Source of the DNA: Candidatus Zhuqueibacterota bacterium
GTDB lineage: Bacteria > Zhuqueibacterota > Zhuqueibacteria > Thermofontimicrobiales > Thermofontimicrobiaceae
NCBI GenBank assembly: GCA_049322915.1
Contig: JBMOPW010000007.1
Span: 180,246 to 244,245, forward strand
Length of the DNA: 64,000 bases
Reading direction: 5' to 3'
The notes below the pieces were generated by a model that was not told the origin of the DNA, did no database searches, and saw only the letters and a list, made by a program, of their open reading frames with translations. Made by a program: the position numbers and the translations under genes. Positions 1 to 64,000 of the stretch are shown here, in pieces. The first letter of the stretch is position 1. Each line of letters begins with the position of its first letter.

Positions 1-183
1 TCTTGCGGCCAAGCCCCCCCCCCCCCCCCCCCCCCCCCACTACGCGTATGTCCTATAATAAGATAGGTGCTGTAATTTTAATTGATCATTCAGATGGTTA
101 GTATAAAATTCATTTTAGAATTATAGGTAATACTTCAAAAAATTTAATACACATCTGGAATATCTTTTGAGAAGGACCTCACA

Positions 184-1395
184 ATGCTACCATTCGAGGA
201 TGCGTTAAATGCTGTGTTGCAGCGAAGTCATAGCCTCGCGCCGATAAAATTGCCGCTGGAAAGCTGCGCCGGCAAGGTGCTTGCTGAGCCGGTAATTTCC
301 CCAGTGGATGTACCGCCGTTCACTCGTGCAACGGTGGATGGCTATGCTGTTCATTCGGAGGATGCCCGAAACGGCAGAGCGGTGCTGGAAGTCGTCGGCG
401 ATTTTCCGGCCGGTTCATTTCCTGATGTGGTGCTGGAGCGAGGTCAGGCTGCCCGCTTGCGGGCGAATACGCCTTTGCCCCAGGGGAGCAATGCGGTGCA
501 GCGGGAAGAATTTGTTCGCCCCCTGCAGGAAGGCGCGCGAATTGGCATGCTGGCTCCGGCCAACAGTTGGGAGAACGTCGAGTTGAAAGGCGCGCGCATG
601 AAACAGGGCGCTATCATCATCGAACGCGGCACGCTCATTCGCTCCAGTGAAATCAAGCTATCGGCGGCTGCGGGATTCACCGCGCTGCGCGTCTTTCCTG
701 TCCCCAGAGTCGTCGTGCTGGCTATTGGGGAAGCAGGCGAATCCTCGGGGGCCATGCATCGGCCAGATTCGATGGCGAGTCGCAGCAGCCAGATCGTGAT
801 GACCGCGCTGGAGGAGACCGGCGCTCGCGCGGAATTTCTGGGCATGGCGCCTCAGCGGGCGGATTTCATCGAGCGAAAAATGGTTGATTCCCGAACCTGC
901 GATCTCTGCCTGATCGTCGGCGCCATTTCAGAACAGGTCTGTTGGATGATACGGAAAATCATGGATCGAATTGGCGCCACCGTGGTGTTCGATAAAGTGG
1001 CCGTGAAACCCGGGCCGGGTCTGCTCTTCGCGACGTTCGAAGAGTCTCGGTTTTTCGTCTTCCCCGAAGAGAGTTACGCTGTGTCCATCCTGTTCGATGC
1101 GTTCATTTACCCGATGCTCCGGAAGATGATGGGCTTCAGCCGCTACAAGCGCGCAGCGACAACTGCTTCGCTGGAATCCAGTTTTAAAAAAGATGCACAG
1201 TACCATGTCCTGCACCCTGCTGTAATGAAGTATGCCGGAAATAAGGCGGTTGTGAAAAGTATTGCGCCATACAGCAAGACCGACATGGACTCCGTTTCCC
1301 GCAGCAACGCTGTGATGAGCATCCCGGCCGGAATTTCCCGGTTGAAAAAGGGTCAGCCGGTGGAAGTATTTTTGAAAAACGACCACGCCAAATGA
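184..1395 (+). CDS. MoeA/gephyrin-family protein with degenerate active-site motifs
   Basis: DVPPFxRATVDGYAV and KPG motifs and 403-aa length match MoeA, but TGDE, GGVS and PGNP are replaced. Confidence 0.8.
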   Translation: MLPFEDALNAVLQRSHSLAPIKLPLESCAGKVLAEPVISPVDVPPFTRATVDGYAVHSEDARNGRAVLEVVGDFPAGSFPDVVLERGQAARLRANTPLPQGSNAVQREEFVRPLQEGARIGMLAPANSWENVELKGARMKQGAIIIERGTLIRSSEIKLSAAAGFTALRVFPVPRVVVLAIGEAGESSGAMHRPDSMASRSSQIVMTALEETGARAEFLGMAPQRADFIERKMVDSRTCDLCLIVGAISEQVCWMIRKIMDRIGATVVFDKVAVKPGPGLLFATFEESRFFVFPEESYAVSILFDAFIYPMLRKMMGFSRYKRAATTASLESSFKKDAQYHVLHPAVMKYAGNKAVVKSIAPYSKTDMDSVSRSNAVMSIPAGISRLKKGQPVEVFLKNDHAK

Positions 1396-1479
1396 GACAA
1401 ATTTTACCCGAGGTTCCGCATGGGTGCGGGACGTCTCCGGCGTGGGGCTTTGGCAATGCTTTCTGAAAAATGTTTTCGG

Positions 1480-1627
1480 GTAACCGTTCACAGGTTCATC
1501 GCTCAGGGTTCAAGGTTAATAATAACGTACAGTTGATGACGGACTATTTGAGCATACAAAATTTTTTGAGCAACCATATCCAAAATCCCAACCGGGAACG
1601 CCGAACCCGGAACCTGTGAACGGCTAC
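1480..1627. repeat. Intergenic element with 18-bp terminal inverted repeats
   Basis: GTAACCGTTCACAGGTTC (1480-1497) versus GAACCTGTGAACGGCTAC (1610-1627), 17/18 complementary. Confidence 0.7.
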
Positions 1628-1662
1628 GTTTCGGGCTGGTAACTGAAGGAGATGACTGAGTC

Positions 1663-2202
1663 GTGAACAAATTTGTGAATCCGAGGAATTTCAAATTTTG
1701 CCCGCGTTGCGGTGATCGTCTGATGACAAAGTACATCGAAAACGAAGACACGGAGCGGCTGGTGTGCCGCGGCTGCCAATTTATTTTTTACATCAATCCC
1801 ACCCCGGCGGTTGCTGTCATTCTGGTTCAGGATGAAAAAATTCTTTTAGTGAAACGAAAATATGAGCCGCGCAAAGATGAATGGACGCTGCCGGCCGGTT
1901 TTATGGAATATAACGAACTGGCCGAGCAAACAGCGCTGCGCGAAGCCAAAGAGGAGACAAATCTGGATATTGCAATTGACGGTTTCTTTGGTGTTTACCC
2001 CGGCTTCGACGATCCGCGCGTGCATGTGGTGCTCATTGTCTTTCGGGGCAAGATTCTGAGGGGGCAGGCGCGACCCGGCGACGATGCGTCCGAGATCGGA
2101 TTTTTTTCGTTCAATGAGTTGCCGGAGAAAATTGCTTTCCATTCGCATCAACAGATTCTCACTCAGTTGAAGGAATACTATCAGCCTTATGGCATATTGT
2201 AA
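1663..2202 (+). CDS. NUDIX hydrolase with N-terminal zinc ribbon
   Basis: CPRCG...CRGC ribbon and Nudix box GFMEYNELAEQTALREAKEETNL. Confidence 0.9.
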   Translation: MNKFVNPRNFKFCPRCGDRLMTKYIENEDTERLVCRGCQFIFYINPTPAVAVILVQDEKILLVKRKYEPRKDEWTLPAGFMEYNELAEQTALREAKEETNLDIAIDGFFGVYPGFDDPRVHVVLIVFRGKILRGQARPGDDASEIGFFSFNELPEKIAFHSHQQILTQLKEYYQPYGIL

Positions 2203-2365
2203 CTCTCTGCCGCAGCGCACGGGTCGTTATCGAAATCATCCGAACGTAGCGCCGGTATTCGCTGGCGCCTGCCGGATAAAAAAAATCCCGAATTGCCAAA
2301 GCTATCTGGCCGGAGCGATTTTCATCTGACATGAAAATAAATCCCTTGCATCGTTAGTATCTGAC

Positions 2366-2572
2366 GCAAATTTTTCAGACTTTTTTTGGCAGAAAATTTT
2401 ATGGAATACTGATGATGCTGATGATATCCAAAAAGGTGGCGGACGTTCCGCAGAGATCACGCCAACGGCAGGTGCGTCCTTCGGCGCATTTACACTGATT
2501 AAGAATCCGTGAAGATCAGCGCGGAACGTCCGCCGATTTTTTAGGAGGACCATCCGTGTAATCAGCGTTCTA
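2366..2572. repeat. Dispersed ~200-bp repeat, copy 1 (copy 2 at 20631-20812)
   Basis: Shares exact TTTACACTGATTAAGAATCCG and colinear flanks with copy 2. Perfect internal 14-bp inverted repeat at 2438-2451/2521-2534. Confidence 0.8.
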
Positions 2573-2640
2573 AGTCTTTTTTGGTTCCGACTTGTCCAGG
2601 TTAGGATGTATCGCTGGAGATGGTCAGAGCGCTTCTGCTT

Positions 2641-2875
2641 CAATTCAAAGAAAAGCTGATTCTGCGCTGTTGTACGATGAATATTCGGTGATCGGCGCAC
2701 TGGTTCGAACGCGGGAGAAGGTGCGGCCGGTTTTCGTTACTCCGGGGCACAAAAAATCACAATCGGGGAATCGGTGGACTGGGTTTTGAAAACAAGCCGA
2801 CGGTTTCGAATACCGGAGCCGATTCGACAAAGTCACCTCACAGTAACAAACCTGAGAGCAGCGTATGAACGATAA
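2641..2875 (+). pseudogene. nfi: Endonuclease V C-terminal remnant, frameshifted
   Basis: IGALVRTREKVRPVFVTPGHK, then after a frameshift at the A6 run (2751-2756) ITIGESVDWVLKTSRRFRIPEPIRQSH. N-terminal part absent. Confidence 0.8.
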
Positions 2876-3842
2876 AGAAATGCAGGACACGAAGGGGCAG
2901 ACAGGGTTTGTGTATCACGACGATTATCTGCTCCATACCATGGGTGAGTGGCATCCTGAACAGCCGAAGCGTCTCACCAGCATTGTGAATTACCTCAGGA
3001 AAAATGACCTGTGGGATTCATTAATTCACATCCAGCCTTATCCGGCCGAAGTCGCCTGGCTGGAGACAGTCCATGCGCGGCCGTACATCCAGTCGGTGGA
3101 AGCTGCATGCCAATCCGACCAATTCCAGTTTGATGCGGATACCGCGGTGAACCGGCATTCGTACCGGGTGGCATTGCTGGCTGTCGGTGGCGCTCTGGCA
3201 GCAGCGGACGCGATTGTGGCTGGCAAAGTGAAGAATGCATTTTGCGCCATTCGTCCGCCGGGCCATCATGCTGAAAAAGACGCGGCCATGGGATTCTGTC
3301 TGTTCAATAATGTCGCCATCACAGCCAGGTATTTGCAGCGGCAATATGATTTCAAAAAAATCTTGATCATCGATTGGGATGTGCATCATGGGAATGGCAC
3401 GCAGAACGCGTTTTACTCCGATCCTTCGGTGTTTTACTTCAGCACGCATCAATGGCCGCATTATCCCGGTTCCGGCCTGAAAACTGAACGCGGTGAGGGC
3501 GACGGACTCGGGTATACGTTGAATGTCCCCATGGCATCTGGTCAGAGCGATGCCGAATATGTCGAGGTTTTCGAGCAGATATTGCTGCCGGCGGCTCAGC
3601 GATTTGAACCGGATTTCATCCTCATCAGCGCCGGATTCGACGCCCACAGCCTGGATCAATTATCCGGCATGGAGATGACGCGCGTGGGCTACGGCAAACT
3701 GACCGAGATTGTGATGCGACTGGCGGACGAGTATTGCGACGGCCGCATCATTTCCCTGCTTGAAGGGGGTTATAACCTGGAGATGCTGGCGCAGAGCGTG
3801 GCCCGGCATCTCGAAGTGCTGCAACGAAGGAGGGTGTCATGA
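2865..3842 (+). CDS. Histone deacetylase family protein
   Basis: HPE, RPPGHHA, GFCLFNN, DWDVHHGNGTQ, SAGFD and LEGGY motifs. Confidence 0.95.
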   Translation: MNDKEMQDTKGQTGFVYHDDYLLHTMGEWHPEQPKRLTSIVNYLRKNDLWDSLIHIQPYPAEVAWLETVHARPYIQSVEAACQSDQFQFDADTAVNRHSYRVALLAVGGALAAADAIVAGKVKNAFCAIRPPGHHAEKDAAMGFCLFNNVAITARYLQRQYDFKKILIIDWDVHHGNGTQNAFYSDPSVFYFSTHQWPHYPGSGLKTERGEGDGLGYTLNVPMASGQSDAEYVEVFEQILLPAAQRFEPDFILISAGFDAHSLDQLSGMEMTRVGYGKLTEIVMRLADEYCDGRIISLLEGGYNLEMLAQSVARHLEVLQRRRVS

Positions 3843-4585
3843 AGCGATTTCTTGTCTGCGCGATTCTACTGGTGAACATTGTCGCCTGCCGCTGGGACAC
3901 GAGCGATGCAGTGCCTCAGAACAGCCGGCGATTCGGGGATGATCCCTTTCTCAGAGATCGGCTGGCCATGGTCGATGCCCAGATTAACCGGCGAGGCGTT
4001 GCGGATTCGCTCGTATTGAACGCCATGAGAAAAGTGCCGCGACACGAATTCGTCCCGGCCCATTTGAAAAAGCAGGCCTATATCGATTCTCCTCTGCCCA
4101 TCGGCGAAGATCAGACCATTTCCCAGCCGTATATCGTGGGCTTTATGACGGAATGTCTGTCGTTGACGGGCCATGAAAAAGTGCTGGAAATTGGGACAGG
4201 TTCCGGCTATCAGGCTGCTGTACTGGCGGAGATTGTCGATAGCGTCTTCACCATTGAAATCGTGCCGTCATTGGGACAGCGGTCGAGAACGCTGCTGCAC
4301 GATCTGGGATACAAGAATATTCATGTCCGCATTGGCGATGGTTATCAGGGTTGGCCGGATCAGGCGCCATTTGACGCGATCATCGTGACGGCTGCCCCGG
4401 GTCACATTCCGCAGCCTTTGATCGATCAGCTCAAACCGGGCGGCCGGATGATCATACCAGTTGGCGACTATTATCAGGAATTGGTGCTGCTCACAAAAAA
4501 TAACGCTGGTGAAATTGCTAGAAAATCAATCCTGCCGGTGCGATTTGTCCCCATGACCGGCGAAGCCTTGAAGCGACGCCATTAA
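3839..4585 (+). CDS. pcm: Protein-L-isoaspartate O-methyltransferase with N-terminal lipoprotein-like signal
   Basis: VPRHEFVP, QTISQP, VLEIGTGSGYQAA, APFDAIIVTAA and VRFVPM motifs. Confidence 0.93.
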   Translation: MKRFLVCAILLVNIVACRWDTSDAVPQNSRRFGDDPFLRDRLAMVDAQINRRGVADSLVLNAMRKVPRHEFVPAHLKKQAYIDSPLPIGEDQTISQPYIVGFMTECLSLTGHEKVLEIGTGSGYQAAVLAEIVDSVFTIEIVPSLGQRSRTLLHDLGYKNIHVRIGDGYQGWPDQAPFDAIIVTAAPGHIPQPLIDQLKPGGRMIIPVGDYYQELVLLTKNNAGEIARKSILPVRFVPMTGEALKRRH

Positions 4586-4774
4586 TTCGGGTCGATTGAG
4601 GCCTGGCCCGGCGAATTCTGTTCTGAAACTAATCAAGTGGAATTACGTTATTAGAGACGTCTTAAACGGCAGGCATCAAGGAGCGCCGAGGTATCCGCTG
4701 GTTGCAGTTGAAGAACTGGCGGCTTTTTTTGAATGATGAAAATAAAAATTGAAGTAATCGGGAAAGGAGCAAGT

Positions 4775-5554
4775 ATGGAAGCCAAAAATGAAGCAGCAAC
4801 CGACGGCTCGATGAATCCGAAGCGATTGTATCGGTCCAAAATCGATCGCATCATTGCCGGCGTCTGCGGTGGATTTGCGGAGTATTTCAATATGGATCCC
4901 ACTGTGGTGAGAGTCATCTGGTTGGTGACGTTATTCTTTGGCGGATTTGGTTTTTGGGTATATGTGGTTTCGTTGATTATCATGCGCGAGAATCCGGACC
5001 AGCGAATTGCCGATGCGAAAAAGCCGGAGAATCTCAACTTTTTTTGGGGCATCGGTCTTGTCCTGTTGGGACTTTCCATTCTATCCTCGAACATGAATTG
5101 GAATCTATTCCATTTCCGACCGTTTCATCTGGACTTTTTCGATCCGTGGTTTTTTAACTGGGATCGATTCTGGCCAGTGGTCATTATCCTGATGGGAGTG
5201 TTTTATCTGGTCTATGTGATGAAACAGAAAAAAGAAGCGGAGGAAGGGCGATCTGCAATGCCGCACCTGTTTCGGTCAAAAACTGAGAAAGTCATTGGCG
5301 GCGTCTGCGGAGGCATTGCCTATAATTTGAAGGTCGATCCGGTGATTGTGAGAATCAGTTGGGTGTTGCTGAGCCTTTTGACAAAGATATTCCTCGGCGT
5401 GATCGTTTACATCCTGTGGATGATTATTGTGCCGGAAGAATCGCCGCTTCAGCAACAGACTGTTTCCGATGTTCCGACTGAAGAGAAAACAACGGCCAGA
5501 GCGCCGAGACGCGTGAAAACAATTCCCAAACCTGAAGATGAAAAATCAGTGTAG
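4775..5554 (+). CDS. Membrane protein with two PspC domains
   Basis: Two L(Y/F)RSK..xxIxGVCGGxA...DPxxVR motifs. Start placed at ATG 4775 after a GGAG RBS. Confidence 0.85.
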   Translation: MEAKNEAATDGSMNPKRLYRSKIDRIIAGVCGGFAEYFNMDPTVVRVIWLVTLFFGGFGFWVYVVSLIIMRENPDQRIADAKKPENLNFFWGIGLVLLGLSILSSNMNWNLFHFRPFHLDFFDPWFFNWDRFWPVVIILMGVFYLVYVMKQKKEAEEGRSAMPHLFRSKTEKVIGGVCGGIAYNLKVDPVIVRISWVLLSLLTKIFLGVIVYILWMIIVPEESPLQQQTVSDVPTEEKTTARAPRRVKTIPKPEDEKSV

Positions 5555-5603
5555 CAATTCCATTGAAAATAACATGCAAGTTAATATGTCTCGAATGAAG
5601 GTT

Positions 5604-5705
5604 ACCCTACAACTTCATTTGGTAAATTTATCACACTATGTTGAGTTTTTCATCTATCAAAAATACATTATACAACGATAAAAAATCTATGTGACGTAGT
5701 AGGGT
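5604..5705. mobile_element. 102-bp MITE-like element, copy 1
   Basis: Ends ACCCTACAACTTCA / TGACGTAGTAGGGT. Same length and colinear with 17613-17714. Confidence 0.75.
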
Positions 5706-5751
5706 TAACAGGTTGGTGCGATGAAAATGCTCAACGATTGGAGGGAACAAA

Positions 5752-6276
5752 ATGAGCGAACATAAAAAATCCATTTGGCCCGGCGTGCTATTGGTAGTTT
5801 TTGGAGCCATCCTTTTGGTCAATCGGCTCACCCCATACCATTTTGGTTGGAGCGAGATTTATCCTCTGGTTCTATTGGGATTTGGAGTTGTGCTGTTGTC
5901 ATCCGTATTCGCGAAGAAGGACAAGGGCGCTGTATTTCCCGGCACGATTCTGTTCCTGCTGGGACTGTTTTTCTTCCTGAGAAATTTCGACATCATCGAT
6001 TACTATCATATCAGTGATGTCTGGCCCATCTTCTTCATCATTTTCGGACTGGGATTCATTGCCATCTTCATCACCAAACCATCGGATTGGGGAGTCCTGA
6101 TTCCGGCGGCCATATTCTTATTTTTAGGCGCGATGTTCTGGCTCAATATCAGGACAGAGCTTATCTGGGATGTCTGGTATCTTGTCGCTGATTACTGGCC
6201 GGTCGTCCTCATCCTCATCGGCGGTGGCATTCTTTTAGGCGGACTGAAAAAGAAGCGGGATGTGGAAGTGATGTAA
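5752..6276 (+). CDS. LiaF/DUF5668-like membrane protein
   Basis: Repeated (W/Y)Pxx(L/F)xxxG transmembrane hairpins, downstream of the PspC gene. Confidence 0.7.
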   Translation: MSEHKKSIWPGVLLVVFGAILLVNRLTPYHFGWSEIYPLVLLGFGVVLLSSVFAKKDKGAVFPGTILFLLGLFFFLRNFDIIDYYHISDVWPIFFIIFGLGFIAIFITKPSDWGVLIPAAIFLFLGAMFWLNIRTELIWDVWYLVADYWPVVLILIGGGILLGGLKKKRDVEVM

Positions 6277-6342
6277 AAGTCACACGTGCATTTGTCAGAA
6301 TTATTCCAACGCTACGTTTCCCTGTTTCTGGCTGCAGAATTT

Positions 6343-6399
6343 ATCCCTCTCTCATGGCTATCGATGTCCTGTGGACTCGAATGAGAGAGGGATTTTTTT
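6343..6399 (+). terminator. Intrinsic terminator
   Basis: 13-bp stem ATCCCTCTCTCAT/ATGAGAGAGGGAT followed by a T run. Confidence 0.7.
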
Positions 6400-6559
6400 A
6401 TCTCCACGAGTATGGTCATGGCTTCTTTTCGTTGTGCAAAGTCAGAGGCTTCCATTCATGGTGAAGGTCATTTCAGTCTGAAATGCCTGAACTGGCTGGT
6501 CGGGCCAGAAAAAATCATGGAGTTTAGGCCAATAGCAGGCCTGATGAATGAATTAATTC

Positions 6560-6588
6560 TTGACAAAGTATTTAAAAGTTATTATATT
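6560..6588 (+). promoter_or_regulatory. Sigma70-type promoter
   Basis: TTGACA-N17-TATATT upstream of the TPR gene. Confidence 0.65.
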
Positions 6589-6707
6589 TGTAAAATTATA
6601 AACTTAGGGCGTGACGACGCTGACTGAGTTGTTTAGCGAATCCACAGGGCTGCATTTCGCACCACTTCCTTGGAGAAAAGTATTTAGCGTAAAGGAATAC
6701 GGATCGT

Positions 6708-8069
6708 ATGTATTTTCTCGTGATCAATGGATTGCTGGCTGCTTTCTTTTTATTCCTTATCTTCGTTGCGGTGCGGCTGAAATTTTGGGCGTTTCTTCCT
6801 GTCAATATTTTTGGATTGGTCATAGTCAGTCTCGCAGCGTATCTTGATGTGAACCATCAGCTGACCCATTCATACATTCTGATGCTGTTTTTCGGACTAC
6901 TGGTCGTGCTCATCACAGATATTATTTTCACCTATCAGGAATTTGGATTGCAGCTAACAGAGCGGGACCAGCAGCGAATGCGACGGTACGTGCTACTGGG
7001 TGGGCCCAATGAGTATTTCAAGATTATCGGTGAAGAGGACGTGATAAAAACTGAAGTGGAGATGAACAAGGATGTTCCGATTCCGGATCGGCTTCAGGCG
7101 CTCGAAATGATCCGTCAGGGGAATAAAGCGGTCCAGCAAAATGAGCTCAGCGAGGCGTTGGATAAATACAATGCCTCGACTACCTGGGTTGAAACGAGCA
7201 TCGGTTATTTGAACAAAAGCGCCGTGCTGATTCACACCGAGAAATATGAAGAAGCGCTGATCATGGCGGAGAAAGCAGCGTCACTGAAGGATGAGTTTTT
7301 CGAAGCGTATCTCAATCAGGGAGTCGCCCAGGAGAAACTTCGCAAATTGGATAAAGCATTTGAGCTTTATAAAAAAGCGGCAACCATCGCTCCTGATGAA
7401 TATGAAGCTTGGTATTGTTGCGCCAATGTCCTGTATAAAATGAATCGGTTCGTGGAAGCCATTGAACATTTTGATCGTTCCATCAATCTCGATGGCCGCC
7501 ATTACGAGGCCTGGTACTACAAGGGTGTTTGTCTGCAGCGCACAGGAAAAGAGGTGGAAGCCCTGCGCTGTTTTGAGCAGGTGATAAAATTGAATTCCAC
7601 GTATTCCCATGCCTATTACCGGGCCGGAAATATTCTGAATCGCCTTGAAAGAAACAATGAAGCCATTAAGGCCTACGAGAAGGCGATTAAAAATAATTCT
7701 GAATTCATCAAAGCGTGGAATAATCTTGGGGTGGTTTTGACCAAGGTGGGCCGCATTAAGGATGCGGTGAAATGCTACGAACGGGCGCTCAAAATTAACC
7801 CGGAATATTTGGAAGCATTGCTCAATAAAGGCCTGGCGCTGGATTCACTGGGCATATACAAAAAAGCTCAGGTGTGCTATAGCAAGTTTCTGGAATTAGC
7901 GCCATCGGATATGGAGAAGCGCATTGCAATCACCCGCAAACGTCTCGATGAAATCAATGCGAAATCTCAGGTCAAGAAAAAACAGAAAAAATCCGGGGAC
8001 AAGAAAAAATCGAAGTCAATGCAAGCCAAGTTCGAATTAGCCGATGATGCGCTGAAGACCAAAATGTGA
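6708..8069 (+). CDS. Membrane-anchored TPR protein
   Basis: Three N-terminal hydrophobic helices, then many TPRs (AWYYKG, AWNNLG) and a Lys-rich tail. Confidence 0.85.
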   Translation: MYFLVINGLLAAFFLFLIFVAVRLKFWAFLPVNIFGLVIVSLAAYLDVNHQLTHSYILMLFFGLLVVLITDIIFTYQEFGLQLTERDQQRMRRYVLLGGPNEYFKIIGEEDVIKTEVEMNKDVPIPDRLQALEMIRQGNKAVQQNELSEALDKYNASTTWVETSIGYLNKSAVLIHTEKYEEALIMAEKAASLKDEFFEAYLNQGVAQEKLRKLDKAFELYKKAATIAPDEYEAWYCCANVLYKMNRFVEAIEHFDRSINLDGRHYEAWYYKGVCLQRTGKEVEALRCFEQVIKLNSTYSHAYYRAGNILNRLERNNEAIKAYEKAIKNNSEFIKAWNNLGVVLTKVGRIKDAVKCYERALKINPEYLEALLNKGLALDSLGIYKKAQVCYSKFLELAPSDMEKRIAITRKRLDEINAKSQVKKKQKKSGDKKKSKSMQAKFELADDALKTKM

Positions 8070-8448
8070 AGCGCGGCAAAAGTTGGGGGCAGCTACCCTG
8101 GGTGAACAGTGTGGCTGAAGATGGGGATCGTGGGGCCTCTGGTGGATTGAAAATGTACTCAATGTAAATTCTACTTACCCAAACTCTCTCAGCGCAATGA
8201 TGGATGCGACGCTGGGTTGCATCCGTCGTTTGAAGTATCCTGTTTTGAGGGAACATTCCATGGGGCTGGTTGCATCGGGGATATTTCAGAGATTGCCGCG
8301 CGCATCTGAGAAAACGGCGCGGACATTTCCATGGGCTTTCGCTAACACCGCACCATCCTCGAAAGACCACTCATCCCTGTCACACATGAATCATGCACAT
8401 ATGTTCATTTTCCGGTTTGATGAGAAGCCAAAAACGTTGCGTTGAAGT

Positions 8449-9531
8449 ATGATTAATTTGAAAATTGAAACGGAACAAAAGACTTTTCCCATGTACATCG
8501 GGGTGGATATTTTCCCGAAGCTGGGCGAGATCTATCAGATTTATGGGTATGGTCGTCATGCGCTCCTTGTGGCTGATGAACGGCTGAAGGACAATTTCGG
8601 TGAATTGCTGTGCCTGGAATTCGGCAAAAAAAACATCGAATTGACTCGGGTTACAGTTTCAGAAAAACTTATCGAAGGCGGCATGCATTCCATTTCGGAG
8701 ATGACCCGTCTTTTCCTATCCGCCGGATTGAAATCGGGCGATACCGTGGTATCGATGGGAGGGAGCCGCCTGCTTCACTTTGTTGGATTTGCAGCCGGCC
8801 TCATCCACGGCGGAGTCCAATTGATCGAGGTGCCCACATCACTTGTCGCACAGGTTGTTACAAGCACAAACACCTCGCATCGGTTGAACTTTGATTCCAT
8901 GCCGGAGCTGTTACGCGTTGATGGAAAGGTCAATCTTGTCTGGAGCGATGTGGCGTTTCTCAAGACGTTGCCTGATCCACATTTCATCGCCGGCCTGGGG
9001 TACATTCTCAAATATGCCTGTCTGATAAAAAATGGATTATTCGAATTCATGGAATCGCAGATCGAGCGTATTTTGAAGAAGGATCTCGATCTCATCGAGG
9101 AGATCGTTCATAGAAGCTGCGAGACGCAGAATACCCTGGTCAGGAATCATAGAAAAGATCGTTCGGTTTTGTTGCGAACGCGATTCGGCGATGATACGAG
9201 TCGAATTTTACGCGATGTCGCCCATCCATCCATTCGTTATGGAGAGGCGCTCTTTTTTGGGATGCTCATTGACGTGGTCATTGCATATAAATTGGGGATT
9301 TTTTCGGGCCGCGATTTCGAGCGTTATTATGAAATATTGAAACGATTCCCGCTCCAGTATCTGCTCGATCGAATTCAGGGCGAGGATTTATTGCGCGCTG
9401 TTTCGGCGCGACTCAACACCGAAACGAACTACACGCTGCCACTGCCAAAGGAAATCGGCGATTTTGTTCAAGACTCTCCGGTGCAATTAGCGGATTATGA
9501 ATACGCCATCAATCTGATTTTTGCCGAGTAA
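8449..9531 (+). CDS. 3-dehydroquinate synthase (AroB)-like protein with degenerate active site
   Basis: Colinear with AroB (MGGS..FVGFAA, VPTSLVAQV, LKTLP, ILKY, GEA) but metal and NAD motifs are substituted. Confidence 0.75.
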   Translation: MINLKIETEQKTFPMYIGVDIFPKLGEIYQIYGYGRHALLVADERLKDNFGELLCLEFGKKNIELTRVTVSEKLIEGGMHSISEMTRLFLSAGLKSGDTVVSMGGSRLLHFVGFAAGLIHGGVQLIEVPTSLVAQVVTSTNTSHRLNFDSMPELLRVDGKVNLVWSDVAFLKTLPDPHFIAGLGYILKYACLIKNGLFEFMESQIERILKKDLDLIEEIVHRSCETQNTLVRNHRKDRSVLLRTRFGDDTSRILRDVAHPSIRYGEALFFGMLIDVVIAYKLGIFSGRDFERYYEILKRFPLQYLLDRIQGEDLLRAVSARLNTETNYTLPLPKEIGDFVQDSPVQLADYEYAINLIFAE

Positions 9532-9789
9532 AATTTATCGATGAGCGCGCATTAAGTTGGCGTAATGATTTGATCCCATTAATTCAAGCCAGCAATTTAT
9601 GGAGGAGTATGTTTACGGGTTGTTACTGATATGTTCGTTTTTCGATAACTTGAAATTGAATCACTGCGAGACAGCGCTTGTTTACGCATCGTACAAAAAG
9701 CTAATAAATTGAAAATATCACAAAAAAGGCCGGTCAAATAAGTCTAAGTATTTCAGCTTGTTGGAGTCCTGAAATTTTTTGGAAAGTCA

Positions 9790-9804
9790 TGGCACGTCGT
9801 TTGT
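9790..9804 (+). promoter_or_regulatory. Possible sigma54 -24/-12 promoter
   Basis: TGGCAC-N5-TTGT versus consensus TGGCAC-N5-TTGC, about 60 nt upstream of ORF 9864. Confidence 0.4.
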
Positions 9805-9863
9805 TTAAATAAAGGCCAACACTAATTCGGAATAACTGTGAACGCTAAAAGAGAGAAGGTGCC

Positions 9864-10409
9864 ATGAAAGAGCTACTTTATTTTTCTTTTGCTGATCTAC
9901 TGGTTAGGGTTGAGTATTCGAAAGAGGCGAATTCTCTGAAGTATTCCTCGCATCGTGACATTTCGTTTGGTGAACGGGTGGTGATTGAGCAATATCTTCT
10001 CTCCAATGTTGCTTTAAAGACTGAGTTCTATAATCGTCACCCGGCGTTGTTCATTTTCCTGGGAAAAGATGAGAAGCTGACGCGCGATTTGAATTTGTTC
10101 CATCTGAAGAATTCACTGAAGATGCTGGCGGGACATGAAAAAGAAGTCAATGAAAAGGTCGGAGAACTCATCAATTCGTCCATGAGCAATTATTATTTCG
10201 AACAGATAGGCGAAACGTTGCTGGAATTCCGGAATAATTTGAAGCAGTGCGGTGAATCGGCTGAGCAAAAGAAAGATGTGATATCGATTCGACAGACAAA
10301 GGAGAAAATGGGCGAACTGATTCGGGCATACAATATTTATTCGGACAAAAAAATATCGCTTCAGAATGTCGTACCCGTTGACCTGAAAGAATATTTCGAT
10401 TATAATTAA
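9864..10409 (+). CDS. Hypothetical protein
   Basis: 181-aa ORF with an AAGG RBS and no recognised motif. Confidence 0.7.
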   Translation: MKELLYFSFADLLVRVEYSKEANSLKYSSHRDISFGERVVIEQYLLSNVALKTEFYNRHPALFIFLGKDEKLTRDLNLFHLKNSLKMLAGHEKEVNEKVGELINSSMSNYYFEQIGETLLEFRNNLKQCGESAEQKKDVISIRQTKEKMGELIRAYNIYSDKKISLQNVVPVDLKEYFDYN

Positions 10410-10612
10410 ATCAGATGTTCATCAGAGCGACACCATCCCCTCTTAACCTGTAATCTATGTGATTGTGTATGAAGAGTCTTACGAGTACTATGAAATTGGC
10501 GAGATGAATAGCCTGCCTGACGAGGCGGGGTTTCATGGCGTCGGTTGAAATGAAAAATATGAGAAAGCCATTCGTTGAATTATTGGGCGGGGGTAGAATA
10601 GGAGAAATTGAG

Positions 10613-11896
10613 ATGAGAAAAGCTAACATTTGTGTGGGCATCGTAGCAATGCTGCTGTTTGTGTTTTCCAGTGGGTGGGCGCAAATTTTAAATACAAGCC
10701 GGCTCGGATTGGGATTTAATATTGGAGGCCAAAAAATTTACTGCGAGCACCCGCATACCGGATTTGGATTCGGAGCGGAGCTGTACGCCAAGTACAAAAT
10801 CAGTCCCAAGTTTTTCGCGACCGGGTCCTTGGGCTATGGTGAATTGAGCGATGGGACATCATTGTACGACCAAAATAGTTTTACGACCGATTTGATCAAC
10901 CTGGATGTCCGGGGCGGAATGAACTTGCTCATGGAGGGAACGTATCTGCCGTACGTTTATGCCGGACTGGGAGCGTTCAATTTCAAGTACAGTGGATTCA
11001 GCGAACGATTTTTTGATGGAGCCCTGTTCGTGGGTGGCGGCGTCGAAGCCAGGATAAATCCGATGATTGCGCTGGATTTTTCAATGGACTATCGCTACAC
11101 AACCGGCGATGATTTGAACGGTTATGCTGCGAACGCCAATGATGGCTACCTGAATATTCGCAGCGGCATCACCTATTATCTGAGCCCACAGTTCTCCGGC
11201 GGCGGCGAATCTGACGTCAATATTTCGGAACGCGCTCCCATTGAAGAAATCGAAGGGACGAACGAGAGTTCCCCGGATGAGGAATTGAACGCGCTCGTTG
11301 AAGGATTGGATAACTACGAGGACGCTTCCGAATCGAACATGGCAATGGAAGAGTACATCAAGTTGAAATCCCGCGTGGATCAGCTCAATGATGCCATTCG
11401 TCAGAAGGAATTGGAGATTGAGGAACTCAAGGCCCAGCTTTCGTTGCGAAAGGAAAAGGTCACCGAACTGGAGACCAACCTGCGCGAGCGCGGCGGAGCA
11501 TTGGCTGCATCGCTGAATGTTGACCTGAATGATTTCGCCACGAGCTATGAACAGGCATTACAGCATTTCTACGCTCGCGAATACGACGCAGCCATCTATT
11601 TGTTCTCCATACTTATGGAAACCAGCGCGACTCACAAGCTGGCCAGCAATTGCCAGTACTGGTTAGGCGAGTGCTATTTCGGTCAGGGTGATTATGCCAA
11701 TGCGGTCAATGCATTTCAGAAAGTATTGCCGTATGAAAATTCATATAAAAAGGATGATGCACTGCTCATGTTGGGGCGCACCTATATAAAAATGGGTGAC
11801 AGGACATCGGCCAAGCAGATGTTTGACGAGTTGATTTACAATTACCCGGACAGCGAGTATATCGAAAAAGCTCAGCAGTACGCCAGTGGATTATGA
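10613..11896 (+). CDS. Outer-membrane beta-barrel fused to coiled-coil and CpoB/YbgF-like TPR domain
   Basis: Signal peptide, amphipathic strands (PYVYAGLG, GITYY), coiled coil, then NCQYWLGECYF, DDALLMLG and YPDSEY. Confidence 0.75.
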   Translation: MRKANICVGIVAMLLFVFSSGWAQILNTSRLGLGFNIGGQKIYCEHPHTGFGFGAELYAKYKISPKFFATGSLGYGELSDGTSLYDQNSFTTDLINLDVRGGMNLLMEGTYLPYVYAGLGAFNFKYSGFSERFFDGALFVGGGVEARINPMIALDFSMDYRYTTGDDLNGYAANANDGYLNIRSGITYYLSPQFSGGGESDVNISERAPIEEIEGTNESSPDEELNALVEGLDNYEDASESNMAMEEYIKLKSRVDQLNDAIRQKELEIEELKAQLSLRKEKVTELETNLRERGGALAASLNVDLNDFATSYEQALQHFYAREYDAAIYLFSILMETSATHKLASNCQYWLGECYFGQGDYANAVNAFQKVLPYENSYKKDDALLMLGRTYIKMGDRTSAKQMFDELIYNYPDSEYIEKAQQYASGL

Positions 11897-11954
11897 GATT
11901 GATTGATGTGAACCAATAAAAAATTATCCCTATTCATCTCATATTTCATTTCAG

Positions 11955-11995
11955 AACCCTGCATCGATACTTCAATAACGATGCAGGGTTTTTTT
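11955..11995 (+). terminator. Intrinsic terminator
   Basis: 12-bp stem AACCCTGCATCG/CGATGCAGGGTT plus a T run. Confidence 0.8.
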
Positions 11996-12031
11996 ATGTT
12001 GAAAATCCAGAAAAAATTATTATCTTACCGC

Positions 12032-12853
12032 ATGCTCACTTTCACACACACCTATGCGCTGTTGCAGGCATTTGAAAAACAATGTCGGAGAGAAGGGACG
12101 TACCCATCGCCGGAATTAGTTCTCGGCAATGTCATCCCCGATTTCATCACCCACCTCGGTAGGGAGGAATACCAGAAGCTGGCGCATGACTTGACATTGC
12201 TGCACCCATCAGCCGCGTGGACAGGGCTGGAGTGGGGCATGATTTTCCATATCCTGTGCGATAATTATTCCACCCTGGGACGCATTTCATTCGAAGGCGA
12301 TTATCACGAATTCAGGAAAGATGGGTTCATTGAGCAAAGGGCGAACGCCGTTCAAATGACCGTGCCGCTGCATGTGCCGGGAAGACGCGTCCTCCAGTGT
12401 GCGCTGGACATCCTGGTGTTGCAAGAGGAAAAAGATACACTCATCCGATCGCTGGCGGGCGCGGCTAATTGTCTCACTGAACATGGCGACGCCATCGTCG
12501 CGCGGATCGCCGACTTGTATGGCATCAGCGCTTCCAGGCTTGAGGTGGGGATGCGTCGATTCCTGAAAATTTATGGTAGGGAATTTATCCATCAGGCGGC
12601 GTCGCAGGAGTATCGGTTGTTCCCGCTGGTGCGGAGTCTGCTCGATTTAGACACGCTCTCAGAGCCGGGGCACCTGTTGAGCGAAATTCGAAAACACCCG
12701 GAGTTGATGGAATTGATTGATGTGAATATGGGGATTATCAAACAGGACTGGCGGCGCCTGCTCGAAGAAATGGTTGAGGCAACTTTCACATTCCCGGGCA
12801 TGATGCAGGCTTTGGCTTGCGATTCATCGCTGCCGGGCGTCGAATCCGAATAA
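12032..12853 (+). CDS. Hypothetical protein, possible Zn-dependent phospholipase C/ACP phosphodiesterase-like fold
   Basis: N-terminal TH, GNVIPD and GxxxHxxxD pattern. Start moved to ATG 12032, since the upstream ATG lies inside the terminator. Confidence 0.55.
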   Translation: MLTFTHTYALLQAFEKQCRREGTYPSPELVLGNVIPDFITHLGREEYQKLAHDLTLLHPSAAWTGLEWGMIFHILCDNYSTLGRISFEGDYHEFRKDGFIEQRANAVQMTVPLHVPGRRVLQCALDILVLQEEKDTLIRSLAGAANCLTEHGDAIVARIADLYGISASRLEVGMRRFLKIYGREFIHQAASQEYRLFPLVRSLLDLDTLSEPGHLLSEIRKHPELMELIDVNMGIIKQDWRRLLEEMVEATFTFPGMMQALACDSSLPGVESE

Positions 12854-12884
12854 AAAAAAACCCCTCGGATTAGCGAGGGGTTTT
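12852..12884. terminator. Bidirectional terminator between convergent genes
   Basis: A9-CCCCTCG-loop-CGAGGGG-T4. Confidence 0.85.
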
Positions 12885-12907
12885 CGATAAAAATTGAATC
12901 TTAAAAA

Positions 12908-14350
12908 TTAGAAATTGTAGCCGAGTCCGAGCATCACATTCCAGGCGTTCATTTTGTATGTGCCAGCCATGTTGTGCTCTTCCCACGAGGTTACATCGAG
13001 TTCTTTTATAAGTAACTGTTCATAACTTCCGAACAACTCAATCCCGCCGATGTTGTAGCTCAAACCGAGATTGATGCCGTGTCTGCGATTGATATCAGGA
13101 ACGGTGATGGTCAGGTTTTCCACCGGAATCGCTGCCGGTTCGGTGTAATATCCACCGCGAGCTTTCAGGTTTTCCATGAGACTGTATTCGAGACCAGCGC
13201 TGAAACGGATGCCATCTTCCCAATTCTCGACGAGCTCCGATGTCGAATTGTCTTCTTCGACCGTGATTTCGATTACATCCCAGGCTGACCACTGTGTCCA
13301 GGAAACATCAGCCGCAATCAGCATATTTTTAATTCCTGTGTAAGAAATACCAGCGCCGAGCGTCATTGGGAGCGGCAATTTTGCATCGCCTTTGGCTTTA
13401 TCATAGACTACGCTCGGTTCGCTGTACACAGCCATTATCTGAGCTTTTGATGCTGCAGGCAACATACCTAACGCTACCATTTGACCCAAGGTAGCGTCCA
13501 ATGTTTGAATTGTTGTGGTATTAGATTCTTGCAGATAGGCGGTAGCACTAATTTTCCCATCCAATGAGATATCGTTGTACCAGGTACCAGCGATTCCAAT
13601 GGTCATATCCTCTGTTAAATCGTACTGAACTCCAAAATTAAATCCAATACCACTACCGGTGCCGTCTAATTCCTTATCAACCAGGAACGATTTATAGGCA
13701 TCAGAGGCGAGTCCCAGCGGTTGTAATACACCAGCTACAAGCTGAGCATAAGCGGGGTCAAGTAGCAAAGGATTCGGTTGTGAGTCCGGAGTGCGAATAA
13801 TAATATCAGCAATAGTATAGCTAAATCCAACACCAATAGAGAGTTTATCGGTTACTTTGTATGCGATTGATGGATGGATATCGATGATTTTTAGATCATC
13901 TTCAAAGTCATCGGCCGGGTACTTGGAATTAAATGTGGATGTGTTGAACACGTCCCAGGTAGCTCCGAGGCCAAAAGGTACATAAACGCCTAATCCAAAA
14001 GAGAACTTTTCTGTAGAGTAAACAAAGCCTGCAGCAGGAATGTAAAATGTTTTGTCGACGTTTTGTAGCTCGTCAGTTCTGTAGAAAGGTATTGGAGCGC
14101 CACCAAGGACTGTGTAATTCGCCGTTGGTTTAATTCGTTCCATGCTGAATCCAAAGTGCATTCCCTGTACTTTGCTGAGCCCTGCCGGGTTCCAGTACAT
14201 TGCACTCCAATCGTTTGCCACTCCACGGTATGCCCCTCCAAGTGCGGTCGCTCTGGCGCCAACGCCTGTTAAACCAACGCCGGACGCAAACAACGATGTG
14301 GTTAAAAAGAGAACAATAACAAAGGTGCTGAACGACGTAAATCGTTTCAT
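12908..14350 (-). CDS. FadL/OmpP1-family outer-membrane transporter
   Basis: Signal peptide, GARATALGGA..ANDWSAMYWNPAGL, PFGL and terminal YNF. GGAGG RBS before ATG 14350. Confidence 0.9.
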   Translation of the reverse strand: MKRFTSFSTFVIVLFLTTSLFASGVGLTGVGARATALGGAYRGVANDWSAMYWNPAGLSKVQGMHFGFSMERIKPTANYTVLGGAPIPFYRTDELQNVDKTFYIPAAGFVYSTEKFSFGLGVYVPFGLGATWDVFNTSTFNSKYPADDFEDDLKIIDIHPSIAYKVTDKLSIGVGFSYTIADIIIRTPDSQPNPLLLDPAYAQLVAGVLQPLGLASDAYKSFLVDKELDGTGSGIGFNFGVQYDLTEDMTIGIAGTWYNDISLDGKISATAYLQESNTTTIQTLDATLGQMVALGMLPAASKAQIMAVYSEPSVVYDKAKGDAKLPLPMTLGAGISYTGIKNMLIAADVSWTQWSAWDVIEITVEEDNSTSELVENWEDGIRFSAGLEYSLMENLKARGGYYTEPAAIPVENLTITVPDINRRHGINLGLSYNIGGIELFGSYEQLLIKELDVTSWEEHNMAGTYKMNAWNVMLGLGYNF

Positions 14351-14488
14351 TTTTTTACCTCCCAAAACAAGTGGTTTGTGAATTAGTTTTTTGTAAACAT
14401 TGACTTGTATCCATTTATTGATAGGCAAGTAGTCCGGGTAACGATCACCTCCAATCTGTCTAAAGTGCTTTAGACCATAACTGCTTTT

Positions 14489-16642
14489 TTAAAATTGCCG
14501 ACTAATTGTGAAAACGTAATTTCGCACCGGCGATAGATTTCGCTCGATTTGTAAATAGTTATACTGCAGCAGATTATTCACATTAAAGGCAAGTCCAAAG
14601 TCGTACAAGGTTGTGCTGATTCGGGCGTCCCAGATTTTTTGTGCAACACGGTCGTCATTGGGATAGACTTTCACGCGTTCCAGCCGGCTGATGTAGCGAA
14701 AATCCAGACCTGCTTCGAAAATGAGATAACGTACCGTGCCGCCGGCCGTTAACAGGTGACGCGGGCGATAGGCCAGATCTTCGCCGGTATCCATGTCTTC
14801 CGGCTGCATGAAGGTATAACCGAAATTCAGTGATAGCAATTGTCGGAAGAAACTTGCCTGCCCGGTCAACTCAATCCCGCGGATTCGTGCATTGGCGACA
14901 TTGGTGAATTGCACCGTCTGGTAAATGTCCGGCTCCGGTTCGATGAAGTTTTTATAATCATTGTGAAAGAACGCCACATCAAAGATGAAATGCTGGTTGA
15001 TGACCTGGTTGATGCCCATTTCATAGGACCAGGCGCTCTCCGCTTTCAGATAGGGATTTCGGATCACTTTGAAACCGGCCGTGAATGTTTCCGTGAACAT
15101 TTCAGCCATGGTCGGCGCACGGAATCCCCGTCCCACAGAGGCTCGGACCGTGGTGAGCAGTGTCGGCTTAAAATTCAATCCCAGCTTGGGATTGAATTGA
15201 TTGTCATGCTCCCCGGTATCCACGGTGTGGCAATCGAAACGGCCTCCCAGAGTGAGCGTCACTTTTTCAGCCAGATTCAGTTCATCCTGAACATAGGCCG
15301 CCAGGATATAACCGTCGTGATTCCCCCAAACCGCGGACGTGGTGTTGTCGAAAATGCCTTCGAACCCAAATGTCAGGGTGTGCATTTTATTGGGAATGTA
15401 ATCGCCCTGAATTTCCGCTCCGACTTTATTGGCAGCGGAATAATCGCTATTATCGTGATGATGATGCTTGAAGTTATTATAAAAATAGGACGTTCGGATT
15501 TTGTAGGTCAGCCGCGAATTGACCAGTTGGCGAAATACCATGTTCCAACTGAATTTGTTCGAATTGTTCCAGTCGCCGACCGCAGGCACTGGCATTTCGA
15601 ACGCATCGTTCTGATTGCGCCACAGAAATATTTCACCGTAATCACCGCCGGTGAAGTTCGATTGAATTGTCATCGTGGAATGCAGATTGAATTTGTAATT
15701 CAATTTCCCGACGAGATTGTAGCTTTCATATTCGCCATTTTGCTGGTAGCCCGTGGATTGCTTCCGTCCCGCAGAGACGAACAGGCCGGCATTGTCCCAG
15801 GATCGAGTGTGCGTTGCATCCAATTGAGTGAAATACAGCGTTTTGTCAGCCCATTCCCATTCAGGGTAAAACGGCTTATCGTACAGCCCGGTCGTCAACT
15901 GAACCGAGGTAATTGGCTTGAGCCCCGGCTCTTTGGTGATGATATTGATGACTCCGCCTAGGGCGTGGGAGCCGTACAGTGCTGAGCCGGCGCCTTTGAT
16001 GATCTCGACGCGATCGATTTGCGACAGAGGGATGATATCCCATTTAATATCGCCGCTGTCGCCGGGCATCATGGGAATGCCATCGATCAGCAACAGCACG
16101 CGGCTGCCGGCGCCGAGACTGAATCCGGACGAGCCACGGATATTGATATCGCCCTGCATGAGATGAACGCCCGGCGTATACTCCAGGAGCTGGTCCAGAT
16201 AGGTTTTATTCCTTCGTTCAATTTCTTTGAGAGAAATGAGAGAGACGCTGTTGGGGACATCCTGAAAACTCTGGGCTTTTTTGCTAGCAGTGACAATGAC
16301 GGCCGGGTTTTCGATGACCGTCTCCAGCAACGCGAATGCGATCTGAATTTCTTTTCCCTCGATGATATCGACGGTTGATGTTTGGCTTTTGTAACCCATC
16401 ATGGTGGCCTTCACCTGATAGCTGCCGGCCGGCACATGCGAGACGATGAAACTGCCATCCAATCCGCAGGAGGCGCCCATCAACGTGTGCACTAAAATAA
16501 TATTCGCCCCCGGCAGGGGATCGCCGGTTCGGGCGTCGGTAATTTTTCCGCGAACCGTCCCCGAACCGCCGGACTGGGCGTACATGCCGCCAGGCAGACA
16601 AAGCCAGAGCGCCAGATATATGAACATGATTCTAAGTTTCAT
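14489..16642 (-). CDS. TonB-dependent receptor with CarboxypepD_reg-like N-terminal domain
   Basis: GDPLPGANI, VIVTASK, IRG, RVEIIKGAGSALYGSHALGGVINIIT, NPYLKAE and terminal F. Confidence 0.93.
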   Translation of the reverse strand: MKLRIMFIYLALWLCLPGGMYAQSGGSGTVRGKITDARTGDPLPGANIILVHTLMGASCGLDGSFIVSHVPAGSYQVKATMMGYKSQTSTVDIIEGKEIQIAFALLETVIENPAVIVTASKKAQSFQDVPNSVSLISLKEIERRNKTYLDQLLEYTPGVHLMQGDINIRGSSGFSLGAGSRVLLLIDGIPMMPGDSGDIKWDIIPLSQIDRVEIIKGAGSALYGSHALGGVINIITKEPGLKPITSVQLTTGLYDKPFYPEWEWADKTLYFTQLDATHTRSWDNAGLFVSAGRKQSTGYQQNGEYESYNLVGKLNYKFNLHSTMTIQSNFTGGDYGEIFLWRNQNDAFEMPVPAVGDWNNSNKFSWNMVFRQLVNSRLTYKIRTSYFYNNFKHHHHDNSDYSAANKVGAEIQGDYIPNKMHTLTFGFEGIFDNTTSAVWGNHDGYILAAYVQDELNLAEKVTLTLGGRFDCHTVDTGEHDNQFNPKLGLNFKPTLLTTVRASVGRGFRAPTMAEMFTETFTAGFKVIRNPYLKAESAWSYEMGINQVINQHFIFDVAFFHNDYKNFIEPEPDIYQTVQFTNVANARIRGIELTGQASFFRQLLSLNFGYTFMQPEDMDTGEDLAYRPRHLLTAGGTVRYLIFEAGLDFRYISRLERVKVYPNDDRVAQKIWDARISTTLYDFGLAFNVNNLLQYNYLQIERNLSPVRNYVFTISRQF

Positions 16643-16677
16643 GAGTACTCCGTTATGAAGAAAATCCGGGATGGCTG

Positions 16678-17490
16678 TTATTCTTCCCGAAAATAGACGG
16701 TGAAATCGACATCTTCGATTTGACTGGTTTCTGTTGGTACAATGACTTCCTGGGGCTGAAATGAATTCTCCTTCAAAAGAATACCGACGATGTTCTCCAG
16801 CGCCCACGGCTGATCGATCAGTTTCATCACGACGCCAACCGCGAGAAATGTATCCGGCGAGGCGGAAATGAAATAGTCGGTGGAGTCCACGTACCCCGGC
16901 AGAATGCTGCTGAAACTGAAGTCCAGCAGGGTAATCGGCGGAAATGTCGTGCTGGCGATGACCATGAATCCTTCAATATTTTCCGGCCACTGCCCGACAA
17001 ATCGCACCGTTCCAGAAATACTGCTGCTACTACCCCGTCGCGCTTTGGAAAAATCAGCTTCGATGTTCTTCCCTGGAATGATCGTGTTTGCGTCCGGCAC
17101 ATTCACCATTTCGGGCGAGAAGGGATTGCCTTCTTCGAGTAGCAATCCGAAAATGCTTTGAATGCCCCAGGCCGCATCCTCCTCGCGCCAGACAAGGCCC
17201 AGGTAGTAATCGCCGGGATTCAGGTAGAATGTATACTCAGTGGAATCCCCGCCGATTGCAAGCACATCGCCGATGATCAGATCATTGACATCCGTTGGTG
17301 GAAATTGAGTGGCCGCCACAATTCGCACTTCGGCAGTTTTGGTTGGCCATTGGCCGAGATAATGGATTGTCCCGCTAATCCCGCTGCGCGTTGGCTCCAG
17401 CCCGTGGTCATCAGTGCAACCAACTGTCAGAGACATTGTCGCGATCAGGACAATCGCCTGAAGGTATAAACGTCGATTGGGAATTATCAT
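16678..17490 (-). CDS. Lipoprotein with internal duplication
   Basis: Lipobox-like TVGC and two repeats of ISGTxxxxGQWP...FPP. Confidence 0.75.
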   Translation of the reverse strand: MIIPNRRLYLQAIVLIATMSLTVGCTDDHGLEPTRSGISGTIHYLGQWPTKTAEVRIVAATQFPPTDVNDLIIGDVLAIGGDSTEYTFYLNPGDYYLGLVWREEDAAWGIQSIFGLLLEEGNPFSPEMVNVPDANTIIPGKNIEADFSKARRGSSSSISGTVRFVGQWPENIEGFMVIASTTFPPITLLDFSFSSILPGYVDSTDYFISASPDTFLAVGVVMKLIDQPWALENIVGILLKENSFQPQEVIVPTETSQIEDVDFTVYFREE

Positions 17491-17612
17491 GATAGTGTGT
17501 TGTTTTGTCCTCTGGTTGAAATAAAAAAAATCCATGAAACGGATTCATGGTCTTCAGGAGTAACGTACAGGATTATGTCTTTTGCTCAATTCAGGATCAT
17601 AGTTTGCAACTA

Positions 17613-17714
17613 ACCCTACAACGTCATTTAGCAAATTTATCACAATGTGTTGAATTTTTCATCAATCCAAAATACAGTATTTAACGCTACTAAATCTATG
17701 TGACGTAGTAGGGT
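17613..17714. mobile_element. 102-bp MITE-like element, copy 2
   Basis: TIRs ACCCTACAACGTCATTTAG / CTATGTGACGTAGTAGGGT, 16/19 complementary. Confidence 0.75.
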
Positions 17715-17944
17715 TAAGTAGTTGATGTTGTTCACGATGTGCACAAAGGAATTGGGCAGAAACCTGTTCTAAATATTTTGTCAATTCAACTTGTTATACT
17801 ATAAAAAGTTATATTAAAATCTTTTAATAATATAATAAAATTTCCAAAATGTCAAGAGTTATTTTTTAAAAATTGCATAATTCTAAGTCAGTGTATTTTA
17901 AAGAGAAAATGTCCTTGACATTCACTAAAAAATTTTTAAATTAA

Positions 17945-17962
17945 TGAATGAATACTCATTCA
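17945..17962. promoter_or_regulatory. FadR (YsiA)-type operator
   Basis: Palindrome TGAATGAATACTCATTCA matches the Bacillus FadR box TGAATGANTANTCATTCA and lies just after a promoter with TTGACA at 17915. Confidence 0.8.
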
Positions 17963-18008
17963 ATTTTAAATTGCCCCTGGTAGAAACGTTTTTAGTGAAG
18001 AAAAAACA

Positions 18009-18632
18009 ATGGCGAACAGGAAGAAAAATACCAACGAGAAACGCAATCGGATCCTGAAGGCAGCGACCCATATTTTCGCTCAGAATGGATTTTATAACTC
18101 CAAGATTTCGGAAATCGCCAGACTGGCCGAAGTCGCCGATGGGACGATCTATTTGTATTTCAAGAATAAGGATGATCTGCTGATTTCATTGTTCGAGGAA
18201 GAGATGAGCAAAATCATCCGGAACATGAGAGAAAATATTGCCAAAGAAAAAGGGTTCCGGAATAAGATTATGAAGTTCATCGAAATTCACCTCAGCCTCA
18301 TTGCGGAGAACAAGGAACTAGCGGAAGTTCTGCAAATTGAATTGCGGCAAAGCCATAAATTCATGAAAGAGTATATGGGCAGCAAGTTGAATGATTATCT
18401 CAATATCATTTCCTCCATCATCGTGCAGGGACAGAAAGAGGGCGAGGTGCGAAGCGATGTAGTCCCGGCTGTTGCCAAACGGATACTTTTCGGCGCTCTA
18501 GACGAGTTGTCCGGTTTCTGGGTGCTTTCGAAAAATAAACGCTACAGTCTGACCACCTCGGCGCAGATGATCAGCGAAATATTCGTCCGCGGTCTCACTG
18601 CCGATTGTGATAAAAATGAGGGCGCCGCCTAA
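18009..18632 (+). CDS. fadR: TetR-family regulator, Bacillus FadR/YsiA-like
   Basis: HTH IARLAEVADGTIYLYFKNKDDLLISLF and C-terminal QIELRQS. Confidence 0.8.
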   Translation: MANRKKNTNEKRNRILKAATHIFAQNGFYNSKISEIARLAEVADGTIYLYFKNKDDLLISLFEEEMSKIIRNMRENIAKEKGFRNKIMKFIEIHLSLIAENKELAEVLQIELRQSHKFMKEYMGSKLNDYLNIISSIIVQGQKEGEVRSDVVPAVAKRILFGALDELSGFWVLSKNKRYSLTTSAQMISEIFVRGLTADCDKNEGAA

Positions 18633-18878
18633 TTCGACTTTTTACTTCACTGCATTTCTAAACCTGCTCAGTGTGTCTTCGTTCACTCTACAAATAGCCT
18701 GGCGCGTTTTGGGATTTCTTTGTGGATTCATGGTTAAATTTTTACACCGCGAAGTAGCCTAACAATTAGAAAAAATGTTAATTATACCCGCCCAATAAGT
18801 TAAGAAAAATTCATTCGCCAGTCTGGAAAAAATTATGTATTATTAGGTAAATAGCTGAGTTGTTTTTACCGTCGATAC

Positions 18879-20579
18879 ATGATGAAAATGCCTCTCTCAA
18901 AAATCAAGTCACTCCCACGACAAAAACTGATTCTCTCACTATTGTTGATTGCAGCCCTCTCTGCCTGCGACGTTTTCACTAACTTCGAACCCCCGCAGGT
19001 GCGAATCATTTCGCCTAAACAGGATGAAATTGTCTATGGCAATGTGGATATCATTGTCGAAGCCACGGATGATAATAAAATCGATCGGGTGGAATTATAC
19101 CTCGATGGATCGTTGGCGAAAACTCTCAGACAGGCTTCTTTTTCATATCATTGGGATTTGAATGAGACTAAAGCAGATACAATTCACTCGGTTTGCGCCA
19201 AGGCGTTTGACGGACATGGCAATTTTAATGAAGTTCATGTGGAATTTTGGGGATTTAAAACAGCGCCAACGCCGAACTTACTTTCACCTGCACTAAATCA
19301 AAAAGTATATTTTGACTCGCCCCGGCTTATCTGGGCCTCTGTTCCAAACACCGAACGCTTCCATTTGGAGCTGGATGATAATTCCGACTTCTCTACTCCC
19401 TTTATCAGCGATGATAATATTACCGATACAAGCTACATTGTCCCCATGGCGCTGCCATATCGAAATTATTATTGGCGAATTCGGACGAAGCAGCCTGTGA
19501 TTGGCTGGTGCGCCTGGTCCAGTGCCTCCACGTTTGACCTGACTTTTTACAGATGGAAATTTTGTACCGCAGGAGAAATTTTAACGTGCCCTGCAATTGA
19601 CTTCGATGGGACCATCTATTTTGGTAGTTCAGATTATTATCTTCATGCTCTTACACCGGATGGCGCCGAAAAATGGAGATTCCAAACTGGCGGTGAGATC
19701 GAGTCCTCGCCGGCCGTTGGGCCGGAGGGAACCATTTATTTTGGTTGTATTGATAGATATGTCTATGCGCTCAATCGTGATGGCAGTTTGAAATGGAAAT
19801 ATTTGACAAATTATCAGATCAAAATGGCTCCTGCGATTGGCGCTGATGGGACTATTTATATTGGTATGGATAATACCTATTTTCATGCGTTTACTCCTGA
19901 TGGCGAATTGAAATGGACATACCGCACTCATTCTGTGTGTCAATCACCAGTAATTGGCTCTGATGGAACAATTTACCTGGCCGGGGTTCATTACTTATAC
20001 GCATTAAATCCGGATGGCAGTTTAAAATGGGAATATGGGTCACGGTTTTATAACTCGTTCAGGACGCCGGTGATCGATTGGGATGGAATAATTTATACAA
20101 AGGGCTGCCCATATTTATACGCCTTTTTTCCAGACGGTGATATAAAATGGAAGATCAATATTGCTGCATCGTCAAATAATAATGCTGCAATTAGTGTTGA
20201 TGGTTTGATTATTGTCGGCGATTCGATGGTTGGATACAGGGCGATAAATCCTTCCGGCGCCATCCAATGGACCTGGCATACCAGTTATGGTGTTGGCCCG
20301 ATGTTGATCGGTTCAGATGGCAGTATTTATTGGACCAGACAGGGGACAGATGAACATGCAGGTTTTTTTGTTATTGACGCTAATGGTCAGTCGTACAAAG
20401 AAATTTTTGTGGATGAAAATGTCAGGGCTGCGCCGGCAATGGGCAATGACGGCACAATTTATGTGGGTACAATGGATGGCAATCTGTACGCAATTCCGAG
20501 TAACAGCTCGGGTTTGGCGAACAGCCCCTGGCCAAAATTTCAGCACGATAACCAAAACACCGGGCGCGCCGGGAATTGA
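18879..20579 (+). CDS. Lipoprotein: Ig-like + Fn3-like + PQQ-like beta-propeller
   Basis: LSAC lipobox, repeated PAIxxDGTIY..LYALxxDGxxKW units and WPKFQHDNQNTG tail. Confidence 0.85.
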   Translation: MMKMPLSKIKSLPRQKLILSLLLIAALSACDVFTNFEPPQVRIISPKQDEIVYGNVDIIVEATDDNKIDRVELYLDGSLAKTLRQASFSYHWDLNETKADTIHSVCAKAFDGHGNFNEVHVEFWGFKTAPTPNLLSPALNQKVYFDSPRLIWASVPNTERFHLELDDNSDFSTPFISDDNITDTSYIVPMALPYRNYYWRIRTKQPVIGWCAWSSASTFDLTFYRWKFCTAGEILTCPAIDFDGTIYFGSSDYYLHALTPDGAEKWRFQTGGEIESSPAVGPEGTIYFGCIDRYVYALNRDGSLKWKYLTNYQIKMAPAIGADGTIYIGMDNTYFHAFTPDGELKWTYRTHSVCQSPVIGSDGTIYLAGVHYLYALNPDGSLKWEYGSRFYNSFRTPVIDWDGIIYTKGCPYLYAFFPDGDIKWKINIAASSNNNAAISVDGLIIVGDSMVGYRAINPSGAIQWTWHTSYGVGPMLIGSDGSIYWTRQGTDEHAGFFVIDANGQSYKEIFVDENVRAAPAMGNDGTIYVGTMDGNLYAIPSNSSGLANSPWPKFQHDNQNTGRAGN

Positions 20580-20630
20580 TGTGTTACGTAATTCCAGATC
20601 GGCTTGGGATTTTTCAATATTTTAAATTTG

Positions 20631-20812
20631 GCAAATATTTTTTAGACTTTTTTTGACAGAAAATTCTAGATAACACTGATGATGCAGATGATCCGCTTAA
20701 AAAAATGTAGCCCTTCAACACGGATCATGCCAGAGATAGATGCGTTCTTCGTCTCGTTTACACTGATTAAGAATCCGCGAAGATCAGTGTCATCCGCGTA
20801 ATCAGTGTTCTA
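20631..20812. repeat. Dispersed ~200-bp repeat, copy 2
   Basis: Colinear with 2366-2572. Imperfect inverted ends AACACTGATGATGC...GCGTAATCAGTGTT. Confidence 0.8.
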
Positions 20813-20833
20813 TTTCATTTTTGAGTCTGAATT

Positions 20834-23800
20834 ATGAAGGTTAAAACTTTGATAATACAAAAGGACCAGTTCATGAATTGCTTCAATCATAAGATATGCA
20901 TCGGTGCAATACTAATGGTGGCATTGCTTTCTCCAGTCCAGCATCTGAAAAGCTACAAATCGGGGATAACAGACGATGTGAAACCTGCGGTTCCGCCGGA
21001 GATGACCACGCATCAAATTGATGAGAGCAGAGTCGATTTCGAGATACGATTGGCTGGAATTTTGATAGAAGAAATGCCAGGTCAGCCCGGGTGGCAGAAA
21101 ATTACCCTGCCGGGATATGGCCATATTTCTGAAATCGGTCACCTAATGGTCCCTCAAATAATTCGTCCAATTGCTATTCCTGCTTCAGCTACTTCGGAAG
21201 ATATTCTCATTAAAATCAAATCAACGGCATTCTCCTCAGTTACGGATGTGCAGCTAAATCCGGTTCCTGAAATGGAGGAAAAAAAACAGACAGACGGCAG
21301 CTTCATTATTGAGGAGAAATATTCGCCGGATAAGGCGTTGTACATCGAGGATGCGTTCTATCCAGAAAATAATGTATCGGTCGAAAAGATTGGATTTGTG
21401 CGCGACCAAAGAGTTGCCTGGCTGAGAGTCTGCCCTGTTCAGTTCAATCCTATTGCGCGGGAAATTAGGGTGGCCGAGCGAATTGAATTTACTGTTCAAT
21501 TGAAATCCGGCGGTAGCATAACCGAAAATATTTTCAATCCGGCCACAATATTTTTCTCCAAACGCGCTTCGGCCCAGAAAGCTGGAAATGTATCCTACCC
21601 GGTGGATTTGCTGGACTCTCGTATTGAAGTGGATTATTTGCTGATCGCTGAAGAATCATTTTTCGGAAATGCGGCACTGGATTCGCTGGCACAGGTTCGC
21701 GCGACCTCGTCCGGCCTCGATGTGGCTGTGGTGAAAACGAGCGAGATTTATCAGCAATTCCCGGATGCCGCACACGATGCGTCCATTAAGTCGTTCATCA
21801 TGTATGCTTATAACAATTGGCAGGCGTCCTATTTTGGCGATGGCCACCTGGGATTTGTTCTGCTGGTCGGTGAGGGAAATGAATTCAGTGAGCGCCATGT
21901 TCCCACGCACGTTGGCCCGGCGCATTCCGCTGACCAGTGGTATGCCTGCCTGAATGACGATAACGGCGACAATGCTGTGAATGATTATGACCTGACGCCG
22001 GATATAATGGTCGGCCGTTTTTCGGTTGAGAGCCCGGAAGAACTGAATACGATAGTGCGAAAGACGATTCGATACGAGTCTGGCCTGAATTTGAATGAAC
22101 CATGGCGCAGAAAAATTTCGTTAATCAGCGGCTACATTGCGTCAGAGGTCTACGGGGAAATTCAAAGTTTATTCGAAGATTTGAATGAAACGGTTAGTGA
22201 ACAGGATTCTTATTATGTCTCAGATGAACTGATACGTTCGGATGACGGCGCCGACTTCGTGCGAACATCTTGCTTCGAAGCGTTCAACCAGGGACGCGGC
22301 ATTATCAATATACAGGCGCACGGCGGCGTGGATAACCTCGGCGACAGTCACGGCTGGCTGCTGTTTCAATCTCTGGACGTGGCCAATCTGGCTAACGAAA
22401 ACAGGTTGCCGGTAGTATTTAGCTTTGCCTGCCACACCGGTGAATTTTTCGACCTGAATGTGGATTGTCTTGGCGAAGCCCTGTTGAACACGGCGAACGA
22501 AGGCGCTGTGTTTTTTCTCGGTTGTACACATTCGGTAAATTATTTCGTCAATGATCGTCTGAACCGCCGGCTGTTCGAAATCCTCTTCTCACGGCAGATC
22601 GGCTGCCTGGGACTGGCGCTCTACTATGCCAATATTTTTGAATACCCGTTTTCAACGTATAATATTTTGGGCGATCCTGCGCTTTCGTTGACAAAAAATG
22701 AGGTTGAGCCGATGGTTGACCTGAGTGTTGCATCTTCCGATATCCGGATTTTTTGGTCCTCAACCGAAGGAAATGTGGAAATGATTTCGGCAGAAATTTA
22801 CAATGTGGGATTTCGCGATGTGAAAGACGTCCTGGTGCAATTTTTTAATGGCGATCCGGATAGCGGCGGAATCAAGATTCAGGGAGATATGGTCCTGGAG
22901 AATATCCCAGGCCAGGGCGGACATGCGGCAGCGCTTGTGGAAATTGGAGAGCTTTATGAAGAGGAACTGACAGTCTATGTTATAGTTGATCCGTATAATT
23001 CAGTCCAGGAAATTGAAGAGGGAAATAACCGGGCGTCTGTATACTCTATTGTATATCCGTTCATCGATGTGGCGGAGGACGCTGTTCCGCAGATGGCAGG
23101 AATCGGTTATAGCACAGCATTTGGGGATTACAATAATAATGGCTTTCCGGACATTTTCGTTGTGAGCAAGAACGGCAACGCCCTGTTTCAAAATTCGAAT
23201 GGCGATTTGTTTGCGGACGTCTCCCATTCTGCCGGCATTCACGATTCGTACAATGTCAACAGCTCAACCTTCCTGGATTTTGACAATGACGGCGATCTGG
23301 ATATTGCGCTGAATATGCTGAGCTACAAACCGGACGACCTGTTTTACATCGACACTATTTTTTATGAGAATGACGGACAGCGCCATTTCTCCATCAGAAT
23401 TCCATACACGAGCGAAGGTCTGCCGCTGAAGGCCGAGCCAATCGCCTGTTTTGATTTTGACAACAATGGGCTGCTTGATTTCTTGTGCAGCGAAAACAAT
23501 GGCGAGGCATGTTTTTTATTCAAAAATCTAGGGGATGGCCGGTTTGCGGATGTCACTCAAATCGTCGTTCCAATTTTAGAAGAAGGAGGTAAACACGCCT
23601 CGGTGAGCGATTACAATAGCGATGGCTTCCCTGATGTGTATGTGCTGAGGTCGTCGTCCGATTCCAATTTGCTGCTCATGAACAACCGGGATGGCACGTT
23701 TACGGATGTAGCAGACGAAGCCGGCGTCAGTTCGCCAAAGGGAGCGGATTGGTCGGTGTTTGGCGACTACAATAACGATGGCTGGTCCGATTTATTTATC

Positions 23801-24730
23801 TACCACCCAACTGGTCTCAATGCACTGTATCGCAGCAATGGCGATGGGTCGTTTGAGAATGCAGCAAATATTGCCAATGTTGCCGAGATTAAAGCCGGCT
23901 TTACCAATGGAACATTTTTAGACTATGACAACGATGGTTATCAGGATTTACTTTTAAAATTCGAAGTGTTCGATTTGTACAAAAATAACAGGGACGGCAC
24001 TTTCAGCAAGGATTTTATCAAACCTTCCGGGTTTAGCTTCAGCAGCATAGCCGTTGCCGATTACGACAGGAACGGCGGCGTCGATGTGTTTTGCCTGGGC
24101 ACGACTGGCATTCCCAATGCGCTTTTCAAAAATCGGCTCAAAATGAACAATTGGCTGACCGTGCATTTAAAAGGAATCACATGCAATTCATCCGGGATCG
24201 GCGCGCGGATTCGTGTCGTGGCCGGCGGACTGAATCAGATTCGCGATGTGGTGAACCAATTTGCCGGGGGCTTGCAGTGCGATCTCCCGGTTGAATTCGG
24301 ATTGGGGAATCACAGCGTCGTCGACACCCTTGAAGTGCGCTGGCCCGACGGGAAATCGGATATTCTTACCGGAGTAAAGGCAAACGCGGCAATCACAGTG
24401 GAACAGGGCAGGGGAGATGCCGCCATCCCAAGTTCCTCGTACTTGAGACAGAATTTTCCCAATCCGTTCAATCAATTGACGATGATTCAGTACCAGGTTC
24501 AGGGGAATCCGTTGAGTCCTGAGAAAACGGTTGCCGTTAATCTGTCCGTTTACAACATAGTTGGTCAGAAAGTAAAAACGCTTGTGAATGAAAACCGAAT
24601 CGTCGGAAGCTATGGTGCTTTGTGGGACGGCAAAGATGAACTTGGGAATTACGCGCCCAGCGGCCTGTATTTTTATAATCTTCGCTCCGGGGATTTTACC
24701 GAGACGAAAAAAATGCTGCTGCTGCGGTAG
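20834..24730 (+). CDS. Secreted C25 (gingipain-like) peptidase + CARDB + FG-GAP/ASPIC-UnbV + FlgD/T9SS-type CTD
   Basis: Propeptide, VGRF, QAHG and FACHTG dyad, YNILGDP, E.EEGNN, DYNNDG repeats, GIGARI..FGLG..VRWPDG and QNFPNPFN..SGLYFY. Confidence 0.88.
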   Translation: MKVKTLIIQKDQFMNCFNHKICIGAILMVALLSPVQHLKSYKSGITDDVKPAVPPEMTTHQIDESRVDFEIRLAGILIEEMPGQPGWQKITLPGYGHISEIGHLMVPQIIRPIAIPASATSEDILIKIKSTAFSSVTDVQLNPVPEMEEKKQTDGSFIIEEKYSPDKALYIEDAFYPENNVSVEKIGFVRDQRVAWLRVCPVQFNPIAREIRVAERIEFTVQLKSGGSITENIFNPATIFFSKRASAQKAGNVSYPVDLLDSRIEVDYLLIAEESFFGNAALDSLAQVRATSSGLDVAVVKTSEIYQQFPDAAHDASIKSFIMYAYNNWQASYFGDGHLGFVLLVGEGNEFSERHVPTHVGPAHSADQWYACLNDDNGDNAVNDYDLTPDIMVGRFSVESPEELNTIVRKTIRYESGLNLNEPWRRKISLISGYIASEVYGEIQSLFEDLNETVSEQDSYYVSDELIRSDDGADFVRTSCFEAFNQGRGIINIQAHGGVDNLGDSHGWLLFQSLDVANLANENRLPVVFSFACHTGEFFDLNVDCLGEALLNTANEGAVFFLGCTHSVNYFVNDRLNRRLFEILFSRQIGCLGLALYYANIFEYPFSTYNILGDPALSLTKNEVEPMVDLSVASSDIRIFWSSTEGNVEMISAEIYNVGFRDVKDVLVQFFNGDPDSGGIKIQGDMVLENIPGQGGHAAALVEIGELYEEELTVYVIVDPYNSVQEIEEGNNRASVYSIVYPFIDVAEDAVPQMAGIGYSTAFGDYNNNGFPDIFVVSKNGNALFQNSNGDLFADVSHSAGIHDSYNVNSSTFLDFDNDGDLDIALNMLSYKPDDLFYIDTIFYENDGQRHFSIRIPYTSEGLPLKAEPIACFDFDNNGLLDFLCSENNGEACFLFKNLGDGRFADVTQIVVPILEEGGKHASVSDYNSDGFPDVYVLRSSSDSNLLLMNNRDGTFTDVADEAGVSSPKGADWSVFGDYNNDGWSDLFIYHPTGLNALYRSNGDGSFENAANIANVAEIKAGFTNGTFLDYDNDGYQDLLLKFEVFDLYKNNRDGTFSKDFIKPSGFSFSSIAVADYDRNGGVDVFCLGTTGIPNALFKNRLKMNNWLTVHLKGITCNSSGIGARIRVVAGGLNQIRDVVNQFAGGLQCDLPVEFGLGNHSVVDTLEVRWPDGKSDILTGVKANAAITVEQGRGDAAIPSSSYLRQNFPNPFNQLTMIQYQVQGNPLSPEKTVAVNLSVYNIVGQKVKTLVNENRIVGSYGALWDGKDELGNYAPSGLYFYNLRSGDFTETKKMLLLR

Positions 24731-24968
24731 TGGTTGATATTTATGAAATCGTATGAACACTGAATTATGTTTTCAGTGCGATTTATAAAATTAGGCGAGC
24801 GAAGCAGTGGCGTAGAAAAAAGATTGTTTCACCACTAAGCGGCTCGGTTTTTATACGCTCCACCAATCGCGAAGGGCTGTAAATGGTTAGCTATTGCCAA
24901 CGAAACTAAAGCCAAAATCCCGTTAGGGGTGATTTAATTCATTGATCTAAATTCAAGCTGAACACAAA

Positions 24969-26654
24969 ATGAACCGACTCAAACACATTTCTAAAATCAT
25001 ATCTATTTTTTTGCTGGCATTGGCGCAATGTAGTATTTTACCGGATTTCGAACCGCCGAGCGTGACAATCCATTCCCCGAAAGCTGGCGAATCAGCGTAC
25101 GGCAGTGTTGAAATTGTTGCCGAAGCCAGCGACAACAACCGGCTGGATCGGATGGAATTGTACCTGGATGGGGACCTCGTTCAAACCGCTCGCGAAAACA
25201 CGATTCGGTTTACCTGGGATTTGACACAGACCAATAGCGATGCTGACCACTCTGTCCGAGTAAAAGCGATCGATCGGAGCGACAACTGGATTAATGCCGA
25301 AGTGAAGTTTTTTGGGTATGGCAAGCTGCCGGAAAAGCCTGTGCTCCTCAGTCCTATTTCAGGCGTAAAATTTACAGTTGGGGCGCCGCTGCTGGACTGG
25401 TCCGATGTTTCCAGCGCCGAGCGCTATCACCTTCAGGTGGATGATAATCAGGATTTTTCCTCGCCGTTCATCAGCGATGTTTCTCTGTCAACATCAGAAT
25501 ACGAGTTGACGGTTTTACTGGATGTGAACAAAGCCTATTTTTGGCGAGTGAGGGCAAAATTAGAATGGACATATTGGAGCGAGTGGTCCGAAACCGGGGA
25601 TTTTTTCATTATGACTTATGAATGGAAAATTCTGGTTGGGGATGGTGTTTCCACATCACCGGCAATTGATTTTGATGGCAACATTTACGTCGGCAGTTTC
25701 GATGGCACTATGTACGCTTTGTCCATAAACGGTGTTGAAAAATGGAGATTTAAGACTGACGCTATAATTAATTCAGCAGCGACAATAGCTTCGGATGGCT
25801 CAATTTACTTTGGTTCGAATGATGGTAACTTATATGCATTGGACAAGGACGGGAATTTGAAGTGGAAATTTGAAACTGGCGCTGCCATCACAGCATCTCC
25901 GGCAATTGGATACGATGGCATCATTTATATCGGCAGCGATGATTATCATTTTTATGCAATAACCCCGGACGGACAGGTGAAATGGAAATTCGAAACCGAT
26001 GGAGGCATTGGTTCATCGGCTGCAATTGATCAGTCGGGAAATATCTATTTTGGCTGCGACGATGGTTATATCTACGCGCTGAAATATAATGGCTACATAA
26101 AATGGAAGTATAAAACAGGGGGGGACGTCGACTCGTCTCCGGCTGTTGGACCGGACGGAATTATTTATATTGGATCGTATGATGAACATCTTTACGCCAT
26201 AAATTCGGACGGGACTCTGAGATGGGAGTTTGAATTGGACGGACAGGGTTCTCCGACGATAAACGTGGATGGTACAGTGGTTGTCCGCTCCGGCTTAAAT
26301 CTTGTCGGCATAAGTCTGGGTGGGGTTTTCAGATGGAGTCGCAGGCTAACGAACGGCGTGACTGATCCGGCGCTCAGTTCAGATGGAACGATTTACGTGG
26401 GAGCAACCAATCCAAGTAACATGCTGCCTTTGGGCGATTTCTATTTATTGGATTCAGTGGGCGACCTGATTAAAAAATATGAAATCGGCCCGACGTGGGA
26501 TATTTGCCCGGCAATCAATGACAAAGGAACCGTTTTTATCGCCACCCGCGATGGCTATTTGCATGCAATCAATGGATTGACTTCCGGGCTGGCTACCAGC
26601 TATTGGCCCAAATTCCAGCATGACAGCCAGAACACGGGGAGAGCCCGGAATTAA
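24969..26654 (+). CDS. Lipoprotein paralogue of 18879-20579 (Ig + Fn3 + PQQ-like propeller)
   Basis: LAQC lipobox, same architecture and WPKFQHDSQNTG tail. Confidence 0.85.
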   Translation: MNRLKHISKIISIFLLALAQCSILPDFEPPSVTIHSPKAGESAYGSVEIVAEASDNNRLDRMELYLDGDLVQTARENTIRFTWDLTQTNSDADHSVRVKAIDRSDNWINAEVKFFGYGKLPEKPVLLSPISGVKFTVGAPLLDWSDVSSAERYHLQVDDNQDFSSPFISDVSLSTSEYELTVLLDVNKAYFWRVRAKLEWTYWSEWSETGDFFIMTYEWKILVGDGVSTSPAIDFDGNIYVGSFDGTMYALSINGVEKWRFKTDAIINSAATIASDGSIYFGSNDGNLYALDKDGNLKWKFETGAAITASPAIGYDGIIYIGSDDYHFYAITPDGQVKWKFETDGGIGSSAAIDQSGNIYFGCDDGYIYALKYNGYIKWKYKTGGDVDSSPAVGPDGIIYIGSYDEHLYAINSDGTLRWEFELDGQGSPTINVDGTVVVRSGLNLVGISLGGVFRWSRRLTNGVTDPALSSDGTIYVGATNPSNMLPLGDFYLLDSVGDLIKKYEIGPTWDICPAINDKGTVFIATRDGYLHAINGLTSGLATSYWPKFQHDSQNTGRARN

Positions 26655-26799
26655 TTCAGGCACAATTGAGCATTGCCACTTGCCAATTGAAAATGGCCAA
26701 TTGTCAATTGATCGTTGATGATTAAGGCACACTGGCCTATTCTTCCCGCACCCTTTGAAATTATTTCCCCGCTCAAAAAACATTGACTTTCAAAAATTT
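26654..26799 (+). repeat. Diverged direct repeat of 30492-30745
   Basis: ATTCAGGCACAATTGAG...TGTCAATT..GATCGTT and exact TTGACTTTCAAAAATT are shared in the same order. Confidence 0.75.
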
Positions 26800-26897
26800 T
26801 TAGACCAACCAGATGTAACGCCGCATCCCTACTGAAAATTCGATGTCACGATTCAGTTTCACTTCAAAATAATTTGATTACAATGCAATGATTCTTT

Positions 26898-26935
26898 CCC
26901 TCATCCCCGGCCCTTTTCCCAGTGGGAGAAGGGGG
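26898..26935. repeat. REP-like hairpin (CCCTCAxCCC..CCCTTxTCCC..GGGAGAAGGG type)
   Basis: Stem CCCTTTTCCC/GGGAGAAGGG preceded by CCCTCATCCCCGG. Confidence 0.55.
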
Positions 26936-27165
26936 ACGGTAGCGTGAGTCAACGAATTTGAAATGCCTGAAGGCAGAAGCAAAGTAAAAAAATTTTTCAA
27001 GTTTTTGAGTCCTGAAGGCTGAATAGTGATAATTCAATTTGCTTTGATCCCCATTTTTTATTACATTACCGTAGCTTTCCTGTGAATTCAATGGGGTCAT
27101 GACCTGAAACGCATTGCACACCCCATGCTGTTTGAGCCTTCATCCGATAAAAAGGAGACTGCGAA

Positions 27166-30100
27166 ATGCCCGATAGCACTCAGCCTGCAACTCCAAAAGT
27201 TTTCATTTCCTCGACGGTCGGGGATTTAACTGAATTCCGAACCGCTGTCCGCGATGCGGCGCTCCGCATCGAATTTTTACCGGTGATGTCCGAGTATTTT
27301 TTAGCCAGTGGCGCGCGGCCGCCGCTGGATGAATGCCTGGCAAAAGTCGACGCATGCGATGTGCTGGTGGTGATCGTCGCCCATCGCTTCGGCTGGATTC
27401 CTGAAAAACAGCCGGGAAAAGAGCGAAAAAGCATCACCTGGCTGGAGTGCGAACGGGCCAGAATGAACGGCACGGAAATTTTAGCTTTTCTCGCCGATGA
27501 AAAAATGGAGTGGGATGAAAAGAAAAAAGAATCCTATCGGCTGGTGGAGGCAGCCAATAGCGGGACGTTGACGCCGGCGCTGTCGGAGGATGTTCTGCAG
27601 GCGATGAATGAGCTGGACGTTTTCAAAGCCTGGCTCAATAAAAATTATGTTCGCGATACATTTACTAATTTTTCTGACCTGGCTGCCAAAGTGAGCCCGG
27701 CGCTATCTGATTGGCGGGAAAGGCATCGCGCTCAATTCCCGGTTACGACCGTGACCTCCGACCCGACGCGCTACCTGCAATGGATTTACGATGAGTGCAG
27801 CACCATCCCCATCCGCGGGCTTGCCGTGGGAAGCGGCAAAGTCCACACATTCGGTATTGAAGAACTGTACATCCCGCTCAAAACCGCCGGCGAGCAAAAA
27901 GAACGAGGCAGCGATAAAAAAACAATGGCTCCGGATGTCGCGCCCCGAAAAGTGGAATTGCACGAGACGCTCACGCACAAATACCTCACCATCATCGGCG
28001 ACCCCGGAGCCGGCAAGACAACGTTTCTCCGGCGCATTGCCTTTCACGCGTCGCGCGCATTGCTGCACCTCCCGCTTCCGGTAACTGCCAAAGCGTTCAC
28101 ACCAGGGCGCGACGATTTCCCGATTTTCATTCGGTTGGGCGAACTCACCGAATACATCATCCGATGCCGCAAGAGAAACGACTGCGCGCACCCGGTCGCT
28201 GCGGACGACCCGGAATGGATTCTCCAGTTTTTGGCGGACAGAAGCCAGTCCAAATCCTGGGGCCTGTCCAGAGAACATTTCAAACAGAAATTCCAGTCCG
28301 GGGACACGATTTTCCTGCTCGACGGTCTGGATGAAGCCCCGGACAGAATCACGCGCGAATCCATGTGCCGCCTGGTGGAAAGCTGCATGCGCGATTATCC
28401 CGGCTGCTCCTTTGTGGTCACCAGCCGGCCCGGGGCCTACCGCGACAACGCGGTCCTGCAAAATTTCTATCACGTCACCATCGAACCGCTGGAAGATTCG
28501 TCCATTCAAACATTCCTGCGCCGCTGGTCCGACGCACTGTTCCCGGGCAGCCCTGCGCAGGCGGGAGACCATTACAACGACTTGAACGGCGCCCTGCAGA
28601 GCCGCATTGAAATACGGCGAATGGCGCGCAACCCGGTGATGCTCACAGCCCTGGCCGTGGTGCACTGGAATGAGAGCCGACTGCCGGAACAGCGGGCCGA
28701 TCTGTACGAATCGGTCATCACCTGGTTGCTGCGGTCGCGGGAGCAGCGGCCCGGCCGGCTGAGCGCGGAACAGTGCGGCGCCCGCCTGCAAAACCTGGCC
28801 CTGGCCATGCAGAACCACCCGGAGGGCCGCAAGGTTTCTGTTGGCAGGCGTTGGGCTGCGGAAGCCATCAAAGACGATTTTCCCGGGAAAACAAAGGAAC
28901 AGAAAATTGCTGCCGCCGAAACATTTTTGAGCGAGGAAGAGGTGGACAGCGGCATTGTGGTGGGACGGGGAAATAACATCACGTTCTGGCATTTAACATT
29001 TCAGGAATACCTGGCCGCCAAAGCCCTGGGCGGGAAGTCCGATGAAACGCAAAAGAGTCTGCTGGTGAACCGGAAAATATTGCACGACCCGGACTGGCGC
29101 GAAGTGCTCTTGCTATTTGCCGGCGTGCTCTATGGCCAGGGCGTGGATAAAGTGGACAATTTTTTCCGCGCGATTCTGGACAAGGTTGAAGAAAACAAAG
29201 ATTTGGGTTCCCGGGCGCGATGCGTTGGCATCATTGGTGGCATGCTGCGCGACCTGTCTCCATTCAAATACGAAATAAAAGACCCGCGCTTTAAAAAAAT
29301 GCTGAACAATGTGATGGCTATTTTTGACAAAGAAAAAGCGCGTAACATTGATGTGAAAACACGTTTGGAAGCAGCCGATGCGTTGGGCCAGGCCGGGGAC
29401 CCGCGGTTGAACGAAACAGACTGGGTAAAAATTCCGGCCGGCAGTTTTCTTATGGGCGCGCAGAAAGAAAACAAGGCGAAACCCAATTACAATGAAAGTG
29501 CTCAAGAATGGGAATCCCCGGTGCATGAGGTGAAATTGTCGGCCTTTAAAATAAGCAGGTACCTGGTCACGGTAGGCCAGTACCGGCAATTCGTGGAAAA
29601 CGATGGCTATCAAAACAGAGCTTACTGGACGAATGGCGGTTGGGAACAATTCACTGAACCGAAAGATTGGGAGCAACAATTAGTTTTTCCCAGCCGGCCG
29701 GTGGTGGGGGTGAGCTGGTACGAAGCCAGCGCCTTTGCCGCCTGGGCAAAAGTAAAACTGCCCACGGAAGCCCAGTGGGAGCGAGCCGCGCAGGGCAAGA
29801 GCGGAAAGTACCATAAATATCCCTGGGGCGATGCAGAGCCGGACGGAAAAATTTCAAATTCAGGCCACACAAAATTAGGCCATCCATCCCCGGTGGGTTT
29901 GTTCCCGGACGATTGCACCGAAGAAGGTGTGCTGGACATGGGCGGCAATGTCTGGGAGTGGTGCCGCGACTGGTTCGACGATACGGGTTTTTATGAAAAA
30001 TCAACAGGATTTCTGAATCCATTAAATGATGAGGATGGCTCCCCGGGAGCATTTGGCAAAAAAGAAGGGCGCGTCGTTCGTGGCGGCTCGTGGGACTTCG

Positions 30101-30198
30101 ACAATGAGTACGTCTTCCGCTGCGCGCTTCGCATCAGGTACCTTCCAGAGTATCGGTACCTCAGTCTGGGTTTTCGTGTTGTCTGTTCCGCCGAGTGA
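27166..30198 (+). CDS. DUF4062-NACHT-FGE-sulfatase (C-type lectin fold) NLR-like protein, likely DGR target
   Basis: KVFISST...SITWLE (DUF4062), Walker A GDPGAGKT, Walker B LLDGLDE, HLTFQEYLAA, FLMG, LPTEAQWERAA, DMGGNVWEW and RGGSW...GFRVV. Confidence 0.92.
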   Translation: MPDSTQPATPKVFISSTVGDLTEFRTAVRDAALRIEFLPVMSEYFLASGARPPLDECLAKVDACDVLVVIVAHRFGWIPEKQPGKERKSITWLECERARMNGTEILAFLADEKMEWDEKKKESYRLVEAANSGTLTPALSEDVLQAMNELDVFKAWLNKNYVRDTFTNFSDLAAKVSPALSDWRERHRAQFPVTTVTSDPTRYLQWIYDECSTIPIRGLAVGSGKVHTFGIEELYIPLKTAGEQKERGSDKKTMAPDVAPRKVELHETLTHKYLTIIGDPGAGKTTFLRRIAFHASRALLHLPLPVTAKAFTPGRDDFPIFIRLGELTEYIIRCRKRNDCAHPVAADDPEWILQFLADRSQSKSWGLSREHFKQKFQSGDTIFLLDGLDEAPDRITRESMCRLVESCMRDYPGCSFVVTSRPGAYRDNAVLQNFYHVTIEPLEDSSIQTFLRRWSDALFPGSPAQAGDHYNDLNGALQSRIEIRRMARNPVMLTALAVVHWNESRLPEQRADLYESVITWLLRSREQRPGRLSAEQCGARLQNLALAMQNHPEGRKVSVGRRWAAEAIKDDFPGKTKEQKIAAAETFLSEEEVDSGIVVGRGNNITFWHLTFQEYLAAKALGGKSDETQKSLLVNRKILHDPDWREVLLLFAGVLYGQGVDKVDNFFRAILDKVEENKDLGSRARCVGIIGGMLRDLSPFKYEIKDPRFKKMLNNVMAIFDKEKARNIDVKTRLEAADALGQAGDPRLNETDWVKIPAGSFLMGAQKENKAKPNYNESAQEWESPVHEVKLSAFKISRYLVTVGQYRQFVENDGYQNRAYWTNGGWEQFTEPKDWEQQLVFPSRPVVGVSWYEASAFAAWAKVKLPTEAQWERAAQGKSGKYHKYPWGDAEPDGKISNSGHTKLGHPSPVGLFPDDCTEEGVLDMGGNVWEWCRDWFDDTGFYEKSTGFLNPLNDEDGSPGAFGKKEGRVVRGGSWDFDNEYVFRCALRIRYLPEYRYLSLGFRVVCSAE
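30070..30198 (+). other. Putative DGR variable region (VR)
   Basis: All 14 codons at the canonical Asn positions between RGGSW and GFR end in C or T, so all are derivable from AAC/AAT. Confidence 0.75.
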
Positions 30199-30265
30199 GT
30201 ATCTGTTAATCTGACCATCTGGAAATCTGAAAAAAAATTTTTTTTGGAGAAAGGTGAATGCAGCC

Positions 30266-30379
30266 TTGAAAACCTACAAAAATTTATTCGACAAAATCAC
30301 GAGTTTCGAAAACCTGCTGCTGGCGGTGAAAAAGGCGGCACAGGGGAAGAGCGGGAATTATAATGTGTTGCAATTCTGA
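30266..30379 (+). pseudogene. Truncated N-terminus of a DGR-type reverse transcriptase
   Basis: TTG start (in-frame GTG at 30254) gives MKTYKNLFDKITSFENLLLAVKKAAQGKSGNYNVLQF*. The stop lies inside a repeat. Confidence 0.7.
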
Positions 30380-30646
30380 TCGTTCGGGAATTCATCCCGA
30401 AGGTTCGGGATATTTATCCCGAATGGTGCGTTGCTCTGGGACAGACGTCCCGGCTATTGCCCGCGCTGGATAGATATCCAGCGCGATCCTGATTCAGGCA
30501 CAATTGAGAATTGACAATTGCCAATTGACAATTGAAAATGGCCGATTGTCAATTCTGATCGTTCGGGAATTCATCCCGAACGGTGCGGTGTTTGGGGACA
30601 GACGTCCCGGCCATTGCCCGCGCTGGATGAATATCCAGCGCGATCC
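30371..30646. repeat. Duplicated cluster of REP-like palindromes separated by a heptamer array
   Basis: 30371-30489 resembles 30550-30646. Hairpins TTCGGGA/TCCCGAA, GGGAC/GTCCC and CGCGCTGGAT/ATCCAGCGCG, with AATTGAC-type heptamers between. Confidence 0.85.
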
Positions 30647-30727
30647 GGCAGGATTAGTTACCGGCGCTCCCGCGTCCGGCGTTTTCCCGCCGGTGTCCCA
30701 GAAATTAAACCCCCGGCTAAAAAGTTG

Positions 30728-30756
30728 TTGACTTTCAAAAATTATACTTTTATATT
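30728..30756 (+). promoter_or_regulatory. Sigma70-type promoter of glnS
   Basis: TTGACT-N17-TATATT. Confidence 0.7.
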
Positions 30757-30923
30757 AAGCGCTAATTCAATTTTTTCAACCGCTGTAAAAGGCGCAGACG
30801 TCACGGCGAACCATCGCCCTGCGTTATGTCCGGCGTCCGAAATCAGTCAGGGACAGGACACGCCGGGTTCATCGCGACGGTGCGCTTGTAATGACTATAA
30901 TTACCTGGAAAGGACATGCGAAT

Positions 30924-32624
30924 ATGACTGCTCCTGAAACGAATCGCACCCCCAATTTTATTCGCAATATCATCAGAGAGGATCTGGAGACCGGCAAGTT
31001 CGACGGGCGCGTTCATACGCGATTCCCGCCGGAGCCCAATGGCTACCTTCACATCGGCCATGCCAAATCCATCTGTCTGAATTTCGGTCTCGCTGAAGAA
31101 TTCGGCGGCCTGTACAATCTGCGATTTGACGACACCAACCCGGTTAAAGAAGAAGATGAATATGTGAATTCCATTATCGAGGACGTGCGCTGGCTGGGAT
31201 TTGACTGGCAGGACCGACTGTATTATGCATCCGATTATTTTGAGCAGATGTATCAGTACGCCATTCAACTCATCCGCATGGGCGCGGCGTATGTCTGCGA
31301 TTTGACGCCGGACCAAATTCGGGACTATCGCGGCACATTGACCGAGCCGGGCAAAAACAGCCCCTATCGCGATCGCTCCATCGAAGAAAATCTCGACCTG
31401 TTCCAGCGGATGCGCGCCGGGGAATTCCCGGATGGCTCCCGCGTGCTGCGCGCCAAAATAGACATGACCTCGCCCAATTTGAACATGCGCGACCCGGTGC
31501 TGTACCGCATTCTGCACGCCCGGCATCATCGCACCAAAGACGCCTGGTGCATTTACCCGATGTACGACTGGGCCCATGGGCTGGAGGATTCCATCGAGCG
31601 CATCACGCATTCCATCTGCACGCTGGAGTTCGAGGATCACCGACCGCTGTACGACTGGTTTCTGGATCAGTTGGACGTGTATCATCCCCAGCAAATCGAG
31701 TTCGCCCGATTGAATCTCAGCCATACCGTGATGAGCAAGCGGAAATTGCTGCAACTGGTGCAGGAGAAATATGTCCGCGGCTGGGATGATCCCCGCATGC
31801 CGACAATCTCCGGCCTGCGCCGGCGCGGCTACACCCCGGAGTCCATTCGCGATTTTGCCGAGAAGATCGGCGTGGCCAAGCGGGACAGTATGGTGGACCT
31901 GGCGCTGCTGGAGCACTGCCTGCGCGAAGACCTGAACAAGCGGGCGCCGCGCGTGATGGGTGTGCTTCATCCGCTCAAAGTGATCATCGATAATTACCCG
32001 GAGGGTCAGGTGGAGTACCTGGACGCCATCAATAACCCGGAGGATGAATCCGCCGGCCTGCGCAGCGTGCCTTTCTCCCGCGAACTTTATATTGAGCAAT
32101 CGGATTTCATGGAGAATCCGCCGAAGAAATTCTATCGGCTCTCCCCGGGCGCCGAGGTGCGACTGCGCTATGCTTATTACATCACCTGCGTCGGTGTTGT
32201 GAAAGATGAGCACACCGGTGAAATCAAGGAACTGCATTGCACGTACGATCCAGAGTCCCGCGGCGGCTATTCTCCGGACGGTCGCCGGGTGAAGAGCACC
32301 ATCCATTGGGTATCTGCCGGTCAGGCGCTGAAAGCGGAGGTGCGGCTGTACGATAATTTGCTGAGCGTCGCTGATCCTTCCCGGGAAGAGAATGGCGGGG
32401 ATTTCAAATCATTTTTGAACCCGAATTCGCTGGAAATTCTGGCGGAATGTTTTGTGGAACCATCGCTGGCCAGCGCCAGACCCGGCGATCGATTTCAATT
32501 TGAGCGCCTGGGCTACTTCAGCATGGACCCTGATTCCCGGGAAAACAAGCCCGTGTTCAACCGAACCGTTACCTTGCGGGATACCTGGGCCAGGATGGAA
32601 AAGTCAGGCAAAACCGATGAATAA
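30924..32624 (+). CDS. glnS: Glutamine--tRNA ligase
   Basis: [38 protein letters not shown] and FQFERLGYF. Confidence 0.97.
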
Positions 32625-32725
32625 AATTTCAATGTTCAAACGGCTGTTCACATCCTGCATGAAATCATGTTTTGTTTGAGTTTTGAATGTGTCTCTCTGA
32701 GTGTTGGAATTCATTTGTCATTCAG

Positions 32726-32912
32726 GAGTCCACTCTAAAAATGGGCTGAAGCCCCAAAATCAGAGGTGAATTTCTGTTCCCCGACCTAAGAGTCGGGGCT
32801 ATTCAAGTCCTCTGATTTTTAAATTTTTCAATGAATTGCCACGTCATTGATGGCGTGGAAAAGAATCACAACCAACGTATCAAAGCCTTTTAAGGCTTTT
32901 TAGAGTCGACCC
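32726..32912. repeat. Composite palindromic (REP/MITE-like) element
   Basis: Terminal IR GAGTCCACTCTAAAAA/TTTTTAGAGTCGACCC (14/16) enclosing four hairpins. Confidence 0.65.
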
Positions 32913-32965
32913 ATTCAGCATTTTAAAAATGCCTGTCGCTGCGAAAATACTATGAAGGAGGATGT

Positions 32966-33718
32966 ATGAAAATTTTGGTGTGCGTGAAACAAGTGCCGGA
33001 CACGGAGTCCAGAATCAAAATTGCCGACAATAAAAAAGCGATCGACCCGACGGATATCAACTGGGTGTTAAATCCGTACGACGAATATGCCGTGGAAGAA
33101 GCATTGCGGATAAAAGAGAAGAAGGGCGATTCAACGGTTACAGTCATAAGCGTCGGGCCGGAGCGAGCGGTTTCCGCCATTCGCAGCGCGCTGGCCATGG
33201 GCGCCGATGAAGCCTATCTCGTCAAGACCGATCGCGCGGATCTGGATTCGCTGGCAGTTGCCAAAGCGCTGGTTTCCGTTGTCAAAGACATGCCGCACGA
33301 TTTGATTCTGTTCGGCAAGCAGGCCGTGGACTACGACAATTTGCAGGTCGGCCCCATGGTCGCGGAGATGCTGAATCTGCCCTGCGCCACGTTCATCACT
33401 GAGTTGATTCTGGATGGTGGCAAGGCCGTGGTGAAACGGGAATTCGAGGGCGGCACTGAAGTGATCGAGACGTCGCTGCCGGCCGTGTTCACCGCAGAAA
33501 AAGGATTGAATGAACCGCGCTACCCGGCGCTGCGCGGCATTATGTTGGCCAAGAAGAAAACCATCAACGAGAAAACCGCAGACTTTGGCAGTCCGAAAAT
33601 CGCCATCACTCAGATCGAATATCCGCCTTCGCGCAAAGGCGGCATGATTGTGGGCCAGGGCGCTGATGCTGTGCCGGCGCTGGTGCGACTGCTGCGCGAA
33701 GAAGCTAAAGTTGTGTGA
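32966..33718 (+). CDS. etfB: Electron transfer flavoprotein beta subunit
   Basis: MKILVCVKQVPD, NPYDEYAVEEA, ALAMGAD, GKQAVD and NEPRY. Confidence 0.96.
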   Translation: MKILVCVKQVPDTESRIKIADNKKAIDPTDINWVLNPYDEYAVEEALRIKEKKGDSTVTVISVGPERAVSAIRSALAMGADEAYLVKTDRADLDSLAVAKALVSVVKDMPHDLILFGKQAVDYDNLQVGPMVAEMLNLPCATFITELILDGGKAVVKREFEGGTEVIETSLPAVFTAEKGLNEPRYPALRGIMLAKKKTINEKTADFGSPKIAITQIEYPPSRKGGMIVGQGADAVPALVRLLREEAKVV

Positions 33719-34029
33719 GAAATTCAAAAAAGCAAATAACAAAATTCAAATAAATCTCAAAAATGGATTTCTATACTAAAATTTAGCTATTTAATTTTTA
33801 AAGATATATGGAGTGAATTGACTGTGTCAATTCAAGCATCGACACAGTCGATGCACTCTATACTAAAATAATACGTTAAATGCTCATTTGACATTTCATT
33901 TTAGAAATTCAGGATTCAAATAAATTTCAAATGTTCGTGGCAGAGGCTATAGTCCAATGCGAATTTTGGTCATTGAAATTTTGAAATTGGAATTTATTTG
34001 TAATTTAAAATTTGAGGTTTGTTATTTTC
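33719..34029. repeat. Nested inverted-repeat elements between etfB and etfA
   Basis: AT-rich CAAATAAAT-type outer arms, an inner double palindrome at 33806-33862, and a 13-bp direct repeat TCTATACTAAAAT. Confidence 0.7.
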
Positions 34030-34083
34030 GATTCAACCTATTAAACTGAAGATAAGAATTGAATATAAAAACTGGAGGAGTCA

Positions 34084-35070
34084 ATGTCAAAACCAGTGTT
34101 CGTAGTGACGGAACAACGAAATGGCGTGTTTCGGAATGTCAGTTTTGAAGCAGTAAGTCAGGGCCGGCGTCTGGCAGATCAGATGGGCAGCGAACTTGTG
34201 GCCGTGGTGCTGGGCAGCGGGATCGACGGCATCAGTCAGATACCCGGCTTCTATGGCGCAGATAAAGTGCTGGTCGGCGATAGCCCCCTTTTCGGGAAAT
34301 ACAATGCCGACGCATTCACAAAAGCAATTGTGGACGCGGTGAAATCGGTCGATCCGGAAATCATCATGCTGCCGGCGACGTCCATGGGAAAAGACCTGGC
34401 CCCGCGACTTGCGGCGCGACTGGATGTTGCATTGGCCACTGATTGCACGCGGCTTTCACTGGAAAATGGGAAGCTGCATGCGTTGCGGCCGATGTTTGCC
34501 GGCAAGGTTTTGGCCAGTCACGAATTATTGGCCTCGCCGCAACTGGTGTCCATTCGCCCCAATGTTTTTCGGGCATCCAGTCCGGACAACTCCCGGACTG
34601 CGGTCGTGGAAAAACTGACGATCACCACGTCGCCGTCCGAATTGAAGGCTGTGGTGAAAGAGATCATCTCCGGCGCCGGCGGTAAAATCGATTTGACCGA
34701 AGCGTCCATCATTGTCTCCGGCGGGCGCGGCATGAAAGGCCCGGAGAATTTTGCCATCCTGGAAGAATTGGCCAATCTGTTGGGCGCGGCTGTGGGCGCT
34801 TCCCGCTCTGCTGTGGATTCCGGCTGGCGGCCTCATGCAGATCAGGTGGGACAGACAGGGAAGACGGTGTCCCCGGATCTGTACATTGCCTGCGGTATCT
34901 CCGGCGCGATTCAGCATCTGGCCGGGATGTCTTCATCCAAATACATCGTGGCCATCAACAAAGACCCGGAAGCGCCGATCTTCCAGCGCGCTGATTACGG
35001 GATCGTTGGCGACCTGTTCGACGTGGTGCCGGCGTTGACCCAGGAACTGAAAAAGATTGTCGATAAATAA
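34084..35070 (+). CDS. etfA: Electron transfer flavoprotein alpha subunit
   Basis: SGGRG, GASR, QVGQTGK, GISGAIQH and AINKDPEAPIF. Confidence 0.96.
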   Translation: MSKPVFVVTEQRNGVFRNVSFEAVSQGRRLADQMGSELVAVVLGSGIDGISQIPGFYGADKVLVGDSPLFGKYNADAFTKAIVDAVKSVDPEIIMLPATSMGKDLAPRLAARLDVALATDCTRLSLENGKLHALRPMFAGKVLASHELLASPQLVSIRPNVFRASSPDNSRTAVVEKLTITTSPSELKAVVKEIISGAGGKIDLTEASIIVSGGRGMKGPENFAILEELANLLGAAVGASRSAVDSGWRPHADQVGQTGKTVSPDLYIACGISGAIQHLAGMSSSKYIVAINKDPEAPIFQRADYGIVGDLFDVVPALTQELKKIVDK

Positions 35071-35395
35071 TTTTTGAAAATGAAATGCCCCATGGCCGGG
35101 AGAGTAATTCCACATCGTCCGGGTCATGGGCTGAAAATTTGTCTGAATTCAGGATGCGCTCCGCCAATCGTGTGCGGAGAGATTTTCAGAAGACATGAGT
35201 GAGATCGGTGGACAGGCGGCTGTTCGCCGATTGCTGTTTTGCGATCACCCGCGATCACCCTCAATCAGCGGTGATGCAACCGAGTGATCCTTCATTCGTC
35301 CATTGAATTCGAACGGCTGACAGACTGGCTGGTAGGGAAGAACAGGGCGAATTTCGATTCGCGTGCATTTATTCACCAACCGAAAGGAAAAACAG

Positions 35396-37396
35396 ATGCC
35401 TTCACAAATTCCCGCGCGGGAAGTGTTTTGGAACATCCCGTTTCATCTCATCATTTATCCTCTCATGGTGGCGGCGCTGGCCATTTTCTTCTACGGACTC
35501 TATCGAAGGATGAAATTCTGGAAGCTCGGGCAGAGCGAGCATCGCTCCGCGTACATCGGGCAGCGGATCAAGTCTCTGCTCATCTACGCCCTGGGCCACG
35601 GACGGATTCTCAAAGAAGCCTATCCGGGATTGATGCACCTGCTCATTTTCATCGGCTTTGCGATACTTTTCATCGGCACCGCGGTGGTCAGTTTCGATTA
35701 CGATGTGTGGGGACTCATCTTCGGCCAGCCATCGTTTCTCATCGGTGAATTTTACAAAATCTTTTCGCTGATACTGGATATCGCTGGTGTGGCAGCGATC
35801 GTTGGAATTCTGATTGCGCTTTTCCGGCGATACATTCAACGACCGGATCGGCTCAATAATCTGCTGGATGATGGCGTGATTCTGATCTGGCTTCTGGTCA
35901 TTCTCGTGAGCGGGTTTCTGGTCGAGGCGGCGCGAATTGCCAGCACCAATCCGGAATGGGAGAAGTGGTCTGTGGTCGGTTACGCCCTGTCCGGACTGTG
36001 CACTGCGGACAGCCAGTTCTGGCATCGCATTTTGTGGCTGGGACATATCCTCATCTCCTTCGGATTCATCGCGTACATCCCGCATTCCAAGTTGGTTCAC
36101 ATCATCACCTCTTCGATCAATATTTACCTGCGCTCGTTCGAACCCAAAGGCGCGCTGAAATCCATTGACATCGAGAACTCCGAGATATTCGGCGCCAGCA
36201 AAATCAGCGATTTCACCTGGAAGCAATTGTTGGACCTGGATGCCTGTACCCGATGCGGCCGTTGTCAGGACCTGTGCCCGGCCTATCTGAGCGGAAAGCC
36301 GCTGTCGCCGAAAAAGCTCATCCTCGATTTGCAGGCCAATCTGTACGCGCAGGGCAGGGAACTGCTGGCCGGCCGCCAGATTGACGATGCCATAGCGCTG
36401 GTGGGAACAGCCGTAACGGCCGAGGAAATCTGGGCCTGTACCACGTGTCGCGCCTGCATGGAAGCTTGTCCGGTTTTCATTGAGCACATCGACAAGGTCG
36501 TGGATCTGCGCCGCGATCGGACATTGATGGTGAGCGATTTCCCGTCCGAATTGAACCAGACGTTCAAGGGCATGGAGAACAATTTCAACCCGTGGGGCAT
36601 TGGCTTTTCCAAACGCGCGGATTGGGCCGAGGGAGTAGCCCTCAAGCGGTTGGACGCCGGCGAAACTGCCGATGTATTGTGGTTTGTCGGATGCGCCGGC
36701 TCGTTCGATGATCGCGCCAGAAAAGTGTCCCTGGCATTCGCGAAGATATTGGCTGCGAGCGGGCTGGATGTTGGCATCCTGGGCGCTGAGGAAAAATGCT
36801 GCGGCGAAACGGCGCGACGGCTGGGCAACGAGTATCTGGCCCAGACGCTGATGGAGATGAACATCGAATTATTCAATGAAATGGGGATAAAAAAAATTGT
36901 CACGTTCTGTCCCCATTGCTACAACACGTTCAAAAATGAGTATCCTCAATTCAAAGGCAATTACCAGGTTCAGCACAGCACCGAGCTGCTGGCAGAACTG
37001 ATTCAGACCGGAAAAATTAAACTGAACAAGTCAATTGATAAAAAAATCACGTACCACGATTCCTGTTACCTGGGTCGATACGACGGCGTGTTCGATGCGC
37101 CGCGCGACATTTTAAAAGGAATCAGTGAGAAGCCGTTGTGCGAAATGCTGCGCAACAAAAATCGAAGTTTCTGCTGCGGCGCCGGCGGCGGAAGAATGTG
37201 GCTGGATGAGACCATCGGCGAGCGCATCAACAATTTGCGCACCGAACAGGCGTTGGAAACCGGCGCGGAAATGATCGCCACGTCATGTCCGTATTGCCTC
37301 ACCATGTTCACCGATGGATTGAAAGACAAAAACGCTGCGGATAAAGTCTGGGCTGCGGACATCATCGAACTTGTCGAACAGGCAATGATCAAATAG
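35396..37396 (+). CDS. Membrane Fe-S oxidoreductase (FadF / ETF:quinone oxidoreductase-like, with NarI-like, 4Fe-4S and CCG domains)
   Basis: Transmembrane region with His residues, CTRCGRCQDLCP, CTTCRACMEACP and two CCG motifs. Confidence 0.9.
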   Translation: MPSQIPAREVFWNIPFHLIIYPLMVAALAIFFYGLYRRMKFWKLGQSEHRSAYIGQRIKSLLIYALGHGRILKEAYPGLMHLLIFIGFAILFIGTAVVSFDYDVWGLIFGQPSFLIGEFYKIFSLILDIAGVAAIVGILIALFRRYIQRPDRLNNLLDDGVILIWLLVILVSGFLVEAARIASTNPEWEKWSVVGYALSGLCTADSQFWHRILWLGHILISFGFIAYIPHSKLVHIITSSINIYLRSFEPKGALKSIDIENSEIFGASKISDFTWKQLLDLDACTRCGRCQDLCPAYLSGKPLSPKKLILDLQANLYAQGRELLAGRQIDDAIALVGTAVTAEEIWACTTCRACMEACPVFIEHIDKVVDLRRDRTLMVSDFPSELNQTFKGMENNFNPWGIGFSKRADWAEGVALKRLDAGETADVLWFVGCAGSFDDRARKVSLAFAKILAASGLDVGILGAEEKCCGETARRLGNEYLAQTLMEMNIELFNEMGIKKIVTFCPHCYNTFKNEYPQFKGNYQVQHSTELLAELIQTGKIKLNKSIDKKITYHDSCYLGRYDGVFDAPRDILKGISEKPLCEMLRNKNRSFCCGAGGGRMWLDETIGERINNLRTEQALETGAEMIATSCPYCLTMFTDGLKDKNAADKVWAADIIELVEQAMIK

Positions 37397-37476
37397 CTGC
37401 GATGATGGAGCAGGATGATGACGGCTCGCCACGTTCATCGGCTCAGCGATTACGGTTTTCGAAAAATAGGCTCATT

Positions 37477-37510
37477 AAAAAAGCCCTGTGATTGCTTCTC
37501 ACAGGGCTTT
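37477..37510. terminator. Bidirectional terminator
   Basis: AAAGCCCTGTGA/TCACAGGGCTTT stem between convergent genes. Confidence 0.8.
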
Positions 37511-37662
37511 ATCGTTTGATTCAGGATTGATTTCATTGCAAATAAATCGGTTCAGATGACGACACTATGGACGGGCAGGATAGATGTGCCTTGATGCATT
37601 GCCGCTATTGGCCTCGAGTTGATACCCTTCCTACAAAAAATTCTGCTTAACAGATCTTCGGA

Positions 37663-40617
37663 TTACAAATTATGTTTCACCACTGTTCGGTTCCCCTGGC
37701 TATTCGCGCCGACTGTCTCTTTCACTTGGTTGTTCGGCGACATCGCATGCCCCTGGGCCAATTTCTTGGTGAGGAAGGTTATGCGCGAGCGCGTTTTATC
37801 GACCCAGTCGTTCTTCACGCTATTTTCTAACGCCAGTTTTTCATTGGTCTGATAATATTTCATGGCTTCCGTTTCCAACGGGATAATCCATTGCTGTTGA
37901 ATCGTCGTCCAATAGGTGTTAAGTTCTTCCTTATTCAAATTGGGAGGCGCCGGGGATTTGAGAATATCGTGGCAAAATTTTTCGTAGCTCAGTCCCAGTT
38001 GATAAAAGGCGGCCGTTGTCCACTCGGCAATATTGAATTTTGTGACATCGACGTAGCACTTGAGCACGTCATTGAATGCCTGCTGTTTCCGCTTCAAATT
38101 TTGTTGGAAAGGCGGTTTCAACGCGATGGCTTCAAAAACAGTGCGCTTGATTTCTCCCTGCCGGAACGCTGCCTGAGCCGCGATGACATCATCGGCAAAG
38201 TCGCCGGCAGCCATCAACTGATCATATCTGGAAAGGACATTCTGATAACCGATCTGGGCTTTCTGGTTCAGGTTCTTTTTCTCATACGCATAGGCAACTT
38301 TGAACATGGCTTCGAGTGCCCGATCCGCATCGTTGGGAAATTTTTTGAGGTACCGATTGAAAATATCGGCTGTTGCCGTCCAGTCGCTGGTTTTTTCATA
38401 GGCCAATCCGGCATTGTACAGAGCGCCGGCAGCCTCTTTGGGATCGGTCAGCTTTTCGTGCAATGTGAGAAAATTTTTCGCCGCCAGGAAATACTGCCCC
38501 TCTTTTTCGCGGAGAACAGCCGCGCGGTAGATGGCTTCCTGACAATGCTCTGAATTCGGATATTTTTTGAAGAAGCTTTCAAAGTTCATCGCTGCCCGGT
38601 GAATCTGATTGGCTTTTTCAAATTGCAGCGCAGCCTCGAATAGCGACGCCTCCGCAATGTTTGGGTCCGTCGCTTCAACCGATGCGCGCTCGAATTTGAA
38701 GGCAGCTTTCTGAACATCACCCTGGGATTTCAATTTTTCGCCGATCTTGAAAGTCGATGACGCTAACATGATTTTGCTCTTTTCAACCAACTCCAGAGAA
38801 TCGGGATGTTGCTTTATCAAAATTGTCGACCAGCGTTCCGCTTCTTCGTACTTCTCCTGCTTGAATGCAAACAGGGCGAGCATGTTCAGGGCATTGCTTT
38901 TATGGTGGAGGCCTTTTTTCTGTTTCAGGATGGAACTCAATGCCGACATGGCAAATTTTTCGGCGGTGGCATAATTTTCTATTTTGCTGAAAATTTCAGC
39001 CAATTTCAATTTAACTTCCGGCCCTTTCTCCGACTCGGGGAACCATTTCAAAAACGCGGAACTGGCCTGGATCAGGTCTTTCGATGCGGCGCTATTTTTC
39101 AATTCCTCGGAGCCGGCAGTCGATGCGCTGTCGAAAGCTGACTGGCATAATCTGTCGTGGCAAACGAGATAGTTGTAACCGGCATCTTCGCGCAACTCAC
39201 TTTTCGGAAAAGCTTCGACCAGGTGCTGGTAATTTTCAGCAGCGTTGACGTAATCGTTGGTGTTGTACAGACATTCGGACAGGAAGAAATAAGCGTGATC
39301 CAGGCGTTCGTCTCCGGGAAACGTTTTGATGAATTGATCATATTTCTTTTCGGCGGCAGTGTATTTTTCTGCTGCGAAAAGGCTATCCGCCGTGCACAAC
39401 ATGGGTGTAGCGAGCTTGAAATCGATATCCGTCAACAGCGCGTTGAAAGCATCGCTGTTTTCCTTTTGATTGCTGGTCAGTGCCCATTGACTTTTCGGAC
39501 CGCAGGCGTCCACAAGGGCCGAGCGGGTTTTAAAACTTTTATCAATATCCCTTGATTTTTCATGGCAAGTAAAGAGCGAATAATAGACATACGGCATTTT
39601 AAAATAAAGCGGATAATTTTTTGTAACGTGATTAAAGGCCGATTCGGCATCCTCATAAAAATCGCGGCGCAGATAAATATCGCCCAGCTTGTGCAGAAAA
39701 TCGGGAGTATAGGCAGAGCCATTCATTTCATTAATGAACGCCAGCAGCGCTGAAACCCCGCCGAAATCGCTGAAGCTAATCGCGATGTATTCGATGGCCT
39801 CGTCCTTCAATTGAACCTGAGTTTTCCCCAATAAATCTGTATCAACGCTTTCCAGCAAATGGATGTCGTTCAGCAGATAATAAAATGTGCTGATGGCGTC
39901 CGAGTAGTTTTCCATTTGATAATGGCACCACGCGATCTTGTACAGCGACATGGCAAAATATGGACTGTCCCAACTCTGTAAAATTTGCTGGTACGTATTG
40001 ATGGCCACGTCGTATCGCTGCTCGTCAAAATAGCATTCGCCCAGTCTAAAGATGATTTCGGCAAGATAGGTGGAATCCGGATAGTTCGCAATGAGATTTT
40101 CAAAAATCTGTCGCGAGCTGTCCCTGTGACCCATTTCGTACAGGCAAATACCGGTGCGGTACATAACTTTTCCGATGTAAGGCACCTGCGGGAACTCTTT
40201 AACAATGCGGCGGTTTATTTCAAGTGTGTTTTTGTAATCCAACACCGGCTCGGTCGGTTCGACCGCCAATTTTTTATCGTCAAATAGCTCAAGTTCACGA
40301 TCATATTTAATCATGGCTAATTCGAAATGAAGTTTCTCTTTTCGAACTTCCCACTCAGAAAGCTGAAACAAAAGCTCCGGAAGAAATAATGAATCCGAAA
40401 ATGCCCGAACGGCATTTCTGGCAAGTTGGGTAGCCTGGTCGACTTTCTTTGTTTCCTGTACCAGGGCGCGAATCCGTTCTTTCTCGGAATTCGCTTCATG
40501 GGTTGCCTGGCTGGTCTGTGCAATCACTGGATTCGCGATGATTGCAGCCATGAAAAAAGCAAAAATGAGGAAGCGGATGGCGCAAGTTCCTTGACGCAAA
40601 ATTACTGAAGATTTCAT
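37663..40617 (-). CDS. Large exported TPR protein
   Basis: Signal peptide and many TPRs with YPxS/FPxS turns. Start placed at MKSS after a GGGGG RBS. Confidence 0.85.
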   Translation of the reverse strand: MKSSVILRQGTCAIRFLIFAFFMAAIIANPVIAQTSQATHEANSEKERIRALVQETKKVDQATQLARNAVRAFSDSLFLPELLFQLSEWEVRKEKLHFELAMIKYDRELELFDDKKLAVEPTEPVLDYKNTLEINRRIVKEFPQVPYIGKVMYRTGICLYEMGHRDSSRQIFENLIANYPDSTYLAEIIFRLGECYFDEQRYDVAINTYQQILQSWDSPYFAMSLYKIAWCHYQMENYSDAISTFYYLLNDIHLLESVDTDLLGKTQVQLKDEAIEYIAISFSDFGGVSALLAFINEMNGSAYTPDFLHKLGDIYLRRDFYEDAESAFNHVTKNYPLYFKMPYVYYSLFTCHEKSRDIDKSFKTRSALVDACGPKSQWALTSNQKENSDAFNALLTDIDFKLATPMLCTADSLFAAEKYTAAEKKYDQFIKTFPGDERLDHAYFFLSECLYNTNDYVNAAENYQHLVEAFPKSELREDAGYNYLVCHDRLCQSAFDSASTAGSEELKNSAASKDLIQASSAFLKWFPESEKGPEVKLKLAEIFSKIENYATAEKFAMSALSSILKQKKGLHHKSNALNMLALFAFKQEKYEEAERWSTILIKQHPDSLELVEKSKIMLASSTFKIGEKLKSQGDVQKAAFKFERASVEATDPNIAEASLFEAALQFEKANQIHRAAMNFESFFKKYPNSEHCQEAIYRAAVLREKEGQYFLAAKNFLTLHEKLTDPKEAAGALYNAGLAYEKTSDWTATADIFNRYLKKFPNDADRALEAMFKVAYAYEKKNLNQKAQIGYQNVLSRYDQLMAAGDFADDVIAAQAAFRQGEIKRTVFEAIALKPPFQQNLKRKQQAFNDVLKCYVDVTKFNIAEWTTAAFYQLGLSYEKFCHDILKSPAPPNLNKEELNTYWTTIQQQWIIPLETEAMKYYQTNEKLALENSVKNDWVDKTRSRITFLTKKLAQGHAMSPNNQVKETVGANSQGNRTVVKHNL

Positions 40618-41040
40618 TGTGCCCCCAATTTTAAGATTGGATGATGCATAACGTACTACCTCTGGCGATTTTTTAACAAGAGGAGGCATGAATTTATTTT
40701 CCGAGCGCAGCGGCAACTCAAAGAATGCGGCGGCACTCTGTCAATTAACCAGTTTGATAAAAAAAATTATTATCAGAAGCGAAACGAGTGACTGTTGAGA
40801 AAAAGGCTATTTATAGTAAACATGGGCTAATATAATTTTCTTTGTTTTAAAAGTCAAGAAAAAAACTGGGACTTTTATTTTAATAACACATAGTAAATCA
40901 AATGTTAAAGCTTATTAATACATTGTAAGGCTATTTAAAAACAGCTAATAATAATAGAAAATGCTCTGCGTCATATTCTGGAAATTTCAAATTTGAAATC
41001 ATACTAGAATTTTTTCAGATAATAAATCATTATTTTTTTA

Positions 41041-41069
41041 TTGACTTTCAATAGACTTTTCGATATATT
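41041..41069 (+). promoter_or_regulatory. Sigma70-type promoter (divergent partner at 40829-40857, minus strand)
   Basis: Both read TTGACT-N17-TATATT. Confidence 0.6.
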
Positions 41070-41184
41070 AAGGCTCGAAAAAACAGCGATGCCAGGGGCA
41101 ATTTGTCCTGTCCGTTCGTGGTTGCATTTTACCCATACCTGGGAGAATGCGCGAATCCCGATTTTGTTTGAAGGAGTGATTGGT

Positions 41185-41736
41185 ATGAAGAAAAATGGAC
41201 TCTATCTCGTTTTGGTTGCACTGATATTCCTGATGTTCGGATGCAGTGGCACACAGCAGTTAACCAAAGAGAGCGATACAGCAGTTGAAAAACAGCGAGG
41301 AACCGGGATAATAAATGAATATTTCGATCCCCTCATTCTGGAAGATGACGATCTGGTTATTAAAAAAACGATCAGCACAGAATCACGATCCGATAACATG
41401 GAAGCTGTTTTGACAGAACCGACGATGACAGGAACGCAGCCGGATCAACTACCTGGTTTTCGTGTCCAGATTTGCGCGGTATCCGAAGAAGAAAAAGCCC
41501 GGCAAATTCAGCGAGAGGCCATCCTTCGCTTCACCGAAGAAGAAGTGTATTTGATCTACGATAATCCGTATTATAAAGTCCGTGTTGGCAATTGTTTAAC
41601 CCGCTATGATGCGGACAAATTGCAGCAGTTTGCAGTTGAAAAAGGATTTACCGATGCCTGGGTTGTCAAGACAAAAATAAAGCCCAATCCGCAAAAAGAG
41701 GTTCCTCAGAATCCTGATTTGAATGCTCCCAAATAA
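41185..41736 (+). CDS. SPOR-domain lipoprotein
   Basis: FGC lipobox and GFRVQI...PYYKVRVG...GFTDAWVV. AAGGAG RBS. Confidence 0.85.
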   Translation: MKKNGLYLVLVALIFLMFGCSGTQQLTKESDTAVEKQRGTGIINEYFDPLILEDDDLVIKKTISTESRSDNMEAVLTEPTMTGTQPDQLPGFRVQICAVSEEEKARQIQREAILRFTEEEVYLIYDNPYYKVRVGNCLTRYDADKLQQFAVEKGFTDAWVVKTKIKPNPQKEVPQNPDLNAPK

Positions 41737-41930
41737 TGTTCGCACGAAGCCTGAATTTTCGGACAAGTGGTCGTCAAGCCCGGAAATTCAAGCTTTGTCT
41801 GCGACGATCCAAAATGCCCTATCAAACTGACTTAAAAAATTGAAAAACATACGTGAGAAATAATTTTTCATTTGGAATATGGTAAAAAATTTATTAAATT
41901 AGGCGGTTTATTTTCATTAGGAGAACAACT

Positions 41931-42683
41931 ATGTCAGGTCACTCGAAATGGAGTACAATAAAACGTAAAAAAGCAAAGACCGATGCGCAGAGGGGAAAGA
42001 TCTTCACCAAGATCATCAAAGAAATAACGGTTGCAGCGCGCACCGGGGGAGGCGATGATACCTCCAATCCCGCATTACGAAATGCGATCCTTGCAGCCAA
42101 AGCCGCCAACATGCCGGCGATGAATATCGAACGGGCCATTAAAAAGGGAACTGGTGAATTGCCGGGTGTCGTCTACGAAGACATCACCTACGAAAGCTAT
42201 GGTCCGGGTGGCACGGCGCTGCTCATTCACGTCCTGACGGACAATAAAAATCGCACCGTTTCCGAGATACGGCACATCCTTTCCCGGCACAACGGCAGTC
42301 TGGGTGAGAGTGGTTGCGTTTCCTGGAACTTCGAAAAGAAGGGAATCATCACTGTGAATTCGGATAAAATTTCCGAGGATGATTTACTGGAGATAGTGGT
42401 CGAAGCCGGCGGTGATGACCTGCGCAAGGAAGACGATAGCTTCGAAATTATCACCCGTCCAGATGCGTTTGAGAGCGTCAAAGAGGCGCTGGCTCAAAAG
42501 AATATCGAAATCATCGAAGCCGATTTGACCCTGCATCCGAAGACCACGGTGAAGGTCGAACGGAAGGAAGCGGAACAACTGCTGAAGTTGGTGGATTTGC
42601 TGGAAGATCACGATGACGTCAATAACGTGTATGCCAACTTCGACATCGACCCTGAGATCATGGCGGAACTGGAGCAGGAATAA
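41931..42683 (+). CDS. yebC: YebC/PmpR family protein
   Basis: MSGHSKW, YGPGG, TDNKNRT and DDV..VYAN. Confidence 0.96.
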   Translation: MSGHSKWSTIKRKKAKTDAQRGKIFTKIIKEITVAARTGGGDDTSNPALRNAILAAKAANMPAMNIERAIKKGTGELPGVVYEDITYESYGPGGTALLIHVLTDNKNRTVSEIRHILSRHNGSLGESGCVSWNFEKKGIITVNSDKISEDDLLEIVVEAGGDDLRKEDDSFEIITRPDAFESVKEALAQKNIEIIEADLTLHPKTTVKVERKEAEQLLKLVDLLEDHDDVNNVYANFDIDPEIMAELEQE

Positions 42684-42757
42684 TTCACTTTCAAGTCTGC
42701 CACTGGACAGAGTTGGTTTGCTGTTATTTTCGTTATCGATGAAAAAATGAGCGCACC

Positions 42758-43246
42758 ATGCTAATTCTCGGCGTTGATCCGGGCATTCAACATGTGGGGT
42801 ATGCGGTTTTGGAAGCTGTTGGGGGTCAAATTGCAATCAAGCACTTCGGCAGCATCGATACCGATACATCCATGCCGTTCGAAAAACGGTTGAAAAAGAT
42901 TTATGATCAATTGGTCGAAATGATCGCGCAATTTCAACCATCGGTGTTGGCGCTGGAGGAGGTTTTCTACTCGCACAATGTCAAGGTCGCTTTGAAACTG
43001 GGTCACGCGCGTGGCGTGACGTTGATCGCCGCAGCGAATTTTGGCATTCCGGCCGCTGAATATTCACCCCGGGAAATTAAACAGGCTGTGACTGGCAACG
43101 GAAATGCCTCGAAACACCAGGTGCAACAAATGATTGGGCGATTGCTGAATCTCGCGTCAATTCCAGGCCAGTATGACCTCACCGATGCAATGGCTGTTGC
43201 GTACTGCCACAGCCAGAGGATGAAGATAAAATCCATCGTACAATAA
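42758..43246 (+). CDS. ruvC: Holliday junction resolvase RuvC
   Basis: ILGVDPG, EEVF, LGHARG and GNGNASK. Confidence 0.95.
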   Translation: MLILGVDPGIQHVGYAVLEAVGGQIAIKHFGSIDTDTSMPFEKRLKKIYDQLVEMIAQFQPSVLALEEVFYSHNVKVALKLGHARGVTLIAAANFGIPAAEYSPREIKQAVTGNGNASKHQVQQMIGRLLNLASIPGQYDLTDAMAVAYCHSQRMKIKSIVQ

Positions 43247-43269
43247 ATTTCAAGCACGCGGAATAATGC

Positions 43270-43872
43270 ATGATACATTTTTTGCAGGGTATCCTCGTTG
43301 ATAAGTCGCCGACCAAAGCCGTCCTGGATGTGCAGGGAGTTGGATTTGAATTAAATATCACGTTGCCCTGTTTTGAAAATCTTGCTGAAATTGGCCAGAC
43401 CGCTCACATCATTACCTATCTTCATGTTCGGGAAGACATCCTGCAACTGTACGGATTCTCTTCGCGGGCAGAACGCGAACTTTTTTTACAGCTCATCGGC
43501 ACGCCGGGGATTGGGCCGAAAAAAGCCCAGGCAATTCTCTCCAGCGTGACCGTTGATCTTTTTCAGAGATATATCATCGAAGAAGATTTGAATGCTCTAA
43601 CCTCGCTCTCCGGCGTTGGGAAGAAGACAGCGCAGCGATTGATACTGGACTTGAAGGACAAAATTTCTCTGCTTCCGCTCACAGGCCAGGCAGTTTTACC
43701 GGAACGGAAAGTGACAGAGCTCGATCGATTGATCGACGATGCACTGCTGGCATTGACATCGTTAGGATTCAATAAAAACAGCGCCCAGACGGCGATTCAG
43801 AAAGTACTGCAGCAGACTGACGGGAGACTCGCCCTGGAAGAAGTAATCAAGCAGGCATTGCGCCTGTTGTGA
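43270..43872 (+). CDS. ruvA: Holliday junction branch migration protein RuvA
   Basis: VRED..LYGF, GIGPK and GVGKKTAQR. Confidence 0.95.
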
Positions 43873-43894
43873 CATCATTTTTTTGTGCACGATT

Positions 43895-44926
43895 ATGACT
43901 GTTGAGCAGAAACATAGCCCCACCAATCCAGATCGGTTTGAGGACGAGTTAGAAATAGACCAGAATTTGAGGCCATTAAAATTTTCTGACTTCATCGGCC
44001 AGGAGAAAATAAAAGCCAATCTCAATGTCTTCATTCAGGCGGCGAAAACGCGCGGCGAGGCGTTGGATCATGTCCTGTTTTATGGCCCGCCTGGATTGGG
44101 CAAAACAACGCTGGCGCATATCATTGCCAGTGAACTCCATTCCAATGTCAGAATGACTTCCGGCCCGGCATTGGAGAAGGCCGGCGACCTGGCCGGCATT
44201 TTGACCAATTTATCCGACCGGGATGTGTTATTCATCGACGAAATCCATCGGTTGAATCACACGATTGAAGAGTATTTATATCCGGCGTTGGAGGATTTCA
44301 AGCTCGACATTATTCTGGATAAAGGCGCAAACGCGCGATCGATTCAATTAACGCTGCCCCATTTCACACTCGTCGGTGCGACCACCCGCGCCGGCTTATT
44401 GACGTCTCCCTTGCGCGCCCGGTTCGGTGTGGTGAGCCGCCTCGATTATTATACTGCCGAAGAGTTACAGATCATTATCAAACGGTCAGCGAAAATTATG
44501 GATATTGCAATTGATGAAAACGCTGCCTTTGAGATCGCTCGTCGCTCACGAGGAACACCACGCATTGCCAACCGCCTCCTGCGTCGTGTAAGGGATTTTG
44601 CCCAGGTCACCGGCGATGGAACGATTGACATGGAAATAACGCACAAGTCCCTGCTGCAACTTGATGTCGATGAGAGAGGACTTGATGAAATGGATAAACG
44701 AATCATAAAAACGATCATCACAAAATTCAAGGGTGGGCCTGTTGGTGTCAATACGTTAGCTTTAGCCGTGGGAGAAGAAAGTGGTACTCTGGAAGAAGTG
44801 TATGAACCATTCCTGGTTCAGCAAGGATTTTTAAATCGCACGCCGCGTGGTAGGATGGCCACTGAGCTTGCATATTCACATTTTGGCTTGGCTTTTAAGA
44901 CTCACGACCAACAAAAATTATTTTAA
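43895..44926 (+). CDS. ruvB: Holliday junction helicase RuvB
   Basis: [19 protein letters not shown] and [11 protein letters not shown]. Confidence 0.97.
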
Positions 44927-44937
44927 GGAGCCACAAA

Positions 44938-45966
44938 ATGAAACTGTCTGATTTTAAATACAATTTACCAGGTGATCTCATCGCACAGTATCCAACCGAT
45001 AAACGTGATCAATCTCGGCTCATGATTCTGGATCGGCATACTGAAACCATTGAAACAAAAAAATTTTCCGATATCACCGACTATATAAATGAAGGCGACA
45101 GCCTTGTCCTAAACCATACGAAAGTATTTCCAGCGCGATTGATGGCCACGAAAGATAAGACCGATGCTCAGGTTGAGATTTTTCTGCTTCGCGAGTTGGA
45201 AAACAGTCTTTGGGAAGTGCTGGTGAAGCCGGCTCGCAAAGTTCGCGTGGGCAATCGGCTTACAATTAGCAAAGACTTTATCTGTGACGTCATCGATAAT
45301 ACCGTATCCGGGGGACGTGTGGTGCGCTTCAGCTACGAAGGTGACTTTTTCAATATTGTTGAGAAGATCGGAAAATCACCATTGCCTCCTTATATTAATA
45401 GAGAGCCGGAAGATATGGATAAGGAGCGCTACCAGACAGTCTACGCCAGTGTCCGCGGCGCTGTGGCAGCGCCAACAGCCGGGCTGCATTTCACCCGGAA
45501 GCTCATCGACAAAGTAGAAAAAAAAGGTGTGAATATTGTCCATGTTCTGCTGCATCTGGGTCTGGGAAGCTTTCGTCCGGTCATGGTTGAAGACCTGAGC
45601 CGGCACAAGATGGATTCCGAGTTTTTTGAAATAAGTCAAGCGGCATCGGATACCATTAACAAAACCATCAAAAGCGGCGGCAAAGTGGTCGCTGTCGGTA
45701 CAAGCACCGTGCGTGTGCTGGAATCTGTTGTCACTACGGAAGGCTATGTGAAGCCTTTAAAAGGCTGGACGGATAAGTTTATTTATCCACCTTACGATGT
45801 GAAGATTGTGGACCGCATGATTACGAATTTCCATTTACCCTGTTCCACGCTCATCATGCTGGTTTCGGCGTTTGCTTCCCGGGACTTCATTTTCCGCGCG
45901 TATCAAAAAGCTATCGATGAGAAGTGGCGTTTTTACAGCTACGGCGATGCGATGTTAATCATCTAA
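44938..45966 (+). CDS. queA: S-adenosylmethionine:tRNA ribosyltransferase-isomerase
   Basis: IAQYP, LPPYI, AAPTAGLHFT, TNFHLP and FYSYGDAM. Confidence 0.97.
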   Translation: MKLSDFKYNLPGDLIAQYPTDKRDQSRLMILDRHTETIETKKFSDITDYINEGDSLVLNHTKVFPARLMATKDKTDAQVEIFLLRELENSLWEVLVKPARKVRVGNRLTISKDFICDVIDNTVSGGRVVRFSYEGDFFNIVEKIGKSPLPPYINREPEDMDKERYQTVYASVRGAVAAPTAGLHFTRKLIDKVEKKGVNIVHVLLHLGLGSFRPVMVEDLSRHKMDSEFFEISQAASDTINKTIKSGGKVVAVGTSTVRVLESVVTTEGYVKPLKGWTDKFIYPPYDVKIVDRMITNFHLPCSTLIMLVSAFASRDFIFRAYQKAIDEKWRFYSYGDAMLII

Positions 45967-45978
45967 TGGAGTTGCTGA

Positions 45979-46674
45979 GTGAAATTATGTGCAATCATTG
46001 CAGCTGGCGGTCGCGGTCTGCGAATGAAGAGCGCTGTAAACAAGCAGTTCATAGAAATTGAAAAAAAACCAATCATTGCCCATACGCTGGAGATTTTCGA
46101 ACGCAATGCGCATGTCGATTATATTATCCCGGTCGTCCCTGAAGATTGGCTGCTGTACTTTGCTGAGAATGTGGTCGATACATACAGCTTTGCTAAAATA
46201 AACAAAATCGTCATCGGGGGCCAGAGTCGACAGGAGTCTGTCTTTGCCGGTCTGAAATCACTGGAAGCTGAAATAACCCATATAGTCATTCATGACGCTG
46301 TGCGGCCGTTTCTGGATCAGAGTTCGCTGAATGAGATTGTAGCGACCGGTGAACGAACCGGCGCGGCTATATTGGCCATGCCTGTCAGTGATACATTGAA
46401 ACAGGTTCAGAACGGAATAGTTGAAAAAACATTGGATCGTTCGGCGATCTGGCGCGTTCAAACACCTCAGATGTTCGAACGAATGGTCATCGTTCGGGCG
46501 TATCAAAAGGCATTCGAGGATGGGGTATGGGCGACGGATGATGCTTCACTTGTGGAGCGCCTGGGTTACAAGGTTCATATTGTGGAAGGCCGGGCTTCGA
46601 ATATCAAAATAACAACTCCAGACGATTTATTGTTAGCAACGTACATCCTGACAGCGAAGACGTATGTGATATGA
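45979..46674 (+). CDS. ispD: MEP cytidylyltransferase
   Basis: AAGGRGLRM..NKQF, IHDAVRP, QTPQ, TDD and NIKIT. Confidence 0.95.
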   Translation: MKLCAIIAAGGRGLRMKSAVNKQFIEIEKKPIIAHTLEIFERNAHVDYIIPVVPEDWLLYFAENVVDTYSFAKINKIVIGGQSRQESVFAGLKSLEAEITHIVIHDAVRPFLDQSSLNEIVATGERTGAAILAMPVSDTLKQVQNGIVEKTLDRSAIWRVQTPQMFERMVIVRAYQKAFEDGVWATDDASLVERLGYKVHIVEGRASNIKITTPDDLLLATYILTAKTYVI

Positions 46675-47147
46675 TTCGAATTGGTTTTGGATATGATGTT
46701 CATCGACTTGTATGCGATCGCAAACTTATTTTAGGAGGCATCGGGATTCCCTATGAAAAGGGTCTGTTGGGTCATTCAGATGCCGATGTGTTGAGCCATG
46801 CAATTGGTGATGCGTTGCTAGGGGCTGCGGCGTTGCGGGATATTGGCCATCACTTTCCTCCGAGCGAGCAGAAGTTTAAAGACATCTCCAGCCTCGTTAT
46901 TCTAAAAGAAATAACTGCATTGTTGCGACAGGCCGGCTTTGAAATCGTCAATGTGGACTCGACCATTGTAGCCGAAAATCCGAAGATGAAGCCCTACATA
47001 GACGCCATGGTGAGTGCATTAGGTGAAGTATTGGGTATTGAAATGAGTCAAGTATCCGTGAAAGCCACAACGACAGAAGGTCTGGGATTTACCGGAATAG
47101 GAGAGGGCATTGCTGCGTACGCTGTGGCTGTTGTCATGAAACGATAA
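46671..47147 (+). CDS. ispF: MECDP synthase
   Basis: RIGFGYDVH, GHSDADV and KATTTEGLG. Confidence 0.97.
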   Translation: MIRIGFGYDVHRLVCDRKLILGGIGIPYEKGLLGHSDADVLSHAIGDALLGAAALRDIGHHFPPSEQKFKDISSLVILKEITALLRQAGFEIVNVDSTIVAENPKMKPYIDAMVSALGEVLGIEMSQVSVKATTTEGLGFTGIGEGIAAYAVAVVMKR

Positions 47148-47216
47148 TTTTCTCTCCACGTGAAAACCAAACACCGGATGCATTTTGGCCAGATAATTAA
47201 TTATTGATAAGGATAG

Positions 47217-48659
47217 ATGTTCACTATGGAAACACGAGTACGATTCGCACCAAGCCCAACCGGACATTTGCATATCGGCAATGCGCGAACGGCAATATTG
47301 AATTGGCTCTTTGCCCGTCATATGAATGGAAAATTTTTATTACGGATAGAAGATACCGATCAGGAGCGGTCGGCTGACGAGTATATTAAATTTATTTATG
47401 AAGATCTGCGCTGGTTAGGTTTGTACTGGGATGAAGGCCCTGATGTCGGAGGCCCGCACAAGAATTATCGGCAATCGGAGCGACTGCCAATTTATCAAAG
47501 CTTCGCGAAAAAACTCATGGATCAGGGGCAGGCGTATTACTGTTTCTGCACGCCCGAGGAATTGGAAGTCGCGCGAAAAGAAAGCCTGGCTCGAGGCGAA
47601 AGCAGCATCTACAACGGCCGATGCCGTAATCTCACCAAAGCGGAACAGGACGCTTTCTTTACTGAGGGACGAAAGCCGGCCATTCGATTTAGAGTCCCTG
47701 ATGGCGCCATTTCATTCACGGATGTCGTGAAAGGGGAATTGACTTTCGAGCATGACAATATCGGCGATTTTGTCATCATGCGCGGGGAGGGCATTCCTAC
47801 CTATAATTTTGCCGCAGTTGTGGACGATGGTCTGATGGAAATAACGCATATCATCCGAGGCGACGATCATGTCTCCAATACGCCGCGGCAGGTGGTCATT
47901 TACAACGCCCTGGGATTCACTATTCCGGTGTTTGTGCATATCCCCATGATACTTGGCCAGGACAGAACGCGTCTTTCCAAACGGCATGGCGCCACATCCA
48001 TCGACCAGTATCGCTACAAAGGTTACCTGCCGGAAGTGATGATCAATTTTCTCAGCCTGTTGAGCTGGTCTTCAATTTCCGGCGATGAAATTCTTTCCAT
48101 CGAACGGCTGATCGAGGAGTTTGATTTCGGTAGAATTTCAAAATCGGCCGCAGTCTTTGATGTTGAAAAATTAAGCTGGATGAATGGATTCTATCTCAGA
48201 CAAATCGATTTGGATCGACTCACCCATCTGGCCATTCCATACTTGCGACAGGCAAATTACGCTGTGGATAATTTTGAAAATGTGAAAAGAAATATTAAGG
48301 TGATCCGGGATAAAATTGAGACACTGGATCAGGTTGTTGAACAGGCGGCGGTATTCTACCAGGATCATGCTGCAATCGACAACCCGGAGGCGAAATTGAT
48401 GGTACGCAAAGATAGTTCGCAAAAGATTTTCTGGTCCTTTCTTCGCGAGCTGAATACCATCGAGGTGCTGGATGTGGATATTTTCCGGCTCATCATGAAA
48501 ACAGTCCAGAAAGAGACCGGCGTGATGGGAAAGGATTTGTGGATGCCCATCCGCATCGCATTGACGGGCAAGATGCATGGCCCTGAGTTGCCCGAAGTCG
48601 CTGAGATACTCGGTAAAGAGAAATGCGAAAAATTCATCCGGGAATCATTGACAAAATAG
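47217..48659 (+). CDS. gltX: Glutamate--tRNA ligase
   Basis: RFAPSPTGHLHIG, LRIEDTD and LSKRHG. Confidence 0.96.
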   Translation: MFTMETRVRFAPSPTGHLHIGNARTAILNWLFARHMNGKFLLRIEDTDQERSADEYIKFIYEDLRWLGLYWDEGPDVGGPHKNYRQSERLPIYQSFAKKLMDQGQAYYCFCTPEELEVARKESLARGESSIYNGRCRNLTKAEQDAFFTEGRKPAIRFRVPDGAISFTDVVKGELTFEHDNIGDFVIMRGEGIPTYNFAAVVDDGLMEITHIIRGDDHVSNTPRQVVIYNALGFTIPVFVHIPMILGQDRTRLSKRHGATSIDQYRYKGYLPEVMINFLSLLSWSSISGDEILSIERLIEEFDFGRISKSAAVFDVEKLSWMNGFYLRQIDLDRLTHLAIPYLRQANYAVDNFENVKRNIKVIRDKIETLDQVVEQAAVFYQDHAAIDNPEAKLMVRKDSSQKIFWSFLRELNTIEVLDVDIFRLIMKTVQKETGVMGKDLWMPIRIALTGKMHGPELPEVAEILGKEKCEKFIRESLTK

Positions 48660-48867
48660 CCTTTAAAAATATGACCCATTTTTCGGATGACGGATATAAT
48701 ATAAATGAAGGAATGATGTCTGACTGAAACTGCAAGGCTTGTTCGAGGCGCAGATTACTCAGGGACAATCCTAATGGAATTCCACTGATTTGAAGAGCAA
48801 TTCAAACAGTACGACGGAACTGGAATTGTGTCGTCACTCGTAACAAAAGAATCAGAGGTTAAAAACG

Positions 48868-50292
48868 ATGTCGCTGAAAATTTATAATACATTGACGCGA
48901 ACGAAGGAGGAATTCGTTCCTGTTGAACCCGGCAAAGTGACCATATATCTGTGCGGTCCCACGGTATATGATTATATCCATGTCGGAAATGCCCGGCCCT
49001 TCATCATGTACGATATTTTCCGTCGCTATCTGGAATACAAAGGATTTCAGGTGAAGCTGGTTGTGAATTTGACGGACATCGATGACCACATTATTGAGAA
49101 GTCCATCAAAGAAAAAATTTCGGCCAGACAGGTGTCAGAAAAATACACCAGCGCATTCTTCGAGGATACCAGGCGCCTGGGCATTAAGCCGGCGAGCATC
49201 AATCCCAAAGCGACCGAAAATGTCGACGGCATCATCGCGTTGATAACCACCCTGATCGAGAAAGGCATGGCCTATTCCATCAATGGCGATGTATTTTATC
49301 GCATCGGGAAATTCAAGGATTATGGAAAACTGTCCGGCAAGAATATTGATGAATTGCAATCCGGTGCACGGGTTGAAGTGGACAAGCGCAAAGAGAATCC
49401 TCTGGATTTCGCATTGTGGAAATCGGCTAAAGAAGGGGAGCCGTTTTGGGAAAGCCCCTGGGGCAATGGTCGGCCGGGCTGGCATATTGAATGTTCGGTC
49501 ATGTCGATGAAATATTTGGGTGAGACAATTGATATCCATGCTGGCGGAAGTGATTTGATCTTTCCGCATCATGAAAATGAAATCGCTCAGAGCGAAGGCG
49601 CAACCGGAAAGCCTTTTGTCAGGTATTGGATGCACAACGGATTTTTAAATATTGAAGGCGAAAAAATGTCAAAGTCCCTTGGGAATTTTTTCACAGCCAG
49701 GGAAGTATTGGCCAAATACGATGCCAGCGCCATTCGTATGTTTTTTCTGCTTAAGCACTATCGAAGCCCGATTAATTTCAGCGAGGAGCGAATTCTCGAA
49801 GCGCAGCAGGCGCTGAAACGAATCATGACCACATTGGAGGCGATCAATAGGGTCTTAAAAGGTCATGCATTCGATAAAGAAGTAACTCGCTCCGGTCAAT
49901 TGGACATTGTTGAGGAATTGAGGAAAGACTTCCTGATTGAAATGGACGATGATTTCAATACGGCAGGAGCAATGTCCAAAATATTTGAACTGGTGAAAGA
50001 GGCCAATTTAATTCTGGTAAAAACGGATTTGACCGATGAGGAACTCAGGTCGCTGTGGAAAATAAAAATTATCATTGAAGAGTTCGATGTTTTCCTGGGA
50101 ATTCTGACTGTGAAAAATACCACCCAGTCTTCAAATATCGAAGCGTCTCTTATTGAGTTATTGATCGAAACGCGGAAAAAAACTCGGGAAGCGCGACTAT
50201 GGGATTTAGCCGATCACATCCGGAATCGACTGAACGACATCGGAATTGAGTTGATGGACCGTCCTGACAGGACTACCTGGAGAAAAAAATAA
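48868..50292 (+). CDS. cysS: Cysteine--tRNA ligase
   Basis: CGPTVY..HVGNAR, GRPGWHIECS, FPHHENE and KMSKS. Confidence 0.97.
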   Translation: MSLKIYNTLTRTKEEFVPVEPGKVTIYLCGPTVYDYIHVGNARPFIMYDIFRRYLEYKGFQVKLVVNLTDIDDHIIEKSIKEKISARQVSEKYTSAFFEDTRRLGIKPASINPKATENVDGIIALITTLIEKGMAYSINGDVFYRIGKFKDYGKLSGKNIDELQSGARVEVDKRKENPLDFALWKSAKEGEPFWESPWGNGRPGWHIECSVMSMKYLGETIDIHAGGSDLIFPHHENEIAQSEGATGKPFVRYWMHNGFLNIEGEKMSKSLGNFFTAREVLAKYDASAIRMFFLLKHYRSPINFSEERILEAQQALKRIMTTLEAINRVLKGHAFDKEVTRSGQLDIVEELRKDFLIEMDDDFNTAGAMSKIFELVKEANLILVKTDLTDEELRSLWKIKIIIEEFDVFLGILTVKNTTQSSNIEASLIELLIETRKKTREARLWDLADHIRNRLNDIGIELMDRPDRTTWRKK

Positions 50293-50302
50293 AAAAAAAG
50301 TC

Positions 50303-50330
50303 TTGACTTTGAGAAAAAAATTCATATATT
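50303..50330 (+). promoter_or_regulatory. Promoter of the tRNA-tuf operon
   Basis: TTGACT-N16-TATATT with an A-tract upstream. Confidence 0.6.
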
Positions 50331-50401
50331 TAGAGTTTTAGCTAAAAAACAAGCAATGCCATTTTCAAAATAAATTATTAAAATTTGGTTAAAAAATAGC
50401 T

Positions 50402-50474
50402 GCCACCATAGCTCAGTAGGTAGAGCACCTCACTTGTAATGAGGACGTCGCGGGTTCGATTCCTGCTGGTGGCT
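50402..50474 (+). tRNA. tRNA-Thr(TGT)
   Basis: GCCACCA/TGGTGGC acceptor stem, anticodon loop CTTGTAA and GGTTCGATTCC. Confidence 0.95.
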
Positions 50475-50485
50475 CAGCAATAGAT

Positions 50486-50567
50486 GGGAAGGTTCCCGAG
50501 TGGCCAAAGGGAACAGACTGTAAATCTGTCGGCTCAGCCTTCGGAGGTTCGAATCCTCCCCTTCCCA
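50486..50567 (+). tRNA. tRNA-Tyr(GTA)
   Basis: GGGAAGG/CCTTCCC stem, loop CTGTAAA and a long variable arm. Confidence 0.95.
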
Positions 50568-50592
50568 CAAAACTATGAGATAGCGCTGTATT

Positions 50593-50666
50593 GCGGGAAT
50601 AGCTCAGTAGGCTAGAGCATCAGCCTTCCAAGCTGAATGTCGCGGGTTCGAATCCCGTTTCCCGCT
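50593..50666 (+). tRNA. tRNA-Gly(TCC)
   Basis: GCGGGAA/TTCCCGC stem and loop CTTCCAA. Confidence 0.95.
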
Positions 50667-50674
50667 CAATAAAT

Positions 50675-50850
50675 AAGCCCCTCATGCGGGTTCCCACAAA
50701 TTACACATGACTTGTGATGCAGCACGCGCCAGTTGGATGATTCATTCGAATTTTGAATGTGTGGATTGTGTGGTAAATATGGATTTTATGTGTGAACGTG
50801 AGTGTAATGGGTGTGTTAGTTCGATTTAGGGAACAACGTATGAGGGGTTT
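50675..50850 (+). ncRNA. Candidate structured RNA of 176 nt in the tRNA spacer
   Basis: 14-bp closing stem with two G-U pairs, plus GTTCCC/GGGAAC. Confidence 0.35.
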
Positions 50851-50916
50851 AGACTGTCAGTACATGAAAGTTAACAATTTATTTTTTGAGAGTAAAAAAG
50901 CAGAAAATCAATACAT

Positions 50917-50989
50917 GCCCACGTAGCTCAGTAGGTAGAGCACATCCTTGGTAAGGATGAGGTCACCAGTTCGATCCTGGTCGTGGGCT
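50917..50989 (+). tRNA. tRNA-Thr(GGT)
   Basis: GCCCACG/CGTGGGC stem and loop TTGGTAA. Confidence 0.95.
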
Positions 50990-51043
50990 CTGACATAATT
51001 CAAATGGTGAACATAAGTAAATTTTTCGCGGAGGTATTTAGTC

Positions 51044-52246
<1,203 letters not shown>

Positions 52247-52296
52247 TATACTTTTTTTAATAGTAACAGGTACTATCAACGCATGGGTATTGAAAA

Positions 52297-52446
52297 ATGA
52301 GAGACCTTGTAATACTTGAATGCACTGAGTGTAAACGTCGCAACTACAACACGACGAAAAATAAGAAAAAACACGCAGGCCGGGTTGAGTTTAAGAAGTA
52401 CTGTCGATTTTGCAATAAGCACACAACTCATAAAGAATCGCGATAA
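52297..52446 (+). CDS. rpmG: 50S ribosomal protein L33, Zn-binding form (absent from the ORF track)
   Basis: Manual translation gives [49 protein letters not shown]. Confidence 0.95.
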
Positions 52447-52453
52447 ATTGGTT

Positions 52454-52527
52454 AGGCCAGTAGCTCTAACGGCTAGAGCACCGGTCTCCAAAACCGGGTG
52501 TTGGGGGTTCGAATCCCTCCTGGCCTG
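52454..52527 (+). tRNA. tRNA-Trp(CCA)
   Basis: AGGCCAG/CTGGCCT stem and loop CTCCAAA, located before secE. Confidence 0.95.
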
Positions 52528-52575
52528 CTAATTAATTCTTACTTTTAAAATTATCTGTTGGAGTCTTAAATTTTA

Positions 52576-52758
52576 ATGTTCCGAAAAATAAACAAATTTT
52601 TACAGGAAGTCAGACAGGAATTGTCTAAGGTCAGTTGGCCAACTCGGCAAGAATTAAAGGGAACGACGTTCATTGTCATCGTTCTGACTCTGTTGCTTAC
52701 TGCATTTATCTGGGTGACGGATAAGGCATTAGAAGGGCTGCTAAACGTAATTTTCTAA
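52576..52758 (+). CDS. secE: Preprotein translocase SecE
   Basis: ELSKVSWPT plus one transmembrane helix, and synteny. Confidence 0.95.
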   Translation: MFRKINKFLQEVRQELSKVSWPTRQELKGTTFIVIVLTLLLTAFIWVTDKALEGLLNVIF

Positions 52759-52774
52759 TCTGAACTGAAAGTAG

Positions 52775-53332
52775 TTGTTAGAGGGGCTGTTGGAAGAACA
52801 AGAGAAAAATTGGTACGTCATTCATGTCCTGTCCGGGCATGAGAATAAGGTGAAAGCCTATATTGAGCATGAAGCAACCCGGATGGGAATTGAAGGTAAG
52901 ATACCTCAAATTCTTGTCCCGTCGGAAGAGGTCACTGAAATGCGCGACGGAAAAAAGAAATTGAAAAATAAAATCTTTTTTCCAGGCTATATTTTAGTCC
53001 AGATGGACGTGGATAAGGATACAATTCATATCATCACCAACACTCCCGGCGTGACTCAATTTTTGGGTTCGAAAAATAAACCCCAGCCCTTGCGTCCCGA
53101 CGAAATAAAGCGGATAATGGGACGTGTGGATGACCTGAAGAATCGAGAACTTTTAGATATTCCTTTCAGTGTTGGTGATCCGATTAAGGTGACCGATGGG
53201 CCGTTTACAGATTTCACCGGTGTTGTTAAAGAAGTCAATGAGGAGAAAAAGAAGGTGAAGGTGATGGTAAGCGTTTTCAACCAATTGACACCTGTAGAAT
53301 TGGATTTTTTACAAGTAGAATTGGAGAAATAA
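52775..53332 (+). CDS. nusG: Transcription factor NusG
   Basis: WYVIHV.SG.E, FFPGY and KOW motif DGPF.DF.G. Exact start uncertain. Confidence 0.96.
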   Translation: MLEGLLEEQEKNWYVIHVLSGHENKVKAYIEHEATRMGIEGKIPQILVPSEEVTEMRDGKKKLKNKIFFPGYILVQMDVDKDTIHIITNTPGVTQFLGSKNKPQPLRPDEIKRIMGRVDDLKNRELLDIPFSVGDPIKVTDGPFTDFTGVVKEVNEEKKKVKVMVSVFNQLTPVELDFLQVELEK

Positions 53333-53338
53333 AACTAA

Positions 53339-53764
53339 ATGGCAAAGAAAATAATAGGATCAATCAAGTTGCAGATCCCAGCTGGCAATGCAACGCCGTC
53401 ACCACCGGTTGGCCCGGCTCTTGGACAACATGGGGTGAATATCATGGAATTTTGTAAAGCCTTCAACGCCCGAACTCAGGAAAAAAAGGGACTCATTATT
53501 CCGGTCATCATTACCGTCTATGCAGACCGCTCGTTTACATTTATCACCAAAACCCCACCGGCGCCCATCTTGTTGAAACGGGCTGCGGGACTTGAAAAAG
53601 GCTCAGGTGAACCAAATCGTAATAAAGTAGGCAAGGTGACCAGAGCCCAGGTGCGCGAGATTGCAGAAACAAAATTGCAGGATCTCAATGCATTTTCCAT
53701 TGAGATGGCAATGCGGATGATCGAGGGCACTGCCCGGAGCATGGGGATTACGGTTGAGGATTAA
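53339..53764 (+). CDS. rplK: 50S ribosomal protein L11
   Basis: [13 protein letters not shown] and GTARSMG. Confidence 0.98.
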
Positions 53765-53800
53765 TCTTATTCGGAAATTATCTGTTTTCACGGAGATAAT

Positions 53801-54502
53801 ATGAAAAGAAGTAAGCGATTTAATGAACAGTTATCAAAACTTGAAAAGAACAAGGCGTACGAATTAGAGCCGGCAATTTCTTTGATGAAGGATATGGCAA
53901 CGGCCAAATTTGACGAATCCGTTGATGTGGCGATTCGTCTGGGTGTCGATCCGCGTCATGCGGATCAAATGGTGCGTGGAACCGTATCCCTACCTCATGG
54001 AACTGGAAAAACGGTGAGAGTCCTTGTTTTGACAAAAGGTGGCAAAGAGAAAGAGGCAAAAGACGCAGGCGCTGACCACGTGGGTCTGGAAGAATACGTG
54101 GAAAAATTGCAGCAAGGCTGGATGGAATGCGACGTCATCATTGCCACCCCAGACGTCATGAGCACCGTCGGTAAGCTGGGTCGAGTTCTAGGGCCTAAAG
54201 GCTTGATGCCAAACCCGAAAAGCGGAACGGTGACGTTTGAAGTCGGCCAGGCAGTCAAAGATGTGAAAGCCGGTCGAATCGATTTCCGGGTGGATCGCAA
54301 TGGCATTCTTCATGTTGCCGCTGGCAAGGCCTCGTTCAGCGCAGTCCAGATCAAAGATAATGTCAAGGCTCTGTTAGAAACGATTGTTCGATTGAAGCCG
54401 ACTTCAGCAAAAGGACAATATATTCGTTCTGTGACCTTGTCGACCACTATGGGACCTGGCATCAAATTGGACAGGGCTGCTATAATGGAAGAATTGAAAT
54501 AA
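53801..54502 (+). CDS. rplA: 50S ribosomal protein L1
   Basis: KFDESV, LPHGTGK, LGPKGLMPNPK and STTMGPG. Confidence 0.98.
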   Translation: MKRSKRFNEQLSKLEKNKAYELEPAISLMKDMATAKFDESVDVAIRLGVDPRHADQMVRGTVSLPHGTGKTVRVLVLTKGGKEKEAKDAGADHVGLEEYVEKLQQGWMECDVIIATPDVMSTVGKLGRVLGPKGLMPNPKSGTVTFEVGQAVKDVKAGRIDFRVDRNGILHVAAGKASFSAVQIKDNVKALLETIVRLKPTSAKGQYIRSVTLSTTMGPGIKLDRAAIMEELK

Positions 54503-54539
54503 GTGAAATTAATTCTTTGGTATTAAGGAATAGAGACAA

Positions 54540-55058
54540 ATGGCAAAACCTGAAAAAGAACAAATTGTCGCTGAGATGATAGCTAAAATGTCATCGTCCA
54601 ATAGCATTTACCTGGCAGATTACAAAGGGTTGAACGTTGAGCAGATTAGTGACCTCAGAACGCAACTTCGAAAAGCGAAAGTTGAGTTTACGGTCGTAAA
54701 GAACACCCTGGCTAGAATTTCAGCGCGAGAAATTGGGCTGGAAGATTTGAGCGACTATTTCACCGGCCCAACTGCCGTTGCTATTAGCCAGGACGATCCG
54801 ATCATCGGGGCAAAAATTCTCACCGAATTTCAGAAGAAAAACGATAAACTGAGCTTGAAAGCCTGTGTGCTGGAAGGCCATGTTTATGATAAAAATCGAA
54901 TCGACGAGATTGCCAAGCTACCGCCCAAAGAGCAAGTGATTGCGCAAACGGTTGGCATGATTGGCGCCCCCCTGAGAAATTTGGTAAACGTGTTACATGG
55001 TCTATTGACCGCAACAGTAGTCGTATTAAGCGAAATTAAAAAACAAAAAGAAAACTGA
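54540..55058 (+). CDS. rplJ: 50S ribosomal protein L10
   Basis: DYKGL, VVKNTL, GPTA and synteny. Confidence 0.96.
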   Translation: MAKPEKEQIVAEMIAKMSSSNSIYLADYKGLNVEQISDLRTQLRKAKVEFTVVKNTLARISAREIGLEDLSDYFTGPTAVAISQDDPIIGAKILTEFQKKNDKLSLKACVLEGHVYDKNRIDEIAKLPPKEQVIAQTVGMIGAPLRNLVNVLHGLLTATVVVLSEIKKQKEN

Positions 55059-55100
55059 TAGTGGCATTTATACAATTAATATTATTACGGAGGATTAGAA

Positions 55101-55574
55101 ATGTCTGATGTAAACGAGAGCAAGGCTACAGTAGAAGAAGCTACTGAAGAGAAAACTCCGGCCAAAAAATCAACAGGCAAAAAGGCAAGCAATGGTGTGA
55201 GCAAGATTGTTGAAACTATCGAAAAATTATCAGTGCTCGAATTGGTTGATTTGATAAAAGAGTTAGAAGAGAAATTTGGAGTTTCTGCTCAAGCTGCTGT
55301 TATGGCCCCAATGGCTATGGCTGGCGTTCCTGCGGCTGCTGCTCAAGAAGTAGCCGAAGAAAAAACCGAATTCGACGCTGTTCTGACAGTTGTCGGCGAC
55401 AAGAAAATCCAGGTTATCAAGGTTGTCCGTGAGATCACCTCGCTGGGTTTGAAAGAAGCCAAAGACCTGGTTGATTCTGCACCGAAGCCGGTAAAAGAAG
55501 CCATTCCCAAAGACGAAGCAGAGTCGATTAAGAAAAAATTCGAAGAGGTTGGTGCTACGATAGAGATTAAGTAA
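55101..55574 (+). CDS. rplL: 50S ribosomal protein L7/L12 with N-terminal extension
   Basis: [14 protein letters not shown] and [18 protein letters not shown] before ATG 55101. Confidence 0.96.
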
Positions 55575-55610
55575 CTTACTTAATTCCAACAAGATCGTAC
55601 GTTGAGACTG

Positions 55611-55676
55611 AATATTCTTCGAAATCATTATTAGTGCCGGACAGGACCAATTAATGTATTTCGAAGATTATTTTTT
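55611..55676 (+). terminator. Attenuator-like hairpin between rplL and rpoB
   Basis: TCTTCGAAAT..CATTA / TAATG..ATTTCGAAGA stem followed by a T run. Confidence 0.55.
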
Positions 55677-55722
55677 GTTGAGATCAATTTAGCTGTGGAT
55701 GTTGAAAGGGGTTAATCTCTTC

Positions 55723-58700
55723 ATGTCAACAAAAATAAAGCAGAGAAAAACATTTTCCAAAATTGTGAAAATCGCTGACCTGCCGGATTTGCTCAATATT
55801 CAGTTGGAGTCATTTGAAGAATTTCTTCAAGCCAATATACCTCCAGAAAAGCGAGCAAACGTTGGATTGCAGTCGGTATTCACCGGCATTTTCCCAATTG
55901 TGGATAGTCGGGAGAATTTCATTCTCGAATTTGTATCATATTATCTCGAGAAACCGAAGTATAATTTGAAAGAATGTCAGGAACGCGGTGGTACTTTTTC
56001 GGTGCCATTGAAGGCGAAACTGCGCCTGTCTGTGAAAGACCCTGATAGCGAGGAAGAAGAGATAACAGATACAATCGAGCAAATTGTCTATTTGGGCAAT
56101 ATCCCGGTTATGACGAATCGTGGAACGTTCATCATCAACGGCGCGGAGCGAATTGTCGTAAGCCAGTTGCACCGCTCGCCGGGCGTTTTCTTTGATGAAA
56201 TGAAACATCCCAATGGTTCAAAAATCTTTTCTGCCAGGATCATCCCCTTGCGCGGTTCGTGGTTGGAATTCCTCACGGATATCAACGACGTCATGTATGT
56301 TTACATTGACCGTCGGAAGAAATTCCCGGTAACCGCTTTGCTTCGCGCCCTCGGCTATTCTTCGGATCAGCAATTGTTCGAATTGTTCGATCTGATTGAA
56401 GAAGTGGATGTGAACGATCCGAAAATCGAATCGTTTGTGGACCATACGGTGTTGCTCGATATCATCGACTATTCAACCGGTGAAATTCTAGTAGAGAAAA
56501 ATTCGGTGCTGGATATAGATATTTTAGCCCGCATCAAAAAGGACACCGACATCAAGTCAATTCGATTTTTGAAACGAACCACCACGGCCAGTCCCGATGT
56601 TATCAATAACACACTTCATAAAGATCCTTCGAAATCCGAGAAGGAGGCATTGGAGTTAATTTATCGGCAACTCCGTTCCGGCGATGCGCCAGACCTTGAA
56701 ACTGCACGAGGTTTGGTGGATCGATTGTTTTTTAATCCAAAACGGTATGATCTTGGACAGGTCGGACGCTATCGGCTGAACAAGAAGTTGCATTTGGATA
56801 TTGATCTCAATTTGACAGTGCTGACTAAAGAAGACATTGTTTCCATCATTAAATACTTGCTCGATCTGAGGAATGCAAAACGCTCCTCAGATGATATCGA
56901 TCATCTGGGCAATAGACGAATCAAAACCGTGGGCGAGCAATTGGCAGCTCAAATGAGCGTGGGTTTATCCCGAATGGCTCGGACGGTCAAAGAGCGGATG
57001 AATCTCCGCGAGAATGAGAACCTCACTCCTCAGGATTTGATCAACGCTCGAACGATACTTTCGGTCATTAATACGTTTTTTGGCACCAGCCAGCTATCTC
57101 AGTTTATGGATCAAACCAATCCATTGGCTGAAATGACGCATAAACGCCGGCTCTCAGCATTAGGGCCTGGTGGTTTGACGCGCGAGCGCGCCGGCTTCGA
57201 AGTGCGCGACGTCCATTACACCCATTACGGCCGGCTTTGTCCCATTGAAACGCCTGAAGGACCGAACATCGGTCTCATTTCGTCGTTGACGACATTCGCG
57301 CGCATCAATAATCTAGGCTTTATTGAAACGCCGTATCGAAAAGTCGTGGACGGAAAGGTGACCGATGAAATTCATTATCTTTCCGCCGACGATGAGGAAC
57401 AATTGCGCATTGCTCAGGCCAACGCTCCCATCAAAGAAGACGGGAGTTTCATCAACGAACGCGTTCAGGTGCGATTCCGCGGTGATTTCCCATTGGTTGC
57501 CCCGGATATGGTCGATTATATGGACGTATCTCCGACGCAGATGGTCTCGGCGGCTGCTTCGCTCATTCCATTCCTGGAACATGACGACGCTAACCGCGCG
57601 CTGATGGGATCCAACATGCAGCGCCAGTCTGTGCCGCTGCTGCAACCGGAGGCGCCGATTGTGGGTACCGGCCTTGAAGGCAAAGTTGCACGTGACTCTC
57701 GCGCGATCATTGTCAGCGAAACGAATGGCGTTATTGAGAAAGTATCGGCGGACGAAATTATCGTTCGCAGCGATGAAGAAGAGCCTACCGAAGAGTTAGA
57801 TCGGGAACGAATTCTCGATTTTGAACATGATGAGAAAAAGTCGTATTCGCTCACAAAGTTCATGCGGACGAACCAGGATACGTGTATTAACCAGATTCCC
57901 ATTGTCAATGAGGGCGATCGCGTGAAGGTCGGCAGTGTTTTAGCCGATGGGTGTGGCACCCAGGGCGGTGAATTGGCTCTGGGTAAAAATGTGCTGGTTG
58001 CGTTCATGCCCTGGCGCGGATATAACTTTGAAGATGCGATTGTTATTTCTGAACGCGTTGTTCAGGACGATATTTATACTTCCATCCACATCGAAGAATT
58101 CGAACTTCAGGTCCGCGATACGAAGCGCGGCGAAGAAGAATTGACGCGAGAAATTCCCAACATCAGCGAAGAAGCGACCAAAGACCTGGATGAAAATGGC
58201 ATTGTTCGAGTCGGAGCAGAGGTGAAAGAAGGCGATATTCTCGTGGGCAAAGTGACCCCCAAGGGTGAAACCGATCCGACTCCTGAAGAGAAATTGCTCA
58301 AAGCGATTTTTGGTGAGAAAGCCGGCGATGTGAAGGATGCGTCTCTGAAAGCATCCACCGGCCTGAAAGGCATTGTGATCGATACAAGACTCTTCTCCAG
58401 AAAAAAGCGCGATGCAAAGACAAAACGACAGGATAAGAAGAAGATAGAAGAACTGGATGCATGGATTGTTGCTGAGAAGCTGAGAACACGTAAATCGCGC
58501 GACAACAAACTGGTGAGGGTGTTAGACGGTCAATTATCTGCCGGCATTCGAGATCTGGAAACGGGCAAAGTGGTTATCCGAGCCAAGGCGCTCCTGAAAA
58601 AAGATGTGATGAGCGATATCGATTTTGATTCGCTGGATCTGACAAAACCACTGGTGGAAGACGAAGGGCGGAACCAGCTCATCGGCGAAATTCTTGAAAA

Positions 58701-59526
58701 ATATTATGAAAAACTCAGTTCTATTGATGAAGAATATGAGTTGCGGAAATTCAAAATCACGGTGGGTGATGAACTTCCACCGGGAATTGTTCAATTGGCA
58801 AAAGTTTACGTGGCTAAAAAACGTAAGCTTATGGTGGGCGATAAAATGGCGGGTCGCCATGGGAACAAAGGCGTGGTCGCTAGAATTGTCCCCATGGAAG
58901 ATATGCCATTTATGCCCGACGGCACGCCGGTAGATATCGTATTGAATCCATTAGGCGTTCCGTCACGAATGAACCTGGGCCAAATTATGGAAACGAATTT
59001 GGGCTGGGCAGCAAAAATTCTGAACCTGATGTATGCAACCCCTGTTTTCGATGGGGCATCCTTTAAAGAGATACAAGCTGAACTTGAAAAAGCCAACCTG
59101 CCGAAGACGGGCAAGAGCGTCCTCTACGATGGCCAAACTGGAATGAAGTTTGACTCCGAAGTGACGGTAGGTTATATTTATATAATGAAGCTTTCGCATC
59201 TAGTGGAAGATAAAATCCATGCTCGGTCCATTGGGCCGTATTCGCTCATTACCCAACAACCATTGGGTGGCAAGGCGCAATTTGGCGGCCAGCGATTCGG
59301 AGAAATGGAAGTATGGGCGCTGGAAGCGTATGGCGCAGCGCACACATTGCAGGAAATTCTGACGGTCAAATCCGATGATGTGCGCGGTCGATCCAAAGTC
59401 TACGAAGCCATTGTGAAAGGTGATACTCTGCCTGATCCCGGTTTGCCGGAATCGTTCAATGTATTGATTCGCGAACTGATGGGATTGGGGCTGGATGTCG
59501 AATTGCTGGATATCACGGAGGAGTAA
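55723..59526 (+). CDS. rpoB: RNA polymerase beta subunit
   Basis: [28 protein letters not shown] and GGQRFGEME. Confidence 0.99.
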
Positions 59527-59720
59527 GACTCGTTTTACCCGATGAGTGTGTGGTGGATTAAAATGTGGGTTAGGTTTATTTAATGGGTTCAAATAGTTGC
59601 TGTGAGCCGCAGACTTTCTCCCCCTTTCAGTGCTGAAGTTTGTCCGTGCTTTTCAATTTGAAACTCAATAAATAAATAGCGTTCCCAAATCCTGATTACC
59701 ATTTGGGAGGTGTTCCCTTT

Positions 59721-62700
59721 ATGCTGTCAACCAAACAAGACATGACAAGCAAGTCAAATTTCACGGCGATATCCATTAACCTCTCGTCTCCTGATAAAAT
59801 TCTGGAGCGTTCGTATGGAGAGGTCACCAAGCCGGAAACAATCAACTATCGGTCGTTCAAGCCCGAGAAAGACGGGCTGTTTTGCGAGAAAATTTTTGGA
59901 CCGGTACGCGATTGGGAATGTCATTGTGGAAAATATAAACGAATTCGATATAAAGGCATTATCTGTGACCGATGTGGCGTTGAAGTCACAATGAAAAGTG
60001 TTCGCCGCGAACGAATGGGCCATATCACCCTTGCCGTTCCGGTGGTACACATTTGGTACTGGAAATCTCTTCCCTCTAAAATTGGCTACATCCTCGGCAT
60101 GAGCATGTCCGATCTGGAGAAGATCATTTACTACGAATCCTACGTGGTGATTCAGCCCGGGAAGAGCGGCTTAAAGACGAAAGAACTGATCAGCGAAGAA
60201 GAATATTTTCGCCTCATCAGCGAATCCCCCGAAGTCACCGAAGAGACAGAAAACGAGAGCGAGCGGTTCATCGTAAAGATCGGCGGCGAAGCCGTTCTGG
60301 AATTGCTTCGTAACACGAACATCGACACTACCTCTGACGATTTACGGTATCAGAGCCAGGTGGACTCGTCCATGCAGCGAAAAGCCGATGCGCTCAAACG
60401 GTTGAAAGTGATTGAGGCGTTCAAGCGCAGCAAATTTCATAAAGAGAATAAAGCCGACTGGATGGTGATGACTGTTATCCCGGTCATCCCGCCGGAATTG
60501 CGGCCGCTCGTTCCGCTGGAAGGCGGCCGGTTTGCAACATCGGATTTGAACGATTTGTATCGACGGGTGATCATTCGAAATAACCGCCTGAAAAAGCTGC
60601 TGGAAATAAAAGCGCCCGAAGTCATTCTCAGGAATGAAAAACGGATGCTGCAGGAAGCCGTGGATTCGCTTTTCGATAATGGACGCAAGACAGCCGCGGT
60701 TAGATCCGATGGCAACCGCGCCCTGAAATCGTTATCCGATATGCTTCGCGGCAAGCAAGGCCGTTTTCGGCAGAACCTACTTGGTAAACGCATCGACTAT
60801 TCGGGCCGTTCAGTCATTGTGGTCGGACCTGAATTGAAAATGCACGAATGCGGTTTGCCCAAAGAAATGGCGCTGGAATTATTCAAACCTTTTGTCATTC
60901 GGAAACTGGTTGCCCGGGGATTGGTCAAGACCGTGAAGAGCGCCAAGAAGATGGTCGAAAAACGCGGCAGTGAAGTCTGGGAAATTTTGGAGGAGATAAT
61001 CGAAGATCATCCAATCATGCTGAACCGCGCTCCAACGTTGCATCGATTGGGTATTCAGGCATTTCAGCCTGTGCTGATTGAAGGAAAAGCAATTCAGGTA
61101 CATCCGCTCGTCTGCGCCGCTTTCAACGCGGACTTTGATGGCGATCAGATGGCTGTCCATATCCCGCTATCGTTTTTTGCCCAGGTCGAGACGAAGGTGC
61201 TGATGCTTTCGACCCACAATATTCTTTCACCGGCGAACGGCCGACCTGTGGCCGTGCCGAGCCAGGATATTGTGCTGGGCTGCTATTACCTGACGAAAGC
61301 CAAAGCCGGCGATTTTGGAGAGGGGAAACAATTCTCTTCCTCCAGCGAAGTGATTTTAGCGTTCGAAAATGGTGCGGTTGGACTGCACGCCCGGATCAAA
61401 GTTCGCATCAAGGATAAACTGATCGAGACAACGACCGGACGCGTGATATTCAACCTCATTCTACCCAAAGAAATCAGTTTTGTGAATGAGTTGCTCACCA
61501 AAAAACGCGTCGAAGAAATTGTGGCCAATATTTACAGCAAGCTTGGCAATTATAAAACAGCGATCTTCCTGGATGAAATAAAGAAACTGGGTTTTTACTA
61601 CGCCATGAAAGGCGGTATTACCATTGGCCTGGACGATGTGATTACTCCGGAAGAAAAGCCATCGATATTGGCGACTTCGATCAGCCAGGTGGAAAAGATT
61701 ACCAAGCAGTACGAGAACCGGATTATCACTGACGGTGAGCGTTACAATAAAATTATCGATATCTGGACCCACACGACCAGCGATGTCGCCGAGACTATGT
61801 GGGAGAAATTGAAAAAGAATCAGAACGGATTCAATCCTATTTATATGATGGCTGATTCCGGCGCGCGAGGCTCTCGCGAACAAATCCGCCAGTTAGCTGC
61901 CATGCGCGGTTTGATGGCTAAACCGCAAAAGAAAATGACCGGTGAGATGGGCGAAATCATCGAAAACCCGATCATGTCCAATTTTAAAGAAGGACTGACG
62001 GTGTTGGAATATTTCATCTCGACTCACGGCGCTCGCAAGGGTCTCGCTGACACCGCATTGAAGACTGCCGACGCCGGCTATCTGACCCGCCGATTGGTGG
62101 ATGTGGCCCAGGACGTCATCATTACGGAACCTGATTGCGGGACAATTTTAGGACTGCGCATTGGCGATTTGAAAGAAGGCGAAGAAGTGATCGAGCCGTT
62201 GCGCGATCGAATTCTGGGACGCGTCTCGGCAGAAGATGTATTTAATGATGAAGGCAATGTGTTGGTTCAAGCCGGTGATCTTATTAACGAAGAAAAAGCT
62301 GACCAGATATACGATGCCGGCATTGAAAACGTCAATATTCGGTCAGTGTTGACCTGCGAATCCAAACGCGGCGTCTGCTCACTTTGCTACGGACGAAACC
62401 TGGCAACCGGGAAGCTGGTCGGTATTGGAGAAGCCGTGGGGGTGATGGCCGCCCAATCAATCGGCGAACCGGGCACACAGTTGACCCTCCGAACGTTCCA
62501 CATCGGTGGAACCGCGGCGCGTATCGCAGCCCAATCTCAGGCAACGGCCAAACAGGATGGACGAGTCCGCTACGAGAATTTGAAATATGTCGATCGTGAA
62601 GATGGTTATTTCATCGCCATTGCGCGGAATGGAAAAATAAAATTAATTGATGACGACAACAGAACGCAGTCTGTGTACGTTGTGCCGTACGGATCAGAAA

Positions 62701-63974
62701 TTTTGGTGGCCGATAATGTGAACGTGAAACGCGGCGAGGTGCTGTTCCGATGGGATCCGTACGTGACAGGAATCCTGTCGTTCCATTCAGGTCGGGTTGA
62801 ATTTATTGATATTCTGGAAAATATCACCTTCCGTGAAGAATCTGATGAAGCGACTGGCTTGCGTCAGCGCGTGGTGATTGAATCGCGCAACAGAAGCCTG
62901 AGTCCCCAAATAAAGGTGCTGGATGATGATGGAAGAGAACTCAGCTCCTACATTCTGCCAACGCGGTCATCCATTCAGGTGAAAGATGGCGATCGTGTGG
63001 CTGCTGGAGATTCGTTGGTGAAGATACCGCGCGAAATTTCCAAGACACGGGATATCACCGGTGGTCTGCCGCGCGTCGCTGAATTGTTTGAAGCGCGCCG
63101 GCCCAAAGCACCTGCCATAGTGAGCGAAATCGACGGTAAAGTGAAATTCGGTGAAATCAAGCGTGGTGTTCGGAAAGTGACGGTCACTTCTCGTGACCAG
63201 CAAGAAGAAAAGACGTACCAGATTCCGTATGGAAAACACATTCTGGTGCATGATAATGATTATGTGGAAGCAGGTGAAAAACTCTGTGAGGGATCGGTTG
63301 CCCCGCACGATATTTTGAACATCATGGGTGCCAATAGAGTGCAGGAATACCTCGTGAACGAAATTCAGGAAGTGTATCGATTGCAGGGTGTGCGCATTAA
63401 CGATAAACACATTGAGGTTATCGTCCGCCAGATGCTTCAGAAAGTCCGAATTGAAGAAGCGGGCGACACATTCTATCTGCCCGGCGACCAGGTCGACCGT
63501 TTGATTTTCCAGGAAGAAAACAATAAAATCAGAAGTAAGGTGGTTGTTGTTGAAACAGGCGATTCCGAATTCAAAGTCAATCAATTGCTGGATAGAAAGA
63601 CATTTGAATTGGCCAATCAGAAATTGGTGAAGGCGAAGAAAACGCCAGCGAAAGTGCGACCGGCCAAACCAGCAACGTTCCAACCGTTGCTGCTTGGGAT
63701 CACTAAAGCATCGTTAACAACGGAGAGCTTTATTTCGGCAGCATCTTTCCAGGAAACAACCCGAGTTCTGACCGACGCGTCTATCGAAGGGAAAATTGAC
63801 TACCTGAGAGGATTGAAAGAGAACGTTGTGATGGGACATTTGATTCCCGCTGGTACCGGGCTGAACAAGTACAAAGAAATTAAAGTCTACAGCCCGGAGT
63901 TCAGTGAGATGGAAGAACAAATAGCGGATTCAGATGGACAGGAACAAGTTTTAGAGGAAAGTTTGGAGCCGTAA
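59721..63974 (+). CDS. rpoC: RNA polymerase beta-prime subunit
   Basis: NADFDGDQM, Zn ribbon and [16 protein letters not shown] before ATG 59721. Confidence 0.99.
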
Positions 63975-64000
63975 ATTACCTGAAAAAGTGAAAAATCTCA

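What the first reader, a model, noticed from the sequence alone, without database searches (positions are those of the whole stretch)
27166..30379. NLR-like DUF4062-NACHT receptor whose lectin sensor carries a DGR hypermutation signature
Seen: the architecture is DUF4062 - NACHT - FGE/C-type-lectin fold. Between RGGSW and GFR, the 14 codons that align to Asn in the canonical DGR template peptide (W-NNNNENNFRCANRNRNNPENRNNN-LGFR) are GAC, TTC, GAC, AAT, TAC, GTC, CTT, ATC, TAC, CTT, TAT, TAC, CTC and AGT. All end in C or T, and Leu there is CTT/CTC although CTG is common elsewhere in the gene. Known: DGRs mutate template adenines so that AAY becomes NNY, FGE-type CLec domains are common targets, and NACHT proteins act as bacterial immune switches. 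Inference: this is a diversified antigen sensor coupled to a TIR/nucleoside-deoxyribosyltransferase-like effector (Glu retained in SITWLE), i.e. an adaptive-like defence or self/non-self system. The general concept is known in other phyla, and whether this combination in this lineage is new needs a search.
Basis: partly seen in the sequence, partly recalled or inferred. Interest (0 to 1): 0.9.

Follow-up and report, generated by a model that had tools for sequence, protein, structure and literature searches.

The report
Orphaned hypermutation site on NLR-like sensor
A bacterial immune-sensor-like gene carries the clear scar of targeted hypermutation by a diversity-generating retroelement, but in this genome the retroelement has decayed, so the sensor tip is most likely frozen; both the sensor type and its hypermutation are already described kinds.

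Summary
ORF 27166-30198 encodes DUF4062 - NACHT - FGE/C-type-lectin. All 14 listed codons end in C/T.

The DGR reading of the history is supported. A same-genus genome (G001) keeps a template repeat next to an Avd gene at the syntenic locus. Over 123 nt, 18 of the 23 mismatches to the window's variable region lie at template adenines (hypergeometric P about 1e-8).

This genome holds no template for the site. Only a 41-codon reverse-transcriptase N-terminal remnant (30254-30379) follows the gene, and it abuts a dispersed repeat. The roughly 4.5 kb that G001 carries here (second target, avd, TR) is missing.

The site is therefore most likely an orphaned, frozen variable region on an otherwise intact gene under purifying selection (dN/dS 0.20 outside the VR).

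The N-terminal domain belongs to the DUF4062 family, which 2026 preprints report as TIR-like NADases.

DGR-diversified NACHT-lectin sensors are published (PMC10907252). This is a new member of a known kind, of moderate interest.

The parts
27166..30198 (+). Gene for a 1010-aa NLR-like protein: DUF4062 (TIR-like NADase family) - NACHT - helical linker - FGE/C-type-lectin domain
   Evidence: ORF. Pfam domains. 2019 homologues at E<=0.001 among the 8000 candidates scored, and the 120 listed carry the same three Pfam domains. dN/dS against the G001 orthologue is 0.20 outside the VR.
27196..27459 (+). DUF4062 domain (aa 11-98). The invariant Glu E94 is codon 27445-27447, in the motif SITWLE.
   Evidence: Pfam 72.2 bits. 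Profile hits to the solved KpSwz DUF4062 (10wc, E 1.3e-9) and TEP1 (11gz, E 3.3e-5). AlphaFold2 model with pLDDT 90.2. Best Foldseek hit is a TIR domain (4c6t); nucleoside 2-deoxyribosyltransferase (2a0k) is also listed. E94 is invariant in 37 of 37 sequences.
27985..28530 (+). NACHT NTPase module (aa 274-455). Walker A is GDPGAGKTT (aa 278-286, 27997-28023). Walker B-like is LLDGLDE (aa 384-390).
   Evidence: Pfam 45.7 bits. Motifs printed. G281, G283, K284, T286, D389 and E390 are invariant in 60 sequences.
29413..30183 (+). FGE-sulfatase / C-type-lectin-fold domain (aa 750-1006), the predicted ligand-binding sensor
   Evidence: Pfam 177.6 bits. NCBIfam enzyme equivalogs score far below their cut-offs (EgtB 126 against 360).
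30072..30194 (+). DGR variable region (123-nt core). The substituted codons lie in 30094-30165.
   Evidence: Aligned without gaps to the G001 template repeat: 23 mismatches, 18 at template A and 5 at non-A third codon positions. dN 0.405 and dS 0.10 over 26 codons against the G001 orthologue.
30254..30379 (+). Remnant of a DGR reverse-transcriptase gene: GTG start, 41 codons, then a stop inside a repeat element
   Evidence: tblastn matches the extreme N-termini of full-length DGR RT genes in at least 11 fetched relatives' loci and in this genome's C16 RT, with E from 5e-5 to 0.016. No Pfam hit. Two copies cut at the same point occur in G001.
30371..30490 (.). Copy 1 of a dispersed ~90-nt palindrome-containing repeat, at the point where the RT reading frame ends
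   Evidence: blastn against the whole genome finds many copies on many contigs. An exact 31-nt duplicate lies at 30371-30401 and 30550-30580.
30550..30650 (.). Copy 2 of the same dispersed repeat. Between the copies is a short 'caattg' low-complexity tract.
30891..32624 (+). Glutaminyl-tRNA synthetase-like gene (name from my reading of the translation, not from a family scan). It is the downstream synteny anchor that brackets the missing DGR segment.
   Evidence: ORF. 81% nt identity to L024:13042-14771 in G001.

Best explanation
The gene encodes an intracellular NLR-like receptor with three parts.
- A C-terminal C-type-lectin/FGE-fold domain is the ligand sensor.
- A central NACHT NTPase is the oligomerisation switch.
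- An N-terminal DUF4062 domain is the effector. By homology to tested family members it would hydrolyse NAD+ once clustered, causing growth arrest or abortive infection.

The tip of the sensor (30072-30194) was written by a diversity-generating retroelement. An error-prone reverse transcriptase copies a template-repeat RNA, randomises the adenines, and the cDNA replaces the variable region.

In this genome the retroelement at the locus has decayed. The reverse transcriptase is cut to 41 codons where a dispersed repeat begins. The block that the sister species still carries between this remnant and the downstream tRNA-synthetase gene (second target, avd, template repeat) is absent. The variable region is therefore an orphan whose sequence is now fixed, while the receptor gene stays intact and under purifying selection.

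Shown:
- the domain architecture;
- the adenine-specific relation to a congener's template;
- the RT remnant;
- the absence of a matching template in the assembly.

Inferred:
- NADase activity;
- ligand-triggered oligomerisation;
- a role in defence or self/non-self recognition;
- that diversification has stopped.
For: Architecture and effector
- Architecture by Pfam.
- G001 (same genus, orthologue 80% identical) is syntenic. Its gene order is target1, RT remnant, repeat, second RT remnant, 942-aa NACHT-FGE target2, Avd (NF033474, 101 bits, cut-off 80), template repeat, then the tRNA-synthetase gene.
- The DUF4062 profile hits the solved KpSwz and TEP1 domains. The fold is TIR/NDT-like. E94 is invariant in 37 of 37 sequences. 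Passages of three 2026 preprints report NADase activity or NAD+ depletion dependent on a conserved Glu.

Template relation
- G001 TR against its own VR2: 22 of 22 mismatches at A.
- G001 TR against its VR1: 16 of 19 at A.
- G001 TR against the window VR: 18 of 23 at A, with 33 A in 123 nt, P = 9.5e-9.
- The 5 non-A mismatches are all at third codon positions.
- In the VR, dN/dS is about 4, against 0.20 for the rest of the gene.

Decay in this genome
- Neither blastn, nor an N-masked pattern with up to 3 mismatches, nor the G001 TR finds a template for this VR.
- Only one Avd scores above cut-off, on C16.
- No orthologue of target2 was found, nor any match to the G001 segment beyond short repeats.
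- The RT remnant is identified.
- The repeat at its end is dispersed across the genome.
Against: - The assembly is a 45-contig genome estimated 96.3% complete. A template on unassembled or unbinned DNA cannot be excluded.
- Only assembled contigs of public runs could be laid, not raw reads, so population variation at the VR is untested.
- Non-A third-position divergence between this VR and the G001 template is 5 of 39, lower than the gene-wide 29% (one-sided binomial P 0.015). Any loss may therefore be recent, or a template may still exist.
- G001's own cassette also lacks an adjacent full RT, yet its VR2 shows 22 of 22 A-only mismatches. Action in trans by a distant RT is therefore plausible in this genus.
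- HMMER's alignment to KpSwz puts this family's invariant E94 two residues after the Glu of KpSwz's SFTE. The equivalence of E94 to the catalytic Glu is inferred.
- PADLOC gives no hit, and the flanking genes are not recognisable defence genes.
Confidence: 0.78

Rival explanations
1. The variable region is still being diversified. A matching template repeat, with an RT, lies in unassembled or unbinned DNA or on a mobile element, and acts in trans on this remote target.
For: - The genome is 96.3% complete in 45 contigs.
- The same genome has a full DGR RT and Avd on contig C16.
- G001's cassette has a template and Avd but no adjacent RT, yet shows 22 of 22 A-only mismatches.
- PMC10907252 reports incomplete loci and candidate remote targets that are diversified, with trans activity proposed (passages).
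- The VR is closer to the G001 template at silent non-A sites (5 of 39) than the gene-wide 29%.
Against: - No template was found by three searches of the assembly.
- The syntenic site is contiguous inside a 453-kb contig and lacks the segment.
- The C16 template differs at 25 non-A positions plus indels, and its 3' end differs from the 3' end of this VR.
- There is no second Avd above cut-off.
Confidence: 0.14
2. The C/T-ending codons are chance or local codon bias in an ordinary SUMF1/EgtB-type enzyme domain, with no retroelement involved.
For: Public records name homologues 'SUMF1/EgtB/PvdO family nonheme iron enzyme'. The 14 codon positions were chosen post hoc.
Against: - A congener's template next to an Avd matches this segment, with 18 of 23 mismatches at A (P about 1e-8).
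- An RT remnant sits 55 nt downstream.
- dN/dS is about 4 in the VR against 0.20 elsewhere.
- The enzyme equivalogs score far below their cut-offs.
- Homologues are hypervariable at exactly these positions while the scaffold residues are conserved.
Confidence: 0.02
3. The whole gene is a decaying relic, a non-functional pseudogene in the making, and not a working fixed-specificity receptor.
For: The retroelement around it has decayed. Earlier notes of this scan on other genomes describe similar relics, one with a broken gene (unchecked by me).
Against: - The reading frame is open over 1010 codons.
- Walker A/B motifs and E94 are intact.
- dN/dS is 0.20 at dS 0.57 against the orthologue. This measures selection over the whole divergence, not only the time since the loss.
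Confidence: 0.06

Closest known systems
DGR-diversified STAND-NTPase/C-type-lectin 'putative antigen sensors' of multicellular bacteria (Thiohalocapsa PB-PSB1 DGR 3 locus and clade 5D; PMC10907252, passages read)
   Same: - A central NACHT fused to a C-terminal CLec domain bearing the VR.
- Loci commonly have two such targets.
- Incomplete loci and remote targets occur.
- MITE-like repeats and transposons reshape the loci.
   Different: - Here the N-terminal domain is DUF4062. The passages I read mention TIR, peptidase or uncharacterised N-terminal extensions.
- The host's relatives are labelled KSB1 or 'Cytophagia' MAGs.
- This copy has lost its template.
DUF4062 (NIR) TIR-like NADase effectors: PsAvs2, Vulcan, Vesta, Swarozyc/KpSwz, Evangelion, human TEP1 (bioRxiv 10.64898/2026.09.04.749371, 10.64898/2026.05.01.722283, 10.64898/2026.06.25.731849; passages)
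   Same: - An N-terminal DUF4062 ahead of a STAND/NACHT module.
- A conserved Glu near residue 90-110.
- Profile similarity to the solved KpSwz and TEP1 domains.
   Different: - Those sensors are TPR, WD40 or other repeats, or small auxiliary regions.
- The terms FGE, sulfatase, lectin and retroelement do not occur in the main texts as searched.
- Figures and supplements were not seen.
Bordetella phage BPP-1 DGR (mtd-avd-TR-brt), the prototype (recalled; described in PMC7159879, passages)
   Same: - Adenine-specific template-to-variable-region information transfer into a C-type-lectin fold.
- An Avd accessory protein is present in the congener.
   Different: - This is a cellular, intracellular receptor, not a phage tail fibre.
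- The gene order in relatives is target-RT-TR.
- Here the RT is truncated and the TR absent.
STAND clades with FGE-sulfatase-like sensors in the survey of bacterial pattern-recognition receptors (PMC13581612; passages)
   Same: A STAND NTPase with an FGE-sulfatase-like C-terminal sensor, classed among possible defence STANDs.
   Different: That paper's main text contains no occurrence of DGR, retroelement, hypermut or DUF4062. The link to hypermutation is not made there.

Membership tests
Diversity-generating retroelement (functional cassette) | A template repeat in the same genome that differs from the variable region only or mainly at template adenines | tested here: not met
   No template for 30072-30194 in the 6.25-Mb assembly. 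The feature is met only against the congener G001's template: 18 of 23 mismatches at A.
Diversity-generating retroelement (functional cassette) | A full-length DGR-type reverse transcriptase serving the locus | tested here: not met
   Only a 41-codon N-terminal remnant at 30254-30379. The genome's one full DGR-type RT is on C16 with a different template. The other RVT_1 hit, on C34, was not examined.
Diversity-generating retroelement (functional cassette) | Avd accessory gene | tested here: not met
   None at the locus. One Avd above cut-off in the genome, on C16. The congener has one next to its template.
DGR target protein (variable protein) | A C-terminal C-type-lectin/FGE fold carrying the VR, with substitutions at codon positions 1-2 of template AAY codons | tested here: met
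   FGE-sulfatase domain, 177.6 bits. 14 of 14 variable codons are NNY. dN 0.405 against dS 0.10 in the VR. The G001 template has AAC/AAT at 13 of these 14 codons and CAA at one.
Bacterial NACHT / NLR-like STAND receptors | A NACHT NTPase with Walker A and B motifs, flanked by an N-terminal effector and a C-terminal sensor | tested here: met
   Pfam NACHT 45.7 bits against a cut-off of 26.7. GDPGAGKTT and LLDGLDE are conserved.
Bacterial NACHT / NLR-like STAND receptors | Demonstrated or model-based anti-phage assignment | tested here: not met
   PADLOC-DB 2.0.0 gives 0 families. NCBIfam antiphage_EruA scores 22 bits against a cut-off of 1000. Function cannot be tested with these tools.
DUF4062 / NIR TIR-like NADase | Sequence membership of DUF4062 and a TIR-like fold | tested here: met
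   Pfam 72.2 bits against a cut-off of 24.7. PDB profile hits to KpSwz (E 1.3e-9) and TEP1 (E 3.3e-5). Model pLDDT 90.2; top Foldseek hit is the RPS4 TIR domain, with NDTs and SARM1 also listed, at modest TM 0.46-0.54.
DUF4062 / NIR TIR-like NADase | Catalytic glutamate | tested here: inconclusive
   E94 is invariant in 37 of 37 sequences and present in at least 90% of 60. HMMER's alignment to KpSwz offsets it by two residues from KpSwz's SFTE Glu. No residue-level superposition was made.
DUF4062 / NIR TIR-like NADase | NAD+ hydrolysis | not testable with these tools
   Needs an enzyme assay.
SUMF1/EgtB/PvdO-type iron enzymes (the public annotation of homologues) | A score above the equivalog cut-offs | tested here: not met
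   EgtB 126.1 against 360; SenA 111.9 against 420; PvdO 61.8 against 500.

The most novel reading that the evidence does not exclude
Loss of the retroelement 'hard-wires' a specificity that hypermutation had found. The receptor survives as a fixed, germline-encoded innate sensor under purifying selection.

Most members of the large DUF4062-NACHT-lectin family may be such frozen descendants. In my survey, 22 of 35 well-flanked homologue loci had neither an RT nor an adenine-biased repeat pair within the 4-8 kb held.

This would be a recurrent route in bacteria from adaptive-like receptors to innate receptors.
Probability: 0.3. Interest if true: 0.6.

Novelty: new member of a known kind. Interest (0 to 1): 0.36.

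Why it matters
It gives a clean natural example of the life cycle of a hypermutable immune-like receptor. One species of the genus keeps the template and Avd, while its sister keeps only the written product and a stump of the reverse transcriptase.

It also joins two recent lines of work that the texts I could search do not connect. One is the DUF4062 NADase effectors; the other is DGR-diversified NACHT-lectin sensors. The architecture is abundant: 2019 homologues at E<=0.001 among the 8000 candidates scored.

It suggests a testable receptor: a lectin tip as sensor, NACHT as switch, and NAD+ depletion as output.

It does not reveal a new kind of system.

Tried and rejected
- Read mapping for VR polymorphism. 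Only Logan contigs were available, no raw reads. In run X1, which may be the source of this DNA and so is not independent, a 456-nt contig covers 29945-30400 with no differences. Runs X2 and X3 hold only relatives' fragments. This says nothing about rare variants.
- My first survey of relatives' loci used a wrongly picked ORF as the second RT query. It was an FGE-containing protein, not an RT, so all 'rtG001C141' hits there are FGE domains. The survey was redone with three real RT queries.
- The own-genome C16 template as donor for this VR is rejected: 46 mismatches, 25 of them non-A, plus indels.
- A scan of metagenome contigs with a degenerate motif of the template's 5' part gave 2 loci. Both are distant relatives in the order RT-avd-TR-target, and neither is from this lineage.
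- The per-column C/T test across homologues could use only 10 VRs of the same length out of 67 extracted, too few to add weight.
- No Pfam hit for the 41-aa remnant. It was identified by tblastn against RT genes instead.
- Searches of this scan's notes by place and by sequence returned nothing.
- One search failed on a frame error and on a usage error. Both were corrected and repeated.
Full report
**What is there.**
The window is G000:C7:180246-244245. ORF 27166..30198 (+) encodes 1010 aa. Pfam finds three domains:
- DUF4062, aa 11-98, 72.2 bits;
- NACHT, aa 274-455, 45.7 bits;
- FGE-sulfatase, aa 750-1006, 177.6 bits.

Leu is mostly CTG outside the stretch (41 of 84) but is CTT, CTT and CTC at the variable positions.

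**The decisive test: a template.**
In the window's own genome (6.25 Mb, 45 contigs, 96.3% complete) no template was found.
- blastn with the VR finds only the VR itself.
- A pattern with the variable codons masked, allowing up to 3 mismatches, also finds only the VR itself.

A genome of the same genus does hold one. G001 has an orthologue 80% identical and is syntenic at this locus. I fetched G001:C27:34000-52000 as L024. Its gene order is:

| Feature in L024 | Coordinates |
|---|---|
| target1 | 4938-7964 |
| RT remnant A | about 8028-8145 |
| dispersed repeat | 8134-8237 |
| RT remnant B (frameshifted) | 8270-8387 |
| second NACHT-FGE target, 942 aa | 8769-11597 |
| Avd (NF033474, 101 bits, cut-off 80) | 11662-12012 |
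| template repeat | 12038-12160 |
| stretch with no ORF | about 830 nt |
| glutaminyl-tRNA-synthetase-like gene | 13010-14767 |

Over a gap-free 123-nt core the G001 template has 33 A. Mismatches to each variable region are:

| Variable region | Mismatches | At template A |
|---|---|---|
| G001 VR2 | 22 | 22 |
| G001 VR1 | 19 | 16 |
| Window VR | 23 | 18 |

The hypergeometric probability of at least 18 of 23 at A is 9.5e-9. The window's 5 non-A mismatches are all at third codon positions, as expected between two species.

Against the G001 orthologue, dN/dS is 0.20 over 967 codons outside the VR (dS 0.57). Over the 26 VR codons dN is 0.405 and dS 0.10.

**What this genome has lost.**
Fifty-five nt after the stop codon there is a GTG-started ORF of 41 codons (30254-30379). 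It has no Pfam hit. By tblastn it matches the very N-termini of full-length DGR reverse transcriptases, with E from 5e-5 to 0.016. The places coincide with the RT starts located independently. The matches are:
- this genome's own C16 RT;
- L027, the fetched G001 RT locus;
- L073, L077, L069, L048, L052, L066, L089, L078, L110 and L076.

The frame ends where a dispersed repeat begins. That repeat of about 90 nt has many copies across many contigs. Two copies lie at 30371-30490 and 30550-30650 and share an exact 31-nt start. Both G001 remnants end at the same point, so the RT truncation predates the split of the two species.

The roughly 4.5 kb that G001 carries between the remnant and the synthetase gene has no counterpart in this genome. 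That segment holds remnant B, target2, avd and the TR.
- Only short repeat hits were found to it.
- No target2 orthologue was found.
- Only one Avd scores above cut-off, on C16.
- The G001 template finds only the window VR and part of the C16 template.

**The other DGR in the genome is not the donor.**
Contig C16 holds a complete cassette:
- an FGE target, 7981-8946;
- Avd, 9124-9477;
- a TR at about 9479-9610;
- an RT, 9783-10856.

Its TR and VR differ by 13 mismatches, all 13 at A. Against the window VR the C16 TR shows 46 mismatches, 25 of them at non-A positions, plus indels and a different 3' end.

**The effector.**
I built a 37-sequence alignment of the N-terminal 190-200 aa and used it three ways.
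- As a profile it hits the solved DUF4062 domain of KpSwz (10wc, E 1.3e-9) and human TEP1 (11gz, E 3.3e-5).
- It gives an AlphaFold2 model with mean pLDDT 90.2.
- The model's best Foldseek match in the PDB is a plant TIR domain (4c6t). Nucleoside 2-deoxyribosyltransferases, SARM1 and other flavodoxin-like folds are also listed, at modest TM-scores of 0.46-0.54.

E94 (SITWLE) is invariant in 37 of 37 sequences.

I read passages of three 2026 preprints.
- 10.64898/2026.05.01.722283 reports DUF4062 domains as TIR-like NADases.
- 10.64898/2026.09.04.749371 reports defence and NAD+ depletion that depend on a conserved Glu in STAND proteins.
- 10.64898/2026.06.25.731849 reports a putative catalytic Glu in a conserved acidic 'SYT' region.

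HMMER's alignment to KpSwz offsets E94 by two residues from KpSwz's Glu. I therefore treat E94 as the catalytic residue by inference only.

**Mechanism proposed.**
The lectin-fold tip binds a ligand. NACHT then oligomerises; Walker A (GDPGAGKTT) and Walker B (LLDGLDE) are intact. The clustered DUF4062 domains hydrolyse NAD+, giving growth arrest. This is inferred from homologues and nothing of it was tested here. PADLOC gives no hit.

The sensor tip was set by DGR mutagenic retrohoming, but here it can no longer be rewritten unless a template exists outside the assembly.

**How common is the orphan state?**
The architecture is abundant. There are 2019 proteins at E<=0.001 among the 8000 candidates scored, and the 120 listed carry all three domains. 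The names that sources give span KSB1, Bryobacteraceae, Planctomycetota, Phycisphaerae and others.

I fetched 79 homologue loci from genome contigs and surveyed them.
- 63 hold a target 3' end.
- 35 have at least 4 kb on both sides.
- Of those 35, 10 have a repeat pair with at least 75% of mismatches at one repeat's A, 10 have an RT of at least 150 aa, 13 have either, and 22 have neither.

My thresholds and the 8-kb flanks can miss templates, and remote templates were not sought.

In relatives with an intact cassette the order is target, RT, TR, often followed by a second target. This fits the position of the remnant here.

**Literature.**
- DGR diversification of NACHT/STAND-CLec 'putative antigen sensors' is described in PMC10907252, including incomplete loci, remote targets and MITE-like repeats (passages).
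- The association of FGS-domain conflict systems with DGRs is described in PMC7159879 (passages).
- STANDs with FGE-like sensors are noted in PMC13581612, whose main text has no occurrence of DGR, retroelement, hypermut or DUF4062.
- A full-text search for DUF4062 found 15 papers, of which 12 were listed, none about DGRs.
- The three DUF4062 preprints contain no FGE, sulfatase or retroelement in their main text as searched; lectin was searched only in the NIR preprint.
- A search for KSB1 plus 'diversity-generating retroelement' found 2 papers, of which 1 was listed. I saw only its listing.

So I did not find the explicit DUF4062-NACHT-CLec-DGR combination in these searches. Figures and supplements were not seen.

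Earlier notes of this scan describe similar orphaned DGR repeats on NACHT-FGE genes in three other genomes. I did not check them.

**Caveats.**
- The genome is a multi-contig assembly, and raw reads were not available, so ongoing diversification from an unassembled template is not excluded.
- Non-A third-position divergence between this VR and the G001 template is 5 of 39. That is lower than the gene-wide 29% (one-sided P 0.015). This fits a fairly recent last rewriting or a slowly evolving template.

**Verdict.**
The DGR origin is confirmed through a congener's template. The present-day status is most likely an orphaned, frozen variable region on an intact NLR-like NADase receptor. This is a new member of a known kind.

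Noticed in passing
G000 contig C16:7981-10856 (outside the window; loci L008, L032): A complete DGR in the same genome: FGE-domain target, Avd (NF033474, 108.6 bits), template repeat and a 357-aa RT. TR and VR differ by 13 mismatches, all 13 at template A. A run of withheld N lies just upstream of the target.
   Followed up: partly
G000 contig C18, about 7400-7800, minus strand (locus L116): Another apparent DGR relic. A reading frame ends in a VR-like '...GGWSFVGFRVV' and is followed by a roughly 35-codon Avd N-terminal fragment that stops prematurely.
   Followed up: no
window 30371-30490 and 30550-30650; many other contigs, e.g. a cluster at C14:817159-817673: A dispersed repeat of about 90 nt with an internal palindrome (TTCGGGA..TCCCGAA), present in many copies across many contigs. 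It sits exactly where the RT frame is cut. It looks REP- or MITE-like, but its nature was not studied.
   Followed up: partly
L024 (G001:C27) 8769-12160: The congener's cassette (second target, Avd, TR) has no adjacent full-length RT, yet its VR2 differs from the TR at 22 of 22 adenine positions. The only full-length candidate DGR-type RT seen in that genome is on contig C141, between two NACHT-FGE genes. Two further RVT_1 hits, C89 (316-aa ORF) and C87 (partial), were not examined. This suggests service in trans.
   Followed up: partly
G000 contig C14:574592-579532 and C45:75176-78840: Further NACHT-FGE or FGE paralogues in the same genome, one with an in-frame TAG. Whether they carry orphan variable regions was not examined.
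   Followed up: no
window 20834-24730 and 24969-26654: Upstream neighbours are a 1298-aa protein with FG-GAP/VCBS-like repeats and a C-terminal sorting-domain-like tail, and a 561-aa beta-propeller-like lipoprotein. Both names come from my reading of the translations only, and neither is a recognisable defence gene.
   Followed up: no
window 30505-30550: A short low-complexity tract of 'caattg'-like units between the two repeat copies.
   Followed up: no
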